A DNA stretch of 64,000 nucleotides from an uncultured Microthrixaceae bacterium (GTDB taxonomy: Bacteria > Actinomycetota > Acidimicrobiia > Acidimicrobiales > CAVOFX01): positions 584-64,583 of the forward strand of contig CAVOFX010000006.1 of NCBI GenBank assembly GCA_963695115.1. The letters run 5' to 3'. Of this stretch, positions 1 to 64,000 are shown piece after piece; positions within the stretch are counted from its first letter, which is position 1; the number at the start of each line of letters is the position of its first letter. A model generated the notes under the pieces. It worked only from the letters and a program-made list of their open reading frames with translations. It was not told the origin of the DNA and did not search any database. Position numbers and translations under genes: made by a program.

Positions 1-188
1 TCCGGCAGTGCTTCTCTCGGCTTCTTCCGACGCTCCGGGTGCTAGTGGCGACGCCGCGCATCTACTGTCGGTGCCGACCCAGTTCGGCGGCGCCGCATTC
101 TCCGTGATCGCCGATCCCCGGGTTCCGGAACTGGGGCGGCTGTCGTCTTACGCCTGGTAGTCTCGGTGTGACGTTCTCGGAGGTGGCC

Positions 189-775
189 ATGACAATCCGA
201 CTGGGTTCGTCGAGGGCGCGGTGTCGCTTGTGGCGCTGCCGTCCTAACGCTGGCACTCCTGCACTGTGGTTGTGGCGACTCGACCGGCGGTCAAGAGGTC
301 AGTTCCGGCGATCAGGGCTCTCAGCCAGCTGCCGAGGATGGTCTCCATCGCCCACCCTCGTGGAGGAGCCCATCGAGGCGGAGCGGCAAGCGGCGGATGT
401 CCGACCGATGTTCCCGTCGACGCGGTCGGATGCGTTGTCACGGATACCTGCGGCAGCGCCGGGTTTGGGCTCGTTGACGCGCAACTCGCCAGGACCGTTC
501 ACGAGTGCAGAGGAGGCGGCTAGGGCAATCATCGACGGCGTCTTCATCACGGCGCCTGCGATGCGGGAACGCCTGGATGTGGCCTCCGAGGGCTCCGTCG
601 ATGCTATAGGCTCGACAGCTCAGGTCTTGTCTACCGGCGGGGTGGCCAGGACGTGATGCGGATCACCATCCAAGGATACCTGTGGGTGGCTTCGGGGTTA
701 CCGGCTGGAAGTTCTGCTCGGAAGCCGTGAGCGAAGGCCTGTTCGTATTCGATCCTGCCGTAGCCGACGCGGATA
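189..775 (+). pseudogene. Decayed copy of the lipoprotein gene at 4105-4695
   Basis: It starts with the same MTIR codons. The homologous peptides are split over at least 2 frames (ORFs 168-656 and 682-1365), and the lipobox region is destroyed by frameshift. Confidence 0.6.
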
Positions 776-785
776 GGGGGGCATC

Positions 786-1405
786 ATGCGTGACTGGAGT
801 CGACTCGGACGGCAATTGCCTTGGCCATCGGGCTCGTTATGAGCGCAGTCGTCCTACCCACGCGACCGGCGGACGCCCACAGTTGGTTCGATTGCAGCAC
901 AGATGCTTCCCCCGCACCGTGTACACCTGGCAGCCCGACACCATCTACTTCCGCTTCGCATCCAGCTTCCCGCCCAATTTGCCCTACCCGGCGAGATCGT
1001 GTGATCGACTCGATCTTGAACTGGCCGCTTGCCGCCTCTGCGTCGTCCCGGTGACAATTGTTCAATCCCCTGATGGGGCAAGCTGGTTCAGTGTCAACTG
1101 CGAAACGTATGCAGACGGCGACAACCGATTCCACTGGCTTGATCTTGCTGCGTTGAGTTTACACGGGCAATCTCTACGGCTGGGGATCCGCGTCAAGCAG
1201 CACCAAATACGCGTTGTTGCTGCGAACCCTGCGTTGGACTCGAAGGAGACGTGGTGGCCGTACGACTCGGCGCCGCCGGGAACGCACTTGGATCTCGAGT
1301 TGGTGCATGACCCAACCAACCGGGGCACGGGTACGGCTACACTACGGGCACTCCGCCTTCAGTGATGCTGGTGGCGCAGGGAACCGGACGCAACTACTGT
1401 ACACG
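786..1405 (+). pseudogene. Decayed, 3'-truncated copy of the secreted Zn-metalloprotease gene at 3385-4095
   Basis: It has the same MRDW start and shares the peptides QPDTIYFRFASSFPPN, IVQSPDGASWFSVNCETYADGDNRFHW and RVVAANPALDSKETWWPYDSAPPGTHLDLE. It has frame changes, and homology stops at ~1405 at the low-complexity block. Confidence 0.7.
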
Positions 1406-1411
1406 ATAGGC

Positions 1412-1938
<527 letters not shown>

Positions 1939-2288
1939 TGGCCATGGCCGTGCTGCGGGGTGAGGAAGGCGACCAACGCCGGTACGACCGAACCGGCCAA
2001 GAGACCGGCGGCGAAGCCGACACCGTGGCGGGCGAGCTCCTCCCACACCAACCCAGCGGTGACCGGGTCGATGCCGAGCCCGCCGAACCGCTCCGGAATC
2101 GTCAGCTTGTGGATTCCGAGCTCGAACGTGGCAGCCATGGTGTCGCGGTACTCGGCGCTGGCGAACGCGACGACCGGGTCGGGCATGCGGTCGACGGCCA
2201 GCTCGGCGTCGCCCATCTGGCGGCGGCCGAAGTCCTGCGTCAGCGCGACCATGGCCTCCTGGTCCTCGTCGAGCGAGAAGTCGATCAT
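1939..2288 (-). pseudogene. Acyl-CoA dehydrogenase N-terminal fragment, truncated by the low-complexity block
   Basis: The peptide MIDFSLDEDQEAMVALTQDFGRRQM...LTIPERFGGLGIDPVTAGLVWEELARHGVGFA is typical of the ACAD N-terminal domain. Only ~117 aa are present before the frame runs into (GA)n/(G-rich) sequence. Confidence 0.7.
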
Positions 2289-2296
2289 GGTCGTGG

Positions 2297-3068
2297 CTAC
2301 GCCGGGAAGAAGTCCGTCATGGTGAAGTAGTGGGGGAGGAACGCGACGGGGTCGACCTCGGTGAGGGTCTGGCCCGGCAGCATGACGTTGGACGACTCCA
2401 ACAGGAACGAGACCGTCGGCGTGATCGACGCGAAGTCGGACCATGGATCGTTGTCCGACGGTTGGAAGGTGAGCTGCACGGCCCCGGTGGTGATCCGCTT
2501 GGGCGTCACCTGAGTGCGTTGCGACGCCAGCAGGACCGGGCCGTCGAAGCCCGGCTCGAGATCGATCCGTGGTGAAGCCTTGAACAGGTAGGTCGGCCCG
2601 ACCGGTGGGAACAACTCCACGGGGAGCTCCTCGCCGAGGACCAGTTCGACCTCGATGAACCGGATACCGAGTCGTTCCACGGTCCCGCGGACTCGATTGC
2701 CATCACGCTCCAGCGTGATCGTCGCCGCCTTCTTCGGGAACCCGAAGATGTCCCTGCCGTTGTGCAACCGGTTCGGCTGGCTGTCAATCGGCATCGACAG
2801 GCAGTAGGAACCGGGCATCCCCTGGTAGCTACACCTGATCATCAGCGCAGCCTCCCGGTAGCCGGGGCCGAGGTTGGTGTCTCCGTACTCGGCGACGAAC
2901 AGCAGCCCGCCCGGCGACTCGGCCTGCTCGAGCGGCGGCGGGAGACAGGCGCCGGTGAGCGCCTGGTCGGCATCGAAGATCACCCCGAGCATCGTCGCGG
3001 TCTTGGAACTCCCGATCCTTGATGCGGTAGTGGTGGTCGAGCTCGTCCGATGTCTTGACGAATCCCAT
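2297..3068 (-). CDS. Acetoacetate decarboxylase (ADC) family protein, with one apparent frameshift near 3000-3010
   Basis: The N-terminus MGFVKTSDELDHHYRIKDREF (frame of ORF 2829-3116) continues as TMLGVIFDADQ...LFVAEYGDTNLGPGYREAALMIRC...GRDIFGFPKK (frame of ORF 2297-3478). An intact in-frame alternative is 2297-2992. Confidence 0.65.
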
Positions 3069-3273
3069 GTGCCCTCCGGGTTGTCCCCAGCCACCGGCGG
3101 GACGGCGCGATGGCACCGCGACACGATCGGCTTTGCCCGAGACGTCCTGGCCCGCTCATGCCCGCGACCACCGGGTGGCCGGGCACCACCGTACACCCGC
3201 CCTCCTCGGCGACGGAGAAGAGCGCTCGACGAAGAGCGCTCGAAGCTCAGTGCGCGCGCCGTGAGCTCACGTA

Positions 3274-3294
3274 CGTGTCGGAGGGGGGACTTGA
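3274..3294. repeat. Direct repeat of the tRNA-Leu(GAG) 3' end (distal att-like site)
   Basis: The 21-nt sequence cgtgtcggaggggggacttga is identical to 27177-27197. Confidence 0.75.
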
Positions 3295-3384
3295 CCAGCC
3301 GATACACCGACGGTGCGGTGGTCGCTCGACATCTCCGACGCCTAGTTGCGGCACCCGCGAGTCGATGGACACCTCGATGCAACG

Positions 3385-4095
3385 CTACGGGAAAGCCTGA
3401 TACGCGGCGAGCATCGTGTGCTGATCGTGCGTTTCCGTCGTGCGGAATCGGAGCCAACCGTATTGATACGAGGGGCACATCGTGTACATCGTCGTCGGGT
3501 TCCCTGCGCAGCCAGCGTCACTGAAGGCGAAGTGCCCGTAGTAGCCGTACCCGTGCCCCAGTTCGTGGGTCATCACCGACTCGAGATCCAAGTGCGTTCC
3601 CGGCGGCGCCGAGTCGTACGGCCACCACGTCTCCTTCGAGTCCAACGCAGGGTTCGCAGCAACAACGCGTCCTTGGTTGTACTTGACGCAAGTCCAGCCG
3701 TAGAGATTGCCCGTGTAGAACTCGAGCGCAGCGAGGTCGACCCAGTGGAATCGGTTGTCGCCGTCTGCATACGTTTCGCAGTTGACACTGAACCAGCTTG
3801 CCCCATCAGGGGATTGAACAATTGTCGCCGGACGACCAGAGGCGGCAAGCGGCCAGTTCAAGATCGAGTCGATCACACGATCTCGCCCCGGGTAGGGCGA
3901 ATTGGGCGGGAAGCTGGATGCGAAGCGGAAGTAGATGGTGTCGGGCTGCCAGGTGTACACGGTGCAGGGGGAAGCATCTGTGCTGCAATCGAACCAACTG
4001 TGGGCGTCCGCCGGTCGTGTGGGTAGGACGACTGCGCTCATAACGAGCCCGATGGCCAAGGCAACTCGCCTGCCGAGTCGACTCCAGTCACGCAT
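3385..4095 (-). CDS. Secreted zinc metalloprotease (metzincin-like, HELGHGYG motif)
   Basis: The 236-aa ORF is intact. It has an N-terminal signal-like segment (RRVALAIGLVMSAVVLPTRPADA), an HExxH motif in VMTHELGHGYGYYGH, and several Cys residues. Confidence 0.8.
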   Translation of the reverse strand: MRDWSRLGRRVALAIGLVMSAVVLPTRPADAHSWFDCSTDASPCTVYTWQPDTIYFRFASSFPPNSPYPGRDRVIDSILNWPLAASGRPATIVQSPDGASWFSVNCETYADGDNRFHWVDLAALEFYTGNLYGWTCVKYNQGRVVAANPALDSKETWWPYDSAPPGTHLDLESVMTHELGHGYGYYGHFAFSDAGCAGNPTTMYTMCPSYQYGWLRFRTTETHDQHTMLAAYQAFP

Positions 4096-4104
4096 GATGC
4101 CCCC

Positions 4105-4695
4105 CTAGCGATCCACGTCGGCTACGGCAGGATCGAATACGAACAGGCCTTCGCTCACGGCTTCCGAGCAGAACTCCCAGCCGGTAACCCCGAAGCCACC
4201 AGCAGGGTACTCCTGGATGGTGATCCGCATCACGTCCTGGCCACCCCGCCGGTAGACAAGACCTGAGCTGTCGAGCCTATAGCCGTCGACGGAGCCCTCG
4301 GAGGCCACATCCAGGCGTTCCGGCATCGCAGGCGCCGTGATGAAGACGCCGTCGATGATTGCCCTAGCCGCCTCCTCTGCACTCGTGAACGGTCCTGGCG
4401 AGTTGGCGTCAACGAGCCCAAACCCGGCGCTGCCGGTATCCGTGACGACGCATCCGAGCGCGTCGACGGGAACATCGGTCGGGACATCGCCGCTTTCCCG
4501 CTCCGCCTCGATGGGCTCCTCCACGAGGGTGGGCGATGGAGCGTCCTCGGCAGCTGGCTGAGAGCCCTGATCGCCGGAACTGACCTCTTGACCGCCGGTC
4601 GAGTCGCCACAACCAGCAAGTAGGAGTGCCAGCGTTAGGACGGCAGCGCCACAAGCGACACCTCGCGCCCTCGACAGAACCGGTCGGATTGTCAT
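4105..4695 (-). CDS. Putative lipoprotein
   Basis: An internal ATG at 4695 gives MTIRPVLSRARGVACGAAVLTLALLLAGCGDS, which is a lipobox (LAGC). The upstream part of the 492-aa ORF 4105-5583 is P/R/S-rich off-frame sequence that overlaps the relaxase tail. Confidence 0.7.
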   Translation of the reverse strand: MTIRPVLSRARGVACGAAVLTLALLLAGCGDSTGGQEVSSGDQGSQPAAEDAPSPTLVEEPIEAERESGDVPTDVPVDALGCVVTDTGSAGFGLVDANSPGPFTSAEEAARAIIDGVFITAPAMPERLDVASEGSVDGYRLDSSGLVYRRGGQDVMRITIQEYPAGGFGVTGWEFCSEAVSEGLFVFDPAVADVDR

Positions 4696-4996
4696 GGCCA
4701 CCTCCGAGAACGTCACACCGAGACTACCAGGCGTAAGACGACAGCCGCCCGGCTGCGGTTCCCAGGAACCCGGGGATCGGCGATCACGGGGAACTGCGGC
4801 GCCACCGAACTGGGTCGGCACCGACGTGAGTGCGCAGCATGGCCCAGCTGGCGCCCCGGACGTCGGAAGAACCGAGGAGCATGCCGGAGCTGCTGGACCT
4901 GGAGCCAAGGTCCAGCCGGCTTCCACCTGTCGTCGGCAGGGAACCTGTGCGCGACCGAACCAAGCCGGGCTCACATTACGCCACGAAGCAGAAGCG

Positions 4997-7734
4997 TCAC
5001 TGCAGGTCGATCCCGATGCCCCCGTCCATGGCGGGCGGCCCGCTATGTTGGAGGCGGTCGAGGCGTGCGGTGGCCTTGGCCACCTGTTCGGCGAGGTCCT
5101 CGCCGACGACATCGGGCTGGGGTAGGCTGGCGAGGAGGTCGTCGGCCATCGAGCGATGTGTGCGCAGGCCGTCAGGTTCGGGGAGTTCGGCGAGGAGCGC
5201 GTCTCGGCCGACACCGACGGGTGTGCCGTCGGGTTCGGGGAGGTTGGCCAACAGCTCCGAGGCGAGGTGCTGGGAGCGGTCCCGTGACAGCTCACGTTCG
5301 GCGTGCTCGAACAACAGCTCCCACCCCTCCACTCGCTGCGCTCGCTGCGGGTTGGGGGCGAGGATCTCCCACACGTCCTCGTCGGGGGTGCACATGTAGA
5401 GGCGGTTCTCGACCCGGCCCGTGGACAGCGCGGTGTAGGCGGCCTGGCGGTCGAGATCACCGTCGCCGCCGAGGGTGAAGACCCGGTCGGCGGTGGCGCC
5501 CTGCGTCTTGTAGTTGGTGCGGGCGTAGCCGTGGTCCAGGAACCCGGCCTCGAGACGGTCGGTGGGCATGGTGCGCTCGGCATCGACGCGCTCGCAGTGG
5601 AAGGTCACCGTCTTGTGGCGTTCGTTGATGGCGGTGACGGTGCCGAGGTCGCCGTTGAGGATGTCGAGGTCCCAGTGGTTGCGGCCGACCGCCAGAACCT
5701 GGTCGCCGACGGCGAACTCCCGGCCCGCCACCCGGATGCGGCGGTCGATTCCCAGCTCGTGGTTCCCGAACCGCCCGGCCGAGTCCAGGAGCGCACGCGC
5801 CCGGTCGTTGAGGTCGGCGACGTCGGCCCGGCGGGTGGCGATCATGACCTTGTCGTCGCCGGGGGCGTTGAACCAGTCGTCGACCAGTCGCTGTCGGAGG
5901 GCGTCCACGTTGTCGGCGGTGATGATGCGGCCGTTGTTGCCGTAGGCGGCGACCGCTTCGGACACGCGGCCGTTGCGGAGGTCGTCGAGCGCGCCCGACC
6001 TCCCACTCGTGGACCTGGCGGCGGTTCTCGACCAGCGTCGTGGACGGCGCGTGGATCGACATGGCCCGGAACGAACCGCCGGCGTCGATCTCGGGCAGCT
6101 GCGCGGTGTCACCAGCCAACACCAACTTGGCCCCGGCCTCGGTCGTGTGACGCGACAACCGATCGAGGGTTCGTGTCCCAACCATGCCGCTCTCGTCGAT
6201 CACGACCACACAGCCGGCGTCCAGCTGCAGGCGGCCTTCGTCGAGCTGGTTGAGCAACCGGGTGATCGTCATCGACGGGATCCCCGAACCGGCCGACAGC
6301 TCCGCAGCTGCACGCGCGGAGAGGGCCGCGCCGAACACCGAGTAGCCCGACGCCTCCCATCCCTCGCGGGCCGCGTCGAAGGTGAAGGTCTTCCCGGTCC
6401 CGGCCGCGCCGACCGCGACGTCAATGCCCGCACCGGATCCGGTGAGGTGGCGGACCATCGCAGCCTGCTCGTCGGAGATCGACGGGCGCGCGGCGATCGC
6501 CGCCTCGACCATCCCGGTGTCGGCGATGGCGGCCCCGGCGTCGCGTTGGGCGCGGGCGCGCTCGACGACCCGGTTCTCGGTCAACAGCAGCTCGACGGTG
6601 GTCCAGCGGGGTTCGCCGGCGACGTCGCCGACCTCGACGACGCGGTGCTCGGCCAGGAACCCGTCGGCCAGGTCCTCGATGGCAGTCACGTCCGCGCCGT
6701 CTCCCATCCGCTCGGCGGCCGCCCGCACCACGTCCCGACGCCCGAACGTCGACGCATGCTGCGTGACGCCGGTCGGGCGACGCGAGGTCGTCGAACAGCT
6801 CGCCGACCGACCACAGCTGCGGCTCCCGGGTCAACGCCCCGCTCCAGCAGCTCGGCGACCTGGACGGGACCGAACCCGAGCTCGTCCGCGCGTTGGGCCC
6901 AGTCGGCCCGCAGCGCGTTGGCGTCGACGTCGTAGACCTTCGCTCGGCGGGTGTCGAGCGCGGCGATCTGGGCGGCCTTGGCCGAGTGCTCGGCGCGGGC
7001 TTCCATCGCGTCGAGGATCTCAGCCCGCCGCGTCGAGAACTCGTCGATCACGTGGCGGGGGATGCCGGCGACATCGGCGTAGCCGTTGGTGACGGGTTGC
7101 CATTCGACGCCCAACCGGCGGGTCAGCTCGACCGCGCAGCTGGGCTTGGTAGAGGAACCCGGCGGTGCGGGCGTGGTGGAACATCGGCGGGCAGTGCAGC
7201 GCCCCCCAACGCCCGTCGGGCATCCGGGTCATGTTCGCGATCAGCACATGGGTGTGCAGCGTCGGGTCCCCCGCCCGCGACGGTCTGGTGGCGGAACCCC
7301 GCGGCGACGAACCCGTCACCGGGCACCTGGTGCTGGACGCCATCGGCCCGTCGGCGGGAGAGGCACACCTGGCGCTCGAGGTAGCCGACGGCGGCGTCGA
7401 CCGCAGCCTCGTGCGGGGCGACCACCTCACCGGTCACCGTGCCCGCCTCACCCAACCCGAAGAGCAGCGAGATGGACTTGGGTGCCCGGAACGTGAAGTC
7501 CAGGCCCGGCAGCTTCGCCCGGGTCAGCCGCTCGTCGCTCCCGGGTGCGCGGCCTTCGAGCACGGCGGTGAGATCGGCTTCGTCGACCATGCCGTCGAGA
7601 CCCAGGATCTCGGCGCCCTGGCCCAGCCATCGGCCCGGCGCTTCACCCCGGCCGGTGTAGTAGTCCTCCACGCCACTGGCGATCGACAGGTAGTACGACT
7701 GCTGGCCGACAGCCATCAACCCGATGTTCAACAT
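4997..7734 (-). pseudogene. MobF-family (TrwC/TraA-like) relaxase-helicase, at least 4 frameshifts
   Basis: The N-terminus is MLNIGLMAVGQQSYYL...YYTGRGEAPGRWLGQGAEILGL. The HxDxxxxHxH-type motif is DPTLHTHVLIANM. The helicase Walker A is AVGAAGTGKTF, followed by VVVIDESGMV and YARTNYKTQGATADRV. These pieces lie in ORFs 7123-7755, 7020-7430, 6686-7114, 5457-6731 and 4997-6181, in different frames. Confidence 0.85.
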
Positions 7735-7900
7735 GCGCACGCACCTCCACTTCACGTCCCCACCCCCTAGGCCGCTCGGTCACCCCGATCTTCGCGAAGA
7801 AGTCCGAGAAACCCCGGCGAGGTCACTCGCCGAGTCGCCGCCCAGGTCACAACCCGGGTCACTCGAATCGACCTGCGGGAGTGACTTGTCGCGCATCGGA

Positions 7901-8001
7901 GTCCCGGCGTTGGTCCCGGAATCGGTCCCGGTTTCGGTCCCACGTCCCCGTTGTCGCACCCGGCCATCCCGCTGGCTGTCCCGTTGAGTGTCCCGCTGGG
8001 C
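7901..8001 (+). repeat. Array 1 of 12-bp-periodic direct repeats (core GTCCCGG/GTCCCGY)
   Basis: gtcccggcgttg / gtcccggaatcg / gtcccggtttcg / gtcccacgtccc ... atcccgctggct / gtcccgttgagt / gtcccgctgggc. Confidence 0.85.
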
Positions 8002-8121
8002 GCGGCTTCCCCGTGCCCAACCCGGCCGGAGGCCGGGGCGGGAGCCCAACCGGTCGCAGCTGTGAGAAGGCGGGAGCATCGCTCCGAGGTGCGGACAGGA
8101 CGGCACGAGGCGGCACGACCA

Positions 8122-8181
8122 GTTCCCGGTCGCGTTCCCGTTCGGGATCCCGGTTGGTATCCCGCTGGGTGTCCGCTCGGC
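8122..8181 (+). repeat. Array 2 of 12-bp-periodic direct repeats (core TYCCGS)
   Basis: gttcccggtcgc / gttcccgttcgg / gatcccggttgg / tatcccgctggg / tgtccgctcggc. Confidence 0.85.
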
Positions 8182-8674
8182 CGCGAGCCAGTCTGTGACC
8201 CTGATCGTTGGTCGTTCATCGGTTGACCGATTCGGGCGAGGGCTCCATGGGTGCGGGAAGCCGGTTCGTGGGATGCGCGTGCGCGTGGGGGGTCGGGCGG
8301 TCGAGAGGTGGGCGGTACCGTCGCGGTGGCTGAACGCGCTTCTGGTTGGCGGCAGGGTCCTGATGGGTGGTGGTACCCCCCGATCAACGAGCGGGCGAGG
8401 CCGATCTGCGCCGACCGAGATCGGCTGGTCGGGCTCGCCGTGCTGGTGAGCTCCGGTGCGCTCACCACAGAGATCGACGCGATCGTCGACGATCCCGAAC
8501 TCGGCGTGTGAGCGAGCTCTCTCGCCGAGCACGGTGGTGCGTGTGAGCGACGGCAACGCACGCGGTTCAGTCCGCTATCAAGCGGGTTCGGCCGGCGTCG
8601 ACTTCGCCGCGTGGAACCTCGGGGAGAGCCCGATGGGGCTTTCACCGGTCGCGTGAGCCTCCTCATCCGGCGCA

Positions 8675-8804
8675 CCGGGACGGTCCCGGATCGGTCCGGC
8701 CGTCCCCGTTCGAGTTCCCGGATGCGTTCCTGGTTCGGTCCCGGATTCGGTCCCAACCCCAGGTCACGTCGTTGTTGGCAGTCCCGTTGGCGGGCCCGTC
8801 GGCG
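8675..8804 (+). repeat. Array 3 of 12-bp-periodic direct repeats, starting with a near-palindrome ccgggacggtcccgg
   Basis: gtcccggatcgg ... gttcccggatgc / gttcctggttcg / gtcccggattcg / gtcccaacccca ... gtcccgttggcg / ggcccgtcggcg. Confidence 0.8.
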
Positions 8805-8854
8805 CCCCTGCTCGGCCGAGTGCCCGGTTCGAGGATTCTGCAGATTTCTTCTGA

Positions 8855-8896
8855 CCGGGAACTCGAACGGGATAGGTACCGGGAGTCCCGTTTGCG
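8855..8896. repeat. Inverted-orientation copies of the same motif facing one forward copy
   Basis: ccgggaac, cgaacggga and accgggag are reverse complements of the array core. They are followed by a forward gtcccgtttgcg. Confidence 0.7.
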
Positions 8897-9058
8897 ATGG
8901 TCGACCCCGTGAGTCGTCCATCCGCCCGACCGGGACACTACCGAACGCTCCCTGGGTCTCCCCACCGCCGCGCAGGGCGTAGGTCGGGGAGTACCTCAGG
9001 TCACAAGTCGGGTCGTTGACGCCGGTCGAGGTCGCCGGCCTCACGCGATTTCGTCGGG

Positions 9059-9094
9059 CAGGTCGTACCTCAGGTCGTATGTCAGGTCGTACCG
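9059..9094 (+). repeat. Three 12-bp-spaced direct repeats CAGGTCGTA, ~200 bp upstream of the serine recombinase
   Basis: caggtcgtacct / caggtcgtatgt / caggtcgtaccg start at 9059, 9071 and 9083. A related acctcaggtc occurs at ~8993. Confidence 0.8.
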
Positions 9095-9294
9095 ATCGTC
9101 AGGGTCGGGTCGATGACTCCCCGATCCGACCAGGCGACGGTCGCCGTCGAGCTGCCTGCCGGGCTCCCGCCGGTGACGCCTGCAGTGGCCCGGCTGCTCG
9201 CCGTGATCGTCCGCGACGCCGCCCGCGAGGCATCGGTGGTCGAGCTGCGAGTCGGTCGACCCGGTGAGCCGCCCGAGGCCGTAGCGTCGTGACC

Positions 9295-10955
9295 ATGTCG
9301 AAGCGGTTCGCGTTCTACGGCCGAGTGTCCACCGAGGACCAGCAGGACCCGGCGTCCTCGAAGGCGTGGCAGCTCTCGCGGGCCAGCCAGCTGATCGACG
9401 GCCACGGCGAGGTGGTGGCCGAGTACTTCGACATCGGCCAGTCCCGGTCCCTGCCGTGGAAGCGGCGACCCGAGGCGTCCCGCCTCCTCGATGACCTGCG
9501 CCGCCTGGAGGACCGGTCGTTCGACGCGGTGGTGATCGGCGAGCCGGCCCGCGCGTTCTACGGCCAGCAGTTCGGGCTCACCTTCCCCACGCTCGTGCAC
9601 TACGGCGTCGAGCTGTGGGTGCCCGAGGTCGGCGGGCGGGTCGATCCCGACAGCGAGGCCCACGACCTCGTCATGTCGCTCTACGGCGGCATGTCCAAGG
9701 GCGAGCGCAACCGGATCAAGGTCCGAGTGCGCACCGCGATGGCGTCCCAGGCCGCCACCGAGGGCCGCTACCTCGGCGGCCGACCGCCCTACGGCTACCG
9801 CTCGCCGACGCCGGCGCCCACCCGAACCCGGCCAAGGCCGCCGACGGCAAGCGCCAGCATCGACTCGAGCCCGACCCCGACGCCGCCCCGGTCGTGCAGC
9901 GCATCTTCGCCGAGTACCTCGACGGACGAGGTCTCCGCTCCATCGCCGAGGCGCTCACCGCCGACGGCATCGCGTCCCCGTCCGCGCACGACCCCGCCCG
10001 CAACCGTCACCGCCAGCACTCCGGTGGTGCCTGGGCGCACTCGGCGGTGCGGGCCATCCTGCACAACCCCCGCTACACGGGCCACCAGGTGTGGGCCCGG
10101 CAGCGCAAGGACGAGGACCTGCTCGACCCCGAAGACGTCGCCCTCGGGCACCGCACCCGGATGCGCTGGAACGAGAAGGGCGAGTGGATCTGGTCGGCCG
10201 AGATCACCCACGAGCCGCTCATCGACATGGAGACCTTCGACCAGGTCCAGGCGATCATGGCCTCCCACGTGCGAGTCGCCCGCCCCAAGACCGTCATGCC
10301 CACCGAGCGGGCCTACCTGCTTCGGGGGCTGCTGTTCTGCGGGGTCTGCGGTCGACGGATGGGCGGCAACTACAACCACGGCAAGGCCCACTACCGGTGC
10401 ACCTTCCGCGAGCAGTACGCACAGAAGAAGGGCGTCGAGCACCCCCGCACCGTCTACCTGCGCGAGGACAAGGTCGTCCCCGCCCTCGACGAATGGCTCG
10501 GCCAGCTGTTCGACCCCGACAACCTCGACGCCACCTGCGAGCAGCTCGCCGCCGCGTACGAGCAACACGAGGACACGTCACGAGCCGAGCAGGCCCGCCA
10601 GACCATCGCCGACTGCGACCAGCGCCTCGCCCAGTACCGAGCAGCGCTCGACGCAGGCGCCGACGCCGCCACCGTCGCCACCTGGATGGCCGAGGTCACC
10701 GCCGAACGCAATCGCGCCGACATGGCGCTGCGCACCGCAACACCCGCCGACGCGCCCACCGCCACCGAGCTACGCGGGCTGATCGAGGGACTCGGCGACA
10801 TGGTCGCCGTGCTCGCCAACGCCGACCCCAAGCAACGAGCCGAGCTCTACGAAGCACTCGGACTGCGGCTCACCTGGCACCCCGAAGACAAGAAGGTGCT
10901 GGTAGAAGCCCAACCAGCGCGTGTGCTGGCTGGCGGTGTCGGAGGGGGGACTTGA
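9295..10955 (+). pseudogene. Large serine recombinase with one frameshift (~9800)
   Basis: The resolvase catalytic N-terminus is MSKRFAFYGRVSTEDQQ. After GGRPPYGYR the frame switches to that of ORF 9615-10955. That frame has the recombinase domain (VVQRIFAEYLDGRGLRSIAEALTADGI, YTGHQVW), a zinc-ribbon-like segment (LLFCGVCGRRM...HYRC) and a coiled-coil tail. Confidence 0.85.
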
Positions 10956-10957
10956 AC
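10936..10957. repeat. Direct repeat of the tRNA-Leu(GAG) 3' end (internal att-like site)
   Basis: The 22-nt sequence gtgtcggaggggggacttgaac is identical to 27178-27199. It overlaps the last codons and the stop of the serine recombinase ORF. Confidence 0.8.
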
Positions 10958-10977
10958 GCCGGATTCTGCCGTCCCAT

Positions 10978-11079
10978 CCCGTACCACCGAGTCGCTGTTT
11001 GTGCTGGTCAAAGGCGGTATTTCAGAAGGTCGTCTCCCGCCGGGTCACTTCCCGTACCGGCCCGTACCACCCTGTTTCC
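10978..11079 (+). repeat. Direct repeats CCCGTACCACC (x2) and CCCGTACCGG just inside the element A end
   Basis: cccgtaccacc occurs at 10978-10988 and 11061-11071, and cccgtaccgg at 11051-11060. Both full copies are followed within a few nt by ctgttt. Confidence 0.7.
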
Positions 11080-11230
11080 AGGACTTCCGCGGACAAACTG
11101 ATGACAAGCCCGAGGGTGTGTCGGGCGCAGGGCGCGGGGCCCGATTCAGTCCCACGAGACGCCTTCGCGATCTCAAGTTGAGACCGAGCCCGTCCGCCGC
11201 TCAGATCTGAGCCGTAGATCGAGGACTCAC

Positions 11231-11929
11231 CTACTCCTCGGTGACAGCAACCTCGTCCGCGATGATCGACTCCTCGGGGGCGGGGGCCTCGCCCTCGCTC
11301 GCCGGAAGGAGTTGGAGCAGCTCGCCGGATCCGGTCGCGAGGTAGAGCACCTCCACGTCGTCACCATCGCTTTCGTTTGGCGGGGAGATCCTCGTGCGAA
11401 GATGCTGCTGCCGCTTCGCCACCGACTTCTTTCGGTTGTTCCAGCGACCCTTCAGCTCCATCGCCATCAACCCGTCCGTCAAATCGACGACCAAGGCATC
11501 AGCCTGCTTGAGCTGATGGGCTTGTCCGTCCAGGAACTTCCGCAGCGCGGTGTAGGGGTTCTCAGGATCTGCGAGGGCAAGCGCTGCAGCATCGGCGATG
11601 AGAGCCTTACGCCGGATGGCGATGGCGGCCCGGGCCAAGTGCAGTTCGCGGACGAAGAGGTCGGCCTCCTTGGTCGGGCCCCCGAGCATCTCGTCCAGGC
11701 GGTGGTAGTTGACCTTGCCATCGCCTTCAACCAACCGACCGATGAGGTCACTGTGTTGTTCCAAGAACTGGTGCGACCGGTGGAACTCATCGTCAGCGCT
11801 CTTCAAAGCAAGCTCGAGGCTCGGATCGCGGCCGTCAAGGAGGAAACTGATCGCCTCGAGAGAGCTGTGCGTCCGCTGACCGTTGAGACGTGATGCGTTC
11901 CCGGTAGTACCGCTCGTCTTGCCGAGCAA
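11231..11929 (-). CDS. Hypothetical protein (helical, acidic C-terminus); may be the C-terminal part of a frameshifted fusion with 11835-12539
   Basis: This is a 232-aa ORF with a TTG start and no motif I recognise. Its frame stays open upstream (INVESKQRLLGKTSG) and overlaps the end of the preceding ORF. Confidence 0.4.
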   Translation of the reverse strand: MLGKTSGTTGNASRLNGQRTHSSLEAISFLLDGRDPSLELALKSADDEFHRSHQFLEQHSDLIGRLVEGDGKVNYHRLDEMLGGPTKEADLFVRELHLARAAIAIRRKALIADAAALALADPENPYTALRKFLDGQAHQLKQADALVVDLTDGLMAMELKGRWNNRKKSVAKRQQHLRTRISPPNESDGDDVEVLYLATGSGELLQLLPASEGEAPAPEESIIADEVAVTEE

Positions 11930-12539
11930 GCGCTGCTTCGACTCGACGTTGATGGGCGCGCTGTTCGCGCTGGGCGGCCATGTCGACCGCCATCACGGTG
12001 CCGGCGACGGCCAGCACGGGCCACCCGGCGGCGATGGCCCCGCCGACGGCGACGGGCTTCAGAACCGCGTGCGCCGTCTTGCCGCCGGTGCGAGAGAAAC
12101 CCCGGAAGCCCTCCGCTCCAACTGCCCTGACGAGCTCGGCACCCTTCGGCAGCACCGCCCGGAACAGGGTCGGACCGTTGGGATCGACCGCCTCGAGGAC
12201 CTTCACCATCGCTTGTTGGGCCGAAGCGTTGACCGGAATGCTCCGGTACTTCGCGAGCTCCGACTCCGAGACCGGGTAGTATTCGAGGGCGATCGGAACA
12301 GCGGCAGCCTCGAGTGCATCCCAGAAGGCGTCCGGGCTCGACCCAGCAGACCGCAGGACGTTCTCGGCGACGAGGATTCCCTGTGGAGGAAAGGTTGCTT
12401 GAGCTTCGATTGCAGTAGACGCGCTCAGTTCAACGTTGCTTCCCGCTTGACTCGAACCTCGCGAAGACCTCCGGACGAGCCACGCAACGAGGAGCACGGC
12501 CGCAGCGATGACAACGACGGCGACCAACGCGGCGGGCAT
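11835..12539 (-). CDS. Hypothetical membrane protein (N-terminal TM helix plus a second hydrophobic segment)
   Basis: MPAALVAVVVIAAAVLLVAWLV forms an N-terminal anchor. A second hydrophobic stretch is VAVGGAIAAGWPVLAVAGTVMAV. No recognisable catalytic motif is present. Confidence 0.45.
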   Translation of the reverse strand: MPAALVAVVVIAAAVLLVAWLVRRSSRGSSQAGSNVELSASTAIEAQATFPPQGILVAENVLRSAGSSPDAFWDALEAAAVPIALEYYPVSESELAKYRSIPVNASAQQAMVKVLEAVDPNGPTLFRAVLPKGAELVRAVGAEGFRGFSRTGGKTAHAVLKPVAVGGAIAAGWPVLAVAGTVMAVDMAAQREQRAHQRRVEAALARQDERYYRERITSQRSADAQLSRGDQFPP

Positions 12540-12684
12540 CTGTCGAGCCTACCGACACCGAACCTGCGGGGAACTCGAGGGCGCGGTCGCATCCTCGGAC
12601 GGCGGCGCCGAGCGGTTGAACGATGCCAACCTCTCTTGGCGATCGTGGGTCGATCTCACCTCGATGACGGTGCCGCAGACCGGT

Positions 12685-12952
12685 TCACCAATCGCTCCGC
12701 CGAATCCGAGGATCCATGAGGATCGCGTAGACGTACGACGGTCCCTGGAGGTCGGACACCGAGCGGGTGTTCTTCGAGAGGGAGCCTGTCGAGCGCCTTG
12801 GCGAAGTTCGTTCGCGAGAGGTGGCGGACACGGCCGACGGGCAGGAGGTAGTTGCCTGGCACCTCGTACTGGAAGAGGTCACCCCGCACGAGCCTGAAGT
12901 CCTCTCCGGCGTGGGCCTCGATGCGTGACCAGACCGTTCCAATGTCGACCAT
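12685..12952 (-). pseudogene. Small conserved-looking hypothetical gene downstream of the endonuclease, with one frameshift
   Basis: MVDIGTVWSRIEAHAGEDFRLVRGDLFQYEVPGNYLLPVGRVRHLSRTNFAKALDRLP continues in another frame as SKNTRSVSDLQGPSYVYAILMDPRI. Confidence 0.35.
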
Positions 12953-12975
12953 GCTCGCCCCCCTTGCTCGTCCGA

Positions 12976-13720
12976 CTACCCGAGAACTGCCAAGACCTGC
13001 TGACAGCGGCCCCAGAGCTGGGCCGCGAAGCCGTTGAACGACAGCCAGTCGTTCGGGTACGAGTAGGAGTCGGGCCCGCTGGTGATGGCGACGCAGGTGG
13101 CGTCGAGCATCCGTTCCTGGTCGAGGCGCTTGAACGCCATGGCGTAGCGCTCGGCGTAGCTCATCCCGTCGAAGATCGGGTCGACTCCATACCTGCGGGC
13201 ACGGTCTTCCCGCCCAGGAGGTGCTTCGGGTCGGTCGTCTTCGGGGTCTCCTCGACGATCATGAGGTACCCGATCCACGGGCGGATGACCTGAGATCAGG
13301 AGGCCACGCTCGTGTGACTTCCAGACGTCGGCGGCCTGACCGATCGCTTCCTCGACCCGGTTGTTGAAGTTGTTCGCCAGGCTGGATCCCTGCGACTTGG
13401 CTTCGACGATCGCGAGTGCGTGGCCCTTGTACTGGAGCACGACATCCCACGACTTCGACTCGCGGTAGAAGCCCGGCAGGTACATCGGTGTCGCTCGGCG
13501 ATGGATCAGGCGTGATGCCAGCGTCGAGCACGACCTTGCCGGATCAGCTGCCTCGAACGGCGCCATGTGCTTGCCGGCTCGGACTGCAGCCGCTGGTGCC
13601 GCCGACCAGACGTCCCGGCGAGCATCGGACGCCGTCTGCTGCGTTGGTCTTGACGGTCCAGAAGTCGCGGATGGCTGCCGCGAAGGCTGCCGTCGTAGTC
13701 GGGTACGGCGGGGCCGTCAC
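12976..13720 (-). pseudogene. PD-(D/E)XK type II restriction endonuclease (XhoI/PaeR7I-like by recollection), at least 3 frameshifts
   Basis: Fragments lie in three frames: AAIRDFWTVKTN / QQTASDARRDVWSAAPAAAVRAGKHMAPFEAA / LPGFYRESKSWDVVLQYKGHALAIVEAKSQ (a D...E-x-K-like core) / PWIGYLMIVEETPK / DPIFDGMSYAERYAMAFKRL. GGAG lies 5 nt upstream of the GTG at 13720. Confidence 0.55.
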
Positions 13721-13740
13721 GTTCTCCAGCTTCGCGGGTC

Positions 13741-15403
13741 TCAAGCGCCGACCTGGGTGACCCCGTAGACGCGGCCACGCCACGGCAGTGGCTCGCTCGC
13801 ACGTCACGGGCACGCGAAAGCGGAGCGCAGCGGCTCGGCGATCGCGGGCCCTGATCGATTCTGGATCCGGCACGCGGATCTTGCGGAGGTACTGAGCCTG
13901 GAAGCGGTAGGTGCCGCCGCGCATCTTGACGCAGTAGGCGCCGACGAAGAGGTTGGCGATGTCGGAGAGCAGCAGTCCGCCGAGGACCTCGAGGTCCCAG
14001 ACGTCGGAGACGACGAAGTAGAGGTTGTGGTGCGGGTAGAAGCCGCCCTCGTCGAGGACCGGGTGGGCAGCGGCCTTCATGTCCGGGAGCACGAGCTTCG
14101 GTCGGTCGGTCAGGCCGTGATCGACGCGGTCGATCGTGCGGTACCAGGTCGCCGGGCGCTGCTTGGCGACGTGCCGAGCTCGAAGCCGGTCGCCCGTTGT
14201 CGTCGAGGTACTCGGCGAGCTGCGGGTAGTCGATCGAGGTCGACGAGGCCCGACGTCCGTTCCACGGGTTGACGAGGTACCGGCCCGACCAGTCGACGGA
14301 TCCGCTGGTGGTGTCGGGCGCCTGGAGGAGCGGCAGGAGGCGATCGCTCTCGACGAGGTCGGGATCGGTCGGTGATGAAGACGTCGTCGCAGCCGGTCGC
14401 GACGCCGATGCCGACACGGGTGCCGGTCGCCGGGTCTTGGAGCGGCGGGAAGCGAGCCTCGAGGTCGGCGATGAGGGCGAGCTGGCTGTGGCGATCCCGC
14501 CGGCCACAGGTCGCGGCCGCTGAACCAGCCCTCGACTCGCGTCGCCTCGTACGACGCTGTCGGCGACGGTGTTGCGTCGTCCGCGCCGAGCCCAGGCGGA
14601 GAGTCGCGGGGCCTCCGCCTCGCCGAAGCGGCCGTTGGCGTCGACGACGACGGCCTTGCGCTGTGCGCTCGTTGCGGAGCACGACGATGGCCGGGTAGGC
14701 CGAGACGTCGTCCTCGAAGGCGTCGACATCGTGCATCGAGATGACGGTGTCGACGGCGTAGTCGGCGGTGATCAGTTCGCGGAGGTCGGCGCCGTACTGG
14801 TTGCGCATCCATCGGTCGGCACAGATGAAGGAGAGCGCGCCGCCTGGCTTGAGCAGATCGAGGCCCTCGCTCGAAGAAGCCGACGTAGATGTCGGCCCGT
14901 CCTCGCATCGTGGGGCAGATCGCGCCGGTAGGCGTCCATCGTCTGTCGGGAGATGTTCTCGAGCCGGATGTAGGGCGGGTTGCCGACGACGTAGTCCGCG
15001 CTGGCCGACTCGTGGGGGTGGAGCAGGAAGTCACCGGTGGTGATCCACTCGCCCGCCAGCGTCTCGGCGTCCTCGTCGGTCAGGCCTGGCTCATCGAGCA
15101 GCTCGGCGACGGCCTTGCGGGCTGCGCTCGGCGTTCGCGTCGAGGAGGTCGAAGGCTCGAATGGCGCGGACCCAGGATCGCGAAGGTCGCGGCCGTGGGC
15201 GCGGCTCGATGCGATCAGCCGCTCGACGATCGGGACGAGGAACGCGCCGGTACCGCACGACGGCTCGACGAGAACGTCTGACCGCCGAGGTCCTTGTCTG
15301 GCGTGTAGCCGACGAGGTCGAGGATGAGCTCGACGACCCAGCGGCGGGTGAAGACCTCGCCGTAGTCGGCTCCGGGATCGGGGGCGAGTTCAGCGAGAGC
15401 CAT
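13741..15403 (-). pseudogene. N6-adenine DNA methyltransferase (gamma-class, NPPY; TaqI/Eco57I-like architecture), at least 4 frameshifts
   Basis: The N-terminus is MALAELAPDPGADYGEVFTRRWVVELILDLVGY. A VEPSCGTGAF-type motif I and VVGNPPYIRLE motif IV are visible after frame changes. The C-terminal target-recognition part is FYPHHNLYFVVSDVWDLEVLGGLLLSDIANLFVGAYCVKMRGGTYRFQAQYLRKIRVPDP. Confidence 0.8.
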
Positions 15404-15706
15404 CGGGTCCTCGATGAGGGTGAGCTGTCGGGCGGAGCGGCACGTGATCCGCCTCTCACGAACATTCGTTCGATGATAGGGCATCTCGGCGCCGCTGCGG
15501 ACAGACCACTCATGGGGCCAGACCGTACGACGCATCCAGTCGGGTCGGAGGGACCCGCTCCGGGCGAGATGCAGGAGAGTTGGCGGAGCGGCTTGTCGGA
15601 TCCGGCTGCTGCTCGAGAACCCGGCCGGGTGTGGCCCGGCCGTCGACTGGTGGAACAGGTCGAGGGCGACCCACCAAGGCTACCGACGCCCTGTGACGGC
15701 GCGGTG

Positions 15707-18700
15707 CTACAGCGAGAGGCCCGGCGCTGAGCGCTCCGGGCCCAGATGCGGAATGCCCACGGTCTTGTTGAGGTCGGCGATGGCTCGGTTGGCTGCGTAG
15801 TAGGTGGTCCCGTAGTCGGGCTGACCGAGCGGCGGCAGCGGGCCGACGAGGGTGGTCTCGGGGAGATCCCAGAGGGCACGGTGTTGCGCGACGCGCCCTG
15901 CGGCCGCCACCCACCGCTCGCGTGCCGCCGGCTCGTCGGGGACCGGGCCGAGGTGATCGAGTCAGGAGCTGCGCTGGCTGCTCGGCGCTTTGCTCGCCTC
16001 GGATGCGGGCGTCGTCGTCGAGGGCCTGTCGGACCCGCTCGGCATCCGCGCCGTGGCGGTCGGCATGGAGCTCGACCGCCTGATCCCGGGCCAGCCCGCT
16101 CGGTCTCGATCGTTGCGGGCAGGTCCTCCAGCTCGCGCTCCAGGCCCTCGATGTGGCCGGGGAGGGAGCGAACCTCGTTCCTCGCTCGGGCGATCTCGGC
16201 CGTGTGGCCTCGGCGACGGAGGGGACGGTCGTGTTGGTCGAGCGTTCGTGTCGCATCGCTGAGACGCGCCTTGGCCTGGCCGACCAGCTCGGGGAGCTCC
16301 CTCTTCCGTTGAGTGAGCGCGGCGAGGGACCGACCGTGCTCGTCGAGGCGAAGGCGCAGCGTGTCGGCGGCCGACTGGTGCGCGGCGGCCTGCCTCACGA
16401 GGGCACGTAGCTCCGGCTCGGGAAGCGGTTCCCGCCTTGGCCGGTGTCTCCGGATCCGGCCCGCCGGCCTGCCCCGTTGGAGCGCCCTCGCCGACAGGTG
16501 TCAGGCGGTCGAGCCGAACCGCCGTGGCTGGCTGGTCGACCCACGTGCGGGCGACCGCCTCGGCTACGACGTCGGCGGCGGTGCGCTCGTCGTGGAGGAC
16601 GACGAACGCCTCGTTGGTGGAGCGGCCGCGCGGTGAGCGGGACGTAGATGCCGCTCGTGCCGGTGGGGCCGTCGAGGTAGAGGAAGGAGCGGTCGACGGT
16701 GCGGCCTTGGGTGGCGTGGCTGGTCTCGGCGTAGGCCAGCTCGACGTCGGCGGCGACGTAGTCGGCGGGCAGGGTGACCCGACCGGTCGGGCCGTCGACG
16801 GTGAGGCTCCCGTCGCGGTGGACGGCGGCGACGGTCCAGTGGTCGCGGTTCTTGACCATGCGCTGTCGGTCGGTGAGCAGCGTCCGTTCGTTGCGACGCG
16901 TCGCAACCACGTCGCCGACGTGGGCCCGGCTGGACCCGACCTGCACCGAGGGGCTGCGGGGGTCGACCTCGCCGGCGGCGAACCGCGTGGCCTGGGCGAT
17001 CTCGTTGAGGACGGCGACGGCTTCGCGAGTGGGCGCCATCATCGCCGCGCTCTCGCCGGCCGCGATGGCGTCGCGCCAGGCGTGGACGGTGGCCATGGCC
17101 ATCTGCCGGGCGGTGCCGCCGTGGAGGCGGCCGTGCTGTTCGTAGAGGCCGACGACGTCGGTGTCGCCTCGTCGCAGGCGCAGGCTGGCGTCTCGTTCCC
17201 AGGACGCGTCGAAGCGGTGGACCCGGTCGAGCTCGACGGCGCCGAGGGTGTCGACGAGGTGGCCGAACATGCCGGAGCGACCGACGGCGGAGAACTGCAT
17301 CGGGTCACCCACGAGGGCGAGACGCCAGCCGCGTCGCTCGGCCAGCTCGATCATCTCGGCGAGTCGTGGCGTCGGCACCATGGCGGCCTCGTCCACCACG
17401 ACTGTCGAGCCAGCTGGTAGGTCGTACCGGTGCTGGGGTGGACGGTCGAGGCGGTGTTCGATGAGCAGCTTGTCGAGGGTGTCGGCGTCGATGCCGGTGT
17501 CGACCGCCAGCACCTCAGCGGCGGCGGCCGATGGGGCGACGCCGAAGCACGGTCGTCCGTCGGCGTGGAGGCGAGCGACAGCGGGTCGCATGGCGGTGGT
17601 CTTGCCGGTGCCGGCGGGTCCGACGACGAGGACCAGGCGCCGGTCCCCCGCCACCGCCCCCGCGGCGTGGCGCTGGACGACGGTGAGGTCCTCGTCGGCG
17701 GGGATGTCCTGGGCGTCGGCGCCGCCTTCGTCGCTCCAGCGTTGGGTGATCTCGAGGATGCGTTCCTCCTCGTCGAGGATGGCGCTCGTGGTGAGCAGCC
17801 GGTCGAGCGCTCCCTCGGTGACGGGTCGGCCGTCACGACGCAGCGGGACGATCGTCGGGGACGGGGCGGGAGATGTCGACGACGAGGCTGTCCACGACGT
17901 GCGACGCGAGCCGTTCGGCTCGTTCGACGAGCTCGGCGGCGGTGGAGCCGAGTCGGGTCGGGAGCGCAGCGGCGATCTCGCGGGTGATCTCGGCGGGTCG
18001 CCACACCGACTGGGTGTCTCGCAGCGAGGACAAGGCGTCGACCACGGCGGTGCGGTCGATGGCGTCGTCGGGTTCGAGCGGCCGGGTCCGACCCGTCACC
18101 TGGGCGAGGTAGTCGTCGGGCGTGTAGCCGAGGGCGTCGAGCTGGTCGTGCCAGTGCTGGTGCAGCTCGGCGGCGTCGGCGCTGGTCTTGCCCGGTCGGC
18201 TGTCGATCGGCGGCCTCGCGTTCGATGGCCCAGCTCTCTCGGGGTGTCGGTCGCCGGCCGACGGTGTCGACGAAGCGCTCGACCTTCTCGTCGCGTCGCC
18301 GCTTCATCTGCTCGGTGCGCTTGGAGAACTCCGTCGAGGACCTCCTCGGGTGCGTCGGCCATCTCGGCCAGGCCGTTCTCGACGGGCTTCCATCGCACAC
18401 CGAGTCGGGCGGTCAGCTCGGCACGCAGCCCCGCGGCGTAGAGCGCCGAGACGGTGCGCTGGTCGTGCTTGAGGGTGCGGGCGTCGAGGGCGAGCCACCG
18501 GCCGTCGGGCGCCATGACCCGGTTGGCGATCACGAGGTGGGTGTGGATCTGCGGGTCGTGCGCCCGGCTGGTGTGCTGGCGGAACGCCGCGGCGATGATG
18601 CCGTCGGCGTCGACGGTCCAGATCTCGCCGTTGACCCGGTAGCGGCAGTGGGCACGGTCCTCGACCCACCCGAAGGCGGCGGCCACCGCAGCGTCGTGGG

Positions 18701-19029
18701 CGTCGAGCACCTCCTTGCGGACCTGGTCGTCGCCGATGGCGTAGAGCACGGACACCGACTTGGGCGCCGAGCAGGTCACGTCGAACCCGCGGACGGTTCG
18801 GTCGGTGTGGCGGGTGCCGAGCAGCTCGCCATCGAGCGGGTCCCGTCCGTCCATGAGCGTGAGGAAGTCGTCGTCATCGTCCGACGTCGCCGGACAGGCC
18901 GAGTGCGTCGGCGCCGCGGCCGAGCCACCGGCCGGGTGGCTCGTCGCCGTCGAGGTAGTACCGGCCGGGACCTTCGACGTAGTAGGCGCCGGCGTCGTCG
19001 CCCTTGAGCGTGGTCACCCGGGCGGTCAC
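15707..19029 (-). pseudogene. Second, divergent MobF-family relaxase-helicase, at least 6 frameshifts
   Basis: The N-terminus is VTARVTTLKGDDAGAYYVEGPGRYYLDGDEPPGRWLGRGADALGL. Other motifs: GFDVTCSAPKSVSVLY, DPQIHTHLVIANRV, Walker A VVGPAGTGKTT, VVVDEAAMV and AYAETSHATQGRTVD. The pieces are scattered over ORFs 18874-19809, 18096-18854, 17351-18400, 17833-18099, 16395-17654, 15962-16906, 15091-16398 and 15707-15910. Confidence 0.85.
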
Positions 19030-19565
19030 GGCCGACTCCCGCACGAGCGCGTGCACTCGTCTGTCGATCGTTGCGACGCTTGCGCTGGGGTCCTGGGGTT
19101 CATGGGTCGGTCCTTCAGTGGGAGGGCGTGGGTGACGGTGATGCCGGTGCCGTCGAGGTGGAGGACGTAGGTGGGTGGGTCCATGGGTCCGGTGGACGGG
19201 AGCGCTTCGAGGACGCCGCTCGGCGGAGCTGGCGCAGCCGCCGGTGCGCGCTGTCCTTGGAGAGGAACCCGAGCCGCTCGGCGAGACCGCGGGTGCTGGC
19301 CCGCAGCGACGAGCTGACCGTCGACGACCTGCGGCGTCGACGGCGAGCACGTGCGAGCACCGCCACCGCGTCGGGTCCGTGCTCGCGCAGGAAGGCGAGC
19401 GCTTCGGGGTAGCGGTGCTCGACCGACGCCTCGCCCGCCGCCAAGGTCGGCGCCGCGACCGGTGGGGCCTCGACCGTCCGCATGGCTCGGCGTGGGCGCG
19501 GCCGAACCGGACGCTTCCGCACGCTCCTCGGTCGGGACGTCGATGAGGCTGAGCTGTTCGGACAT
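19026..19565 (-). pseudogene. Winged-helix/HTH DNA-binding protein upstream of the relaxase, frameshifted
   Basis: The peptides PEALAFLREHGPDAVAVLA and STRGLAERLGFLSKDSAHRRLRQLRRA are in one frame. VLEALPSTGPMDPPTYVLHLDGTGITV is in another. The stop overlaps the relaxase GTG (GTGA). Confidence 0.45.
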
Positions 19566-19859
19566 GGCGACCTCCGGACAGGCCGGGAGATCCCATCCAC
19601 CCCAATAAGCCGTTTCGGCAGGCCGGATCTCGCGCAGAAATCCGAGAAATCAGCGGAAGCGTCTTGTCCCCGGGGTGCGACACGGGGCGGTGTCGGCAAC
19701 AGGACTGGTCAGGTCGACCGTGCTGTGCGACGATCGACTCGCTCCCCGCTGCGACGGCCACCAGGCCCGCGGCGGGCCTCTCGTGGCGAGGGTTGTCGCC
19801 GCCTCCCATCTCCGACCACGGCCGACTGGCCGGTCGGATCGACTGCCCGGGAGGCAGCC

Positions 19860-21235
19860 ATGGCCACGAGCCGCAACAACGTCCGCAAGCGCGGAACCAC
19901 CTGGACCTACTACGCCTACGTCACCGACGGCACCGGCAAGCGCCGCCAGATCTCCAAGGGCGGCTTCGCCACCCGCCGCGAAGCCGAAGCGGCCCGCGTC
20001 GAGGCCCTGTCCACCATGGCCAACGGCACCTGGGTGCGTCCCGAGCGACTGACCGTGCGCGACTTCCTCGTCGACGAGTGGCTGCCCACCCAGCGACCGC
20101 CGACGCTCGAGGAGAGCACCTACACGAGCTACGCCCGCAACATCCGCCTCCACGTCGCTGCCCCACATCGGCGGCCTCGCCCTCCAGCAGCTCACCCCGA
20201 TGGACCTCAACGCGCTCTACCGCACGCTGCTCGAGTCAGGCCGCCAACCGCCAGGCGTGCCGCCCCGCCAGCACGACCCCGCCACCCTCGCCCTCATCGA
20301 GAAGCTCCGAGCCGACGGGCTCACCTGGCAGCAGGTGGCCGACGAGGTCGGCGACCAGGTGCCCGACCTCGCCGGCATCACCCGCCACGCCGTGGCGTCG
20401 CTGCACCGTCGAGCCCACGAACCGAAGCCGGCGAAGAAGTCCGAGCCCGGGCTGAGCAACCGGACCGTGCGCTACATCCACACGATCATCCACGCGGCGC
20501 TCGCGCGACGCGCTGCGCTGGAACCGCGTCGCCCGCAACGTCGCCGACGCCGCCACTCCCCCACCGCAGGGCTCGACGAGGCGAGGCCGGCCCAACGTGT
20601 GGACCGGCCGACCAGCTCGGCCTGTTCCTCGACTACGTGGCCGACAGCCCCTACCTGCCGGCATGGCTGTACCTCGCCACCTCCGGCTCACGCCGCGGCG
20701 AGGTGCTCGGCCTCAAGTGGGACGACGTCGACCTCGACGCCGCCACGGCGATCATGTCCCGCCAGGTGACCATGGTCGACCACCGCATGGTCATCAAGGA
20801 GCTCCCCAAGACCAAGGCCGGGCACATGATCCTGCTCGACCCCGGCACCGTCGAGATGCTCGCCAACCACCGCGAGCACCAGGCCGAGGACAAGCGCCTC
20901 CTCGGCGCCGGCTACCACGACGACGGCTGGATCTTCTGCCGACCCGACGGCACGCCCGCACCACCCCGAGCGGTTCAGCCGCCAGTTCCGCCGCAAGCAG
21001 GAGACCTACAACAAGGCCAACCCCGACGAGCCGCTCCCCGAGACTCAAGCTCCACGGCCTCCGCCACACCTGGGCGACCCTCGCCCTCCAGGAAGGCATC
21101 GACATCCACGTCGTGAGCGACCGCCTCGACCACAGCAGCACCCACATCACGAGGGAGATCTACACCCACGTCACGAGGCCCATGCAGTCCGACGCCGCCG
21201 ACCGCGTGGCGGCGCGGATCCTCCGCCGGGAGTGA
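19860..21235 (+). pseudogene. Tyrosine recombinase/phage-type integrase, at least 4 frameshifts
   Basis: The N-terminal SAM-like/AP2-like part is MATSRNNVRKRGTTWTYYAYVTDGTGKRRQISKGGFATRREAEAARVE. The core is LATSGSRRGEVLGLKWDDVDL. The catalytic tail is LKLHGLRHTWATLALQEGIDIHVVSDRLDHSSTHITREIYTHV (R..HxxR..Y). The pieces alternate among three frames. Confidence 0.85.
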
Positions 21236-21236
21236 A

Positions 21237-23081
21237 TCACTCGTCGATGTCGGTCTCGGTCAGGCTCTCGTCTTCCTCTGGGACAACCAGCTTCTCGGCC
21301 TCGTCTGGATCGACTCCGAGCACGTCCGCGAGGCGGCGGGCGAGCCGGCGTTTCCTGGCGAGGTAGAAGGTCTCGAAGCCGGCCATGTCGGCGGGGATCG
21401 CCGGGAGGTCGTGACGGGCGAGGTAGTCGTCGTACCCGTCGGGATACTTCGCCTGGGCCCACGCGGCCGGCATCGCCGCCTGCTTCTCCACGTTCACCGG
21501 GCCCTCGAGGAGTTGCAGGTTCCCGAGGCGGTGGCGGCGTTCCATCACGCCCGCCACATCGGGTGCGGGGATGCCGGTTGCGGCCAGCTTCCTGCGGGTG
21601 AACTCGGCCTGCGGGAAGACGTGGTCGATGTGGAAGACGTTCCTCGTGTCCACGTTCGGGAACATCGTCGCCAACAGAGCGAAGCAGCCCCTCTGGGTGT
21701 ACGAAGTCGCGAGCAGATCGACGACCTCGCCGGGCGAGAACGAGATGGACTTGCCCCGCTTCCGCAGCGCATCCTCGAGCGCGGCGGCGGGGAACGACGA
21801 GTCTCCGCTGGCCTTCACTACGGAGCGAAGGTCCCGGAGCATCGTGTCCAGACCCGATCCCCAGATGCCTGGCTTGATCAGCGTTCGGTTGACCCACAGC
21901 CGGAGGCGTGCGCCGATCGTCGTCGTGCACGCAGCTGTCCGATAGCTCTGCCCGAGGCCGCGGTGGTGGAGGTAGCAGGCGATCGGCACCACGACCGAGT
22001 TCGCCGAAAGGTTGCCCGAGGAGAACCCGAAGTCGGACAGGAGGTCTGCCGTCAGCCGGAGGAGTGACGCGATCTCGTCCCAGTTCTTGTCGAGGAGCGC
22101 GGTGTTCTCCCGACTGAAGTTCTTCACCTTGAACGAGAAGTCCGACACGCCGACCAATGCGAGGCCGGCCTTGAGGATCAGGTCCTTGTCGAAATCGAAG
22201 CCATGCCCCGCCTGGTTCATCTCGTCGACCAGGGCGTGAACTGCCGCCCGAGCGTCCCGCTCGGTGAACTGTGCCGTCGCGATGGAGAGCAACAGGTCCG
22301 ACTGCGACAACGGCTTCCCGGCGCTATTAACTCGGATGAAGATGTCGAGGACGCGGTCGATGTCCTGCTCGTCCTCGCGGAAGAACGATACGAGCTTGGC
22401 GTTGTGCACCACCTCGTAGAGCCGTCCCAGCCGGTCAGCTGCGACGGCGTCGGCGGAACCGAGGCCCGCCTCGAGGAGGAACTTCGTCGCCATGATCGGG
22501 TTCGTTTCCTCGAAGACCTTGGCGACCGGATACCAGTAGTGCGGCTGGCCGTCGTCGTCGACTTCACCGTCATCGTCAGTGGTGAGCACAGGATCGGGCG
22601 GAGACTCGAAGAACCGGAAGTCGTGGATCATCCCGAGATCATTCGACGGCGCGTCGGCAAGCAGGTTGAGGTAAAGCCGGCGTTCGGGATACGCGTCGGG
22701 GTTGTCGCGCCAGCCGTACTTGCGGCGCTTCGCGTGCGAACCCCGGAGGCCGATGTTCAGCGACGTCAGCCTCTGCTGTCCATCGAGGATCGCAGTGACA
22801 GGCCGATCCGTGGGCAGGTCGAGCACGGGGCAGTGTGGCGCGTTCAGCTGGTGGTACTCGCGGATGAACCCGTAGAACTTGAACTCGCCCACGAGCGGCG
22901 GCTTGACCGCCCACGAGAGGAATGCCCCGATCGGGTAGCCCCGCATCAGCGAGTCGAACAGCCGGGTTACCTGCGAGTCCGGGTCCCACACGAACTCGCG
23001 CTGGATGGCCGGAAGCACGTAGTCCTGCTGCTGGATCCCCTGGAGGACCTCAGCGATTGTCTTGGCGTCTTCGAACGGCAT
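21237..23081 (-). CDS. GmrSD-type nuclease (N-terminal DUF262/ParB-like with DGQQR motif, C-terminal DUF1524 His-Me finger); predicted type IV modification-dependent restriction enzyme
   Basis: The ORF is intact. Motifs: LPAIQREFVW, AILDGQQRLTSL, then C-terminal FHIDHVFPQ ... LGNLQLLEGPVNVEK. ATG at 23081; the ORF track starts at a TTG at 23099. Confidence 0.8.
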   Translation of the reverse strand: MPFEDAKTIAEVLQGIQQQDYVLPAIQREFVWDPDSQVTRLFDSLMRGYPIGAFLSWAVKPPLVGEFKFYGFIREYHQLNAPHCPVLDLPTDRPVTAILDGQQRLTSLNIGLRGSHAKRRKYGWRDNPDAYPERRLYLNLLADAPSNDLGMIHDFRFFESPPDPVLTTDDDGEVDDDGQPHYWYPVAKVFEETNPIMATKFLLEAGLGSADAVAADRLGRLYEVVHNAKLVSFFREDEQDIDRVLDIFIRVNSAGKPLSQSDLLLSIATAQFTERDARAAVHALVDEMNQAGHGFDFDKDLILKAGLALVGVSDFSFKVKNFSRENTALLDKNWDEIASLLRLTADLLSDFGFSSGNLSANSVVVPIACYLHHRGLGQSYRTAACTTTIGARLRLWVNRTLIKPGIWGSGLDTMLRDLRSVVKASGDSSFPAAALEDALRKRGKSISFSPGEVVDLLATSYTQRGCFALLATMFPNVDTRNVFHIDHVFPQAEFTRRKLAATGIPAPDVAGVMERRHRLGNLQLLEGPVNVEKQAAMPAAWAQAKYPDGYDDYLARHDLPAIPADMAGFETFYLARKRRLARRLADVLGVDPDEAEKLVVPEEDESLTETDIDE

Positions 23082-23164
23082 CCGCAGAGCCTTCCACAAC
23101 GCCAGTCGCGTTCACCGAGCGCCGACCGACGGCAACGATCGAAGGTTGAGGCGCGGCGATACCC

Positions 23165-26100
23165 CTACCAGGCCTCGGGATTCGGCATGCCGAGCCGGAT
23201 GGCCTGTTCGATGATGATTCGGATGCGCTCGGGATCGCTGCCCCGCGAAGCCTCGGCATCAGCTCCGGCAACTGGTGCCCGCCCCACCACGGTGGCTCGG
23301 TGCCGCGCATGAGGTGTCCGATCATCACGGCGCAAGTATCGGGGAAGGGGTCCACGTGGCGTTCGAGGTGCCGCAGTACGTCGCTGTGCTCCCGGAAGCG
23401 GCCCGGCCGCTGTGTCACGAGTTGCACTCCAGACTCGAACGACTCGGTGAGGAATGGAATCCACCCGGCCATCACCGTGGACTCGTCATCCGCGAGCTGG
23501 ACCGGGACGCTCGACAGCCTGTCGGTCCAGTACCTCTGCATCCACCGGGTCCATTGGTGCTCGACCGCTTCGTCCGGCAGATCGCCCAAGATCTCGCCGA
23601 CCTTCTCCGCAAAGGTGACGCGGTCCTCATCACGAAGGTCAGCGATCACGCCTGGCAGCCAGCCGAGCGGGTCACGATCGCTGGTGAGCGCTATGCCGGC
23701 CAGGTGGCCGAGGATCGACCCGCGAGGCTCGTCACCGAACTCGGCTAGGCGGTGGGCGGCTTCGAGATAGCGCTCCATGAGCCCGGCGTCGAGCATCCGA
23801 TCGTTCCAGCGACCCCAGCTGGTGAAGCCGCTCCAAGCTCGTCGAGCCCGCGCCGGATCGGACCAGTCGAAGATCGGAAGGACATGATCCACCGTCCAGT
23901 CAGGGTCCGCCGCGAAGAGGAAGTGCATCCGACTCGCGCAGATCACCTCGACCATCTGGGTCCGAGCCTCATCCGCAGGACCGTCGAGCATCGTCTCGAA
24001 CGTGTCTCGGTGCTCCTGAACCAGACCAGACCATGCGTCCTCCTCGGCGCGCCAGTCGCGTTGGACCACGTGGAGCCAGAACTCGGCCAAGTGTCCGCCC
24101 GGATGGTTGATCGCACGGCTGAGCCAATCGATCTCGCCGAACACCACCTCCTCATCAGGGATCAGCGGCCAGAGGTCACGGGCGAGTTGCCGCGCACCAG
24201 GTACCGCCGTCCAGTCCGTGGGGTGGCCCTCGGTGGTCGCTCCATCGGAGAGCATGGAGGCGAGATCTCGAGCGAGAGCCGTGAGGTCGAGTGCCCCGAC
24301 CGCGCTGATCACCGCAGCTGCCGCGACTGGTTCGAGTTCGGCGCGGCTCCAACCGCGTATGACGGCCTCAGTGACTTCCTGCTCGTGCGGCGCACTGTCG
24401 AGGAGTCGATGGCCATCATCGGGTCCGGCTTGGACGGCCCCACTGACCAGAGCCAACGAGTCGTCCCATGTCGGCCCGCCGTCCCAATGCCGGACGCCCT
24501 TGGTCTCGCGCAGCGTCTCAAGCAGCGCTGATGGATCGGCCTGGAGCCGTTCGTGGAAGCTTTCGACCGACATCGGTGGTCGTGAGGGAACGAAGCCGAC
24601 CTCCATCGAATGGGTGAGGTCGGGGTCTGTGCGTGCCGTCCAGTTCGGGTCGACGGCGTGAGCGTCAGTGAGCGCTTCGGTGATGCGGGGGTGATGTGGA
24701 CGGGCCCGGTCCATCCAGACGAGCGCGTTGAACCGTTCGTACGGCAGGTGCTCTGACTCCTCCTCGTCTGGCTCGAACACCTGAGCGATGAGCGCTTCGA
24801 TGGCCTCGTTCGAGGCCGCTGGGAGGGCGTCCTCGATGAGGCGGAACAGTTCGTGGCGCACTTGGTGGTCGAAGAGCCAACCGGATTGCACGACCCAGTC
24901 GAGCTTGGCCGTGGAGTCGACGTCACTCCGACAGGTCCAGCCGTGGATCGCGAGGCGTCGGAGGAGCGGCGAGTCCGCTGCCGCCCAGGACTGCATGTAG
25001 CCCTCGGCGATCGGGTGCGACGCATCAAGCAGAGCCTCGAGTGAGTCGCGGGCAGCGTCGATCAGGACGTCGATCGGCTCGGTGTACCGGTCCTGGGGGT
25101 GAGGCTCGATGGCGTGCCGACCAAACGAGACCGCGTCCCAACCGCGGTTGCCTGGGTCCGCCGAGATCTGAAGATCACGAACCCGCCGTAGGTGCCGATC
25201 GGCGATTGCAGCGCTCGCCTCCGCGACTTCGGTCAGGTTCGGCTGGAGGATCTTGCTCCACGCCTCCTTGAGCCAGTGGTTGCTGCCCCGGAGTTGAAGA
25301 CCCAGCCGCGGCGGGCCTTGACCGAAGGACGGAGTCAACGCGGGCGAGGGCTCGGTCAGGTGATCGAACAGCAGGAGCGTCTGCTCGCGATCCGCCGGCC
25401 AGGTCGATGCCGCAAGCGCATAGTCGAGCCACTGGTTGCCTCGGGCGGGCGCATCCCGAAGCAGCAGCACGAGCCAGACACCGAGCCAGCCTGGTCGGGG
25501 CGCCCCGCGTCGATGAAGATCAAGCCCGATCTCGTCGCAGATCTCCGGTCCGAGGTAGCCGCCACTTCCGCCGACGAGGCCGAGGGCTTGGTCCGTGTGC
25601 TGCTCGTCCATGACGAAGTACTCGACGAACCACCGAGCAAGCGCTCGGCCCGTGTCAGACGGCTGGGATCCTCGGGTAAGGAGATCCTTGAACACCGGTT
25701 GGGTAGACGCCCAGTCGAGCCATTCGGAGGATCGCGCGAACTCAGTGAAGAGGGAGACTCGGTGGGGATCGGCAACCAGTTCCTCCAGGTAGGACTCATC
25801 CTCCGGGATACGGGACGGCGGCGAGGCGACGAGGTCGGCCACACGCTGCCGGTGATCCAACAGTCCCATGCCCGCGATCTCGGCCCACCGCCCAAGGGAG
25901 TGCCCGAGTGCTGCGTGGGAATCGCCGACGACCTCGTATCCGATCGTCCGTAGGCCAAGGTCCTTCCAGTCGCGCTCCCCAGGGGTGTCTGTCAGCACGA
26001 AGCGCTGGCCGTCCGGACCAAGGGCCCGCGCCAGGTAGCGCATGACGACGTCGCCGTGGCTGTAGCCGATGAACAGGACGGCGAACTCGGCGAACATCCG

Positions 26101-26653
26101 CTCCAAGAAGCGCGCGGCCCAGGCGTCGCGGAGGTAGGCCTTACCGAAGTCGCCGTCGGTCACCACCAATCGCGGGGGAGGCAGGCGCAATGTGCCGTGC
26201 AGGTATACGACCCCGGTGAAGTTGTCGCCCATGGGCAAGGCGGGTGCTGCGCACTCCTCCACCTCGACCCCTCGAGCCTCGAGCGCCGAGGTCAGGTGGC
26301 GGTCGAAGTTCGTTGTCACAACTCTGAGCGTCGGCGAGGTCAGAGCGAGGTCAACGATCGCTTCGTGGAGGCGGTTGTGCTTCGACTGCGGGATGCTGAG
26401 ATGCTCCGCTACGCGAAGGTGAACATCGACGCCCCGATCCTCGATGCGCCCGAGGACGACGTCGGGATGATCGAGGGCTTGGTCGCTCACCTCGTAGTGG
26501 ACTTCGTCCGACGATCGACCTCGTAAGCGCCTTGAAGTCGGGAAGGTCAGCTGGAGCATCGCGAGACGCCCCCGCCCCGACGAAGAGCACGAGTCGGCCC
26601 GCTCGGTGAGCATCGACAAGTTCTGCCGGAATCTCTACGCCGCCGACCCACAC
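23165..26653 (-). CDS. SIR2-domain (SIR2_2-like, predicted NADase) protein with ~850-aa uncharacterised C-terminal region; two single-base frameshifts (~26525 and ~23260)
   Basis: The N-terminus (GTG at 26653) is RLVLFVGAGASRDAPADLPDF. It is followed, after a 1-nt shift, by RVVTTNFDRHL, GVVYLHGTL and LFIGYSHGD. The C-terminal tail EASRGSDPERIRIIIEQAIRLGMPNPEAW is in the frame of ORF 23165-23464. Confidence 0.75.
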
Positions 26654-26688
26654 GATGCCGATGGTAGGCCGGCACCGGCCAAGTCGGT

Positions 26689-26967
26689 TCAGCGGAAGAT
26701 GTCGCGGGCTGCTCGCGCTAACGATTCCCTCACGTGGTCCCGTGCCGCACGATCAGCGGCGTCGAAGCTCGTCGTGGGTGCGCCCTCCCATGCGATTGCT
26801 TCATCGACCGACACGATCGGCGTCCATTGCTCGGGGGTGAGTGAATCGCAGCGTGCGCCGGCCTTGACCGTGCTACCCAGCACTCGGTCCGTGGTCACGA
26901 TGCCGGTGATCAGCACGCCGGGCTCGACGCGCTGGTCGTTGATGAAGCGATCCACGTGGAAACTCAC
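26689..26967 (-). CDS. Small hypothetical ORF immediately upstream of the SIR2 gene
   Basis: This is the in-frame tail of ORF 26689-27219, whose N-terminal part overlaps the tRNA and cannot be real. A candidate GTG at 26967 gives VSFHVDRFINDQRVEPGVLITGIV.... I recognise no motif. Confidence 0.3.
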   Translation of the reverse strand: MSFHVDRFINDQRVEPGVLITGIVTTDRVLGSTVKAGARCDSLTPEQWTPIVSVDEAIAWEGAPTTSFDAADRAARDHVRESLARAARDIFR

Positions 26968-27148
26968 ACCGTGATGGTGACATGCCGAGGTAGCCCGCCA
27001 GTGGAGCCCCGTGACGGTTCGTCGGCGCGAGGCCAACCGCCTGGCCGGTGCCGCCACGCCCCGTCGCGAGCCCCAAGCGCACGCCGGTGATGACAAACCA
27101 ATGACAAGCGCCCCATTCGACCCGCTCGACCGCCGGCCAAAATGTACG

Positions 27149-27174
27149 CTGACCAGCACTTTCGTGCTGGTCAG
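27149..27174 (-). terminator. Perfect 11-bp stem / 4-nt loop hairpin 5 nt downstream of tRNA-Leu(GAG)
   Basis: ctgaccagcac tttc gtgctggtcag. On the minus strand it is followed by cgtacatttt. Confidence 0.55.
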
Positions 27175-27177
27175 ATC

Positions 27178-27199
27178 GTGTCGGAGGGGGGACTTGAAC
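27178..27199. repeat. att-like core within the 3' end of tRNA-Leu(GAG)
   Basis: gtgtcggaggggggacttgaac is the reverse complement of part of the T-loop, the T-stem 3' strand, the acceptor 3' strand and the discriminator, plus 1 nt. Confidence 0.8.
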
Positions 27200-27262
27200 C
27201 CCCACGCCCTTGCGGGCACTAGCCCCTCAAGCTAGCGCGTCTGCCAATTCCGCCACTCCGAC
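27179..27262 (-). tRNA. tRNA-Leu(GAG)
   Basis: Manual fold: acceptor GTCGGAG/CTCCGAC, anticodon stem CTAGC/GCTAG with loop TTGAGGG (anticodon GAG), long variable arm, T-arm GGGGG-TTCAAGT-CCCCC, discriminator A. CCA is not encoded. Confidence 0.9.
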
Positions 27263-27352
27263 GTGGCCTCCGGTCGGGGGAACCGGAGCGAAGGGTCACT
27301 GTATCGCGGGCCTTCCTGACCTCCGAACTCCTTCGGGGCCCTCTCCGGCCCC

Positions 27353-28954
27353 CTACTCCCCGTCGACCTCGACCCCCTCGACCACGAACGTGCCGTCGAT
27401 CCGGGGCACGAACCCACTCACCCGATCGCTCACCACCGCCGCCGTCTCGAACTGCACGAGAGGGATCACCGGAGCCTGTCCGAGGATCGCCGTCTCGAGA
27501 GCCGAGTACGCCTCCGCACGCTCCTCCGCATCGGCGGTTCCCCTCGCCGCGGCCAGCCCCGCGTCGATCGCATCGCTCCCGAATGCGGTGACGTTGTCAG
27601 CCGAGTCCGTCAGGAACAGCGGCGCCAGGTACGGGTCAGCGGTGGTCACCAGTCCCGGCCAGCCGAACAGGAAGACCTCCTGGTCCGAGCTCACCACGAA
27701 GCGGTCGTACTCCTCCGCCGGCCGAGGTCGCAGCCGCACCTCGAGGCCGACCTCCTCCAGGTCCTCCTTGATCGCCTCCGCCATCGCCTGCTCGCGCTCG
27801 CCCTCGAAGAAGTCGAGCCGCACCGTCGGCCGCTCGCCATCACCGAACGCCTCCTCCAGCAGCGCACGCGCCGCATCCGGGTCGTGGGAGCAGACCTCCC
27901 CGCACGGGTACTCCCGGTGGCCACCGACCCCCTCGGGGATGAGCCCGTTCAGCTTGCGGCCCGAGCTGTGCTCACCGAACACCTCCACGACCGCCTCCCG
28001 GTCGACTGCCCGCACCAGGGCCTCCCGGAAGTCACGGTCCGCGTACGTGGGGTTGCCGACGTTGATCCCGTAGAAGAGCACGGCGTGGAAGGGGCTCACC
28101 GCGTCCGATCCGTACTCCTCGACCGCGTCGGCCACCTTGCCCGCCGGTACGAGGCTCCAGTCGACGTCGCCCTCCTCGAACGCCTCGAACGACTTCCCGA
28201 CGCTCTCGAACCCGACGAGCTCGATCCGGTCGAACCCCAGCCCGTCGCGCGCCTCCAGCACCGCGGTGCCTTCATGCTGCTCGACGAACGCGACCGGGCC
28301 CGAGCCGACCGGGGCCTCGAAGAAGGCCTCTGCCAGCGCGATGTCGCCCGCCGGCAGCACCCCGAACGCCGGGCTCGCGAGCAGCTCCGGCAGCGGCGAG
28401 TACGGCTCCCGGGTCTCGATCACCACCGTCCGCTCGTCCTCGGCCTTCACCCCGACCAGACCGACCTCCTCGCCCTCGACGAACCGGCGGTAGCCGTCGA
28501 TCACGTCGAGGCGCAGGCCCGCCAACGAGCCCGAGTCCGGCGAGGCCACCCTCTCGAGGCTGGCCTTCACATCCGAGGCCTCGATCGGCGAGCCGTCGCT
28601 GAAGGTCGCGTCGTCCCTCAGCGTGAACGTCCACACGGTGAGGTCGTCGTTCGCTGTCCACTCCGCCAGGCCCGGCTCCACGGTCCGCGAGTCGGGGTCG
28701 AAGGTCGTCAGCCCGTCGTACAGCAGGTCCGCGGCGATCATCTCGCTCTGCTCCGTCACTCCGGCCCGTGCCGGATCCAGAGTGTCGAGCTCCACCACGC
28801 CGAGGCGCAGCACCCTGGGTGCGGCCTCCACCGCAGACGTCGTGGTCGAGTCGCCGGCACCGTCCTCGTCGGAGGTGCACCCGAGGAGCAGCGCAGCCAG
28901 GACCGGGGCGACGACGATCCACCGTCCCCGCTGCAGCGTGGGCGGCTGCATCAC
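27353..28954 (-). CDS. ABC transporter substrate-binding lipoprotein (peptide/nickel family-5 type)
   Basis: 533-aa intact ORF. It has a signal plus lipobox (VLAALLLGCTS). The overall pattern is typical of oligopeptide-binding SBPs. Confidence 0.75.
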   Translation of the reverse strand: MMQPPTLQRGRWIVVAPVLAALLLGCTSDEDGAGDSTTTSAVEAAPRVLRLGVVELDTLDPARAGVTEQSEMIAADLLYDGLTTFDPDSRTVEPGLAEWTANDDLTVWTFTLRDDATFSDGSPIEASDVKASLERVASPDSGSLAGLRLDVIDGYRRFVEGEEVGLVGVKAEDERTVVIETREPYSPLPELLASPAFGVLPAGDIALAEAFFEAPVGSGPVAFVEQHEGTAVLEARDGLGFDRIELVGFESVGKSFEAFEEGDVDWSLVPAGKVADAVEEYGSDAVSPFHAVLFYGINVGNPTYADRDFREALVRAVDREAVVEVFGEHSSGRKLNGLIPEGVGGHREYPCGEVCSHDPDAARALLEEAFGDGERPTVRLDFFEGEREQAMAEAIKEDLEEVGLEVRLRPRPAEEYDRFVVSSDQEVFLFGWPGLVTTADPYLAPLFLTDSADNVTAFGSDAIDAGLAAARGTADAEERAEAYSALETAILGQAPVIPLVQFETAAVVSDRVSGFVPRIDGTFVVEGVEVDGE

Positions 28955-28955
28955 C

Positions 28956-29186
28956 TCAGTTGCGAACCAGACCCAACGCGACGGTGTTGAAGCCGAACAC
29001 CAGCGCGGCGACGATCGTGATCCGGTCCAGGTTCTTCTCGACCACCGTCGACCCCGCCGCAGCGGTCCCCAATCCGCCCCCGAACATGTCCGAGAGGCCT
29101 CCGCCCTTCCCGCTGTGCAGCAGCACCAGGAACACCAGCGTGAAGCTGGTGAGCAGCTGGATGACGATCAGGGTGATCTCTAGCAC
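28956..29186 (-). CDS. secG: Preprotein translocase subunit SecG
   Basis: VLEITLIVIQLLTSFTLVFLVLLHSGKGGGLSDMFGGG.... It lies in the conserved position after tpiA. Confidence 0.85.
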   Translation of the reverse strand: MLEITLIVIQLLTSFTLVFLVLLHSGKGGGLSDMFGGGLGTAAAGSTVVEKNLDRITIVAALVFGFNTVALGLVRN

Positions 29187-29388
29187 TTCGGCTGCGCCTC
29201 TCGGCTTCGGGGCGACCCGCGAGGGTCCCGGTTCCGGTCTCGGAGCATACCGCGACCACCTGCGGACCCCGTAGCGCCCGCCGACCGACGTCCATCGCCT
29301 CCGAGCCTCGCCCTCGGCCTCCGGAACGCCCGAGGCTCCGCACCCCGGCCCCTCGGCCCATGGGCCGACGCCTCGGCCGGGCAGGCCC

Positions 29389-30171
29389 TCAGGCGTCGTG
29401 AAGGCGGTACTTGACGATGCGGGCGAAGTCCTCCGGGTCGAGGCTCGCACCGCCGACCAGCGCCCCGTCGATGTCGGCCTGCGCCATCAGCTCGGCGGCG
29501 TTGGTGGGCTTCACCGAGCCGCCGTACTGGATCCGGACCGCCGCAGCCGCGTCGGCTCCGGAAGCCTCGCCCACCACTCTGCGCACCAGGGCGCAGACCG
29601 CCTGCGCGTCCTCCGGGCTCGCCGTCCGTCCCGTGCCGATCGCCCAGATCGGCTCGTAGGCGATCACCATCGCGGCCACCTGCTCCTCCTTCAGGCCGTC
29701 GAGGCCGGCCCTGACCTGGCCCTCGACCTTGGCCTCGGTGCCGTCCGCCTCCCTCTCCTCGAGGGTCTCCCCCACGCACATGATCGGTGTCATGCCGTTC
29801 GTGAACACCGCCTTCACCTTCCGGTTGACGTCGGCGTCGGTCTCCCCGAACAGCTCCCGCCGCTCCGAGTGCCCGACGATCACGTAGTCCACGTTCAGCT
29901 TGGCCAGCATCGGTGGGGCGACCTCCCCCGTGAAGGCGCCCTCGGCCTCCCAGTGGCAGTTCTGCGCCCCCACCAGGAGGCCGACCTTCTCGGATTCGAT
30001 CCAGGTCTGGCACGTGCGGAGATCGGTGAACGGCGGATGCACCGAGACGTCCACGGCCTCGTAGTCGTCGTCGTCGAGAAGGTAGGAGAGCTTCTGCACC
30101 GCCTGGAGCGCCTCCAGGTGGTTCTTGTGCATCTTCCAGTTCCCGCTGATGAGCGGCTTGCGGTCAGGCAT
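29389..30171 (-). CDS. tpiA: Triosephosphate isomerase
   Basis: PLISGNWKMHKNHLEA, VGHSERR and AYEPIWAIGTG motifs. Confidence 0.95.
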   Translation of the reverse strand: MPDRKPLISGNWKMHKNHLEALQAVQKLSYLLDDDDYEAVDVSVHPPFTDLRTCQTWIESEKVGLLVGAQNCHWEAEGAFTGEVAPPMLAKLNVDYVIVGHSERRELFGETDADVNRKVKAVFTNGMTPIMCVGETLEEREADGTEAKVEGQVRAGLDGLKEEQVAAMVIAYEPIWAIGTGRTASPEDAQAVCALVRRVVGEASGADAAAAVRIQYGGSVKPTNAAELMAQADIDGALVGGASLDPEDFARIVKYRLHDA

Positions 30172-31288
30172 TCGGTGCTCCTCTCAGTGCCTCGAGCCCG
30201 GGCAGGTCCCCCTTCTCCAGGAGCTCCAGGGAGGCTCCACCGCCCGTCGAGACGTGGTCGAACCGATCGGCCAGGCCGAAAGCCGCCGCAGCTGCAGCCG
30301 AATCCCCGCCCCCCACGATCGTGAAGCCCCTCGACTCGGCCATGGCCTCGGCGACGGTGCGCGTGCCCGCCTCGAAGCGCGGGTCCTCGAACACCCCCAT
30401 CGGTCCGTTCCAGAACACGGTGCGGGCCTCGGCGATCACGTCGCAGAACTCGGCGGCCGTGCCCGGGCCGATGTCCAACCCGCGCCACCCGGCGGGGATG
30501 TCGACGCCGACCTGGCGCACGTCGCCGGCGACGTCGGGTCTCCCGATCTCACCTCCGGGCCCCAGCGCTGTGATGTCCGAGGGGAGGTTGATGGTCGCTC
30601 CGGAGTCGAGGAGGCGGCGACAGGTCTCGACCTGCTCCTCCTCCAGCAGCGAGTCGCCGATCCGGTGGCCCTGGGCGGCAAGGAAGGTGAAGCACATCCC
30701 CCCGCCGATCACGAGGCTGTCCACGACCTCCAGCAGCGCGTCGATGACCCCCAGCTTGTCGCTCACCTTCGCGCCGCCGAGCACCGCGACGAACGGACGG
30801 GCCGGCTCTGACCGCAGCGGCAGGAGCACCTCCACCTCACGGGCCAGCAGACGCCCGGCAGCGCTCGGGAGGAAGGCTGGGGGACCGACGATCGAGGCGT
30901 GCGCACGGTGCGACGCCCCGAACGCGTCGTTCACGTAGGCGTCCTTCCCCTCGATCAGCTCCGCGACGAAGCGGGGGTCGTTGCCCGTCTCGCCCGGATC
31001 GAAGCGCAGGTTCTCCAGCAGCTCGACACCTTCGACGAGCTCGGCGAGGCGGCGGCGCACCGGCTCGATGGAGAAGCGCGGATCGGGCGCGCCCTCGGGA
31101 CGTCCGAGGTGGCTGCAGGCCGTGACCGAGGCGCCCTGCTCCTGGAGCCAGCGCAGCGTCGGGAGCGCCGAGCGGATGCGCAGGTCGTCGGTGATCTCCC
31201 CGTCCTTCAGGGGCACGTTGAAGTCGCACCGGACCAGGACCCGGCGTCCCTGGAGGTCTCCGAGATCCTCCAGGTGGGGGATGCTCAC
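30164..31288 (-). CDS. pgk: Phosphoglycerate kinase
   Basis: RVLVRCDFNVPL, SHLGRP and FWNGPMGVFE motifs. The GTG start at 31288 overlaps the gap stop (GTGA). Confidence 0.9.
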   Translation of the reverse strand: MSIPHLEDLGDLQGRRVLVRCDFNVPLKDGEITDDLRIRSALPTLRWLQEQGASVTACSHLGRPEGAPDPRFSIEPVRRRLAELVEGVELLENLRFDPGETGNDPRFVAELIEGKDAYVNDAFGASHRAHASIVGPPAFLPSAAGRLLAREVEVLLPLRSEPARPFVAVLGGAKVSDKLGVIDALLEVVDSLVIGGGMCFTFLAAQGHRIGDSLLEEEQVETCRRLLDSGATINLPSDITALGPGGEIGRPDVAGDVRQVGVDIPAGWRGLDIGPGTAAEFCDVIAEARTVFWNGPMGVFEDPRFEAGTRTVAEAMAESRGFTIVGGGDSAAAAAAFGLADRFDHVSTGGGASLELLEKGDLPGLEALRGAPNA

Positions 31289-32295
31289 CTGTTGGCTGAG
31301 CCGACGATGGCGGTGAGGTCGACCAGGCGGTTCGAGTATCCCCACTCGTTGTCGTACCAGCCGAGCACCTTGACCATGTCGCCCAGCGCCATCGTCAGCT
31401 TGGCGTCGAAGGTGCACGATGCCGGGGAGCCCACGATGTCGCTCGAGACGATCGGGTCCTCGGTGTACACGAGCACCTTCGAGAGCGGGCCGGAGGCGGC
31501 GGCGGCAGCGAACGCGGCGTTGACCTCGTCCACGGAGACCTCCCTGGCCAGGGATCCGACGAAGTCGGTGATCGACCCGTCGGGTACGGGCACCCGCAGG
31601 GCCGTGCCGTCCAGTCTCCCCTTCATCGACTCCAGCACGAGAGCCGTCGCCCGGGCAGCACCGGTGGAGGACGGGGTGATGTTGATCGCCGAGGCCCTGG
31701 AACGGCGCAGGTCGCTGTGGGGCCCGTCCACCAGGTTCTGGTCACCGGTGTAGGCGTGGACGGTGGTCATCAGGCCCTTCTGGACGCCGAAGGCGTCATC
31801 GAGAACCTTGATCATGGGAACGAAGCAGTTGGTGGTGCAGGAGGCGTTGGAGACCACCAGGTGCTGCTCTGGATCGAAGGTGTCGTCGTTCACCCCGACC
31901 ACGAAGGTCGCGTCGGCCTCGCTGCACGGAGCGGAGACGATCACCCGCGGCGCCCCGCCTTCCAGGTGCCCCGCGGCCTTCTCCCGGCTGGTGAAGAACC
32001 CGGTCGACTCGACGACCACGTCCACCCCCAGGTCGCCCCAGGGGAGGTCGGCCGGGTTGCGCTCGGCCAGCACCCGCAGCTCGGTGCCGTCGATCGAGAT
32101 CCCCCCGCCGGACACCTCGACCGACCCGCCGAACCGGCCCATCACCGAGTCGTACTTCAGCAGGTGAGCCATCGCCTCGACCGAGCCGAGGTCGTTCACC
32201 GCGACGAACTCGAGGTCCGCGCCCTGGGCCTTGGCGGCCCGGTAGAAGTTCCGCCCTATCCGGCCGAACCCGTTGATCCCGACACGAATGCCCAT
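31285..32295 (-). CDS. gap: Glyceraldehyde-3-phosphate dehydrogenase
   Basis: MGIRVGINGFGRIGRN and SNASCTTNC active-site motif. Confidence 0.95.
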   Translation of the reverse strand: MGIRVGINGFGRIGRNFYRAAKAQGADLEFVAVNDLGSVEAMAHLLKYDSVMGRFGGSVEVSGGGISIDGTELRVLAERNPADLPWGDLGVDVVVESTGFFTSREKAAGHLEGGAPRVIVSAPCSEADATFVVGVNDDTFDPEQHLVVSNASCTTNCFVPMIKVLDDAFGVQKGLMTTVHAYTGDQNLVDGPHSDLRRSRASAINITPSSTGAARATALVLESMKGRLDGTALRVPVPDGSITDFVGSLAREVSVDEVNAAFAAAAASGPLSKVLVYTEDPIVSSDIVGSPASCTFDAKLTMALGDMVKVLGWYDNEWGYSNRLVDLTAIVGSANR

Positions 32296-32455
32296 GACTC
32301 CGGTGCCTCCTTGGTCGAAGGATCCGATTCGACCAGACGCGGCCCCCCGGGTGCCAGTTCGCCCGGGATCCGGTGCCTCCGCCCTCGGCCGCATCGCGAG
32401 CCGAGCCGGTGGGACGGGCAGCCCGAGGGGGGATCTACTCTACGATCTCCCCGCG

Positions 32456-33634
32456 GTGGACGAAGCAGGGGCACCCGTCGACGAAGACGGCTCAGACGCC
32501 TCCTCGGGGATCGAGCACGCCGAGTCCGGTCGTGCCGCGCCCACCTGGGCTGCCGGCGCGGCGTTCCCTCTGGTGGTGTGGCTGGTCTGGCGGAGCGCCC
32601 ACCTCCTCGTGCTCCTCCGCCATGCCGGCGTCAACGACCGCCTCTTCTTCCTCGACGCCGGGTCCTACCTCGACATCATGCACCGGGGCTACGAGGATCC
32701 GGAGGCCTACCAGCCCAACACCGCCTTCTTCCCGCTCGTCTCCTGGGTCGCACGGCCGTTCGAGTGGCTCACCGGGTCCGACATCGCCGCCGGCCACCTG
32801 GTCGCGACCGCCACCTCCATCGGGGCGTTCGTGTGCCTCTGGGGGTTCACGGCTGCATGGCGCGACGAGAGGACTGCCCGAAGGGCGGTGGTCCTGTTCG
32901 CCCTCTGGCCCGGCACGGCGTTCCTGACGGCCTTCTTCTCGGAAGGGCTCTTCGTGCTCACCGCCACCGGTGCGCTGTGGGCCGACCGCAGGGGCAGGCG
33001 CGGATGGACTCTCGTGCTCCTTGCCGCTGTCACGGCGTCACGTTCGATCGGGATCCTCGTCCCCGTAGTCCTCGTGGGAGCTCGCGTGCTGCGCTCCAGG
33101 AGGATCGACAGGACAGCGCTCTCCTACGCGGCGGCGGGAGCCCTCGGGATGATTGCTGTGATGGGGGCCATGCACCTCGAGGCCGGAGATGCGCTCGCGT
33201 TCCTGCATGATCAGGACGACTGGGGCCGTGAGCTGACGGACCCGATCACCACGCTCCGCGACGGCGTGGAGTTCATCCGGGTTCCGGAACGGCCCGACAT
33301 CCCTCCGGTCCCGATCCGTGTGCTCGACCTCGTCGCCGTCGCGTTCGCGCTGACGCCCGTGGCCGTGGAGGCGCTTCGTGGGCCCCGCCGTTGGCCACCC
33401 GAGGTCGTCGTGCTGGCCGTCTTGCTGCTGGTCCCCGGTCTCATCTCGGGGTTGCTGCTCAGCTTCACCCGCTTCGTCGCGGCCGACGCCTTCGTGTTCG
33501 CTCTCTGGCCGACCACCGTCGACCGCCTCCGGCCACCCCTCGGAGGTCTTGCCTGGCGCGCGATGCTCGTGGCGCTGGTCGTCACGACGGCTCTGTTCGC
33601 CGACAGGTACGCGGCCGGCTACTGGGTCGGGTGA
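32456..33634 (+). CDS. Polytopic membrane protein, GT-C-like (mannosyltransferase/PIG-V-like) candidate; start uncertain
   Basis: It has multiple hydrophobic helices. The ORF 32273-33634 overlaps the gap start, so an internal GTG at 32456 is proposed. Confidence 0.5.
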   Translation: MDEAGAPVDEDGSDASSGIEHAESGRAAPTWAAGAAFPLVVWLVWRSAHLLVLLRHAGVNDRLFFLDAGSYLDIMHRGYEDPEAYQPNTAFFPLVSWVARPFEWLTGSDIAAGHLVATATSIGAFVCLWGFTAAWRDERTARRAVVLFALWPGTAFLTAFFSEGLFVLTATGALWADRRGRRGWTLVLLAAVTASRSIGILVPVVLVGARVLRSRRIDRTALSYAAAGALGMIAVMGAMHLEAGDALAFLHDQDDWGRELTDPITTLRDGVEFIRVPERPDIPPVPIRVLDLVAVAFALTPVAVEALRGPRRWPPEVVVLAVLLLVPGLISGLLLSFTRFVAADAFVFALWPTTVDRLRPPLGGLAWRAMLVALVVTTALFADRYAAGYWVG

Positions 33635-33638
33635 CCCC

Positions 33639-34493
33639 TCACCCGCGTTCGATGTCCCGGTGCAGGAGGCTCGGCTCGAACCCCATCATCTCCAGGGCGC
33701 GCGCCATCTCCTCCGCCACGACCACCGACCGGTGCCGACCACCGGTGCAGCCGAACGCGACCGTGAGATAGGACTTCCCCTCCGACACGTAAGCCGGGAG
33801 CAGGAGCCCGAACAGCCCACCCAGCATCTCGACGAAGGGGCCGGTCACCTCCTGGCTCATGACGTACTCGCGCACGGCGTCGTCGAGACCCGACTTCGGG
33901 CGGAGGTCGTCGACCCAGTGCGGGTTGGGGAGGAACCGACAGTCGAGCACGATGTCCACGTCTCTCGGCACACCGTGCTTGTACCCGAACGACACCAGCG
34001 TGGTCTGCATCCCGGCGTCCCGGTCGCTGGTCCCGAACAGCTCGACCACCCGGTCGCGGAGCTGGTGCACGTTGAGCTCCGTCGTGTCGACGACCACGTC
34101 GGCCACCGACCGCACCGGCTCGAGGATCGCCCTCTCCATCTCGATGGCCTCCGCGAGGCTCCTGCCCGAGAACAGCGGGTGCCTCCTACGGGTGCTCTCG
34201 TAGCGCCTGACGAGCACCTCGGTGGAGGCCTCCAGATACAGGATCCGCACCCGTGCTCCGGAGGTGCGGAGCGACTCCAGTGCCGGCATCACGTCCTCGT
34301 GGTAGGGACCCGTCCCCACGACCAGGGCGACACGGGCGAGGTGCGACCCGGGACCCCTCGCCAGGTCCGCCACCTTCGGGATCAGAGCGGGAGGGAGGTT
34401 GTCGATCACGAACCAGCCCAGGTCCTCCAGGTGATCCCCGGCCAAGGAGCGCCCTCCGCCCGAAAGGCCGGCGATGACCACGAACTCGCTCAC
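33639..34493 (-). CDS. rapZ: RNase adapter / nucleotide-binding protein RapZ (YvcJ family)
   Basis: The N-terminus is SEFVVIAGLSGGGRS with a Walker A. The C-terminal FGCTGGRHRSV motif is present. Confidence 0.9.
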   Translation of the reverse strand: MSEFVVIAGLSGGGRSLAGDHLEDLGWFVIDNLPPALIPKVADLARGPGSHLARVALVVGTGPYHEDVMPALESLRTSGARVRILYLEASTEVLVRRYESTRRRHPLFSGRSLAEAIEMERAILEPVRSVADVVVDTTELNVHQLRDRVVELFGTSDRDAGMQTTLVSFGYKHGVPRDVDIVLDCRFLPNPHWVDDLRPKSGLDDAVREYVMSQEVTGPFVEMLGGLFGLLLPAYVSEGKSYLTVAFGCTGGRHRSVVVAEEMARALEMMGFEPSLLHRDIERG

Positions 34494-34515
34494 GCGCCCG
34501 GAGCATACCGGCCCG

Positions 34516-35283
34516 TCACGCAGAGGCTCCGCGCTTCGACCGCGCCTTGCGACTCCGGATCACCAGCAGTCGCGGGATCGCTGCCGCCTCCGCGTACTCG
34601 GGAGCACGTGCGAGGAAGCCCGGCGGAGGCGCAGGCTCGATCATCTTCTCGACGGCCAGCCCGTGGCCGGCCATCGCGTTCACATATCGGCTGAGGGGCC
34701 GGTGCACGAAGCGGATGCTCACACCCCGCTCGACCTGCTCCTCGTAGGCGACCTCGTCCAGGTAGGGGCCTACGCGCCAGTAGCGCTCCGGCGGGTCGCA
34801 GACCCAGTCGTCCACCCAGGCGCTCCCTGGGGTCTGGAGCAGCGGATGGTTGAGGAACAGGACGAACCGTCCGTTCGGTTCGAGCACCCTCGCCACCTCG
34901 CGCATCGCACCGTCCAGGTCATCGATGTGCTCGAAGACCAGGCAGGCGACCACCGCGTCGAAGCTCTCTCCGCTCCGGAACGGAAGGGCCGCCGCGAGGC
35001 CCCGCAGGCACCGGACTCCCCCGCCGCGCCGGCCCGCCTCGCTGACCTGGCTCCACGACGGCTCGATGCCGACGACCGACGCGCCCGAAGCCGCCACCCG
35101 GCGGGCGACCTGGCCCTCACCGCAGCCCACATCGAGTACACGGCGCGCGCCCTCCAGCTCGGCCGCTGCGAGCGGGAGGATCTGCTCCTCGTACTCGGGA
35201 TCGGCGCCGTCGGTGAAGCTCTCCTGCCACCACCGCGCGTGATGCTCCCATGCCTCGTACCGCTGCCTCTGCGCTTCATCCAC
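34516..35283 (-). CDS. Class I SAM-dependent methyltransferase
   Basis: VLDVGCGEGQ motif I, and the acidic loop VVGIEPS. Confidence 0.7.
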   Translation of the reverse strand: MDEAQRQRYEAWEHHARWWQESFTDGADPEYEEQILPLAAAELEGARRVLDVGCGEGQVARRVAASGASVVGIEPSWSQVSEAGRRGGGVRCLRGLAAALPFRSGESFDAVVACLVFEHIDDLDGAMREVARVLEPNGRFVLFLNHPLLQTPGSAWVDDWVCDPPERYWRVGPYLDEVAYEEQVERGVSIRFVHRPLSRYVNAMAGHGLAVEKMIEPAPPPGFLARAPEYAEAAAIPRLLVIRSRKARSKRGASA

Positions 35284-35368
35284 GGTTCAGGTGCTCCCGG
35301 GGGGCCGGTGGTACCAGGGCGGGGCCGGGCCGCCATCCCGACCGGGACACGAGTCTTGCAGCCGACCT

Positions 35369-37273
35369 TCAGCCGGAGTGACTCGTCACCGGTGGCTCGT
35401 CCGCCCGGCCCGACAGCGGCCCGTGGAGATGCTCGTACAGGGCTCGGGCGACGCCGTCGGGCAACCAGCTGACGGCGCTCAGATCCTCCAGGGAAGCGGA
35501 CCGGACCCCGCTCACCCCTCCGAGCTCCTTGATGAGCCGCGTCCGGCGAGCAGGTCCGAGACCCCGGACCCCGTCGAGGACCGAGCCCTTCATGCGCCTG
35601 CCCCGGAGCCTGCGGTGGTAGTCGAGCGCGAAGCGGTGGGCCTCGTCGCGGATGCGCTGGAGCAGGTAGAGGGCCTCGGAGGGACGCTCGATCTCCACGG
35701 GCGCCTCACGTCCCGGCACGAAGACCTCCTCGAAGCGCTTCGCCAACGCGGCGGTCGCGATCTCCGAACCGAGTCCGAGCTCGCTGACGACCTTCTCGGC
35801 CACCGCCAGCTGCCCCCGTCCCCCGTCGACCAGTATCAGCTGCGGGGGATACGAGAAGGAGCCCTTCCGCTCGGCCACAGGCTGGTCTCGCTCCCCCAGG
35901 AACGCGGTGAGCCGCCGGGTCAGCACCTCCTCCATCGCCGCGAGGTCGTCCACCCCGGTCACGTCGCGGATCTTGAACCGGCGGTACTCGCCCTTGCGCG
36001 GGAGCCCGTCCTCCATCACGACCATCGAGCCCACGTAGTCGGTTCCCTGGGTGTGGCTCATGTCGTAGCACTCGATCCGGAGCGGCGGCTGAGCCATTCC
36101 GAGATGGCCCTGGAGCTCGCTCAGCGCTCGTGCTCGGACGTTGTGGTCCGCCGCCCTCCGCACGCGGTTGCGGTTCAGCTCCTCCTCCGCGTTGCGGGTG
36201 ACGGTCTCGAGGAGCCTCCGCTTGTCACCCCGCTTCGGGACCCTCACCGAGACCGCCGTGCCCCGAACCTCACGCAGCCACTCCTCGTACAGCGAGGGGT
36301 CGGTCGGCAACGTGGGCACCAGGACCTGGCCGGGCACCCCGTTGGGGCCCTCGTCGAAGTACAGCCCCTCGAGGACCGAGTCGATGAGCTCGTCGGGAGG
36401 GAGACCCTCCACCCGCTCCACCAGGAAGCCCTTCCTGCCCACGACACGCCCGTGCCGGACGAAGAAGACCTGTGCTGCCACCTCCAGCTCGTCTCCCGCG
36501 ATACCGATCACATCCAGATCCTGTGACCGTGGGAGCACCATCTGCTGGCGCTCGATCGCCTTTCCGACGCTGGAGAGGCGGTCCCGCAGCCGGGCCGCTC
36601 GCTCGAACTCCAGGGAGCCGGCTGCTTCCTCCATCTCCGACTCGAGCCGGCGGACCACCCGGGCCGTGTCGCCGGAGAGGAACACGAGCAGCTCGTCCAC
36701 CAGCGCCCGGTAGTGATCGGGATCGATCTCACCCACACACGGTCCGGAGCACTTCTCGATGTGGAAGAGGAGGCACGGCCTCCCCAATCGGGTGTGCGTC
36801 CGCAGCTTGCTCTCGGAGCAGGTGCGCACGGGGAAGGTTCGCAGCAGGAGGTCGAGGGTCTCGCGGATGGCACACACGTGGCCGTACGGTCCGAAGTACC
36901 GAACCCCCTTGCGCTTGCGGCCCCGAACCACCATCGCCCGGGGCCACTCCTCCTCGACGGTGACGGCCAACCACGGATAGCTCTTGTCGTCGCGCAACCT
37001 CACGTTGAAGCGTGGCTGGTGTCGCTTGATCAGCTCGTTCTCTAGGAGCAGGGCGTCGAGGTCGCTCGCAACCGTGATCCACTCGACCGTCTCCGCCGAT
37101 CGCACCATGTCGGCCGTCCGCGGCGGCAGGGAATCGGCCCTGCGGAGGTAGGAGGCCAGCCGCCGGCGGAGGCTCCTCGCCTTGCCCACGTAGATGATCC
37201 GGCCGTCCCGGTCCTTGAACTGGTACGACCCGGGCTCATCCGGCACAGAGGAGATCGGAGGGGCTTCCAGCAC
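35369..37273 (-). CDS. uvrC: Excinuclease ABC subunit C
   Basis: GIY-YIG N-terminus (GSYQFKDRDGRIIYVGKA), UVR domain, and a C-terminal HhH. The 634-aa ORF is intact. Confidence 0.95.
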   Translation of the reverse strand: MLEAPPISSVPDEPGSYQFKDRDGRIIYVGKARSLRRRLASYLRRADSLPPRTADMVRSAETVEWITVASDLDALLLENELIKRHQPRFNVRLRDDKSYPWLAVTVEEEWPRAMVVRGRKRKGVRYFGPYGHVCAIRETLDLLLRTFPVRTCSESKLRTHTRLGRPCLLFHIEKCSGPCVGEIDPDHYRALVDELLVFLSGDTARVVRRLESEMEEAAGSLEFERAARLRDRLSSVGKAIERQQMVLPRSQDLDVIGIAGDELEVAAQVFFVRHGRVVGRKGFLVERVEGLPPDELIDSVLEGLYFDEGPNGVPGQVLVPTLPTDPSLYEEWLREVRGTAVSVRVPKRGDKRRLLETVTRNAEEELNRNRVRRAADHNVRARALSELQGHLGMAQPPLRIECYDMSHTQGTDYVGSMVVMEDGLPRKGEYRRFKIRDVTGVDDLAAMEEVLTRRLTAFLGERDQPVAERKGSFSYPPQLILVDGGRGQLAVAEKVVSELGLGSEIATAALAKRFEEVFVPGREAPVEIERPSEALYLLQRIRDEAHRFALDYHRRLRGRRMKGSVLDGVRGLGPARRTRLIKELGGVSGVRSASLEDLSAVSWLPDGVARALYEHLHGPLSGRADEPPVTSHSG

Positions 37274-37343
37274 GTGACCAGCCTATGTACCGGCTCGCCC
37301 GCCCCCTCGGGCTCGCAGGCCCCTCGCGGGCTGCCAGCGGCCG

Positions 37344-38674
37344 TCATCGCCCCTCCCCACGGAACACGCTGCGGATCGTCCGGCCCAGGACCCGGAGGTC
37401 GAGAGCGATCCCCTGGTGTCGGAGGTAGTACAGGTCGTACTGGAGCTTCTCGAGCGAGTCCTGCTCGTCACCCGCGTAGCCGTGCTTCACCTGAGCCCAA
37501 CCTGTCATGCCCGGACGGACGAGGTGCCGCACGTCGTAGAACTGCAGCGAGCTCCTGAGCTGCTCCACGTACACCGGCTGCTCCGGACGGGGCCCCACCA
37601 GCGACAGCTCGCCTCGGAGCACGTTCACGAACTGGGGGACCTCATCGAGGTGGGTGGATCGCAGCAGCCGGCCGAACGGGGTGACCCGCGGGTCGTGCTC
37701 GGTCGTCCACTCGCTCCCCCTTCTGCTCCATCCCTCATCGTCCGGAACTTCAGGATCCCGAACACGACCCCGTTGCGACCGACCCGGTCCTGTCGGAAGA
37801 GCAACGGACCACGGTTCGCCGCTGCATCTCCCAGGAACACGAGAGGCGCGACCACGACGAAGAGCACCAGACCGACCGACCCCAACACCAGGTCGACCAT
37901 CCGCATCACCCGTCCGTAGCGCAGTCGATGCAGCTCGCCGATGTCGAACATGAGCGAGACACGCTCCAGCTCCGAGACCGGCAGCTTGCCCAGCCACTCC
38001 TCGTAGAAGAGCGACAAGGTCCTGACCCGCGCCCCGTGCTCGTGCAGCGTCGCGGCCTGGTCCACGATCGCGTCACGCGCGAGCGCGGCGCGATCCAGCA
38101 CGACGACCGTCACCTCGCCGGACACAGCAGCTGTGACCAGGGGATGTGGGTCCACCCCGGTCGGCAGGCACGAGTCATGTCCGAGCACCTCCACGACCAC
38201 TGCCTGCCGCTCGGGAGCCCGCGCCAGGTCGTGGCGGACCCGTTCAGCATCCTCGGCAGAGGTCACGAGCAGGACGCGGTCTCGCTCCGCCTCCCTGGCC
38301 CTGCCACCCTGAGCCACCGCGATGCACGCCAGGTACCACGGCACCACCGCGATGGCGGTCCCGAACACCACGAACCTGGGCAGCAGCGCGTCACCCACCA
38401 GCAGCTCGGCCAGCCCGACGATCGACGCGGCCAGCGCAGCTGCCCCCGCGCTCGAGACGAGGGCCTGACGCGGGCTCCGGGGCAGCTCGGGAAGACCGAA
38501 CCCGTAGGCGGTGACCGCCAGCAGGACGATGTAGGCGATCGACCAGGCGAACCTGAACGACCCCGTGTAGTCGTAGGGGGGATCGGCCACCCAGGCCGCG
38601 TGGAACTTGCTCAGCCCGAGGACGATGGCGGCGATCCCGATGAAGAGAGCTGGCCGGGCGAGCCGAGCCATCAC
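37344..38674 (-). CDS. Polyprenyl glycosylphosphotransferase (WbaP/sugar transferase family), one frameshift in a G5 run (~37725)
   Basis: The N-terminal TM region and LLFRQDRVGRNGVVFGILKFRTM are in ORF 37625-38674. DPRVTPFGRLLRSTHLDEVPQFVNVLRGELSLVGPRP continues in ORF 37344-37997. One extra G would restore KFRTMRDGAEGGSEWTTEHDPRVT. Confidence 0.8.
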
Positions 38675-38800
38675 ACCTCCAGTCGCGGCCGGACCCCTGA
38701 GCTCGGGCCGAGGTGAGACCCGATCACGACCCCGGACCGACGGGCCCCGATGGTAGCGACCTGATCCAGCGGCTCACGGATGGTGGCCCCGGTGCCACCC

Positions 38801-41638
<2,838 letters not shown>

Positions 41639-41648
41639 CGCTCCCAGC

Positions 41649-43349
41649 CTATCCCCCGCCGCCCGAATCGAACAACTGTTCCCTCCCGGTCGGCTGCCCC
41701 CCTCCGCTCTCGACATACGTCGTGATCCGCAGCTCCGTTCCGGGTAGGAACGGTCGAGCGTCGCTCCCCAGCTGCCGCCAGCCCTCGAAGGCCGGCGGTG
41801 GGCCGTCCTCGGGGTTGGCCACATACCCGAAGGAGTCCAGACCGGCAGCCTCGATCACCTCGACCGCGCGACCCTGCAGCTCCGGTGTGGGGGCAGACAG
41901 CCATCGCTGCCCCCCGTAGAACGCCCCCATCTCACGAGGCAGGTGCTCCATCCGAGCGATCAGGACGGGCTCCGGCCGGGTCGCGAGGTACCCACCGGCC
42001 GATCCCACGGCGTGGCTGCGCACGCCCAGCCAGAGGAGGCCGAACGCGGTGACGGCAACCGCCAGGCCGACGAAGCCCAGGCGGGCCCTCCTCTGCAACC
42101 GATCGAGGCTGCACACGCCGACGACCACGAGCAGGAGAGACGAGAGCAGCTGGTAGCGACCGCCCCACTGCGCCGTGGCACCTCCCCGGAACTGGAAGAG
42201 CCACACGACGGGCAGAGCCGCGACCGCGACCGCGACCGCCATCCTCCGCTCCCGGTGCGCCCATCCGAGCACCAGTCCGGGAACCGCCAGGGGTGCCGCC
42301 GCCAGCATCCCCGGGACGAACCCGACGTCGTCCACCATCCGCCAGACGTAGATCACGACAGCCATCCCGAACGCGGCGAACCAGATCCTGTCGCGCCCCG
42401 GTCCCGATCCCGCCCACGCCGCCACCGAGAGCAGGCACACCACGATCCCCGAGAGCGCCATGGCCGAGATCCCCAGCGACGGCTGGATCCCCACGGTGGT
42501 CACCACCGCCTCGCGGATCCGCAGTCCGAGCTCCAGCCCTGCCTCGGCAGCGGTACCCGTGGCTCTCCCGGAACGCATCGATCCCCCCACCACGACCAGC
42601 TCCAGGAGGTGGTTCGCCGCGAACATGCCGACGACGCCGGCCAGGGCCGCTCCCCCGAACCGGATCGCCTTTCCTGCCGTCCTGCTCTCCGAGATCAGGA
42701 TCACGCCTGTGACCAGCACCGTCACTGCGCCGTACACGAGGCTCTCCAGCCTCATCGTCGCTGCCGTCCCGAAGAGCAAGCCGGTGAGGGCGCCCTGCCA
42801 CGCAGGCGAACCGCTCCCCCTGGCTGCATCGAGCGCGGCGACGAAGCCCCACGCCATGAGAGCCAGGCCGATGCTGTGCTCCCAGAAGTCGAGTGAGTAC
42901 ACCGCGACCGGATACGCCAGCCCCACGATCCAGAACGCGTGCCACTCGACAGACTCACCGTCCAGGCGGCGCGCCAGCGCCCTCGCGGCCAGGGCCGTGG
43001 CGACTCCACCGAGCATCGGGAGGAGGAGCGCCAGGCGGTACCCGCCGATCTCGAACAGCGGATGGCCGAGGAGGACCATCGGCAGCGAGCTCACGTTCAC
43101 CCACCGGCCACCGACCACGTACGTGTAGTACAGCGGATGCAGATCACCGGATGGATCCCACTCCTCCGCCCAGTACCCGACATCGGGGTCCAGCCCGGCC
43201 CCTGCTGCCATGACCTCGAGGGTCGCCACCTTCCCTCCGGTGTCCGTGCCCAGGAAGCCGCGGTCGTCCATGGCGAGGGCCAGCGCCCCGTACGCCGCCA
43301 GCAGCGCGAGGGCGGCCAGAGCCGGGCGCTTCAGGTATCGCCGTCCCAC
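41649..43349 (-). CDS. Large polytopic membrane protein (GT-C/ArnT-PMT-like glycosyltransferase candidate)
   Basis: 566-aa ORF with more than 10 hydrophobic segments and a soluble C-terminal domain. No firm motif is recognised. Confidence 0.45.
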
Positions 43350-43355
43350 CGAAGG

Positions 43356-45413
43356 TCAGCCGACCTCACGGAGCTCCCGCTTGAGGTCCTTGACCTCGTC
43401 GCGGAGGCGGGCGGCGTACTCGAAGCGCAGATCGACCGATGCGTCGTGCATCTCCTCCTCGAGTGTCTGGATCAGGCGCCTCAGCTCGTCCCCGGGGAGA
43501 TCTGCGTAGTCGCGGCGACCGGTCCGGGTACGGGCACCCGGGACAGGCTTCGCGCCCTTCGACTCGGGACGCAGGTGGACGAGGATGTCCGTCACCGCCT
43601 TGCGGATGGTCTGAGGATCGATGCCGTGCTCTCGGTTGTGGGCCTGCTGCAGGCCCCGACGACGGTTCGTCTCGGAGATGGCCCTGCGCATCGAGTCGGT
43701 GACCACATCGGCGTACATGATCACCTGGCCGTCGACGTTGCGTGCGGCACGGCCGATGGTCTGGATGAGGGAGGTCTCGCTCCTGAGGAAGCCCTCCTTG
43801 TCCGCGTCGAGGATCGCGACCAACGACACCTCGGGGAGATCGAGGCCTTCACGAAGGAGGTTGATGCCCACGAGCACGTCGAACTCGCCCAGCCGCAGGT
43901 CCCGGAGGATCTCGATCCGCTGCACGGTGTCGATCTCGCTGTGCAGGTAGCGCACCCGGACCCCGAGCTCCAGGAGGTAGTCGGAGAGATCCTCGGCCAT
44001 CTTCTTGGTGAGGGTGGTGACCAACACCCGTTGGCCCCCTGCAACCCTCGCCTCGATCTGCTCCAGGAGGTCGTCGATCTGACCCTTGGTGGGCTTCACC
44101 ACGACCTCGGGGTCCACCAGTCCGGTCGGCCGGACGATCTGCTCGACGACCTGGGTGGAGTGCTCGAGCTCCCAGGCTCCGGGTGTCGCCGACAGGAACA
44201 CGCACTGGTTGACGCGCTCCACGAGCTCGTCGAAGCGCAACGGGCGGTTGTCGGCCGCCGAAGGGAGCCGGAACCCGTGCTCGATGAGCGTCTCCTTGCG
44301 GCTCCGGTCTCCCTCGTACTGCCCGTGCAGCTGCGGCACCGTGACATGGGACTCGTCTATGACCAACAGGTAGTCGTCCGGGAAGAAGTCGAGGAGGCTG
44401 TGTGCCGGCTCTCCCGGAGACCTGCCCTCGATCGGGGCGCTGTAGTTCTCGATCCCGTTGCAGTACCCGACCTCCTGGAGCATCTCCAAGTCGTACTCCG
44501 TACGCATGCGGAGCCGCTGGGCCTCCAGCAGCCGTCCCTCGGCCTCGAACTGCGTGAGACGCTCGCGCAGCTCCTCCTCGATCCGCCCGACAGCCGCCTG
44601 CATCCGCTCCTCACCCGCCACGTAGTGGGTGGCAGGGAACACCACCAGCTGGTCGAGGGTGTCGAGGCGCTCGCCGGTCAGCGGGTCCACCACCAGGATC
44701 TGCTCCACCTCGTCGCCGAACAGCTGCACCCGGACCGCTGTCTGCTCGTACGCGGGATGGATCTCGATCGTGTCGCCCTTGACCCTGAACCTCCCCCTCA
44801 GGAGGCTCTGGTCGTTGCGCTCGTACTGCATGTCGACGAGGCGACGGAGGATCGCCCTCTGGTCCTGCTCCTCACCGGAGCGCAGGACCAGGATCTGCTT
44901 CCTGTACTCCTCAGGGCTGCCGATCCCGTAGATGCACGACACCGAAGCGACGACGATCACGTCACGCCTGGTCAGGAGAGCTGCCGTCGTCGAGTGGCGC
45001 AGCCGGTCGATCTCGTCGTTGATGCTCGAGTCCTTCTCGATGTAGGTGTCGCTCGACGGGAGGTAGGCCTCCGGCTGGTAGTAGTCGTAGTAGGAGACGA
45101 AGTACTCGACAGCGTTGGACGGGAATAGCTCCCGGAACTCGTTGGCCAGCTGCGCTGCGAGCGACTTGTTCGGCGCGATCACCAGCGTCGGTCGCTGGAC
45201 GCGTTCGACCGTCCAGGCGATGGTGGCGCTCTTGCCGCTCCCGGTGATCCCCAGGAGCGTCTGCCACCGGTCTCCTCGGTCCAGCCCTGCGACGAGCTCC
45301 TCGATCGCACGGGGTTGGTCTCCGGCCGGCGCGAAGTCCGAGACCAGTCTGAAGTCGGGCACCGGGCCAGCGTACCGACGGGCGGTGTCAGCCTCGATCG
45401 GATCCGGCACCAT
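43356..45413 (-). CDS. uvrB: Excinuclease ABC subunit B
   Basis: [23 protein letters not shown] and a C-terminal UVR motif. Intact 685-aa ORF. Confidence 0.95.
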
Positions 45414-45467
45414 CGGGCGGTCCTGCTCCCGCGCGCAGAGGCTCCTGCTCAGGGACCCGGGGCCGGC

Positions 45468-46064
45468 TCACAGGAGGGACCGGATCCACTCCCAGCAGCG
45501 CTCCACCTCCCGATCCAGGTCCCCGAGCGATCCGTCGTTCGCCACGACGAAGTCGGCCCGCTCCAGTCGCTCCTGGCGGCTGGCCTGGTTCGCCATGCGG
45601 GCGCGGGCGTCCTCCGCTCGGAACCCACGATGATCGACGAGGCGCTGGAGGGACACCTCGGGCGGGGAATCGACCACGATGATCCCCTCGAGGTCCCCCA
45701 GGCCATCTCCCTCCACCAGCAGAGGGATGTCGAGGACCACGATCTCCTCCGTCCCGGCCGACTCGGCCATCTGCTCGGCGATCACCCTCGCCACCTCCGG
45801 GTGCACGATCGCCTCGAGATCGCGTCTGGCCAGGGGGTCGGAGAAGACCAGATCAGCCACGGCCTGCCTGTCGAGGGTCCCGTCCGGGCCCACGATGCCG
45901 GGCCCGAATCGGTCGACCATGGCCTGGAAGACGGCCTCGCCCGGCTCCTGCAGCTGGCGGGTGATCCGGTCCGCATCGATGATCCGTGCCCCGCGGGTCT
46001 CGAGCCGCTCGGCGACACTCGACTTCCCCGACCCGATCCCCCCGGTCAAGCCGACGACGAGCAT
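45468..46064 (-). CDS. coaE: Dephospho-CoA kinase
   Basis: MLVVGLTGGIGSGKSSVAE...IIDADRI. Confidence 0.9.
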   Translation of the reverse strand: MLVVGLTGGIGSGKSSVAERLETRGARIIDADRITRQLQEPGEAVFQAMVDRFGPGIVGPDGTLDRQAVADLVFSDPLARRDLEAIVHPEVARVIAEQMAESAGTEEIVVLDIPLLVEGDGLGDLEGIIVVDSPPEVSLQRLVDHRGFRAEDARARMANQASRQERLERADFVVANDGSLGDLDREVERCWEWIRSLL

Positions 46065-46224
46065 GCCGGGAAACCTAGCCGCGGCAGCATCGGCAGCTCG
46101 GTGTCCCACACCCCCCGCCCCGATCGGGCCTTCTTCCCCGTGGCCGGCCTCCGTCGTCCGGGGCGCCGCGCCCGTGAAGAACGCCTACAATGTGGTGCCC
46201 CGCCGACAAGAGGAAGGACGCAGG

Positions 46225-46869
46225 GTGAGCATCCGACTCATGCTGGCAGACGACCACCGCATGCTGCGGGAAGGGCTGCGGCGCTCGATGGTCGACCAGG
46301 GCTTCGACGTCGTGGGAGAGGCACGCGACGGCGAGGAGGCGGTGAGGATGGCCACCGAGCTCGACCCCGACGTCATCCTCATGGACGTGACCATGCCTCA
46401 GCTGGACGGGGTGGAGGCATGCCGCCAGATCCGGGCGGAACGACCCGACGTGACGATCGTGATGCTCACGATGCACGCCGACCAGGACGTCCTCGCATCG
46501 GCGATCAGGGCCGGGGCGAGCGGATACCTGGTCAAGGACTGCTCGACCGAGGAGATCGCCTCGGCGGTCCGGATGGCCGCCTCCGGGGAGACGGTGCTCT
46601 CACCCCAGCTGGCGGCCTCAATGCTGAACGAGGTCCGCAAGCTCGACGAGCCCTCCACCGAGGAGAACCGGGTCATCACCAAGCGGGAGGAGGAGGTCCT
46701 CCAGCGGATCGCCGACGGCTGCTCCACGACGGAGGTGGCCGAGCAGCTCTTCATCAGCCAGAAGACGGTGAAGAACCATCTGGCGTCCATATACCAGAAG
46801 CTCGACGCCCGCGACCGGACCCAGGCGGTCCTGCAGGCCGTCAGGATGGGCATCGTCCACCTGGATTGA
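46225..46869 (+). CDS. NarL/LuxR-family two-component response regulator
   Basis: Receiver domain (LMLADDH...ILMDVTMPQLDG...K) plus a LuxR HTH (TKREEEVLQRIADGCSTTEVAEQLFISQKTVKNHLASIYQKL). GTG start with aggaagga upstream. Confidence 0.9.
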   Translation: MSIRLMLADDHRMLREGLRRSMVDQGFDVVGEARDGEEAVRMATELDPDVILMDVTMPQLDGVEACRQIRAERPDVTIVMLTMHADQDVLASAIRAGASGYLVKDCSTEEIASAVRMAASGETVLSPQLAASMLNEVRKLDEPSTEENRVITKREEEVLQRIADGCSTTEVAEQLFISQKTVKNHLASIYQKLDARDRTQAVLQAVRMGIVHLD

Positions 46870-47031
46870 CCACTCCCCGCGCGCATCCCATCCCTGACAT
46901 GCGCCGAGACGCCGTGAATTTGGGCCGGAATCCCTATTAAAGTGTGGAGCGCTCCGAGACGATACTCACGGAGAGCACAAGGACCAGGGGTTCGTGTCCG
47001 CGAACCCCGTCAATACAAGGGAGAACACCCA

Positions 47032-47226
47032 ATGACCACCTACCAGTTCCTGAGCGCTTGGCTGGAGAGCAAGGTCGACAGCGAGCGTGGCGCTTCGCTC
47101 GTCGAGTACGCCCTCCTGGTGGCCCTCATCGCCGTCGTGTGCATCATCGCGATCACCTTCCTCGGCGGCTCGGCCTCCTCGAAGTTCAGCACCGTCGGAA
47201 GCGCAGTCGGCGGCGCAGGCAGCTGA
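47032..47226 (+). CDS. flp: Flp-family type IVb pilin
   Basis: The 64-aa product has the Flp processing motif G/ASLVEYALLVALIAVV. Confidence 0.85.
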   Translation: MTTYQFLSAWLESKVDSERGASLVEYALLVALIAVVCIIAITFLGGSASSKFSTVGSAVGGAGS

Positions 47227-47294
47227 CCGAGGCAGCGCCCCGAGAGATCCGCAACCGAAGGGTCTCAATCGGGTCGTCGGTTGCATAGACGATC

Positions 47295-47330
47295 GATCGA
47301 GGGGGCGACAGCAGTGTCGCCCCCTCGATC
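47295..47330 (+). terminator. Perfect 16-bp stem hairpin after flp-1
   Basis: gatcgagggggcgaca gcag tgtcgccccctcgatc, followed by cgtttcgggg. Confidence 0.6.
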
Positions 47331-47363
47331 CGTTTCGGGGCGCCGAACAGAAGGGCGCTGATC

Positions 47364-47588
47364 ATGCAGCAAGTTGCATCCCTCGCGCGGCGAGGATGTG
47401 CAGCCCTGCTGGATCGGACCAAGCGCCTCGGTGAGGCGGGAGCCGGCCTAGTCGAGTACGTGCTTCTGATATCGCTCATCGTTCTTGTCGCCCTCGTCGC
47501 CGTCACGTACTTCGGCGACGAGACCTGCGAGAAGTTCGAGGGCATACCGGAGAGCGCCTTCGACGCTGCACCGCCCGACAACTGCTGA
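47364..47588 (+). CDS. flp: Second Flp-family pilin (C-terminal tail with two Cys)
   Basis: G/AGLVEYVLLISLIVLVALVAV motif. The tail is ETCEKFEGIPESAFDAAPPDNC. Confidence 0.8.
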   Translation: MQQVASLARRGCAALLDRTKRLGEAGAGLVEYVLLISLIVLVALVAVTYFGDETCEKFEGIPESAFDAAPPDNC

Positions 47589-47627
47589 GTGCGCCTGGCA
47601 CCGTCCAGGGTTCGCACGAGTCACACA

Positions 47628-47659
47628 GAGAGAGCCGGGCCCCCGGGTCCGGCTCTCTC
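47628..47659 (+). terminator. 11-bp stem hairpin after flp-2
   Basis: gagagagccgg ... ccggctctctc. No clear T-tract follows. Confidence 0.4.
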
Positions 47660-47703
47660 GCGTCATGGCCACCCGGGGCCGGAACCCGTGGATTGCCCGC
47701 AAC

Positions 47704-47791
47704 CCCACGGCCCACGGCCCACGGCCCACGGCCCACGGAAGAGGATGCCTAGCGGCGCAGGAAGAGGATGCCTAGCGGCGCAGGAAGAGGG
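47704..47791. repeat. Tandem repeats: (CCCACGG)x5, then a 23-bp unit x2.3 that duplicates the 3' end and stop of the adjacent gene
   Basis: Heptamers at 47704-47738. aagaggatgcctagcggcgcagg occurs at 47739-47761 and 47762-47784, with a partial third copy. Confidence 0.9.
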
Positions 47792-49124
47792 CCCAGTCCT
47801 CGTCGCTGTAGGCCAAGCGCCACGCTGGGGACTGCACCAGCACACCCACGATCGGCTCACCCTGGCTCCAGAGCACCGCTTCGGCATCGTGCCGCGCCAG
47901 GATCCGCTCCCAGTCCCCGCCGGCGATCACGAGCTCCTTGTAGTCCTCGATCACGGAGTCGGGGTACATGTCGTAGCGGTCATCGATGAAGACGTTCGCC
48001 TCGGTCCCGTAGATCCCTTCCAGGAGGTTCCCGGCGAGGTCCTCGGTCACCAACCGCTTCTCCGGTCCGTCCAGTCCCTCCACTGCCCGCCACCCGAGGG
48101 CCGTACCGGGGTATCCACCGAGATCGACGACATCCTCGCTCGTCACCGCAGTCACGGCCACAGCGGCCGCGAGGACGCCGATCACCGCTGCCGCCGCCAT
48201 CATGGCCCTCGAACGGGCCGTCCCCGCGATGCTCCCGACCCCTGCCAGCCCAGGGCTCGTCGCCGGGAGGAAGACGATGCTGGCGACCGCGAGGTTGCGT
48301 GCCGAGATCAGGCCCATGACAGCGAAGAGGATCACCGGCAGAGCGCTCCGCCAGGCCGGTCGCCTGACGAGAACCGCGATCGCCAGCGCCAGCTGGAGGA
48401 GGAACAGCCTCGTCCATGCCTCGCCGAAGTCCGGGGACTGCCACTCCACGATCGAGCTCAGCACGTCCGATCGACCGAGCAGCTCGAACGGGAACAGGAA
48501 GACCTGGATCCCGAGCGGACCGATCGCGCCCAGAACGGTCCCGAGCCCTGCCCAGAGGAGCGTCCTGCGCTCCCGGTCGGCAGCTCCACCGTCGAGTCGC
48601 GACCCGACGAGGAGGGCGCCGCACGCGAGCAGACCCAGAGGGTAGGAGCCGTGGGAGTTCGTCCAGATCCAGAACACCGGAACCATCCACCGCGGGTCGA
48701 GTCGGCCCTCGCACGCCATCAGGGCCAGCGTCAGCCCCACCAGGCCCACGAGCAGCGGTCGCTCCACCCACATGACCGTCCCGACTCCCATGGCGAGCGC
48801 GGCCAGCCCGGTCCTCGGGATGAGCGACCCGGCGGGCCGGGTGAGCGCCCACACGAGCCCTCCGAGCGCGGCCGTGAGCCCGATCACCACGACATGGATC
48901 GCCGCCGAACCCCAGATCTGCTCGACCCCGGCGAAGAGCGTCGACACGAGCCAGCTCTGTATGACCCAATGCTCCCCCCTTGCGGTGAAGGAGTACGGAT
49001 CTGCCCGGACGAAGCCTTCCTCGAGCAGCAGCCGACCGGTTGCGAGGTGGGTGAAGAAGCTGTTGTCGTTGAACGGCGCCGCACCTATACGTGCACCCCA
49101 GAGCACGAATCCGGCACCGATCAC
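47772..49124 (-). CDS. Polytopic membrane protein of unknown function with a soluble C-terminal domain
   Basis: 450-aa ORF with more than 10 hydrophobic segments. It lies between the flp genes and tadC. Confidence 0.5.
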   Translation of the reverse strand: MIGAGFVLWGARIGAAPFNDNSFFTHLATGRLLLEEGFVRADPYSFTARGEHWVIQSWLVSTLFAGVEQIWGSAAIHVVVIGLTAALGGLVWALTRPAGSLIPRTGLAALAMGVGTVMWVERPLLVGLVGLTLALMACEGRLDPRWMVPVFWIWTNSHGSYPLGLLACGALLVGSRLDGGAADRERRTLLWAGLGTVLGAIGPLGIQVFLFPFELLGRSDVLSSIVEWQSPDFGEAWTRLFLLQLALAIAVLVRRPAWRSALPVILFAVMGLISARNLAVASIVFLPATSPGLAGVGSIAGTARSRAMMAAAAVIGVLAAAVAVTAVTSEDVVDLGGYPGTALGWRAVEGLDGPEKRLVTEDLAGNLLEGIYGTEANVFIDDRYDMYPDSVIEDYKELVIAGGDWERILARHDAEAVLWSQGEPIVGVLVQSPAWRLAYSDEDWALFLRR

Positions 49125-49219
49125 CGTGGAGAGCGAGCTCCCCTTCAGCAGCGCCTGCCTGCTACCGCCATTACCTCCCGCCTCGCCGGTGGTCTCTGGT
49201 GCTCGTGAGCCGGTCCGGC

Positions 49220-50146
49220 TCAGAAGGACTCCCGGATGTTGATGATCGCGGGTCCGATGACGACCACGAACAGAGCGGGGAAGATGCAGAACACCATGGG
49301 GATCAGCATCTTCACAGGCGCCTGCTGGGCGCGCTCCTGGGCGAGCTGGCGGCGCTTGATCCGCATCTCCTCGGCCTGAGCCCTGAGGACACGGCCGATG
49401 GACACGCCGAAGGTGTCAGCCTGGAGGATCGCAAGGACGAACGAGCGGATCTCCGGGACGTTGGTTCGCTGCTCGAGAGCCCGCATCGCATCAGCGCGGG
49501 TGGCACCGGCACGCACCTCACCCAGCATCCGTGCGAACTCCTCGGAGAGCGACCCGGGGACGGCGGCGATCGTGCGATCCAGGGCCTGCTCGAATCCCAG
49601 ACCCGCCTCCACGCTGATCGTGAGCAGATCCAGGACGTCCGGGAGCTGGCGGCGCATCTCGCTCATCCGTGCGTCCACACGACGGTTCAGCGACGCGTCA
49701 GGGCCGATCACGAGCAGGACGGACAGCAGGGCGAAGACAGCCAGCTGGAGCATCCCCTCGAGGTTCGCGGGATTCCAGATGTACGCGAACCAGAAGGCGG
49801 CCGGGATGAAGACCACCGTGATCACACGTACAGCGAGGAACCGGTCGACCGACTCCGCCGATCCCTCCCCGGCATAGATGAACTTCTGACGGACGTTGTC
49901 CACGTATCCCACCGGAGTGAACCGGCGACCCAGGTTGGTGAGACCGCCGAGCACCGGGACCAGTGCCCGGTCGCGCAGAGGAGTCAGCAGCTCCTGGTCC
50001 CTGACGTTCTCGACCTCGTAGCCCTCGAGCTGCCGCAGCGAGTCCCGGACCGACCGCTGGTCCTCGGCCTGGCTGACGAGCGTGAAGATCCCGAGGGCGA
50101 TCGCACCGCCCAGGCCCAGCAGACCGAACAGAAGAGCAGGTTCCAT
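49220..50146 (-). CDS. tadC: Tad pilus inner-membrane platform protein TadC (T2SS-F family)
   Basis: LPDVLDLLTISVEAGLGFEQAL and a C-terminal TM pair. Intact 308-aa ORF. Confidence 0.85.
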   Translation of the reverse strand: MEPALLFGLLGLGGAIALGIFTLVSQAEDQRSVRDSLRQLEGYEVENVRDQELLTPLRDRALVPVLGGLTNLGRRFTPVGYVDNVRQKFIYAGEGSAESVDRFLAVRVITVVFIPAAFWFAYIWNPANLEGMLQLAVFALLSVLLVIGPDASLNRRVDARMSEMRRQLPDVLDLLTISVEAGLGFEQALDRTIAAVPGSLSEEFARMLGEVRAGATRADAMRALEQRTNVPEIRSFVLAILQADTFGVSIGRVLRAQAEEMRIKRRQLAQERAQQAPVKMLIPMVFCIFPALFVVVIGPAIINIRESF

Positions 50147-50150
50147 TTAC

Positions 50151-52135
50151 TCAGACCTCTATGTTGATGATCTGCTTCATCCAGGCGAAGCCGATCAGCA
50201 TCGACACTATGGCCAAGCCGAGGAGGACGTTGCCCATGGTGGTGTCGAAGAGCTTCCCCATGTAGTCCGGGTTGATCACGAACATCGCCACACCCAGACC
50301 GATCGGAAGAAGCCCGAGGATGATCGCGCTCATCCGACCCTCTGCCGTCAGCGACTTCACCTCTCGACGGAGTCGCTCCCTCTGCACCATGGTCTCCGCG
50401 ACGGTGAGCAGCAGCTCGGAGAGGTTGCCGCCCACCTCCCTCTGGATGGCTATGGCCATCACGGCCCAGGCGAAGTCCGGGCTCGTCATCCGCTCCGCCA
50501 CCCCTTCGAGGGCCTGCTCCAGGGGCCGCCCGAGTCGTGACTCGGTGACCACCCGACGCAGCTCCTTGCCCATGGGGTCCGACACCTCCTGGGAGACCGC
50601 CTCGACTCCCTGCATGAGCGAGTAGCCCGCACGGAGCGTGCCGGAGAGCAGCTGGAGCATGTCCGGGAGAAGCTGCTCGAACTTCCTCCGCCGCTGGCCT
50701 GCCATGAAGCTGACCACGGCTGGCGGCAGCAGCGCCAGGACGAGGACGACCACCAGGGCGCCCATCGGTGGGAGCACCACCAGGCCCAGGATCGCTGCAA
50801 CAGCGATGATCCCCAGGTAGATGACGAGAGCCTCCCCGGCTCGCAGCGGGAGGTCGGCGCGCTCGAGCGCCGCCTCCGTGCGGCTGAGGTAGCCCTGGCG
50901 CTGCGCGAAGTCCTCTGTGGCCTCGACCGCCCGCTTCACCAAGGCCATCCGGGCGAGCGCCGAGCCCTCCTCGTCCTCGTCCTCTCCGAACTCCTCGCTG
51001 GCCTGGAAGCCCTCGCTGTAGGGCTGCAGAACGTTCGAGAGGGCGCTGTCGTCCCTCGTGAAGATCACCGCCAGCGCGTAGATGCCCATCGCCACGGCCA
51101 CCAGCACGAGGATCACACCCATGATCTGGCCGATGTCGTTCTGCAGGAACGAGAGATCCAGCAGGCCGTGGCTGACCTCCTGAGGTGGCCGCAACGCCGG
51201 TGCCCCCTGCTGGTACTGACCCGTCACGTACGAGAACTCGACCTGCTCCTCACCGATCGTGAGCGTGGTGGAGACGAGCTCCGCGTCGCCCTCCGACGTC
51301 GACACCTCCGAGACGAACGGGATCAGGTACTGGTCGTTGACCTGCCAGCTCTGGTAGGTGCCCAGCGCGTCCGCGAGATCCTCCGGCGACCCGAAGGCCT
51401 CGAAGCTCCCTCCCACCTCCCCGACGAGCTCCTCCCACGGCGCCGGATCGAGACCGCCGAAGCCGGCGACGAAGACGCTCGCCCCGATGCTCGCCAGATC
51501 CCCGAGCGCGGCTTCCCTCTCGCTCTCGTCGATGACGTTCACACCGGCCGTGACGACCACGATGTTCGGCTGCCGACCCTCCGCGTTCCTCAGGAGATCC
51601 ACCGCCGACCGGATCCCGGTGTAGACCGCCGCCCCACCGTTGTCGGAAGGACCCAGCTGCTCTGCCGCGTTCTGAGCCGCGACGATGAGCTGGTCATGGT
51701 GGTCAAGGCCTGGGCGCTGTCCCCCGCAGAGACGATCGCCATCTGCTGGTGACCCGCCAGAGCGGAGGCCAGCCCCGCGAGCCGTTCGCGGACTGCGACG
51801 AGAGCACCCTCGTCGGCCATCGTCGCCCCCGCGTCGACCACCACGACCGTGCCGATCTCCTCACCGGCGTCGGGAAGAGCGACCGCGTCACCGACCGAGA
51901 GCTGCTGGCCGCGCTGCGTCAGCTCGAGAGAGCCCAGATCCTCGCCGCCGTACATCAGCGTGAGCTCCTGGGTCTCCGGATCGGTGGCATCGACGGCCCG
52001 CACCATCAACGGGGCCGGCGTCAGCTCCTCCTCGCCTCCACCCTCCTGACCACCGGCGGTCACCGGAGCGAGGACGAGCGACAGCAGGACGCCGAGCAGC
52101 GCCCCGGCGGCGACCCGGCGGAGTCGCGGCGTCAC
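50151..52135 (-). CDS. tadB: Signal peptide + vWA-like domain fused to TadB (T2SS-F family); one frameshift (~51705)
   Basis: ORF 51590-52135 has a signal peptide and VVVVDAGATM...QMAIVSAGDSAQAL. It continues in another frame as LDHHDQLIVAAQNAAEQLGPSDNGGAAVYTGIRSAVDLLRNAEGRQPNIVVVTAGVN. The TadB part follows: LPDMLQLLSGTLRAGYSLMQGVE. Confidence 0.75.
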
Positions 52136-53498
52136 TGAGAACCCACCGCCTTCCGAGCGAACGCCTCCGGTGCGAACACCTCCTGCCCGAGGCGGATGCC
52201 GAGATCCGCCAGCTTCTCCGCGAACTTCGGCCGTACCCCCGTGGCCTTCAGGTGGCCCTTGAACCGCCCGTGCTCGTCCACCCCCATCCCGAAGTCGAAG
52301 AGGAAGACGTCCTGGAGGGTGATGACGTCGCCCTCCATCCCCTGCACCTCGGTGATGTGGGTGATCCTCCGCGTGCCGTCACGGAGGCGGCTCAGGTGGA
52401 CGATCCCGTCGATCGCAGAGGCCATCTGCTCACGGATGGCTCGCACCGGCAGGTCGTACCCCGCCATCAGGACCATGGTCTCGATGCGTGAGAGCGTGTC
52501 ACGGGGGCTGTTCGAGTGGATCGTGGTCAACGAGCCGTCGTGACCCGTGTTCATGGCCTGGAGCATGTCGAGTGCCTCGCCCGAACGGCACTCGCCGACG
52601 ACGATGCGGTCGGGTCGCATCCGCAGCGAGTTCTTCACGAGGTCCCGAATCGTGATCTCCCCTCGACCCTCGATGTTGGGCGGGCGCGACTCCATGGCGA
52701 GGACGTGGTCCTGGTGGAGCTGCAGCTCCTTCGCGTCCTCGACCGTCACGACCCGCTCGTCGCCTGGGATGAATGACGAGAGGACGTTGAGCGTCGTGGT
52801 CTTCCCGGTCCCTGTGCCCCCCGAGACGATGACGTTCAGCTTCCCCACGATGCATGCCTGCAAGAAGCGTGCCGAGTGGGCGTTGAGCGTCCCGAACCGG
52901 ATCAGGTCGTCCACCTGCAGCGGGTCCTTCGAGAACTTCCTGATCGTGAGGAAAGGGCCCTCGATGGCGACCGGCGAGATGACGGCGTTGACCCTTGAGC
53001 CATCGGGGAGGCGCGCATCGCAGAGCGGCGTGGACTCGTCGATCCGCCGTCCGATCTCCCCGACGATCTTGTCGATGATCCGACGGAGGTGGGTCTCGTC
53101 GACGAAGGTGATGTCGGACTTCTCGAGCCGTCCGCTGCGCTCCACGTACACAGCGGCCGGACCGTTCACCATCACCTCGGTGACCTCCTCGTCATGAATC
53201 AGCTTGTCGATCGGGCCATAGCCGAGGATGTCGTCCGAGACGTCCTGTATGAGCTGAGCCTTGTCAGCGGCCGAGAAGGGGCGCGCTCCTGCGCGAGTGC
53301 CTGGTGGAGCTGGTCGTGGACACGCCTGCGGAGGTCCTCCTCGGAGAGCCTCTTGTCGTAGAGGATCGGTCCCAGCTCTTCGATGAGGTGGTGATGGATC
53401 TTCTGGCGAAGCTCGTCGAGCACCGGGTCGCGACGCTTGGCCGTCGTCGGGACGTTCGGTGCTTGCTGGACGTCATGCAGGCGCTTGTACAGCGACAC
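52132..53498 (-). CDS. tadA: Tad pilus ATPase TadA/CpaF; one frameshift in a C4 run (~53275)
   Basis: Walker A VSGGTGTGKTT, Walker B/Asp box IVVGECR, and His box. The N-terminal domain (VSLYKRLHDV...ALAQERAP) is in ORF 53199-53498. One extra C would restore ERAPFSAADKAQLIQDV. Confidence 0.85.
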
Positions 53499-53643
53499 GG
53501 CTGGTTCTCCTCACTCCTTCGACCGGATCGATGCCGGTTGATCGCGACCGGAGACCGGCAGGACACTGCCCCCGCGCGCTCCTGGGCAAGCGCCCCGAAG
53601 CCGATCGTCGATCGAAGCTCTCCCCACGAGGCTCATGGTACGC

Positions 53644-54853
53644 CTATCGGCGCTTCTTCTTCGTGGCTGCACCGGTGAACAGATCCGCCAACTGCTCCAG
53701 CGACCGCGCGACGTTCGACTTCGGAGCGCTCAGCACCACGGGTGCACCCTTGTTCACAGCTTGCGGGACAACCACATCCGACGGGATCAGGGCATCGGCC
53801 TGGACCTGCAGGGTTCGTTCGACCTCGCCCACGTCCAGCTTCACCTTGGAGTTGGCGCGGTTGAGGATCAGCCTCAGCTTCTCCATCGGTGTGTTGAGCA
53901 GTCGCAGGGTCTGGAGCCCGATCTTCACGTTCTTGATGTTCGGGATGTCCATGCCCGCGACGAGCAGGACGTCATCGCTCACCTCGATCAGCCCGAGCAC
54001 GACGTCGTTGAAGTAGGCCGGCGTGTCGATCACCACGTACTCGCAGAAGGTCCGGAGCACCTCGACGATGCGGACCATCTCCGCAGCGCCGATCTGGTCG
54101 GCGAAGGCCGGCTCCAGGGGTGCGGGAAGGACCAGCAGTCCAGAGGGCTCGTGCTCGACCAGAAGGCTCTGCAGCAACGCGGAGTCGAGGCGGTCGAGTG
54201 CGCCGACCGCGTCGACGATCGTGTGCTGTGGCGACAGCTTCAGCATCACGGCGATGTCCCCGAACTGGAGATCCGCGTCGATCAGCACCACCGGCCTGTC
54301 GCTCCGTTGAGCGAGCAGCACGGCGAGGTTCGAGGAGATGACCGACTTGCCGGCCCCGCCCTTGGTGGAGAAGACGGTGATTATCCTCCCGGCCTCACCC
54401 AACTCCTCGAAGCCCTCACCGCCGGGCACCGCAACTGCCGTGGGGGCGGCCGGTGTCAGCGTCTCCGCGACCCTGCTCACGGTCTCGTGGAACTGCCCGG
54501 TGTCGACGGGAGCGGCCAGCACGTCCTTCACCCCGGCGCGGCAGCGCCTGCTGGAGGAGATCCATCGACAGGTCGGTCGTCACCAGGATGGCGCCCAGCT
54601 CGCGATGCTGGGCCAAGAGCTTCTCCACCACCCCCAGTGCGTCGAGGTCCTGGTACGTGGGTCCCAGGACCACGACCACCGGAGACCCGGTGAGCTGAGC
54701 AGCCAGGTCTTCCACCGAGGCGAACGGTGTGGCGCCCTGACCGAGCTGCATCGCCAGGCGGCTCCGGGTGGTCTGGTCGGCGTCGACGACGACGACAGCC
54801 GCGTCGGGAGAGGCTCCTCCCGACACGGACCCGCCCGGATGAGCCGACGTCAT
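53644..54853 (-). CDS. tadZ: TadZ/CpaE-type ParA/MinD-like ATPase with N-terminal receiver-like domain; one frameshift (~54535)
   Basis: Deviant Walker A FSTKGGAGKS. The N-terminal part (AAVVVVDADQTT...VVVLGP) is in ORF 54416-54880. The junction LLQQAL-RAGVKDVL is restored by removing one C. The ATG at 54853 overlaps the cpaB stop. Confidence 0.8.
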
Positions 54854-55680
54854 CCCGCCTCGCACCCCTCTGGGCCGCAAGGAGTCAGCTTCTGGGGATC
54901 CTGGCCCGGCAGCGTGTCGACCTGGCCCAACGGATCCAGCGGCTCGGGCACGTAGTCCTCCGGAACGAGCGAGAGGTAGATCGAGCCGCTCTGGGTCGCG
55001 CTGGCGATGAGCCGGGCCGCCGGGACCGGCACCGCGAACGTGATGAGGCCGCTCTGGACGGTGGACTCGGCCGCAGCCTCCTCACCCTCCGCTTCGGTCG
55101 TCTCTCCGGGCAGAGCCTCCGCCGTCTGGCCCACGGCGAGGATCGGCACCTCCTCGTACAGCATCTCGTAGCGCTGGTCGAAGAGCTGATCCTCCGCGCC
55201 TTCCTGCTCGGTGAGGTCCACCAGGTACATGATGTTGACCTCGTCACCGGGAGCCAGGAGGTTGGCCACGCCGGTGACCTGGTCCACCGACACCGTGACG
55301 GTCACCCACTCGGGATTCGTGAGGCGCCTGCGGAAGCCCGCGGCGGCATCGGCGGGATCCACGAACATGCTCTGTGTGATGGGGATCCCCGCCGGGATGT
55401 CGAACACCGCCACCTTCCCGTTGATCTGGGACAGCGTCGTGATCGCGTCCTGGGGCCTGAACTCCTGCGCGATCTGGCTGCTGACGATGAGGCCCTCGTC
55501 GGCCGCCAGCTCCCCGGGCGTGTCCCTGGGAACCGGTTCGGCCGCCTTGAAGACGTCGACGGGCTCCACGTCCGCCCGGATGTCGTCCTCGAGGCCGTTG
55601 ACGTAGTTGAACAGGGCGAACGCGGCCACCGCACCCAAGGCGATCGCCACGATCAGAATCAGAGTTCTCCTGGAGCTCAC
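54850..55680 (-). CDS. cpaB: Flp pilus assembly protein CpaB/RcpC (SAF domain)
   Basis: N-terminal TM (LILIVAIALGAVAAFALF). Its position and size are typical of CpaB. Confidence 0.75.
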   Translation of the reverse strand: MSSRRTLILIVAIALGAVAAFALFNYVNGLEDDIRADVEPVDVFKAAEPVPRDTPGELAADEGLIVSSQIAQEFRPQDAITTLSQINGKVAVFDIPAGIPITQSMFVDPADAAAGFRRRLTNPEWVTVTVSVDQVTGVANLLAPGDEVNIMYLVDLTEQEGAEDQLFDQRYEMLYEEVPILAVGQTAEALPGETTEAEGEEAAAESTVQSGLITFAVPVPAARLIASATQSGSIYLSLVPEDYVPEPLDPLGQVDTLPGQDPQKLTPCGPEGCEAG

Positions 55681-55836
55681 TCGAACCTCGTTCCCTCGCC
55701 GGCGAGAGGGCCGCCGGCCCTCACCGATAACCCAACTGGATGCTCATAATGGCAGAAACCGCGCCGCGGCGTGCCCACGACTCGATCCCCCCTCTCCATT
55801 CGGCTCGATCAACTCTGCCTTGAGCCGTCGTGCAAC

Positions 55837-57240
55837 TCAGGACCCGCCAGCCTCCGCAGATCCGGGCTGCTCGTTGCCTTCTGCCCCCGATCCGGCCTCT
55901 GGCGCATCCTCGGTCCCCGTTGAAGGCGGCACCTCGACCGGCTCCTCCCCCGCGGACCCGCTCTCCCCGACTTCCGTCCCCTCCGCGCCCTCCGGTCCGG
56001 CAGGGGCCGCCTCGACGGAGGGCCCGTCGCCCTCCACGTCGGCTTCCCCGACCGGCCCTATGTACTGACCCTCTTCGTCGTACGCGTGCTCCCCGAAGTG
56101 CTCCTGGTACTCGGCGGCGACCACCCCGCCCTCGGCGGCCTGCTTGATCGACAGGCTGATCCGGCGCCGCTGCAGGTCCAGGTCGATGATCTTGACCCAG
56201 AGCTCCTCGCCCGGCGTCACCACCTGTTCGGGGAGGTCGATGTGGTGCGCCGACATCTCCGAGATGTGCACCAGGCCCTCGATCCCGTCACCGACCTGGA
56301 CGAAGGCACCGAACGGCACCAGCTTCGTGACCCGCCCGTAGACCAGCTCGTCGACGCGGTGGGTCGTGGCGAACTCCTGCCAGGGATCCTGCTGGGTGGC
56401 CTTCAAGGAGAGGCTGATCCGCTCCCGGTCGAGGTCGACCTCGAGCACCTGGACCTCGATCTCGTCGCCCACCTGGACGACCTGGCTCGGGTGGTCGACG
56501 TGCTTCCAGGACAACTCGGACACGTGGACCAGGCCGTCCATCCCGCCCAGGTCCACGAAGGCCCCGAAGTTCACCACCGAGGAGACGACGCCCTTCCTCG
56601 CCTCGCCGGGCTTCAGGTTCTCGAGGAACTCCTCGCGCTGCTCCCTCTGGGTCTCCTCCAGCCACGCGTGGCGTGACAGCACGACGTTGTTGCGGTTCCG
56701 ATCCAGCTCGATGATCTTGGCATCGAGCTTGCGCCCCACGTAGGGCTGGAGATCCCGCACCCGCCGGAGCTCCACCAACGACGCCGGCAGGAACCCACGG
56801 AGCCCGATGTCAACGATGAGGCCGCCCTTGACGACCTCGATGACGTCACCGGCGACCACACCGTCCTCGTCCTTCACCTTCTCGATGGCACCCCAGGCCC
56901 GCTCGTACTGCGCCCTCTTCTTGGAGAGGAGGAGCCGGCCCTCCTTGTCCTCCTTCTGGAGGACGAGGGCCTCGATCTTCTGCCCGGGGGCGACGACCTC
57001 ACCCGGGTCCACGTCGTTGCGGATCGAGAGCTCCCGAGAGGGGATCACACCCTCCGACTTGTACCCGATGTCGAGCAGGACCTCGTCCTGATCCACCTTG
57101 ACGACGGTTCCCTCGACGATCTGCCCGTCGTCCACGTCGACCATCGTGGCGGCGTACGCCTCGTCCAACGACATCCCCCCGAGGTCGTTCTCGACGATCG
57201 TGCGGGGGCGGTACTCCCCCGCCTCGTCGAAGGTCCCCAT
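55837..57240 (-). CDS. rpsA: 30S ribosomal protein S1; start approximate
   Basis: Repeated S1 domains: GQIVEGTVVKVDQDEVLLDIGYKSEGVIPSRELS, GDVIEVVKGGLIVDIGLRGFLPAS and others. It has an acidic C-terminal tail. Confidence 0.9.
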   Translation of the reverse strand: MGTFDEAGEYRPRTIVENDLGGMSLDEAYAATMVDVDDGQIVEGTVVKVDQDEVLLDIGYKSEGVIPSRELSIRNDVDPGEVVAPGQKIEALVLQKEDKEGRLLLSKKRAQYERAWGAIEKVKDEDGVVAGDVIEVVKGGLIVDIGLRGFLPASLVELRRVRDLQPYVGRKLDAKIIELDRNRNNVVLSRHAWLEETQREQREEFLENLKPGEARKGVVSSVVNFGAFVDLGGMDGLVHVSELSWKHVDHPSQVVQVGDEIEVQVLEVDLDRERISLSLKATQQDPWQEFATTHRVDELVYGRVTKLVPFGAFVQVGDGIEGLVHISEMSAHHIDLPEQVVTPGEELWVKIIDLDLQRRRISLSIKQAAEGGVVAAEYQEHFGEHAYDEEGQYIGPVGEADVEGDGPSVEAAPAGPEGAEGTEVGESGSAGEEPVEVPPSTGTEDAPEAGSGAEGNEQPGSAEAGGS

Positions 57241-57488
57241 CGGGGCAGCGGAGGTGGTGAGCGGAGTTGGGCTGGCGGACTCGGACAAGGTGTCGGCTTT
57301 CTCGTAGGGATCCGCGGCCCTCCTCCGGACCACGGCGACATGTGGAGGGTCCACATGTACCGGCCGAGCAGCCTAGCGGGTCCACTCCGACTCCGACGAT
57401 CCGACATGCACCCGGCGCTGATGCCCGGGACGTATCCTTGACTCCGGACCGCCGCCTCCCGCCCGGTCACCGACCCCGAGCGCCGAGC

Positions 57489-57659
57489 ATGAGAAGAATC
57501 ACCCGCCCACTCGGAACGATCCTCATGGTCGGCCTGATCGTGTACGTGCTGGTGGCCGGGGGGATCGCCTTCACCACCCTGGACGACTGCGGCAAGGGCG
57601 CCCCGAAGCACTGGTCGTTCATCCCGCCCGAGTGGGTCTGCGACCGCCCCGTGCGGTGA
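57489..57659 (+). CDS. Small membrane protein (56 aa), hypothetical
   Basis: MRRITRPLGTILMVGLIVYVLVAGGIAF forms a TM helix, followed by a Cys-containing tail. Confidence 0.35.
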   Translation: MRRITRPLGTILMVGLIVYVLVAGGIAFTTLDDCGKGAPKHWSFIPPEWVCDRPVR

Positions 57660-57714
57660 CGCCCGCTGCGGGCGGTCCCCTGCAGGCCTCATCGACACCG
57701 CCTCGGCCCCGTCG

Positions 57715-58473
57715 ATGAGCCCTCACTGGTTCCAGCCCGTCGCGGAGCACCTGGGTGAGGCCTACCTCCGCTACTCCTTCACGAGGGGAACGGTCCAGGA
57801 GGTCGAGTTCCTCTGCCGCGAGCTCGCGCTCGAGCCCGGGGACCGCGTCCTCGACCTGGGCTGCGGTCCGGGCCGCCACTCCGCAGCGCTCGCCGAGCGG
57901 TCGGTCGAGGTGGTCGGGATCGACGTCTCGAGCCGCTTCCTGAGCGTGGCCCGGGACCGCGCCCCCTCCCTGGCGCAGTTCGTCTGTGCCGACGCCCGGG
58001 CGCTCCCTCTCAGGGGTGGATTCGACGCGGTCATCTCGCTCTGCCAGGGCGCGTTCGGACTCGGCGGACCGGTGTTCCGGCACGGCGAGGATCGGTCCGC
58101 CCCGCCTCCCGGGCCTGACCCCGACGAGATGATCCTCGCCCAGGTGGCATCCGCGCTGCGGCCCGGTGGCCGCCTGGCGCTGACGGCCTTCTCGGCCTAC
58201 TTCCAGGTGAAGGGCCTCGAGGAGGGCGACGAGTTCGACCCCGCTACCGGCCTGAACCGAGAGAGCACCAGCGTTCGTGATCCTTCAGGCGAGGAGTTGG
58301 AGGTCGATCTGTGGACGACGTGCTTCACCCCACGGGAGCTGCGTCTCCTCGCCGAGCGCTCCGGCCTGCGGGTGCTCCACATCTGGGCGGTGCGTCCGGC
58401 CGGCTACGGGCGGCGGCCACCCGACCTCGAGCACCCGGAGCTCCTGCTCATGGCCGAGAGGCCGGCTGGCTGA
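57715..58473 (+). CDS. Class I SAM-dependent methyltransferase
   Basis: VLDLGCGPGRHS motif I and VVGIDVS. Confidence 0.7.
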   Translation: MSPHWFQPVAEHLGEAYLRYSFTRGTVQEVEFLCRELALEPGDRVLDLGCGPGRHSAALAERSVEVVGIDVSSRFLSVARDRAPSLAQFVCADARALPLRGGFDAVISLCQGAFGLGGPVFRHGEDRSAPPPGPDPDEMILAQVASALRPGGRLALTAFSAYFQVKGLEEGDEFDPATGLNRESTSVRDPSGEELEVDLWTTCFTPRELRLLAERSGLRVLHIWAVRPAGYGRRPPDLEHPELLLMAERPAG

Positions 58474-61167
58474 TCAAGCCTTCGCCTCGGCCCAGCTGGA
58501 GCCGAAGGCCAGGTTCACCTCGAGGGGGACGCGGAGCTCGAACGCACCACGCATCGCGTCGAGCGTCAGCTCCGTGACCGGATCGCGCTCCTCCGGCGGA
58601 ACCTCGAGGATCACCTCGTCGTGCACCTGGAGGACCAGTCGGCTCTCCACGCCGACCCGCTCGAGGCTCCGATCGAGGCGCACGAGGGCGACCTTGAAGA
58701 TGTCCGCGGCGAGTCCCTGGATCCCCGCGTTCATGGCCTGTCGCTCACCTGCCTGGCGTATCCGGTAGTTCGAGGAGCTGAGCTCGGGGATCATCCTCCG
58801 TCTGCCGAAGAGGGTCTCGGTGTAGCCCCTCCCACGTGCTTCGGCCACCGTTCGGTCCATGTACGCGTGCACCGCGGGGAACGCCTCGAAGTAGGCGTCC
58901 AGGATCTCCTGGGCCTCGTCGGTCGGGATCGCCAACCGCTGCGCCAACCCGTACGCCTCCATCCCGTACGCCAGGCCGTAGGAGACCATCTTCGCCTTGG
59001 AGCGCTGCTCGAGCGTGACGCTCCCGGGGTCCACCCCGAACACCCTCGCGGCGGTGGCCTGATGGATGTCCGTGCCGGACTCGAACGCCGCGATCAGGCC
59101 CGGATCCTCCGCGAGGTGGGCGATGCAGCGCAGCTCGATCTGGTTGTAGTCGGCGATCAGGAGCTCGAAGCCCTCGCCTGGAACGAACGCACGCCGGAAC
59201 GCCCGGCCCTCCTGGCTGCGGACCGGGATGTTGTGGAGGTTCGGCCTGTCCGAGCTGAGCCGACCGGTCCGCGCGACCGTCTGGTTGAAGGTGGCGTGGA
59301 TCCGCCCGTCAGGTGCGACCTCGCTCAGCAGGCCCTCCCCGTAGGTCGATCGGAGCTTCTCCACCTCCCGGTACCTGAGGAGGTGTTCGACGATGGGGTG
59401 CTCACCGCGCAGCCTCTCGAGGGAGGCGGCATCGGTCGAGTATCCGGTCTTGGTCTTCTTCTGCGGTGCGAGGCCGAGCCTCTGGAAGAGGATCTCGCGG
59501 AGCTGGGGCGTGGAGTTGACGTTGAACTCCTCGCCTGCGTCGGCCCATATGCGCTCGGTGAGCTCGGCGGCCTCGCTCCTCAGGCGCTCGTTCAGCGCTC
59601 TCAGCTCCTCGACGTCCACTCCGACGCCGACGTGCTCCATCTTGGCCAGCACCCCGACGAGCGGCACCTCGACCTCGTCGTTGAGGCGCGACAGCCCTTG
59701 GAGCTCCAGGTTGCCCCGGAGGGGCTCCACGAGGAGCGCCACCGCGAGCGCCTCCGCGCCGGTCCCGGTGGCGATGTCGAGCTCATCGTCGGGGGCGGCG
59801 CCCGACAGGGAGAGCTGCCCGGGCCCAGGCGCTTCGCCAGACGGGAGCTCGCGCTCGGCGTATCGAGCCACCAGATCCCCCAACGGGTAGCCGCTCTCCC
59901 CCGGGCTCAGCAGGTACGCCGCGATCATCGTGTCCAGCGACAGTGCGCCGAGCCCTCGTCCTCTGCCGATCAGCCACTTCGCCAGCGGCTTGGCGTCGTG
60001 CATCGCCAGTTGCCGCCCGCTGTCGTCCAGCAGCGCCGAGACAGCCTCCTCCACCCCCGCATCCCCGAGCAGCTCCGCTGGGATCCACAGCACGTCGCCT
60101 GCGTCGGGGTCGCGCACCACCGCCAGCCCGGATGGGACCTCGTCCCAGCGAGCCTCCTTCCACGCCGCGGCCACGAAGAGCCAGGGCCGCCTGGCCTCCA
60201 GCAGCGCGTCGAGAGCATCTACCGCCTCGGCGGGGGTGCCCACCCTGGTGACCTCGGCCACCACGACCTCGGATGTCCCGGAGACGGAGCCGGCGCCGGC
60301 GCCGGCCGCCTCCCTCAGACGGTCGTACAGGGAGTGGAACTCCAGGAAGTCGAAGAGCTCCTGGATCTCGTCGAAGTCCAGCTCACCGAGGTGCAGCTCC
60401 GCGGGCGCCACACCCAGGTCCAGATCCCTCCTGAGCTGCATGATCTCGGCATTGCTCCGCACCTGCTCCTCGTGGCTGCGCAGGTTCTCCCTCAGCTTCG
60501 GGGTCTGCGCGTCCAGGTGCTCGTAGATGCCGTCGATCCCTCCGTAGCCGTTGATCAGCTTGGCGGCGGTCTTCTCCCCCACTCCGGGCACCCCGGGCAG
60601 GTTGTCCGAAGGATCACCGCGCAAGGCCGCGTACTGGACGTAGTCCCGGGGCGCCACACCGGTGCGCTCCTCGATCCCCGCCTCGTCGTACAGGACGTAG
60701 TCCGAGACGCCTCGCTTGTTGTACAGGACGCGGACCGCAGGATCCTCCACCAGCTGGAAGGCGTCGCGGTCCCCGGTGACGATCAGGACCTGACGACCCG
60801 CGTCCCGCGCCTGGGTCGCCAGGGTCGCGATGACGTCATCAGCCTCGAAGCCCGCCATCTCCAGCACCGGGATCCCCAGGGTCTCGACCACCTGCCGCAC
60901 GAGACCCATCTGCTGGCGAAGGATGTCCGGCGCAGCCTCTCGGTTGGCCTTGTACTCGGCCACCGCCTCGTGGCGGAAGGTCGGCTCGGGGCGATCGAAG
61001 GCCACGGCGATGCCGTCAGGTCGATGGTCCCTCAGGAGGTTCACCAGCATCGAGGTGAACCCGTACACCGCGTTCGTGACCTGACCGCTGGCGGTGGCCA
61101 GGTCCGTCGGAAGGGCGAAGAAGGCGCGGTAGGTGAGCGAGTTGCCGTCGATGAGCATCAGCGCCAC
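58474..61167 (-). CDS. polA: DNA polymerase I
   Basis: 5'-nuclease N-terminus (LIDGNSLTYRAFFAL), and polymerase motifs DYNQIELR and QVHDEVILE. Intact 897-aa ORF. Confidence 0.95.
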   Translation of the reverse strand: MALMLIDGNSLTYRAFFALPTDLATASGQVTNAVYGFTSMLVNLLRDHRPDGIAVAFDRPEPTFRHEAVAEYKANREAAPDILRQQMGLVRQVVETLGIPVLEMAGFEADDVIATLATQARDAGRQVLIVTGDRDAFQLVEDPAVRVLYNKRGVSDYVLYDEAGIEERTGVAPRDYVQYAALRGDPSDNLPGVPGVGEKTAAKLINGYGGIDGIYEHLDAQTPKLRENLRSHEEQVRSNAEIMQLRRDLDLGVAPAELHLGELDFDEIQELFDFLEFHSLYDRLREAAGAGAGSVSGTSEVVVAEVTRVGTPAEAVDALDALLEARRPWLFVAAAWKEARWDEVPSGLAVVRDPDAGDVLWIPAELLGDAGVEEAVSALLDDSGRQLAMHDAKPLAKWLIGRGRGLGALSLDTMIAAYLLSPGESGYPLGDLVARYAERELPSGEAPGPGQLSLSGAAPDDELDIATGTGAEALAVALLVEPLRGNLELQGLSRLNDEVEVPLVGVLAKMEHVGVGVDVEELRALNERLRSEAAELTERIWADAGEEFNVNSTPQLREILFQRLGLAPQKKTKTGYSTDAASLERLRGEHPIVEHLLRYREVEKLRSTYGEGLLSEVAPDGRIHATFNQTVARTGRLSSDRPNLHNIPVRSQEGRAFRRAFVPGEGFELLIADYNQIELRCIAHLAEDPGLIAAFESGTDIHQATAARVFGVDPGSVTLEQRSKAKMVSYGLAYGMEAYGLAQRLAIPTDEAQEILDAYFEAFPAVHAYMDRTVAEARGRGYTETLFGRRRMIPELSSSNYRIRQAGERQAMNAGIQGLAADIFKVALVRLDRSLERVGVESRLVLQVHDEVILEVPPEERDPVTELTLDAMRGAFELRVPLEVNLAFGSSWAEAKA

Positions 61168-61188
61168 GCGGGCAACTCTACGAGAGGC

Positions 61189-61767
61189 TCAGGGACACCC
61201 CCGCGTACCGTCCAGGATCTCCTCGGCCACCTGCCTCATGGGGATGCGCTCGCTCATGGCCGTCGTCTGCAGGTGGCGGAACGACTCGGCCTCGCTCATC
61301 CCGTGCCTGTCCATCAGCAGCCCCTTCGCCCGGTCCAGGAGCTTCCGGGCCTCCAGCCGCTCGTCCAACGACGCCGCCTGCTCGTGGAGCGCGCGCAGCT
61401 CCGCGAACCGCCCGAGTGCCATCTCGATCGCGGGGATCAGGTCGCTGCGCTCGAACGGCTTCACCAGGTAGGCCGATGCCCCCGCGTCGCGAGCCTCCTC
61501 CACCAGGTCACGCTGGCTGAAGGCCGTCAGGATGAGCACCGCAGCCATGCGCTCCCCGGCGACCCGCCGGGCGACCTGGAGCCCGTCCATCCCCGGCATC
61601 TTCAGATCGAGGATCGCGAGATCCGGGCGCAGCTCCTCCACGAGCCTGAGGGCCTCGTCGCCGCGGCCGGTCTCCCCTACGACCTCATAGCCCTCCTCCT
61701 CGAGGATCTCCTTGACATCGAGCCTGATGATGGCCTCGTCCTCGGCGATGATGACCGTGGTGCTCAC
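61189..61767 (-). CDS. ANTAR-domain response regulator (PdtaR-like)
   Basis: Receiver domain (VIIAEDEAIIRLD...AILDLKMPGMDG...K) plus ANTAR (ERLEARKLLDRAKGLLMDRHGMSEAESFRHLQTTAM). Confidence 0.85.
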   Translation of the reverse strand: MSTTVIIAEDEAIIRLDVKEILEEEGYEVVGETGRGDEALRLVEELRPDLAILDLKMPGMDGLQVARRVAGERMAAVLILTAFSQRDLVEEARDAGASAYLVKPFERSDLIPAIEMALGRFAELRALHEQAASLDERLEARKLLDRAKGLLMDRHGMSEAESFRHLQTTAMSERIPMRQVAEEILDGTRGCP

Positions 61768-61912
61768 GAGCTCTGCCCCTTTCCGAACCGGCAATGTATC
61801 CGTCCGCACCCGCCCACCACCGGGCCGTACCCCTGGCCGCACCCCCCGTCACGACTCCGGTGGATCCTCCGCCCGGAGCTCCCATCTCGGCGCTGGCTCC
61901 TACACTCCGCAC

Positions 61913-62209
61913 ATGAACCGCGGGGCCATCGAGCGCCGCCTGTCGGAGATCGCGACGCGGCTGAAGAGCCTTCGGGCCGAGCTGGACGTCGCCGACGAAC
62001 AGCTCCGTCACCTCGCGGACCTGGCGGACGACTCCCGCCTCCGATCACTCGTCTCCGAGACCCCCCTCGCCTCCAGGGAGCACCAGGAGGCGGAACGGCA
62101 CGCAGAGGCCATGCGGCGGCATCGTGCCGAGGTCACGGCGGAGATCGACGAGCTGGAGCAGCGCCAGGACGAGCTGTTGGACCGCCTCATCTCCCACCTG
62201 CACGGCTGA
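61913..62209 (+). CDS. Small coiled-coil hypothetical protein (98 aa)
   Basis: Heptad-like charged sequence: RLKSLRAELDVADEQLRHLADL...EIDELEQRQDELLDRL. Confidence 0.4.
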   Translation: MNRGAIERRLSEIATRLKSLRAELDVADEQLRHLADLADDSRLRSLVSETPLASREHQEAERHAEAMRRHRAEVTAEIDELEQRQDELLDRLISHLHG

Positions 62210-62285
62210 TCTCCGGCGACGCTGTCGCCCGGCCGGCTCGCCGCTCAGGAGCGATTGCGGCTGGGCTGTAGCGTGGCCGTTCAGA

Positions 62286-62371
62286 GCGGCGGTGCTGGAA
62301 CTGGTAGACAGGGCAGGCTCAAACCCTGCTGTCCTGCAAGGGACGTGTGGGTTCGAATCCCACCCGCCGCA
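62286..62371 (+). tRNA. tRNA-Leu(CAA)
   Basis: Manual fold: acceptor GCGGCGG/CCGCCGC, anticodon stem GCAGG/CCTGC with loop CTCAAAC (anticodon CAA), long variable arm, T-arm GTGGG-TTCGAAT-CCCAC. Confidence 0.9.
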
Positions 62372-62649
62372 CGGTGCCTGAACCCGAAAGCCCAACGACC
62401 CGGTGGATCCGACGACTCCTCTTCATCGCTGTCCCCGTGACCACCATCGCGGCGCTGAGAGCCTGGCTGTTCGCCCGGCGGCGTCCCTCCTCCCCCCTGG
62501 CCCGAGACCGGAGCTCGCTCGGGGCCTCTGGCGATGATGTACGCAGGTAGCGGACGCGGCGCATCACCGGGATGTGCCGGTCTTGAAACCTCGGCCACCC
62601 CGCTCGGGTCAGAGAGCCGAGCGCGCAGGAAAGGGTCGCCACCCGCCCG

Positions 62650-63825
62650 ATGATCTGCTTCACCTTCCCCGGCCAGGGATCCCAGGCACCCTGCATGGGC
62701 GCGCCGTGGCGAGACCACCCGTCATGGGAGCTGGTCCGCGAGGCGTGCGAGGTGACGGGGCGCGACGTCGAGCACCTCCTCCTGACGGCCGACGCCGCCG
62801 AGCTGACCGCCACCAGGAACAGCCAGCTCGCCACCTTCGTGCTCAGCCTGGTTGCCCTGGACGCCGTCGAGAGGATCGGCGTGGCACCGGCGCGGGCAGC
62901 GGGCCACAGCCTCGGCGAGTACACGGCTCTGGTCGCGGCCGGCTCGCTCAGCTTCGAGGAGGGGGTGGGGCTGGTCTGCGAGCGCGGCGATGCCATGCAG
63001 GCCGCCGCCGAGGCCTCCGAGGGAACCATGGCGGCCGTGATCGGTCTGGACGACGACCAGGTGGCGGTGGCCTGTGTGGCGACCGGAGGCGATGTCTGGG
63101 TGGCCAACTTCAACGCACCCGGCCAAGTGGTCATCGCGGGCAGCCCCATCGACGTGGGCCGCGCCGCCGACGCCGCCAAGAGGCTCGGCGCCAAGAAGAC
63201 GCTCCCACTGCCGGTCGGAGGCGCCTTCCACACCCCTTTCATGGCGCCCGCCCGCGAGCGTCTCGAGAAGGCGGTGGCCGGGGTCGAGCTCCGTGCTCCC
63301 GATGTCCCGGTGATCGCCAACGTCGACGGGGCTCCCCATGTCCAGGCGGACGAGTGGCCGGACCTGCTCACCACCCAGCTCACCGCACCCGTCCAGTGGA
63401 GGAAGAGCGTCCACCACCTCGCGGACGAGGGTGCCGCCGTCTTCGTCGAGATCGGTCCGGGAAAGGTGCTCACGGGGCTCACCAAGCGGACAGCACCCGG
63501 CTCGACCGCGCTCAGGGTCTCCGAGCCCGGTCATCTCGACGCCCTCCTGGAAGGCCTGGCCCAGCCCGGTGCGGCCGGGCGCGGGGACGAGGGTGAGGGG
63601 CTGTTCATCAGCGAGCGCCTCGTGGTCGCCCCGGCTGCCGGCGTCTTCCGTCCCCGGCCGGAGGTGACGGCCGGCGCCCGACTCGCCCCGGGGGACCTGA
63701 TCGGCCTGGTGAACGGCGAGGAGGTCCGCTCCCCCTTCCCGGGCGAGCTGAAGGGTGTGCTCGCGGTCGACGGCGAGCGCGTCGTGACGAGCCAGCCCCT
63801 CGCCTGGCTTCGGACCGACTCGTGA
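62650..63825 (+). CDS. fabD: Malonyl-CoA:ACP transacylase with an ~80-aa C-terminal biotinyl/lipoyl-like extension
   Basis: FPGQGSQ and GHSLGEY active-site motifs. The extra C-terminal part is VVAPAAGVF...[40 protein letters not shown]. Confidence 0.85.
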
Positions 63826-64000
63826 GACCACACGGACCCGGCCTACGGGTGTCCGGATGGGGCGTCGCGCTCCCGGACAAGACCGTCACCAACACCGACC
63901 TGGCCGCAAGGCTCGACACGAGCGACGAGTGGATTCGGGAGCGCACCGGGATCCGCGAGCGGCGGATCGGGCACAGCACCGCTGCCCTGGCAGCCGAAGC
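63822..64000 (+). CDS. fabH: Beta-ketoacyl-ACP synthase III (5' part; continues beyond the window)
   Basis: GTG overlaps the fabD stop. The peptide [41 protein letters not shown] is a typical FabH N-terminus. Confidence 0.8.

Follow-up and report, generated by a model that had tools for sequence, protein, structure and literature searches.

TraM of the F family binds sbm motifs that lie 12 bp apart beside oriT and unwinds the DNA to about 12 bp per turn; binding is cooperative, and the sites (sbmA, sbmB and sbmC) overlap a transfer-gene promoter (PMC3159463). The sbm motifs are inverted repeats, read by RHH tetramers from the adjacent traM gene. In R388 (IncW, MOBF), where a TrwC-family relaxase gene adjoins the site, nic follows the inverted repeat IR2, whose rules are 5-nt arms, a 4-nt loop, 9 nt of single strand and a purine after the cut (PMC4176350). 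The R388 oriT also has TrwA and IHF accessory sites, and there are two sba sites. A different arrangement is found at the clt loci of Streptomyces. Here TraB binds repeated 8-bp motifs (PMC4447253, PMC3583192), which on pSVH1 read GACCCGGA (the TRS) and are clustered in fours (PMC5133688). The clt system transfers unprocessed double-stranded DNA in mycelial actinomycetes, with neither relaxase nor nic.

The locus described here is part of a 64-kb stretch of DNA (64,000 nucleotides, the window) from the genome of an uncultured member of the Acidimicrobiales, abundant and mostly uncultured actinobacteria of soil, freshwater and sea. To our knowledge, nothing experimental is known of gene exchange in this order. 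The locus belongs to a 7.7-kb integrative mobilizable element, bounded by att repeats, in which a serine recombinase gene, a cis region of about 1.5 kb and a MobF relaxase gene follow one another (Table 1). Pfam places TrwC at 7123-7755 on the minus strand (E = 5e-34) and AAA_30 downstream of it, at 5457-6731; in the recombinase, Resolvase is matched from 9289 and Recombinase and Zn_ribbon_recom on 9615-10955. The relaxase is 87% identical to a paralogue in the same genome (G000 C1:43282-46049), and its start agrees with that of the aligned intact orthologues. The gene is intact in L027, L039 and L025 and frameshifted in the window. Relaxases that are 91-97% identical occur in MAGs of different families, from which it follows that these islands are moving now; the window element is decayed, and its own arrays may therefore be out of use. 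Searches for Rfam families (7000-11500), tRNAs (1-25000) and sigma-70 promoters and terminators (7650-9350) gave none.

Table 1. Features of the element, in window coordinates.
Feature	Position	Strand	Details
Left att repeat	3275..3303	+	Partner 10936-10964; direct repeat family D14, 86% identical
MobF/TrwC relaxase-helicase pseudogene	4105..7734	-	Several frameshifts; conserved start MLNIG... at 7734
Phased (A/G)GTCAC-type units (n = 4)	7821..7868	+	GGTCAC at 7821, 7845, 7857; GAGTCGCC at 7833
Inverted repeat and conserved TTGTCGCGCATC	7858..7897	+	GTCACTC-N14-GAGTGAC, then TTGTCGCGCATC
Array A	7901..8001	+	GTCCCG(G) units, 4 + 3: 7901, 7913, 7925, 7937 (degenerate); 7966, 7978, 7990
Conserved spacer block	8005..8080	+	CCCAACCCG...GGGGCGGGAGCCCAAC...GGCGGGAGCATCG; inverted cores CGGGAGC at 8039 and 8071
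Array B	8123..8182	+	5 units of (T/A)TCCCG type: 8123, 8135, 8147, 8159, 8171 (degenerate)
Predicted oriT nic region	8175..8199	+	IR2-like hairpin GCTCG-gccg-CGAGC (8175-8188), then CA-GTCTGT-GAC; predicted hairpin-nic sequence GCTCGNNNGCGAGC-CAGTCTGTGACC, oligonucleotide form GCTCGACCGCGAGCCAGTCTGTGACCC
ORF-a	8326..8511	+	61 codons, VAERASGWRQGPDGWWYPPINER...IVDDPELGV; in frame in L036 and L037, frameshifted in L041
ORF-b remnant	8508..8656	+	About 165 aa in L037; window copy lacks about 380 bp internally
Array C	8675..8804	+	Palindrome CCGGGAC-G-GTCCCGG (8675-8689), 7 units (8683-8761), 2 units (8781-8804); unit starts 8683, 8694, 8702, 8714, 8726, 8738, 8750; 8781, 8793
Array D	8855..8896	-	Three minus-strand units (8861-8885), back to back with a plus-strand unit at 8885
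Phased CAGGTCGTA units (n = 3)	9060..9091	+	12-bp phase; upstream of recombinase operon; separate repeat family
Large serine recombinase	9289..10955	+	One frameshift near 9650-9800; GC3 changes frame

The cis region holds about 25 units with the core (G/T)TCCCG(G), spaced 12 bp apart in four arrays (A to D). An earlier note on this DNA had described four such clusters, and all were found where it placed them. The exact 12-bp spacing of same-orientation units is also borne out: in 7780-9290 there are nine same-strand TCCCG pairs at exactly +12, compared with a mean of 0.014 and a maximum of 1 in 2000 shuffles, and Tandem Repeats Finder assigns the arrays a period of 12. Across the whole window +12 is the only enriched spacing. 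Array C is an exception in two places, with one 11-bp and one 8-bp step; this array is kept in L037 and L039. The inverted copies facing a forward one at the fourth site are the units of array D, where 8855-8871 repeats the 17 bp of 8705-8721 in array C perfectly, in inverted orientation. When 8660-8910 is folded as a single strand, C pairs with D (z = -3.9; none of 200 shuffles was as stable).

Only part of each unit is conserved. The consensus offered earlier needs correction: the informative part of the 12-mer is (G/T)TCCCG(G), and the last 4-5 positions of the 12-mer are near background. Among five homologues from three taxonomic families TCCCG(G) alone forms invariant columns, the cores of array A among them, and the homologues differ by indels of 1, 2 and 5 nt, which are not multiples of three. 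In close orthologues the number of units shifts in 12-bp steps with the phase kept; for example, array B has 4 units in L027 and 6 in L039. Other parts of the region are conserved as well. The (A/G)GTCAC-type units adjoin the relaxase promoter region and are found in L021, L027, L039 and L040. The inverted repeat at their end, with TTGTCGCGCATC, is probably a promoter/operator element of the relaxase gene, and GTCGCGCA(T/C)C is invariant across the five aligned homologues. The spacer block is common to the window, L001, L021, L027 and L036-L041.

The 12-bp-spaced TCCCGG repeats are real, conserved and non-coding. From about 7760 to 9290 GC3 is flat at 0.6-0.75 in all frames, compared with 0.85-0.97 in the flanking genes. 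The 425-aa ORF at 7767-9044 has no Pfam match and, as the earlier note had judged, does not convince as a gene. Its description of the stretch as gene-less agrees with GC3 and fails at two places, the conserved small ORF-a and the remnant ORF-b. ORF-a is probably a small cargo gene of the leading region. Neither has a Pfam family, and the region's small ORFs gave no match to an RHH or HTH family; Pfam, NCBIfam and PDB gave no assignment for ORF-a, ORF-b, a 59-aa ORF that precedes the recombinase, a 178-aa protein of L019 or a 245-aa protein of L029. In intact relatives the arrays persist between genes.

Array B abuts the hairpin, its last unit overlapping the distal arm. The hairpin and the GTCTGT that follows fit the R388 IR2/nic rules (PMC4176350), and features of MOBF origins are present here, namely the adjacent TrwC-family relaxase gene and an IR2-type inverted repeat with a nic core on the correct strand. 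As in R388, the 5-bp arms enclose a loop of 3-4 nt, a short single-stranded stretch with GTCT and then a purine follow, and a region of accessory sites lies between nic and the transfer gene. All relaxase lineages examined share this architecture, and in each it is abutted by array B or by a lone TCCCG. Its arms are kept by compensatory changes in four further lineages, as GCACG/CGTGC, GCAAC/GTTGC and GCACA/TGTGC, found by an explicit hairpin search, and as GCACC/GGTGC, read by eye (G000 C5:251944); the last, in a lineage of this same genome, are the arms of R388. Loop lengths differ between nic regions. We infer that the hairpin marks nic and that the transferred strand would be the plus strand. 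The nicked strand points away from the relaxase gene, which would therefore enter last. In R388 and F, too, the relaxase gene enters last. The conserved hairpin-GTCTGT motif is an immediate search key for the origins of transfer of this clade.

The differences from R388 are also marked. The element is integrative and without a T4SS; no plasmid relaxase in PLSDB exceeds 37% identity to its relaxase domain, and no DNA match was found there either; and in place of the two sba sites of R388 it has some 25 direct repeats, 12 bp apart, distributed over four arrays. No accessory gene of the TrwA, TraY or TraM type was found among the small ORFs of the module.

Arrays of this type are almost confined to the neighbourhood of TrwC genes. 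In the present genome (G000) they occur at five of nine TrwC loci. All seven G000 loci with at least three phased units are in mobile-element contexts, and four of these, together with one degenerate array, lie upstream of TrwC genes; another is beside a nic-like GTCACTCGTCTCGG without a relaxase, and one adjoins a tRNA. All four TrwC genes of the complete Acidimicrobiales genome G294 have arrays, and nine of the ten matches with at least three units in this genome fall within about 1.2 kb of these genes. A further MAG (G003) has arrays at 9 of 11 TrwC loci. Among the imperfect four-unit arrays fetched and annotated from an order-wide scan of 401 genomes, those outside G000 and G003 are mostly at a TrwC or T4CP gene. 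No arrays were found near the only T4CP and the extra FtsK-like genes of G003, nor near the second T4CP of G201. The arrays may be 20-65 bp upstream of the relaxase start (L005), in the divergent promoter region of a T4CP gene (L029), between an HTH_17 gene and the 178-aa gene upstream of the relaxase (L019), or distant from any relaxase (L002, L003 and L020). In two relatives (L026 and L028) the same DNA repeats lie within the relaxase ORFs, as Pro/Gly-rich linkers (GPGL/VPGS). With arrays inside relaxase genes or away from them, there is no constant position with respect to nic. When 298 ORFs from the vicinity of arrays, at 22 loci, were compared by all-against-all BLAST, no small protein family recurred beside the arrays; the families that recur are the relaxase, recombinases and a primase (plus shadow frames). 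The primase, of 1100 aa, is found beside the arrays in a sister element type (L001, L021, L022 and L040).

These sequence comparisons make it probable that the arrays are cooperative protein-binding sites forming an extended oriT of a small integrative mobilizable element. Of the earlier note's alternatives, the supported one is therefore that they belong to the oriT of the neighbouring MobF relaxase; the support comes from the linkage to TrwC genes and from the abutment of array B on an R388-like hairpin. By analogy with F, they are best read as relaxosome and operator sites comparable to the TraM-sbm sites, whose 12-bp spacing beside oriT they share (PMC3159463). A nick in the plus strand would be made at the hairpin-GTCTGT site. 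Arrays A and B occupy the gap from the probable relaxase promoter to the distal arm of the hairpin; C and D are placed some 0.5 kb inside what would be the leading region, past a variable cargo slot. A putative protein reading the core may polymerise head to tail along the units. To bring successive sites onto one face the DNA would have to be underwound towards 12 bp per turn, as by TraM, and such underwinding could favour extrusion and melting of the neighbouring hairpin-nic for the relaxase. The same bound protein would also occlude the relaxase promoter, and the positions of the arrays in L005 and L029 fit such an operator role. The inverted arrays C and D could make looping possible, or the formation of a hairpin within the single strand as it enters.

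Several observations count against an extended oriT. The array units are direct repeats and far more numerous, whereas TraM sites are inversely symmetric, and no gene like traM accompanies them in window-type elements. No small protein family recurs beside the arrays, some arrays are inside relaxase genes or remote from them, the window copy is decayed, and no T4CP or VirB4 gene that would mark a helper was found in G000 (92% complete). Candidates for the reader are the relaxase, the only protein always present, or a trans factor from a helper conjugative element or the host. The islands form a family of minimal elements that consist of a relaxase and a recombinase and have, besides a predicted nic site, a set of phased sites that is extensive and very unusual. 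Once identified, a reader of the TCCCGG arrays would reveal how such islands are mobilised.

Relaxosome accessory proteins usually also regulate their own genes, and the extended-oriT reading therefore overlaps with one in which the arrays are purely transcriptional operators for the relaxase, recombinase and T4CP promoters, with no direct role in DNA processing. The binder would then repress or activate the element and might be, for instance, a winged-helix protein or an excisionase-like HTH_17 protein. Arrays are indeed in promoter regions in L005, L029 (divergent genes, including the T4CP gene) and L019, and HTH_17 genes or domains are near several of them. Window-type elements encode no such regulator, however, array B abuts the hairpin-nic rather than a promoter, and the arrays of L026 and L028 are within coding sequence. 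Operators alone are thus an unlikely explanation.

A more speculative proposal is that the arrays are a portable address tag by which relaxase-only islands are captured by a trans-acting DNA motor. Several host genomes of the islands are without recognisable conjugation machinery, and either a helper coupling protein or a TraB/FtsK-like pump for double-stranded DNA might act as the motor. In that case the element would be a hybrid in which an oriT/relaxase route is combined with a clt-like one, and the in-frame repeat linkers inside relaxase genes would be dual-use sequence. In an alternative version it is the MobF relaxase that would polymerise along the repeats, a behaviour that we know of for no relaxase. 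Even with both versions taken together, the proposal is improbable.

Several clusters of short direct repeats also recall replication iterons, or centromeres of the ParR/omega type, and the arrays might serve the excised circular form as a replication origin or partition site. The primase of the sister elements would suit this, and rolling-circle replication, driven by the relaxase, could start at this same nick. The iterons for Rep or Par suggested by the earlier note have no rep or par gene to go with them: rep, primase, parA, parB and parR are all absent from window-type elements (rep: 3275-10964), and no gene for ParA, ParM, TubZ or a centromere-binding protein was found among the ORFs of the element or its orthologues. 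Moreover, elements that have the primase and elements that lack it carry arrays alike, some arrays are within relaxase genes, and the 12-bp units with their 6-8-bp core are in G+C-rich DNA (0.67-0.72) without an A+T-rich unwinding element. An origin or a centromere is thus very unlikely.

The reading that the earlier note put first takes the arrays as clt-like sites on which an FtsK/TraB-type translocase would load. Such a translocase, acting on double-stranded DNA, would give the element a transfer route independent of the relaxase. The note gives the TRS correctly, and the core GTCCCGGA matches GACCCGGA at 7 of 8 positions (PMC5133688). The arrays resemble clt in that they form clusters of about four, may overlap coding sequence (PMC5133688, PMC3583192) and appear in either orientation, even inside genes. 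The translocase itself is missing: in G000, at 92% completeness, the FtsK_SpoIIIE (PF01580) matches comprise the FtsK of the chromosome and type VII EssC/EccC-like proteins, namely an EccC-like frame of 1547 aa and an FHA-EssC pair beside WXG100, with no TraB-like gene among them, and in the complete G294, where four relaxase loci bear arrays, the chromosomal FtsK is the only such protein. The arrays go together with TrwC genes and a nic hairpin, for which the clt system has no use, and the host is not a mycelial actinomycete. TRS triplets in genomes of the phylum, those of Streptomyces size among them, have periods of 9, 12, 13 and 14 rather than a fixed 12, most matches in that scan being coding tandem repeats. 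We therefore regard clt-like sites as highly improbable. TCCCGG has no strand skew (654 vs 705) and is therefore not a KOPS-like signal for the host FtsK. An abundant 7-mer that is strand-skewed is GGGGGAG.

The decayed gene for a tetrapeptide-repeat (Pro/Gly-rich) protein that the earlier note had considered can practically be dismissed: a period of 12 is four codons, the linkers of L026 and L028 are translated from the same repeats and long open frames span the arrays in the window and L037, but GC3 in the open frame is about 0.67 against more than 0.85 in real genes, the frame over arrays A and B differs between the window and L037, homologues are out of frame with one another, units are on both strands with conservation in the core only, there is no Pfam match, and the arrays are intergenic in intact relatives. 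Two further candidates were dropped, an ECF promoter whose -35/-10 pair does not fit the spacing, and restriction sites (GGGAC/CCGG), CCGG being missing from many units.

The CAGGTCGTA repeats upstream of the recombinase operon have counterparts in L018 that read CAGGGAGTA, so that this second repeat family varies with the recombinase.

The four arrays of 12-bp-phased (G/T)TCCCG(G) repeats in the window (A-D in the table; G+C ~70%) are a real, conserved cis element. They probably belong to a known general kind, the phased accessory sites in oriT, and the family itself is undescribed. Its unusual traits are the ~25 sites in four arrays, the 12-bp period, the missing cognate binding gene, a core common to several relaxase lineages, and an occasional location within relaxase ORFs. 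In the array region, same-strand TCCCG pairs at +12 were observed 9 times, against a mean of 0.014 and a maximum of 1 in 2000 shuffles; +12 is the sole enriched unit spacing across the entire window, and TRF also calls a period of 12. In a logo of 86 distinct units from 14 loci, with core positions preselected, the only signal beyond the core is G at -1, G/T at 0, G at +6 and T at +7. Because the remaining positions are at background, the unit is described here as a putative 6-8-bp recognition core plus free spacer.

Features of the array-bearing element and hairpin-core sites of related loci
Feature	Position	Strand	Description
Direct repeats	3275-3303, 10936-10964		bound the 7.7-kb element
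MobF/TrwC relaxase-helicase	7123-7755 (Pfam TrwC), 5457-6731 (AAA_30)	minus	left of arrays; broken into several frames
GGTCAC-type units	7821-7868		four, 12-bp-phased; beside relaxase start/promoter
Inverted repeat	7858-7897		with conserved GTCGCGCATC; beside relaxase start
Array A (TCCCG core)	7901/7913/7925, 7966/7978/7990	plus	exact 12-bp spacing; degenerate unit 7937 after the first three
Conserved block between A and B	8039, 8071		two inverted cores
Array B (TCCCG core)	8123/8135/8147/8159	plus	exact 12-bp spacing; then degenerate unit 8171
Predicted nic	8175-8196	plus	GCTCG-(g/a)ccg-CGAGC-ca-GTCTGT; also L001, L027, L036-L041
ORF-a	8326-8511		61 codons; in-frame conservation in L036, L037
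ORF-b remnant	8508-8656		internally deleted; intact (~165 aa) in L037
Array C	8683-8761, 8781/8793	plus	seven units with one 11-bp and one 8-bp step, then two
Array D	8861/8873/8885	minus	back to back with plus-strand unit at 8885
Third repeat family	9060-9091		CAGGTCGTA x3, 12-bp period; before recombinase/near its promoter
Large serine recombinase	9289- (Pfam Resolvase), 9615-10955 (Recombinase + Zn ribbon)	plus	right of arrays; one frame change
Site of second window relaxase			GCACG-agcg-CGTGC-actc-GTCTGT
Site of L021			GCAAC-gta-GTTGC-aa-GTCTGT
Site of L025			GCACA-ccgc-TGTGC-aa-GTCTGT
Site of L004			GGTCCCG-aa-CGGGACC-...TCGTGT
Site of further lineage	G000 C5:251944		GCACC-gt-GGTGC-AAGTTTGTG; read by eye

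Array D repeats part of array C in inverted orientation, perfectly over 17 bp, and single-stranded 8660-8910 folds with the two arrays paired (z = -3.9); arrays A-B as single strands show no unusual folding (z = -1.8). The recombinase-side repeats change with recombinase type, from CAGGTCGTA in the window to CAGGGAGTA in L018, a compared locus with a different recombinase. Another motif, GAA(A/G)TCCGAGAA, recurs near mobile-element gene starts (window 7799-7810, L001, L019, L020, and upstream of the second window relaxase) and could represent a promoter or operator element common to them.

The arrays carry no coding signal. Across 7760-9290 the G+C content is flat at all three codon positions (0.6-0.75; GC3 of flanking genes 0.85-0.97), and the 425-aa ORF there matches no Pfam family and has a GC3 near 0.67. 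When homologous regions were aligned (five, drawn from three taxonomic families), the array columns that do not vary were the TCCCG(G) cores, with intervening gaps of 1, 2 and 5 nt. The window and L037 do not share the open frame over arrays A and B. A decayed repeat-protein gene, once considered for these repeats, is rejected on GC3, frame non-conservation and indels. Both checks proposed beforehand, for a coding signal (none found) and for retention in intact relatives (arrays kept), favor a cis element. The earlier note's term "gene-less" holds for the arrays themselves but not for the B-C segment with its conserved ORF-a, whose protein contains …GWRQGPDGRWYPPINER…EIDEIVDDPELAV, and ORF-b remnant. 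Neither ORF has a Pfam family; together they look like a two-gene cargo cassette, perhaps toxin-antitoxin-like. Since the contents of this segment differ among relatives (IS110 in L027, L036 and L041, another gene in L039, ORF-a plus ORF-b in L037), it behaves as a cargo slot.

The position of the arrays suggests a link with conjugative processing. When perfect hairpins with a GT(C/T)TGT-type core behind them were searched for explicitly, every homologous region yielded one site. Three of the five arm positions show compensatory change, and GTCTGT is constant. The motif fits the rules for R388 oriT (PMC4176350), in which arms of 5 nt enclose a 4-nt loop, 9 nt remain single-stranded and the cut is followed by a purine. 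The arms at G000 C5:251944, in the source genome, are by eye identical to those of R388 IR2 (GCACC/GGTGC). In the window the motif points away from the relaxase gene, which would therefore enter the recipient last, as in R388 and F. Array B terminates on the distal hairpin arm; at the sites of L039, L025 and the second window relaxase, a TCCCG has its G as the first base of the arm. No other argument for a role of the arrays in DNA processing, as opposed to gene control alone, is as strong as this positional coupling.

Arrays and TrwC genes are also linked across genomes. In the source genome (G000; 3.4 Mb in 10 contigs scanned, 92% complete), seven loci have runs of at least three phased units. 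TrwC relaxase genes have the array upstream at four of them (the window, C1:46480, C5:404702 and C6:175478), and the copy at a fifth relaxase (C5:7780) is degenerate. The array at C1:216036, without a relaxase, lies at the edge of an integrase/Xis/Fic element and adjoins a nic-like GTCACTCGTCTCGG; one array adjoins a tRNA. TrwC loci number nine in this 3.4 Mb, several of them frameshifted. In G294, a complete Acidimicrobiales genome, nine of ten matches with at least three units are within ~1.2 kb of its four TrwC genes, each of which has one, and in another MAG (G003) arrays occur at 9 of 11 TrwC loci. Counted from either side, the linkage is consistent.

A scan of 401 genomes of the order for four phased TCCCG units gave many perfect tandem or coding repeats plus a set of imperfect arrays; those fetched outside G000 and G003 are described here. 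L025 and L027 share the window's relaxase / cis region / serine recombinase layout, each with its array upstream of a TrwC gene. Within the TrwC ORFs of L026 (6950-7010) and L028 (590-650), TCCCGG 12-bp repeats are translated as GPGL or VPGS linkers. The L028 segment after the linkers, inserted in the relaxase domain, resembles by eye an HTH_17/excisionase-type helix-turn-helix; Pfam does not report HTH_17 there. L029, on an 11-kb contig of G201, has its array where a VirD4/TraG coupling-protein gene has its divergent promoter region; there, CTCCCGG-type units and a CGGGAcTCCCG palindrome (6488-6545) separate that gene from a 245-aa gene of unknown family. Similar CTCCCGGA(G/C)TT units occur in G045, G297, G333, G334 and G270.

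Relaxase domains of L036-L041, compared with that of L027, show 91-97% identity across family boundaries; the MAGs are assigned to Microthrixaceae, Ilumatobacteraceae and, in one unclassified case, 'Actinomycetes'. Such identity implies that these relaxase-bearing elements have probably spread horizontally between families in recent times; the named relatives place the clade in the Acidimicrobiales. A conserved acidic-hydrophobic tail, …EPP(A/M)(V/I)DDGLG(I/L)DLW, forms the C-terminus of the L036, L038 and L039 relaxases and is reminiscent of short docking peptides, e.g., SSB or TraD tails.

The earlier note favored clt-like loading sites for a TraB-type translocase. The TraB recognition sequence that it gave is correct (PMC5133688). 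However, the motor is absent, and the model leaves the relaxase linkage unaccounted for. Triplets of that sequence occur in genomes of the phylum with periods of 9, 12, 13 and 14. G000 has no TraB-like gene, its FtsK-family matches being FtsK, an EccC-like frame and an FHA-EssC pair beside WXG100; at 92% completeness, neither a T4CP (coupling protein, PF12696) nor a VirB4-like (PF12846) gene was detected. The complete G294 has FtsK as its only FtsK-family gene and no T4CP. TCCCGG as a signal for host FtsK is ruled out, since it has no strand skew in G000 (654 vs 705). The most strand-skewed abundant 7-mer there, GGGGGAG (833 on the G-rich strand vs 293), is a candidate FtsK-orienting (KOPS-like) motif of the organism. 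The iteron and partition readings are unlikely: window-type elements carry no rep or par gene.

For accessory sites in oriT, candidate readers are the relaxase itself, a helper-encoded factor or a host protein, the last disfavored because all G000 arrays are in mobile-element contexts. The T4CP locus of G003, with an array-less TrwC relaxase gene nearby, has no arrays. When 298 array-proximal ORFs from 22 loci were compared all against all, the recurrent families were limited to relaxase (15 loci), serine recombinase, tyrosine integrase and primase. A model is provided by F TraM, whose sites are 12 bp apart beside oriT and whose binding unwinds DNA to ~12 bp per turn (PMC3159463). By this analogy we infer that protein would bind the array units cooperatively, head to tail; the underwinding would assist extrusion and melting of the adjoining hairpin-nic and would also shut the relaxase promoter, and the distal C/D arrays might permit looping, or a hairpin in the entering strand. 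Two other loci, L019 (8712-8770) and L020 (8150-8240), share AGATCCGAGAAGCACAC…GCAGGTTCCCC-TA-CGGGGAACCTGC with a perfect 11-bp hairpin, which may be an att site or terminator of another G003 island type.

Follow-up and report, generated by a model that had tools for sequence, protein, structure and literature searches.

The window (the whole 64,000-nucleotide stretch of DNA that was analysed) contains three minus-strand genes just downstream of a tRNA-Leu(GAG) gene, in the order small ORF, sirtuin gene and nuclease gene (26967-21237; Table 1). The sirtuin gene starts 35 nt after the end of the small ORF. The distance from the sirtuin stop codon to the nuclease start is 83 nt when measured to the conserved ATG (MPFEDAK...) and 65 nt only when measured to an upstream TTG. 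The original prediction had placed three such genes between a decayed integrase and the tRNA gene, separated by gaps of about 35 and 66 nt; the arrangement and the first gap agree with the present annotation, but the second gap does not. Terminator-like sites between the genes of the block were looked for, and none was found.

Table 1. Features of the tRNA-Leu locus in the window
Feature	Position	Strand	Basis or remark
BrxU/HEC-05-type GmrSD-family type IV restriction enzyme gene, 614 aa	21237..23081	-	Pfam, PADLOC, PDB
DSR1-type sirtuin gene, SIR2_2 + DUF4020, 1162 codons	23165..26653	-	Pfam, PADLOC
Small ORF, 92 aa, GTG start (88-aa version from 26955)	26689..26967	-	
Terminator-like 11-bp stem-loop followed by a T-run	27149..27174	-	Immediately after tRNA, element side of att core
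tRNA-Leu(GAG)	27178..27262	-	ARAGORN
att core of the integrated element (tRNA-Leu 3' end)	27178-27199		Repeat family D8, blastn
22-nt direct repeat of the tRNA 3' end	10936..10957	.	Exact, 100% over 22 nt, E = 6e-7 (blastn, repeat family D8)
Third copy of the tRNA 3' end, 21 nt, exact	3274..3294	.	blastn, repeat family D8
Tyrosine integrase pseudogene	19860..21235	+	Intact L002 integrase (455 aa) as tblastn query: 5 pieces, not all in one frame
TrwC/MobF-type relaxase pseudogene	15700..19032	-	tblastn of the 1103-aa L002 relaxase: at least 6 pieces
XhoI-type restriction-modification pair, remnant	12976..15034	-	Pfam
XhoI endonuclease ORF	12976-13716	-	Pfam XhoI 8e-26
Frameshifted methyltransferase with TaqI_C domain	13544-15034	-	Pfam TaqI_C 1.6e-4, below cut-off

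As defence cargo, the block belongs to an integrative mobilizable element, about 16 kb long, that lies in the 3' end of the tRNA-Leu gene and is now decaying in place. This element (element A, about 10958-27177) is bounded distally by the 22-nt repeat, and a second, tandem element (element B, about 3295-10935) by the 21-nt copy. The copies of the tRNA 3' end are exact and bear out the predicted position within a tRNA-Leu-integrated element. An intact colinear element from activated sludge, L002, shares 84% nucleotide identity over 10.9 kb and has the order tRNA-Leu, DSR1, GmrSD_N gene, integrase, 151-aa ORF, TrwC relaxase and then a restriction-modification gene. The integrase pseudogene of the window is convergent with the nuclease gene, and their stop codons are 1 nt apart. 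Compared with L002, the integrase has five frameshifting indels, all single-base insertions, and the relaxase has 10, none with a length that is a multiple of 3; their dN/dS values are 0.33 and 0.32, respectively. The mobility genes are thus as shredded as had been proposed.

The sirtuin matched the Pfam families SIR2_2 (1.2e-15) and DUF4020 (3.1e-8) and the PADLOC Dsr1 model (3.1e-60), in line with the DSR-like identity suggested earlier. The family search gave 578 members, among which P0001 (1162 aa) is 91% identical. Alignment with four intact homologues located breaks in the frame at exactly two sites, a 1-nt insertion (T, +1) at about 26511 and a 1-nt deletion (-1) at about 23243, matching the two 1-nt indels of the original prediction. 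The true frame has zero stop codons, and the repaired protein has 1162 aa, equal to the length of the closest intact relatives. The anticipated motifs are present in it as GAGAS, TTNFD and YLHG, with the N and H at positions that are invariant in the family alignment. As encoded, residues 1-48 are in a different frame from the remainder, and GAGxS is among them. With this motif lost, the encoded DSR1 is probably dead, and the two indels probably make the gene here a recent pseudogene.

The AF2 model of the intact P0001 (pLDDT 84.6) consists of a SIR2 domain and an all-alpha solenoid, and its best PDB fold matches were DSR2 (Foldseek, E around 1e-8). Against the NCBIfam Dsr1 equivalog model, P0001 scored 262.7 bits, and the best stretch covered the SIR2 domain. 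The cut-off of this model is 1400 bits, so the sirtuin is only distantly related to those DSR1 proteins that have been tested, from which its probable trigger and phenotype are extrapolated.

The nuclease frame is open and contains the motifs RLFDS, DGQQR and HIDHVFP. Along its entire length the protein matched the PADLOC HEC-05 model (3.9e-195), and residues 6-587 aligned with residues 5-577 of 587 in the BrxU crystal structure PDB 7P9K (1.3e-153), as expected for the proposed GmrSD/BrxU-type nuclease with DUF262 and His-Me domains. A PADLOC SspE match (3.6e-8) was confined to the N-terminal region. Among the profile searches suggested for the two genes, SIR2_2, GmrSD_N (2.6e-29) and the PADLOC models Dsr1 and HEC-05 gave support, but GmrSD_C, at 19.1 bits, stayed under its gathering cut-off of 23. 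Payne et al. (bioRxiv 10.1101/2024.01.29.577857) give 99.2% identity to BrxU for their HEC-05 representative and name RLFDS, DGQQR and DHIYP as motifs.

The earlier description of the nuclease gene as fully intact was too strong, because a compensated pair of frameshifts, -1 at about 21932 and +1 at about 21907, scrambles about 9 conserved residues. The pair turns the consensus AGVHDxDRRx into AACTTTIGAR, with loss of a D-R pair that at least 90% of the homologues retain, and the scrambled stretch carries substitutions too. The two indels are 25 nt apart, and the chance of an opposite-sign pair within this distance is about 1.4%. The dN/dS of the nuclease gene, 0.064, indicates strong purifying selection. 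A second-site indel that restored the frame may have kept the BrxU-like gene open, and the gene may still be functional.

The defence genes contain 0.75 frameshifting indels per kb vs 3.2 in the mobility genes (binomial p = 0.0045), and the contrast in preservation noticed earlier is therefore real. The mobility genes may have been lost first, DSR1 may then have been inactivated recently by its two 1-nt indels, and the BrxU-like gene would have been kept open by the compensating indel. Alternatively, the two indels in DSR1, and perhaps also the two in the nuclease gene, could be sequencing or assembly errors in a metagenome-assembled genome, in which case both genes would be intact and active in the organism. 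Such errors would fit a 3.5-kb sirtuin gene with just two 1-nt indels and a true frame free of stop codons, and they would fit the lack of a non-synonymous excess on the window's DSR1 branch, where the ratio of codon changes (9 non-synonymous to 15 synonymous) is no higher than in intact relatives. However, the indel sites lie outside long homopolymers, and the scrambled nuclease stretch also has substitutions. To the right of the tRNA the core genes are uninterrupted and long GC3-rich ORFs take up 80% of the window, vs 11% to the left, indicating that the frameshifts at the locus are not an assembly-wide artefact. The raised dN/dS values of the integrase and relaxase and their 15 frameshifting indels show that the element is truly decaying. 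We consider an origin of the indels in sequencing or assembly unlikely.

The small ORF is a real, separate orphan gene. Its homologues form five clusters with 74-99% identity, and its dN/dS is 0.16 against the copy in L092, which lies in an unrelated context. It had no match in Pfam, PADLOC or NCBIfam, and a PDB fold search with its AF2 model, a beta-sheet with a C-terminal helix, gave no significant match. Its purifying selection and its location 35 nt upstream of DSR1 in both the window and L006 could suggest a gene linked to DSR1, whether as its regulator, as an antitoxin-like partner or as an anti-defence gene. Against such a tie, DSR1 is intact in L002-5, L087 and L001, from which the small ORF is absent, L092 carries the small ORF without DSR1 or the nuclease, and neither a family nor a fold match was obtained. 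A link of the small ORF to DSR1 is thus very improbable.

At least three of the relatives sampled, namely the window, L002-5 and L087, carry the DSR1-nuclease pair with equal spacing and orientation. Being more than 86% identical, they are counted as one evolutionary event; within this element, the pair may be co-regulated. The nuclease was missing from six loci with closer DSR1 homologues (63-91% identity). DSR1 had no GmrSD neighbour in L006 (DSR1 91% identical), which diverges immediately past the DSR1 stop codon, L001 (75%), L093 (73%), L094-96 (67%) and L097-98 (63%). A survey of 80 more distant metagenomic DSR1 loci, 51 of them with at least 2 kb of downstream sequence, gave a single HEC-05 homologue (L022), 6.4 kb off and not adjacent. 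HEC-05/BrxU homologues without DSR1 were located beside a XhoI restriction-modification system (80%), in a Hma-type island (77%) and in a BREX/DISARM-type island (71%). The two genes are paired only within a single lineage of close element relatives and not across the families; the neighbour co-occurrence that the original prediction had proposed to look for was not observed beyond that lineage.

That prediction had also raised the idea of one coupled system of the sirtuin and the nuclease. Such a defence system of a new type might include the small ORF as well, and in it, for example, the nuclease would sense modified DNA and the sirtuin would be the effector. The co-directional genes with gaps of 35 and 83 nt, the lack of an intergenic terminator-like site and the conservation of the pair in L002-5 and L087 would be consistent with coupling, but both proteins are full-length members of single-gene families, each also occurs without the other, L002-5 and L087 lack the small ORF, which stands alone in L092, and a frameshifted DSR1 next to a nuclease under strong purifying selection is unexpected for obligate partners. 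Because both genes match stand-alone systems and do not co-localise across families, a coupled system is very improbable.

The best explanation, to which we assign a probability of about 0.85, is a decaying tRNA-Leu element carrying two independent, already described single-gene systems, DSR1 and BrxU/HEC-05, that are neighbours and not coupled, as the other option of the original prediction had it. The locus is ordinary in that two known systems stand side by side. Their adjacency would reflect a variable slot of this element family, flanked by the att site on one side and the integrase on the other, and not joint function. The DSR1-family protein would combine an N-terminal SIR2 NADase with a long alpha-solenoid sensor containing DUF4020; by analogy with characterised relatives, a phage structural protein would trigger the sensor, and SIR2 would then deplete NAD+. 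Garb et al. (bioRxiv 10.1101/2021.12.14.472415) describe how DSR1 depletes NAD+ during infection, and the DSR1 sensor reportedly recognises the phage major capsid protein (PMC12803255). In the BrxU-like enzyme, DUF262 (RLFDS, DGQQR) is predicted to use nucleotide hydrolysis, and the DUF1524 HNH domain (DHVFP) would cut phage DNA with modified bases. For both proteins, activities and triggers are thus family-based predictions.

DSR1, or defence-associated sirtuin 1, was reportedly described by Gao et al. in 2020 and Garb et al. in 2022, and PADLOC Dsr1 and NCBIfam NF041818 are its profile models. The window sirtuin resembles DSR1 in being a single large protein (about 1160-1260 aa) in which an N-terminal SIR2_2 domain, with its invariant Asn (TTNFD) and His (YLHG), is followed by a long alpha-helical sensor, and its PADLOC Dsr1 matches are significant and colinear. 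It differs in belonging to a divergent, actinobacterial-type subfamily, since its closest intact homologue scores far below the NCBIfam equivalog cut-off, and in having two frameshifts; NAD+ depletion and its trigger are predicted here. DSR2 of Bacillus subtilis (PDB 8WY8, 8K98 and others) is the best whole-chain structural match and shares the SIR2 head and alpha-solenoid body, but the sequence identity is only 10-12%, the TM-score is about 0.2 and the sequence match is limited to the SIR2 domain. The sensor also differs, being DUF4020 in the window sirtuin, whereas in DSR2 it is the C-terminal domain, which binds the tail tube protein.

BrxU, a GmrSD-family type IV restriction enzyme (PDB 7P9K, 7P9M), was reportedly described by Picton et al. 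in 2021. The window nuclease aligns end to end with BrxU/HEC-05 and shares the RLFDS, DGQQR and D-H-x-x-P HNH motifs. In contrast to BrxU/HEC-05, it lies outside BREX and Hma, on a tRNA-integrated mobilizable element beside DSR1, and has the 9-residue scrambled segment; its preference for modified DNA is predicted. GmrSD (Eco94/CT596) and SspE have the same DUF262 and DUF1524 architecture and the DGQQR motif, but their matches to the window nuclease are much weaker. RLFDS is absent from GmrSD and SspE (Payne et al., bioRxiv 10.1101/2024.01.29.577857), whereas the window nuclease has this motif in common with BrxU.

Beside tRNA-Leu(GAG), a degraded mobilizable element integrated at this tRNA carries a sirtuin and a nuclease next to each other, each a new, divergent member of its own known single-gene defence family. 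The three-gene cassette of the original prediction is real, with corrections to the gene anatomy. The profile searches supported the domains proposed for it: SIR2_2 and GmrSD_N were matched in Pfam, as was DUF4020 in addition, and Dsr1 and HEC-05 in PADLOC, with GmrSD_C staying under its cut-off. The intergenic gaps are 35 nt between the small ORF and the sirtuin gene and 83 nt between the sirtuin and nuclease genes. Only with an upstream TTG as the nuclease start would the second gap shrink to 65 nt, and the homologues mostly start at MPFEDAK. A sigma-70 promoter scan of the cassette gave no match, which is uninformative for a high-GC organism.

Features of the cassette, of the two tandem elements (A, carrying the cassette, and B) and of nearby sequence, with frameshifting indels and dN/dS relative to the intact activated-sludge relative L002
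Feature	Position	Strand	Description	Frameshifting indels	dN/dS
tRNA-Leu(GAG)	27178-27262	-	ARAGORN		
Hairpin and T-run	27149-27174		11-bp stem		
Small ORF	GTG 26967 to 26689	-	92 aa		
Sirtuin (DSR1)	GTG 26653 to TAG 23165	-	two frame changes required	2	0.18
Nuclease	ATG 23081 to stop codon 21237-21239	-	614 aa, open frame	2	0.064
Tyrosine integrase (A)	19860-21235	+	convergent with nuclease gene; frameshifted	5, all 1-nt insertions	0.33
TrwC-type relaxase (A)	15700-19032		frameshifted	10	0.32
XhoI-type RM pair remnants (A)	12976-15034		XhoI endonuclease (Pfam 8e-26); frameshifted methyltransferase with TaqI_C domain		
Serine recombinase (B)	9495-10955		Pfam Recombinase and Zn_ribbon_recom		
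Second relaxase fragments (B)	4997-6199, 7123-7779		34-52% identical to L002 relaxase		
Inverted duplication arms	67-1390, 3493-4825		~1.3 kb each; 86-100% complementary in blocks		
Metalloprotease-like ORF	3385-4104		secreted		
Acetoacetate-decarboxylase-family ORF	2297-3517		Pfam ADC 2.9e-38		
D1 direct repeats	1425-1871		low complexity; 12 overlapping copies spaced roughly 12 nt		

The sirtuin matched SIR2_2 (Pfam, 1.2e-15) and, at residues 998-1085, DUF4020 (3.1e-8), so that a helical C-terminal sensor region with DUF4020 is present in the same polypeptide as SIR2_2. The NAD-binding motif GAGAS is present, as are TTNFD and YLHG, whose active-site residues N115 and H152, respectively, are invariant in 26 homologues. 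DUF4020 is presumably linked to tested DSR1 proteins; no mention of it was found in the literature search. The AF2 model of an intact homologue (P0001; mean pLDDT 84.6) has a SIR2 head of the Rossmann type; the rest of the chain, from about residue 250 onwards, is an all-alpha solenoid. The PADLOC Dsr1 models matched the sirtuin in three colinear stretches (3.1e-60, 4.3e-58 and 8.6e-14). The score under the NCBIfam Dsr1 equivalog model was only 262.7 bits, where the cut-off is 1400; judged from its sequence, the protein is a divergent DSR1-family subfamily member, related to the tested DSR1 proteins at the family level and probably not their equivalog. The family search returned 578 matches, mostly SIR2_2 and DUF4020 proteins of ~1160 aa, and those with a named source were mostly from actinobacteria.

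The indels in the sirtuin gene were mapped by DNA alignment with four intact homologues (L006, L087, L002 and L001). The only frame-breaking differences were an extra T at ~26511 (+1) and a missing base at ~23243 (-1). The repaired protein has 1162 aa, equal in length to its closest intact relatives, including P0001 (91% identical). The gene had been predicted to be nearly intact; the count of exactly two 1-nt indels stands, but as encoded the first 48 codons, including GAGAS, are read in a different frame from the ~1,090 that follow and the last 25 codons are replaced, indicating that the gene is most probably inactive in this genome. Programmed frameshifting was rejected, as all four close homologues are in a single frame. 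On the window branch of DSR1, 9 codon changes are non-synonymous and 15 are synonymous, a ratio that does not exceed those of the intact relatives, which suggests that the inactivation was recent, if the frameshifts are real.

The nuclease matched GmrSD_N (Pfam, 2.6e-29), and the RLFDS and DGQQR motifs of DUF262 lie in invariant columns of the nuclease alignment A2. In the HNH or His-Me motif, HIDHVFP, which aligned to DHIYP of the BrxU structure 7P9K, D486 and H487 are invariant, as are N521 and N530. The DUF1524 HNH assignment follows from this motif and the full-length alignment and not from Pfam, because GmrSD_C scored 19.1 bits, under the cut-off of 23. The PADLOC HEC-05 model PDLC04151 matched residues 1-590 of the nuclease to 20-595 of 600 (3.9e-195). 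These matches identify a predicted BrxU-type, GmrSD-family type IV restriction enzyme.

The nuclease had been described as intact. Its frame is open, but it contains a compensated frameshift, -1 at ~21932 and +1 at ~21907, with the frame restored after 25 nt; between the two indels, the other frame is kept in each of the four homologues whose DNA was compared. Residues 384-392 are scrambled as a result, with AACTTTIGAR replacing AGVHDxDRRx, and a D-R pair found in at least 90% of homologues is lost. An opposite-sign pair of indels this close has a ~1.4% chance under random placement, which makes it plausible that the second indel is a selected second-site suppressor. Such a suppressor would imply that the host kept the nuclease under selection after the first indel. 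The enzyme may remain active, or the 9 scrambled residues may impair it. The BrxU-like gene of the otherwise intact relatives L002-L005 (3903-5743 in L002) has a 1-nt deletion of its own near codon 567, so that the product has 598 aa and an altered C-terminal tail. This form, seen on many contigs (P0249 on 23, P0250 on 8), is apparently a genuine variant in circulation and no error.

The pairing of sirtuin and nuclease was found only in one closely related lineage, consisting of the window, L002-L005 (DSR1 86% and nuclease 94% identical to those of the window) and L087, where both genes are intact and the nuclease is 94% identical. In L006, whose DSR1 is the closest (91%) and which also carries the small ORF, the sequence diverges directly after the DSR1 stop codon and there is no nuclease. 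The nuclease is likewise missing from the more distant DSR1 loci, whose neighbours are tRNA-Arg, IS256 and a RES/Xre toxin-antitoxin pair in a Rhabdothermincola MAG (L001, DSR1 75%), another SIR2-like gene and IS21 in L094-96 (67%), and a type I RM system and an integrase in L097-98 (63%); L093 (73%) also has no nuclease. In L094, a shorter ORF (672-2357, 561 aa, with a faint SIR2_2 match) lies just upstream of DSR1 (2766-6251, 67% identical). A genome-contig scan with the single repaired DSR1 protein as query gave one locus (L001), and a metagenome scan queried with alignment A1 gave 80 DSR1 loci at 29-55% identity. Among these 80 loci, tblastn with the nuclease found one homologue, 46% identical and 6.4 kb away (L022). 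The neighbours of DSR1 thus vary among L001, L006, L093-L098 and the 80 metagenome loci, as is characteristic of a stand-alone gene.

Nuclease homologues were also found without DSR1. One (L088, 80% identical) adjoins an N6_Mtase/Eco57I and XhoI RM pair, two (L089 and L090, 77%) have DUF1156, DUF499/HEPN_Swt1 and REase-ARP genes as island neighbours, and another (L091, 71%) lies between DEAD/MZB helicase and BrxC/PglX-like genes. The lack of co-occurrence outside one lineage argues that DSR1, the nuclease and the small ORF are independent modules, as far as gene neighbourhoods tell, shuffled in the variable region that separates the att site from the integrase. A coupled novel system, which the original prediction had raised, is not supported, since loci with DSR1 alone and with the nuclease alone exist. 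Both genes belong to known single-gene families and do not co-occur beyond one lineage, the outcome that the prediction itself had set against coupling. As a separate observation, the RM pair beside the BrxU homologue of L088 is intact and directly adjacent, and element A keeps XhoI-type RM remnants. BrxU-like genes and XhoI-type RM genes are thus possible co-travellers, and their association may be more frequent than that of BrxU with DSR1.

The final 22 nt of the tRNA (27178-27199) are repeated exactly at 10936-10957, and a third copy of 21 nt lies at 3274-3294. These three exact copies indicate two integrative elements in tandem at tRNA-Leu, A at ~10958-27177 and B at ~3295-10935. Element A is flanked by such direct repeats, the feature by which a tRNA-integrated mobilizable element is recognized. 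Directly after the tRNA, a strong hairpin with a T-run lies past the att core, within the element, which would thus supply the terminator of the tRNA. The same element is intact and colinear in L002, an activated-sludge contig with 84% nucleotide identity over 10.9 kb, in the order tRNA-Leu(AAG), DSR1, GmrSD_N gene, 455-aa integrase, 151-aa ORF, 1103-aa TrwC relaxase and type IIG RM gene. No functional integrase or relaxase was found in the window, where both are multiply frameshifted; both are intact in L002, also at a tRNA-Leu.

With L002 as the comparison for frameshifting indels and dN/dS of each gene, the defence genes had 0.75 indels per kb versus 3.2 for the mobility genes (binomial P = 0.0045). 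The locus is a clean small example of island decay, probably with mobility genes lost first and defence cargo later. Assembly-wide indel error as the main cause was rejected. In the window (GC ~0.69), long GC3-rich ORFs cover 80% of the sequence right of the tRNA, where core genes are uninterrupted, versus 11% left of it, indicating that the indels are no general assembly problem. GC3 was evaluated per ORF, since too much noise in a sliding GC3 frame plot of the window kept it from placing frameshifts.

A large serine recombinase gene closes element B; its stop codon overlaps the tRNA-end repeat and its N-terminal part is apparently frameshifted. The relaxase of element B is in fragments, indicating that both tandem elements were once mobilizable and that both have decayed. 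There is also a long inverted duplication, whose arms hold the metalloprotease-like ORF; the ~2.1 kb between them includes the acetoacetate-decarboxylase-family ORF. The innermost tRNA-end repeat is within the latter ORF, inward of the right arm's inner edge by ~200 nt. GC skew is strongly negative around the D1 repeats (-0.38 at 1001-2000).

For the small ORF, GTG 26967 is the best-supported start, because the homologue in L092 has ATG at the same codon. Homologues formed only five clusters. No match was found in Pfam, PADLOC or NCBIfam, and the AF2 model, a beta-sheet with a C-terminal helix (pLDDT 79.5 in the best two of five models), had no significant PDB fold match. Despite these empty searches, the comparison with the L092 copy (dS 0.71, dN 0.115, dN/dS 0.16) shows it to be a real gene. 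It is missing from L002-5 and L087, present in L006 and alone in L092. That this orphan modulates DSR1 is a remote possibility.

By analogy with described systems, the helical sensor of an intact sirtuin would bind a phage structural protein, capsid protein being the trigger reported for Dsr1, and binding would then switch on the SIR2 NADase so that NAD+ falls. The nuclease would cut modified-base phage DNA through nucleotide hydrolysis by DUF262 and its HNH domain. That the two genes are co-transcribed and deliberately layered, the nuclease acting against modified-DNA phages and the sirtuin as a capsid-sensing, NAD+-depleting backstop, is very improbable. If the layered arrangement were true, the frame-restoring nuclease indel would record host selection to keep the cargo after the loss of mobility. 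The genes reveal no new defence mechanism and have little importance beyond annotation. Divergent DSR1- and BrxU-family genes are now placed on a tRNA-Leu-targeting mobilizable element of high-GC, activated-sludge-type bacteria, and a compensating frameshift apparently saved one cargo gene, the nuclease. The intact loci L087 and L002 would be convenient sources for the actinobacterial-type DSR1, a subfamily for which a sequence search found no solved structures beyond the SIR2 domain.

Among known systems, DSR1 was reported to protect with a transient NAD+ depletion and without culture collapse (Garb et al., bioRxiv 10.1101/2021.12.14.472415), and the Dsr1 sensor domain, common to Avs7, to recognize phage major capsid proteins (2026 preprint, PMC12803255). 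In fold, the best PDB matches of the P0001 model were DSR2 chains (E ~1e-8). BrxU is reported to cleave modified (e.g., hydroxymethylated or glucosylated) phage DNA. Payne et al. (bioRxiv 10.1101/2024.01.29.577857) give the motifs RLFDS, DGQQR and DHIYP and a HEC-05 representative 99.2% identical to BrxU. The nuclease aligned with 7P9K over nearly its full length (residues 6-587 versus 5-577 of 587; E = 1.3e-153, 515.9 bits).
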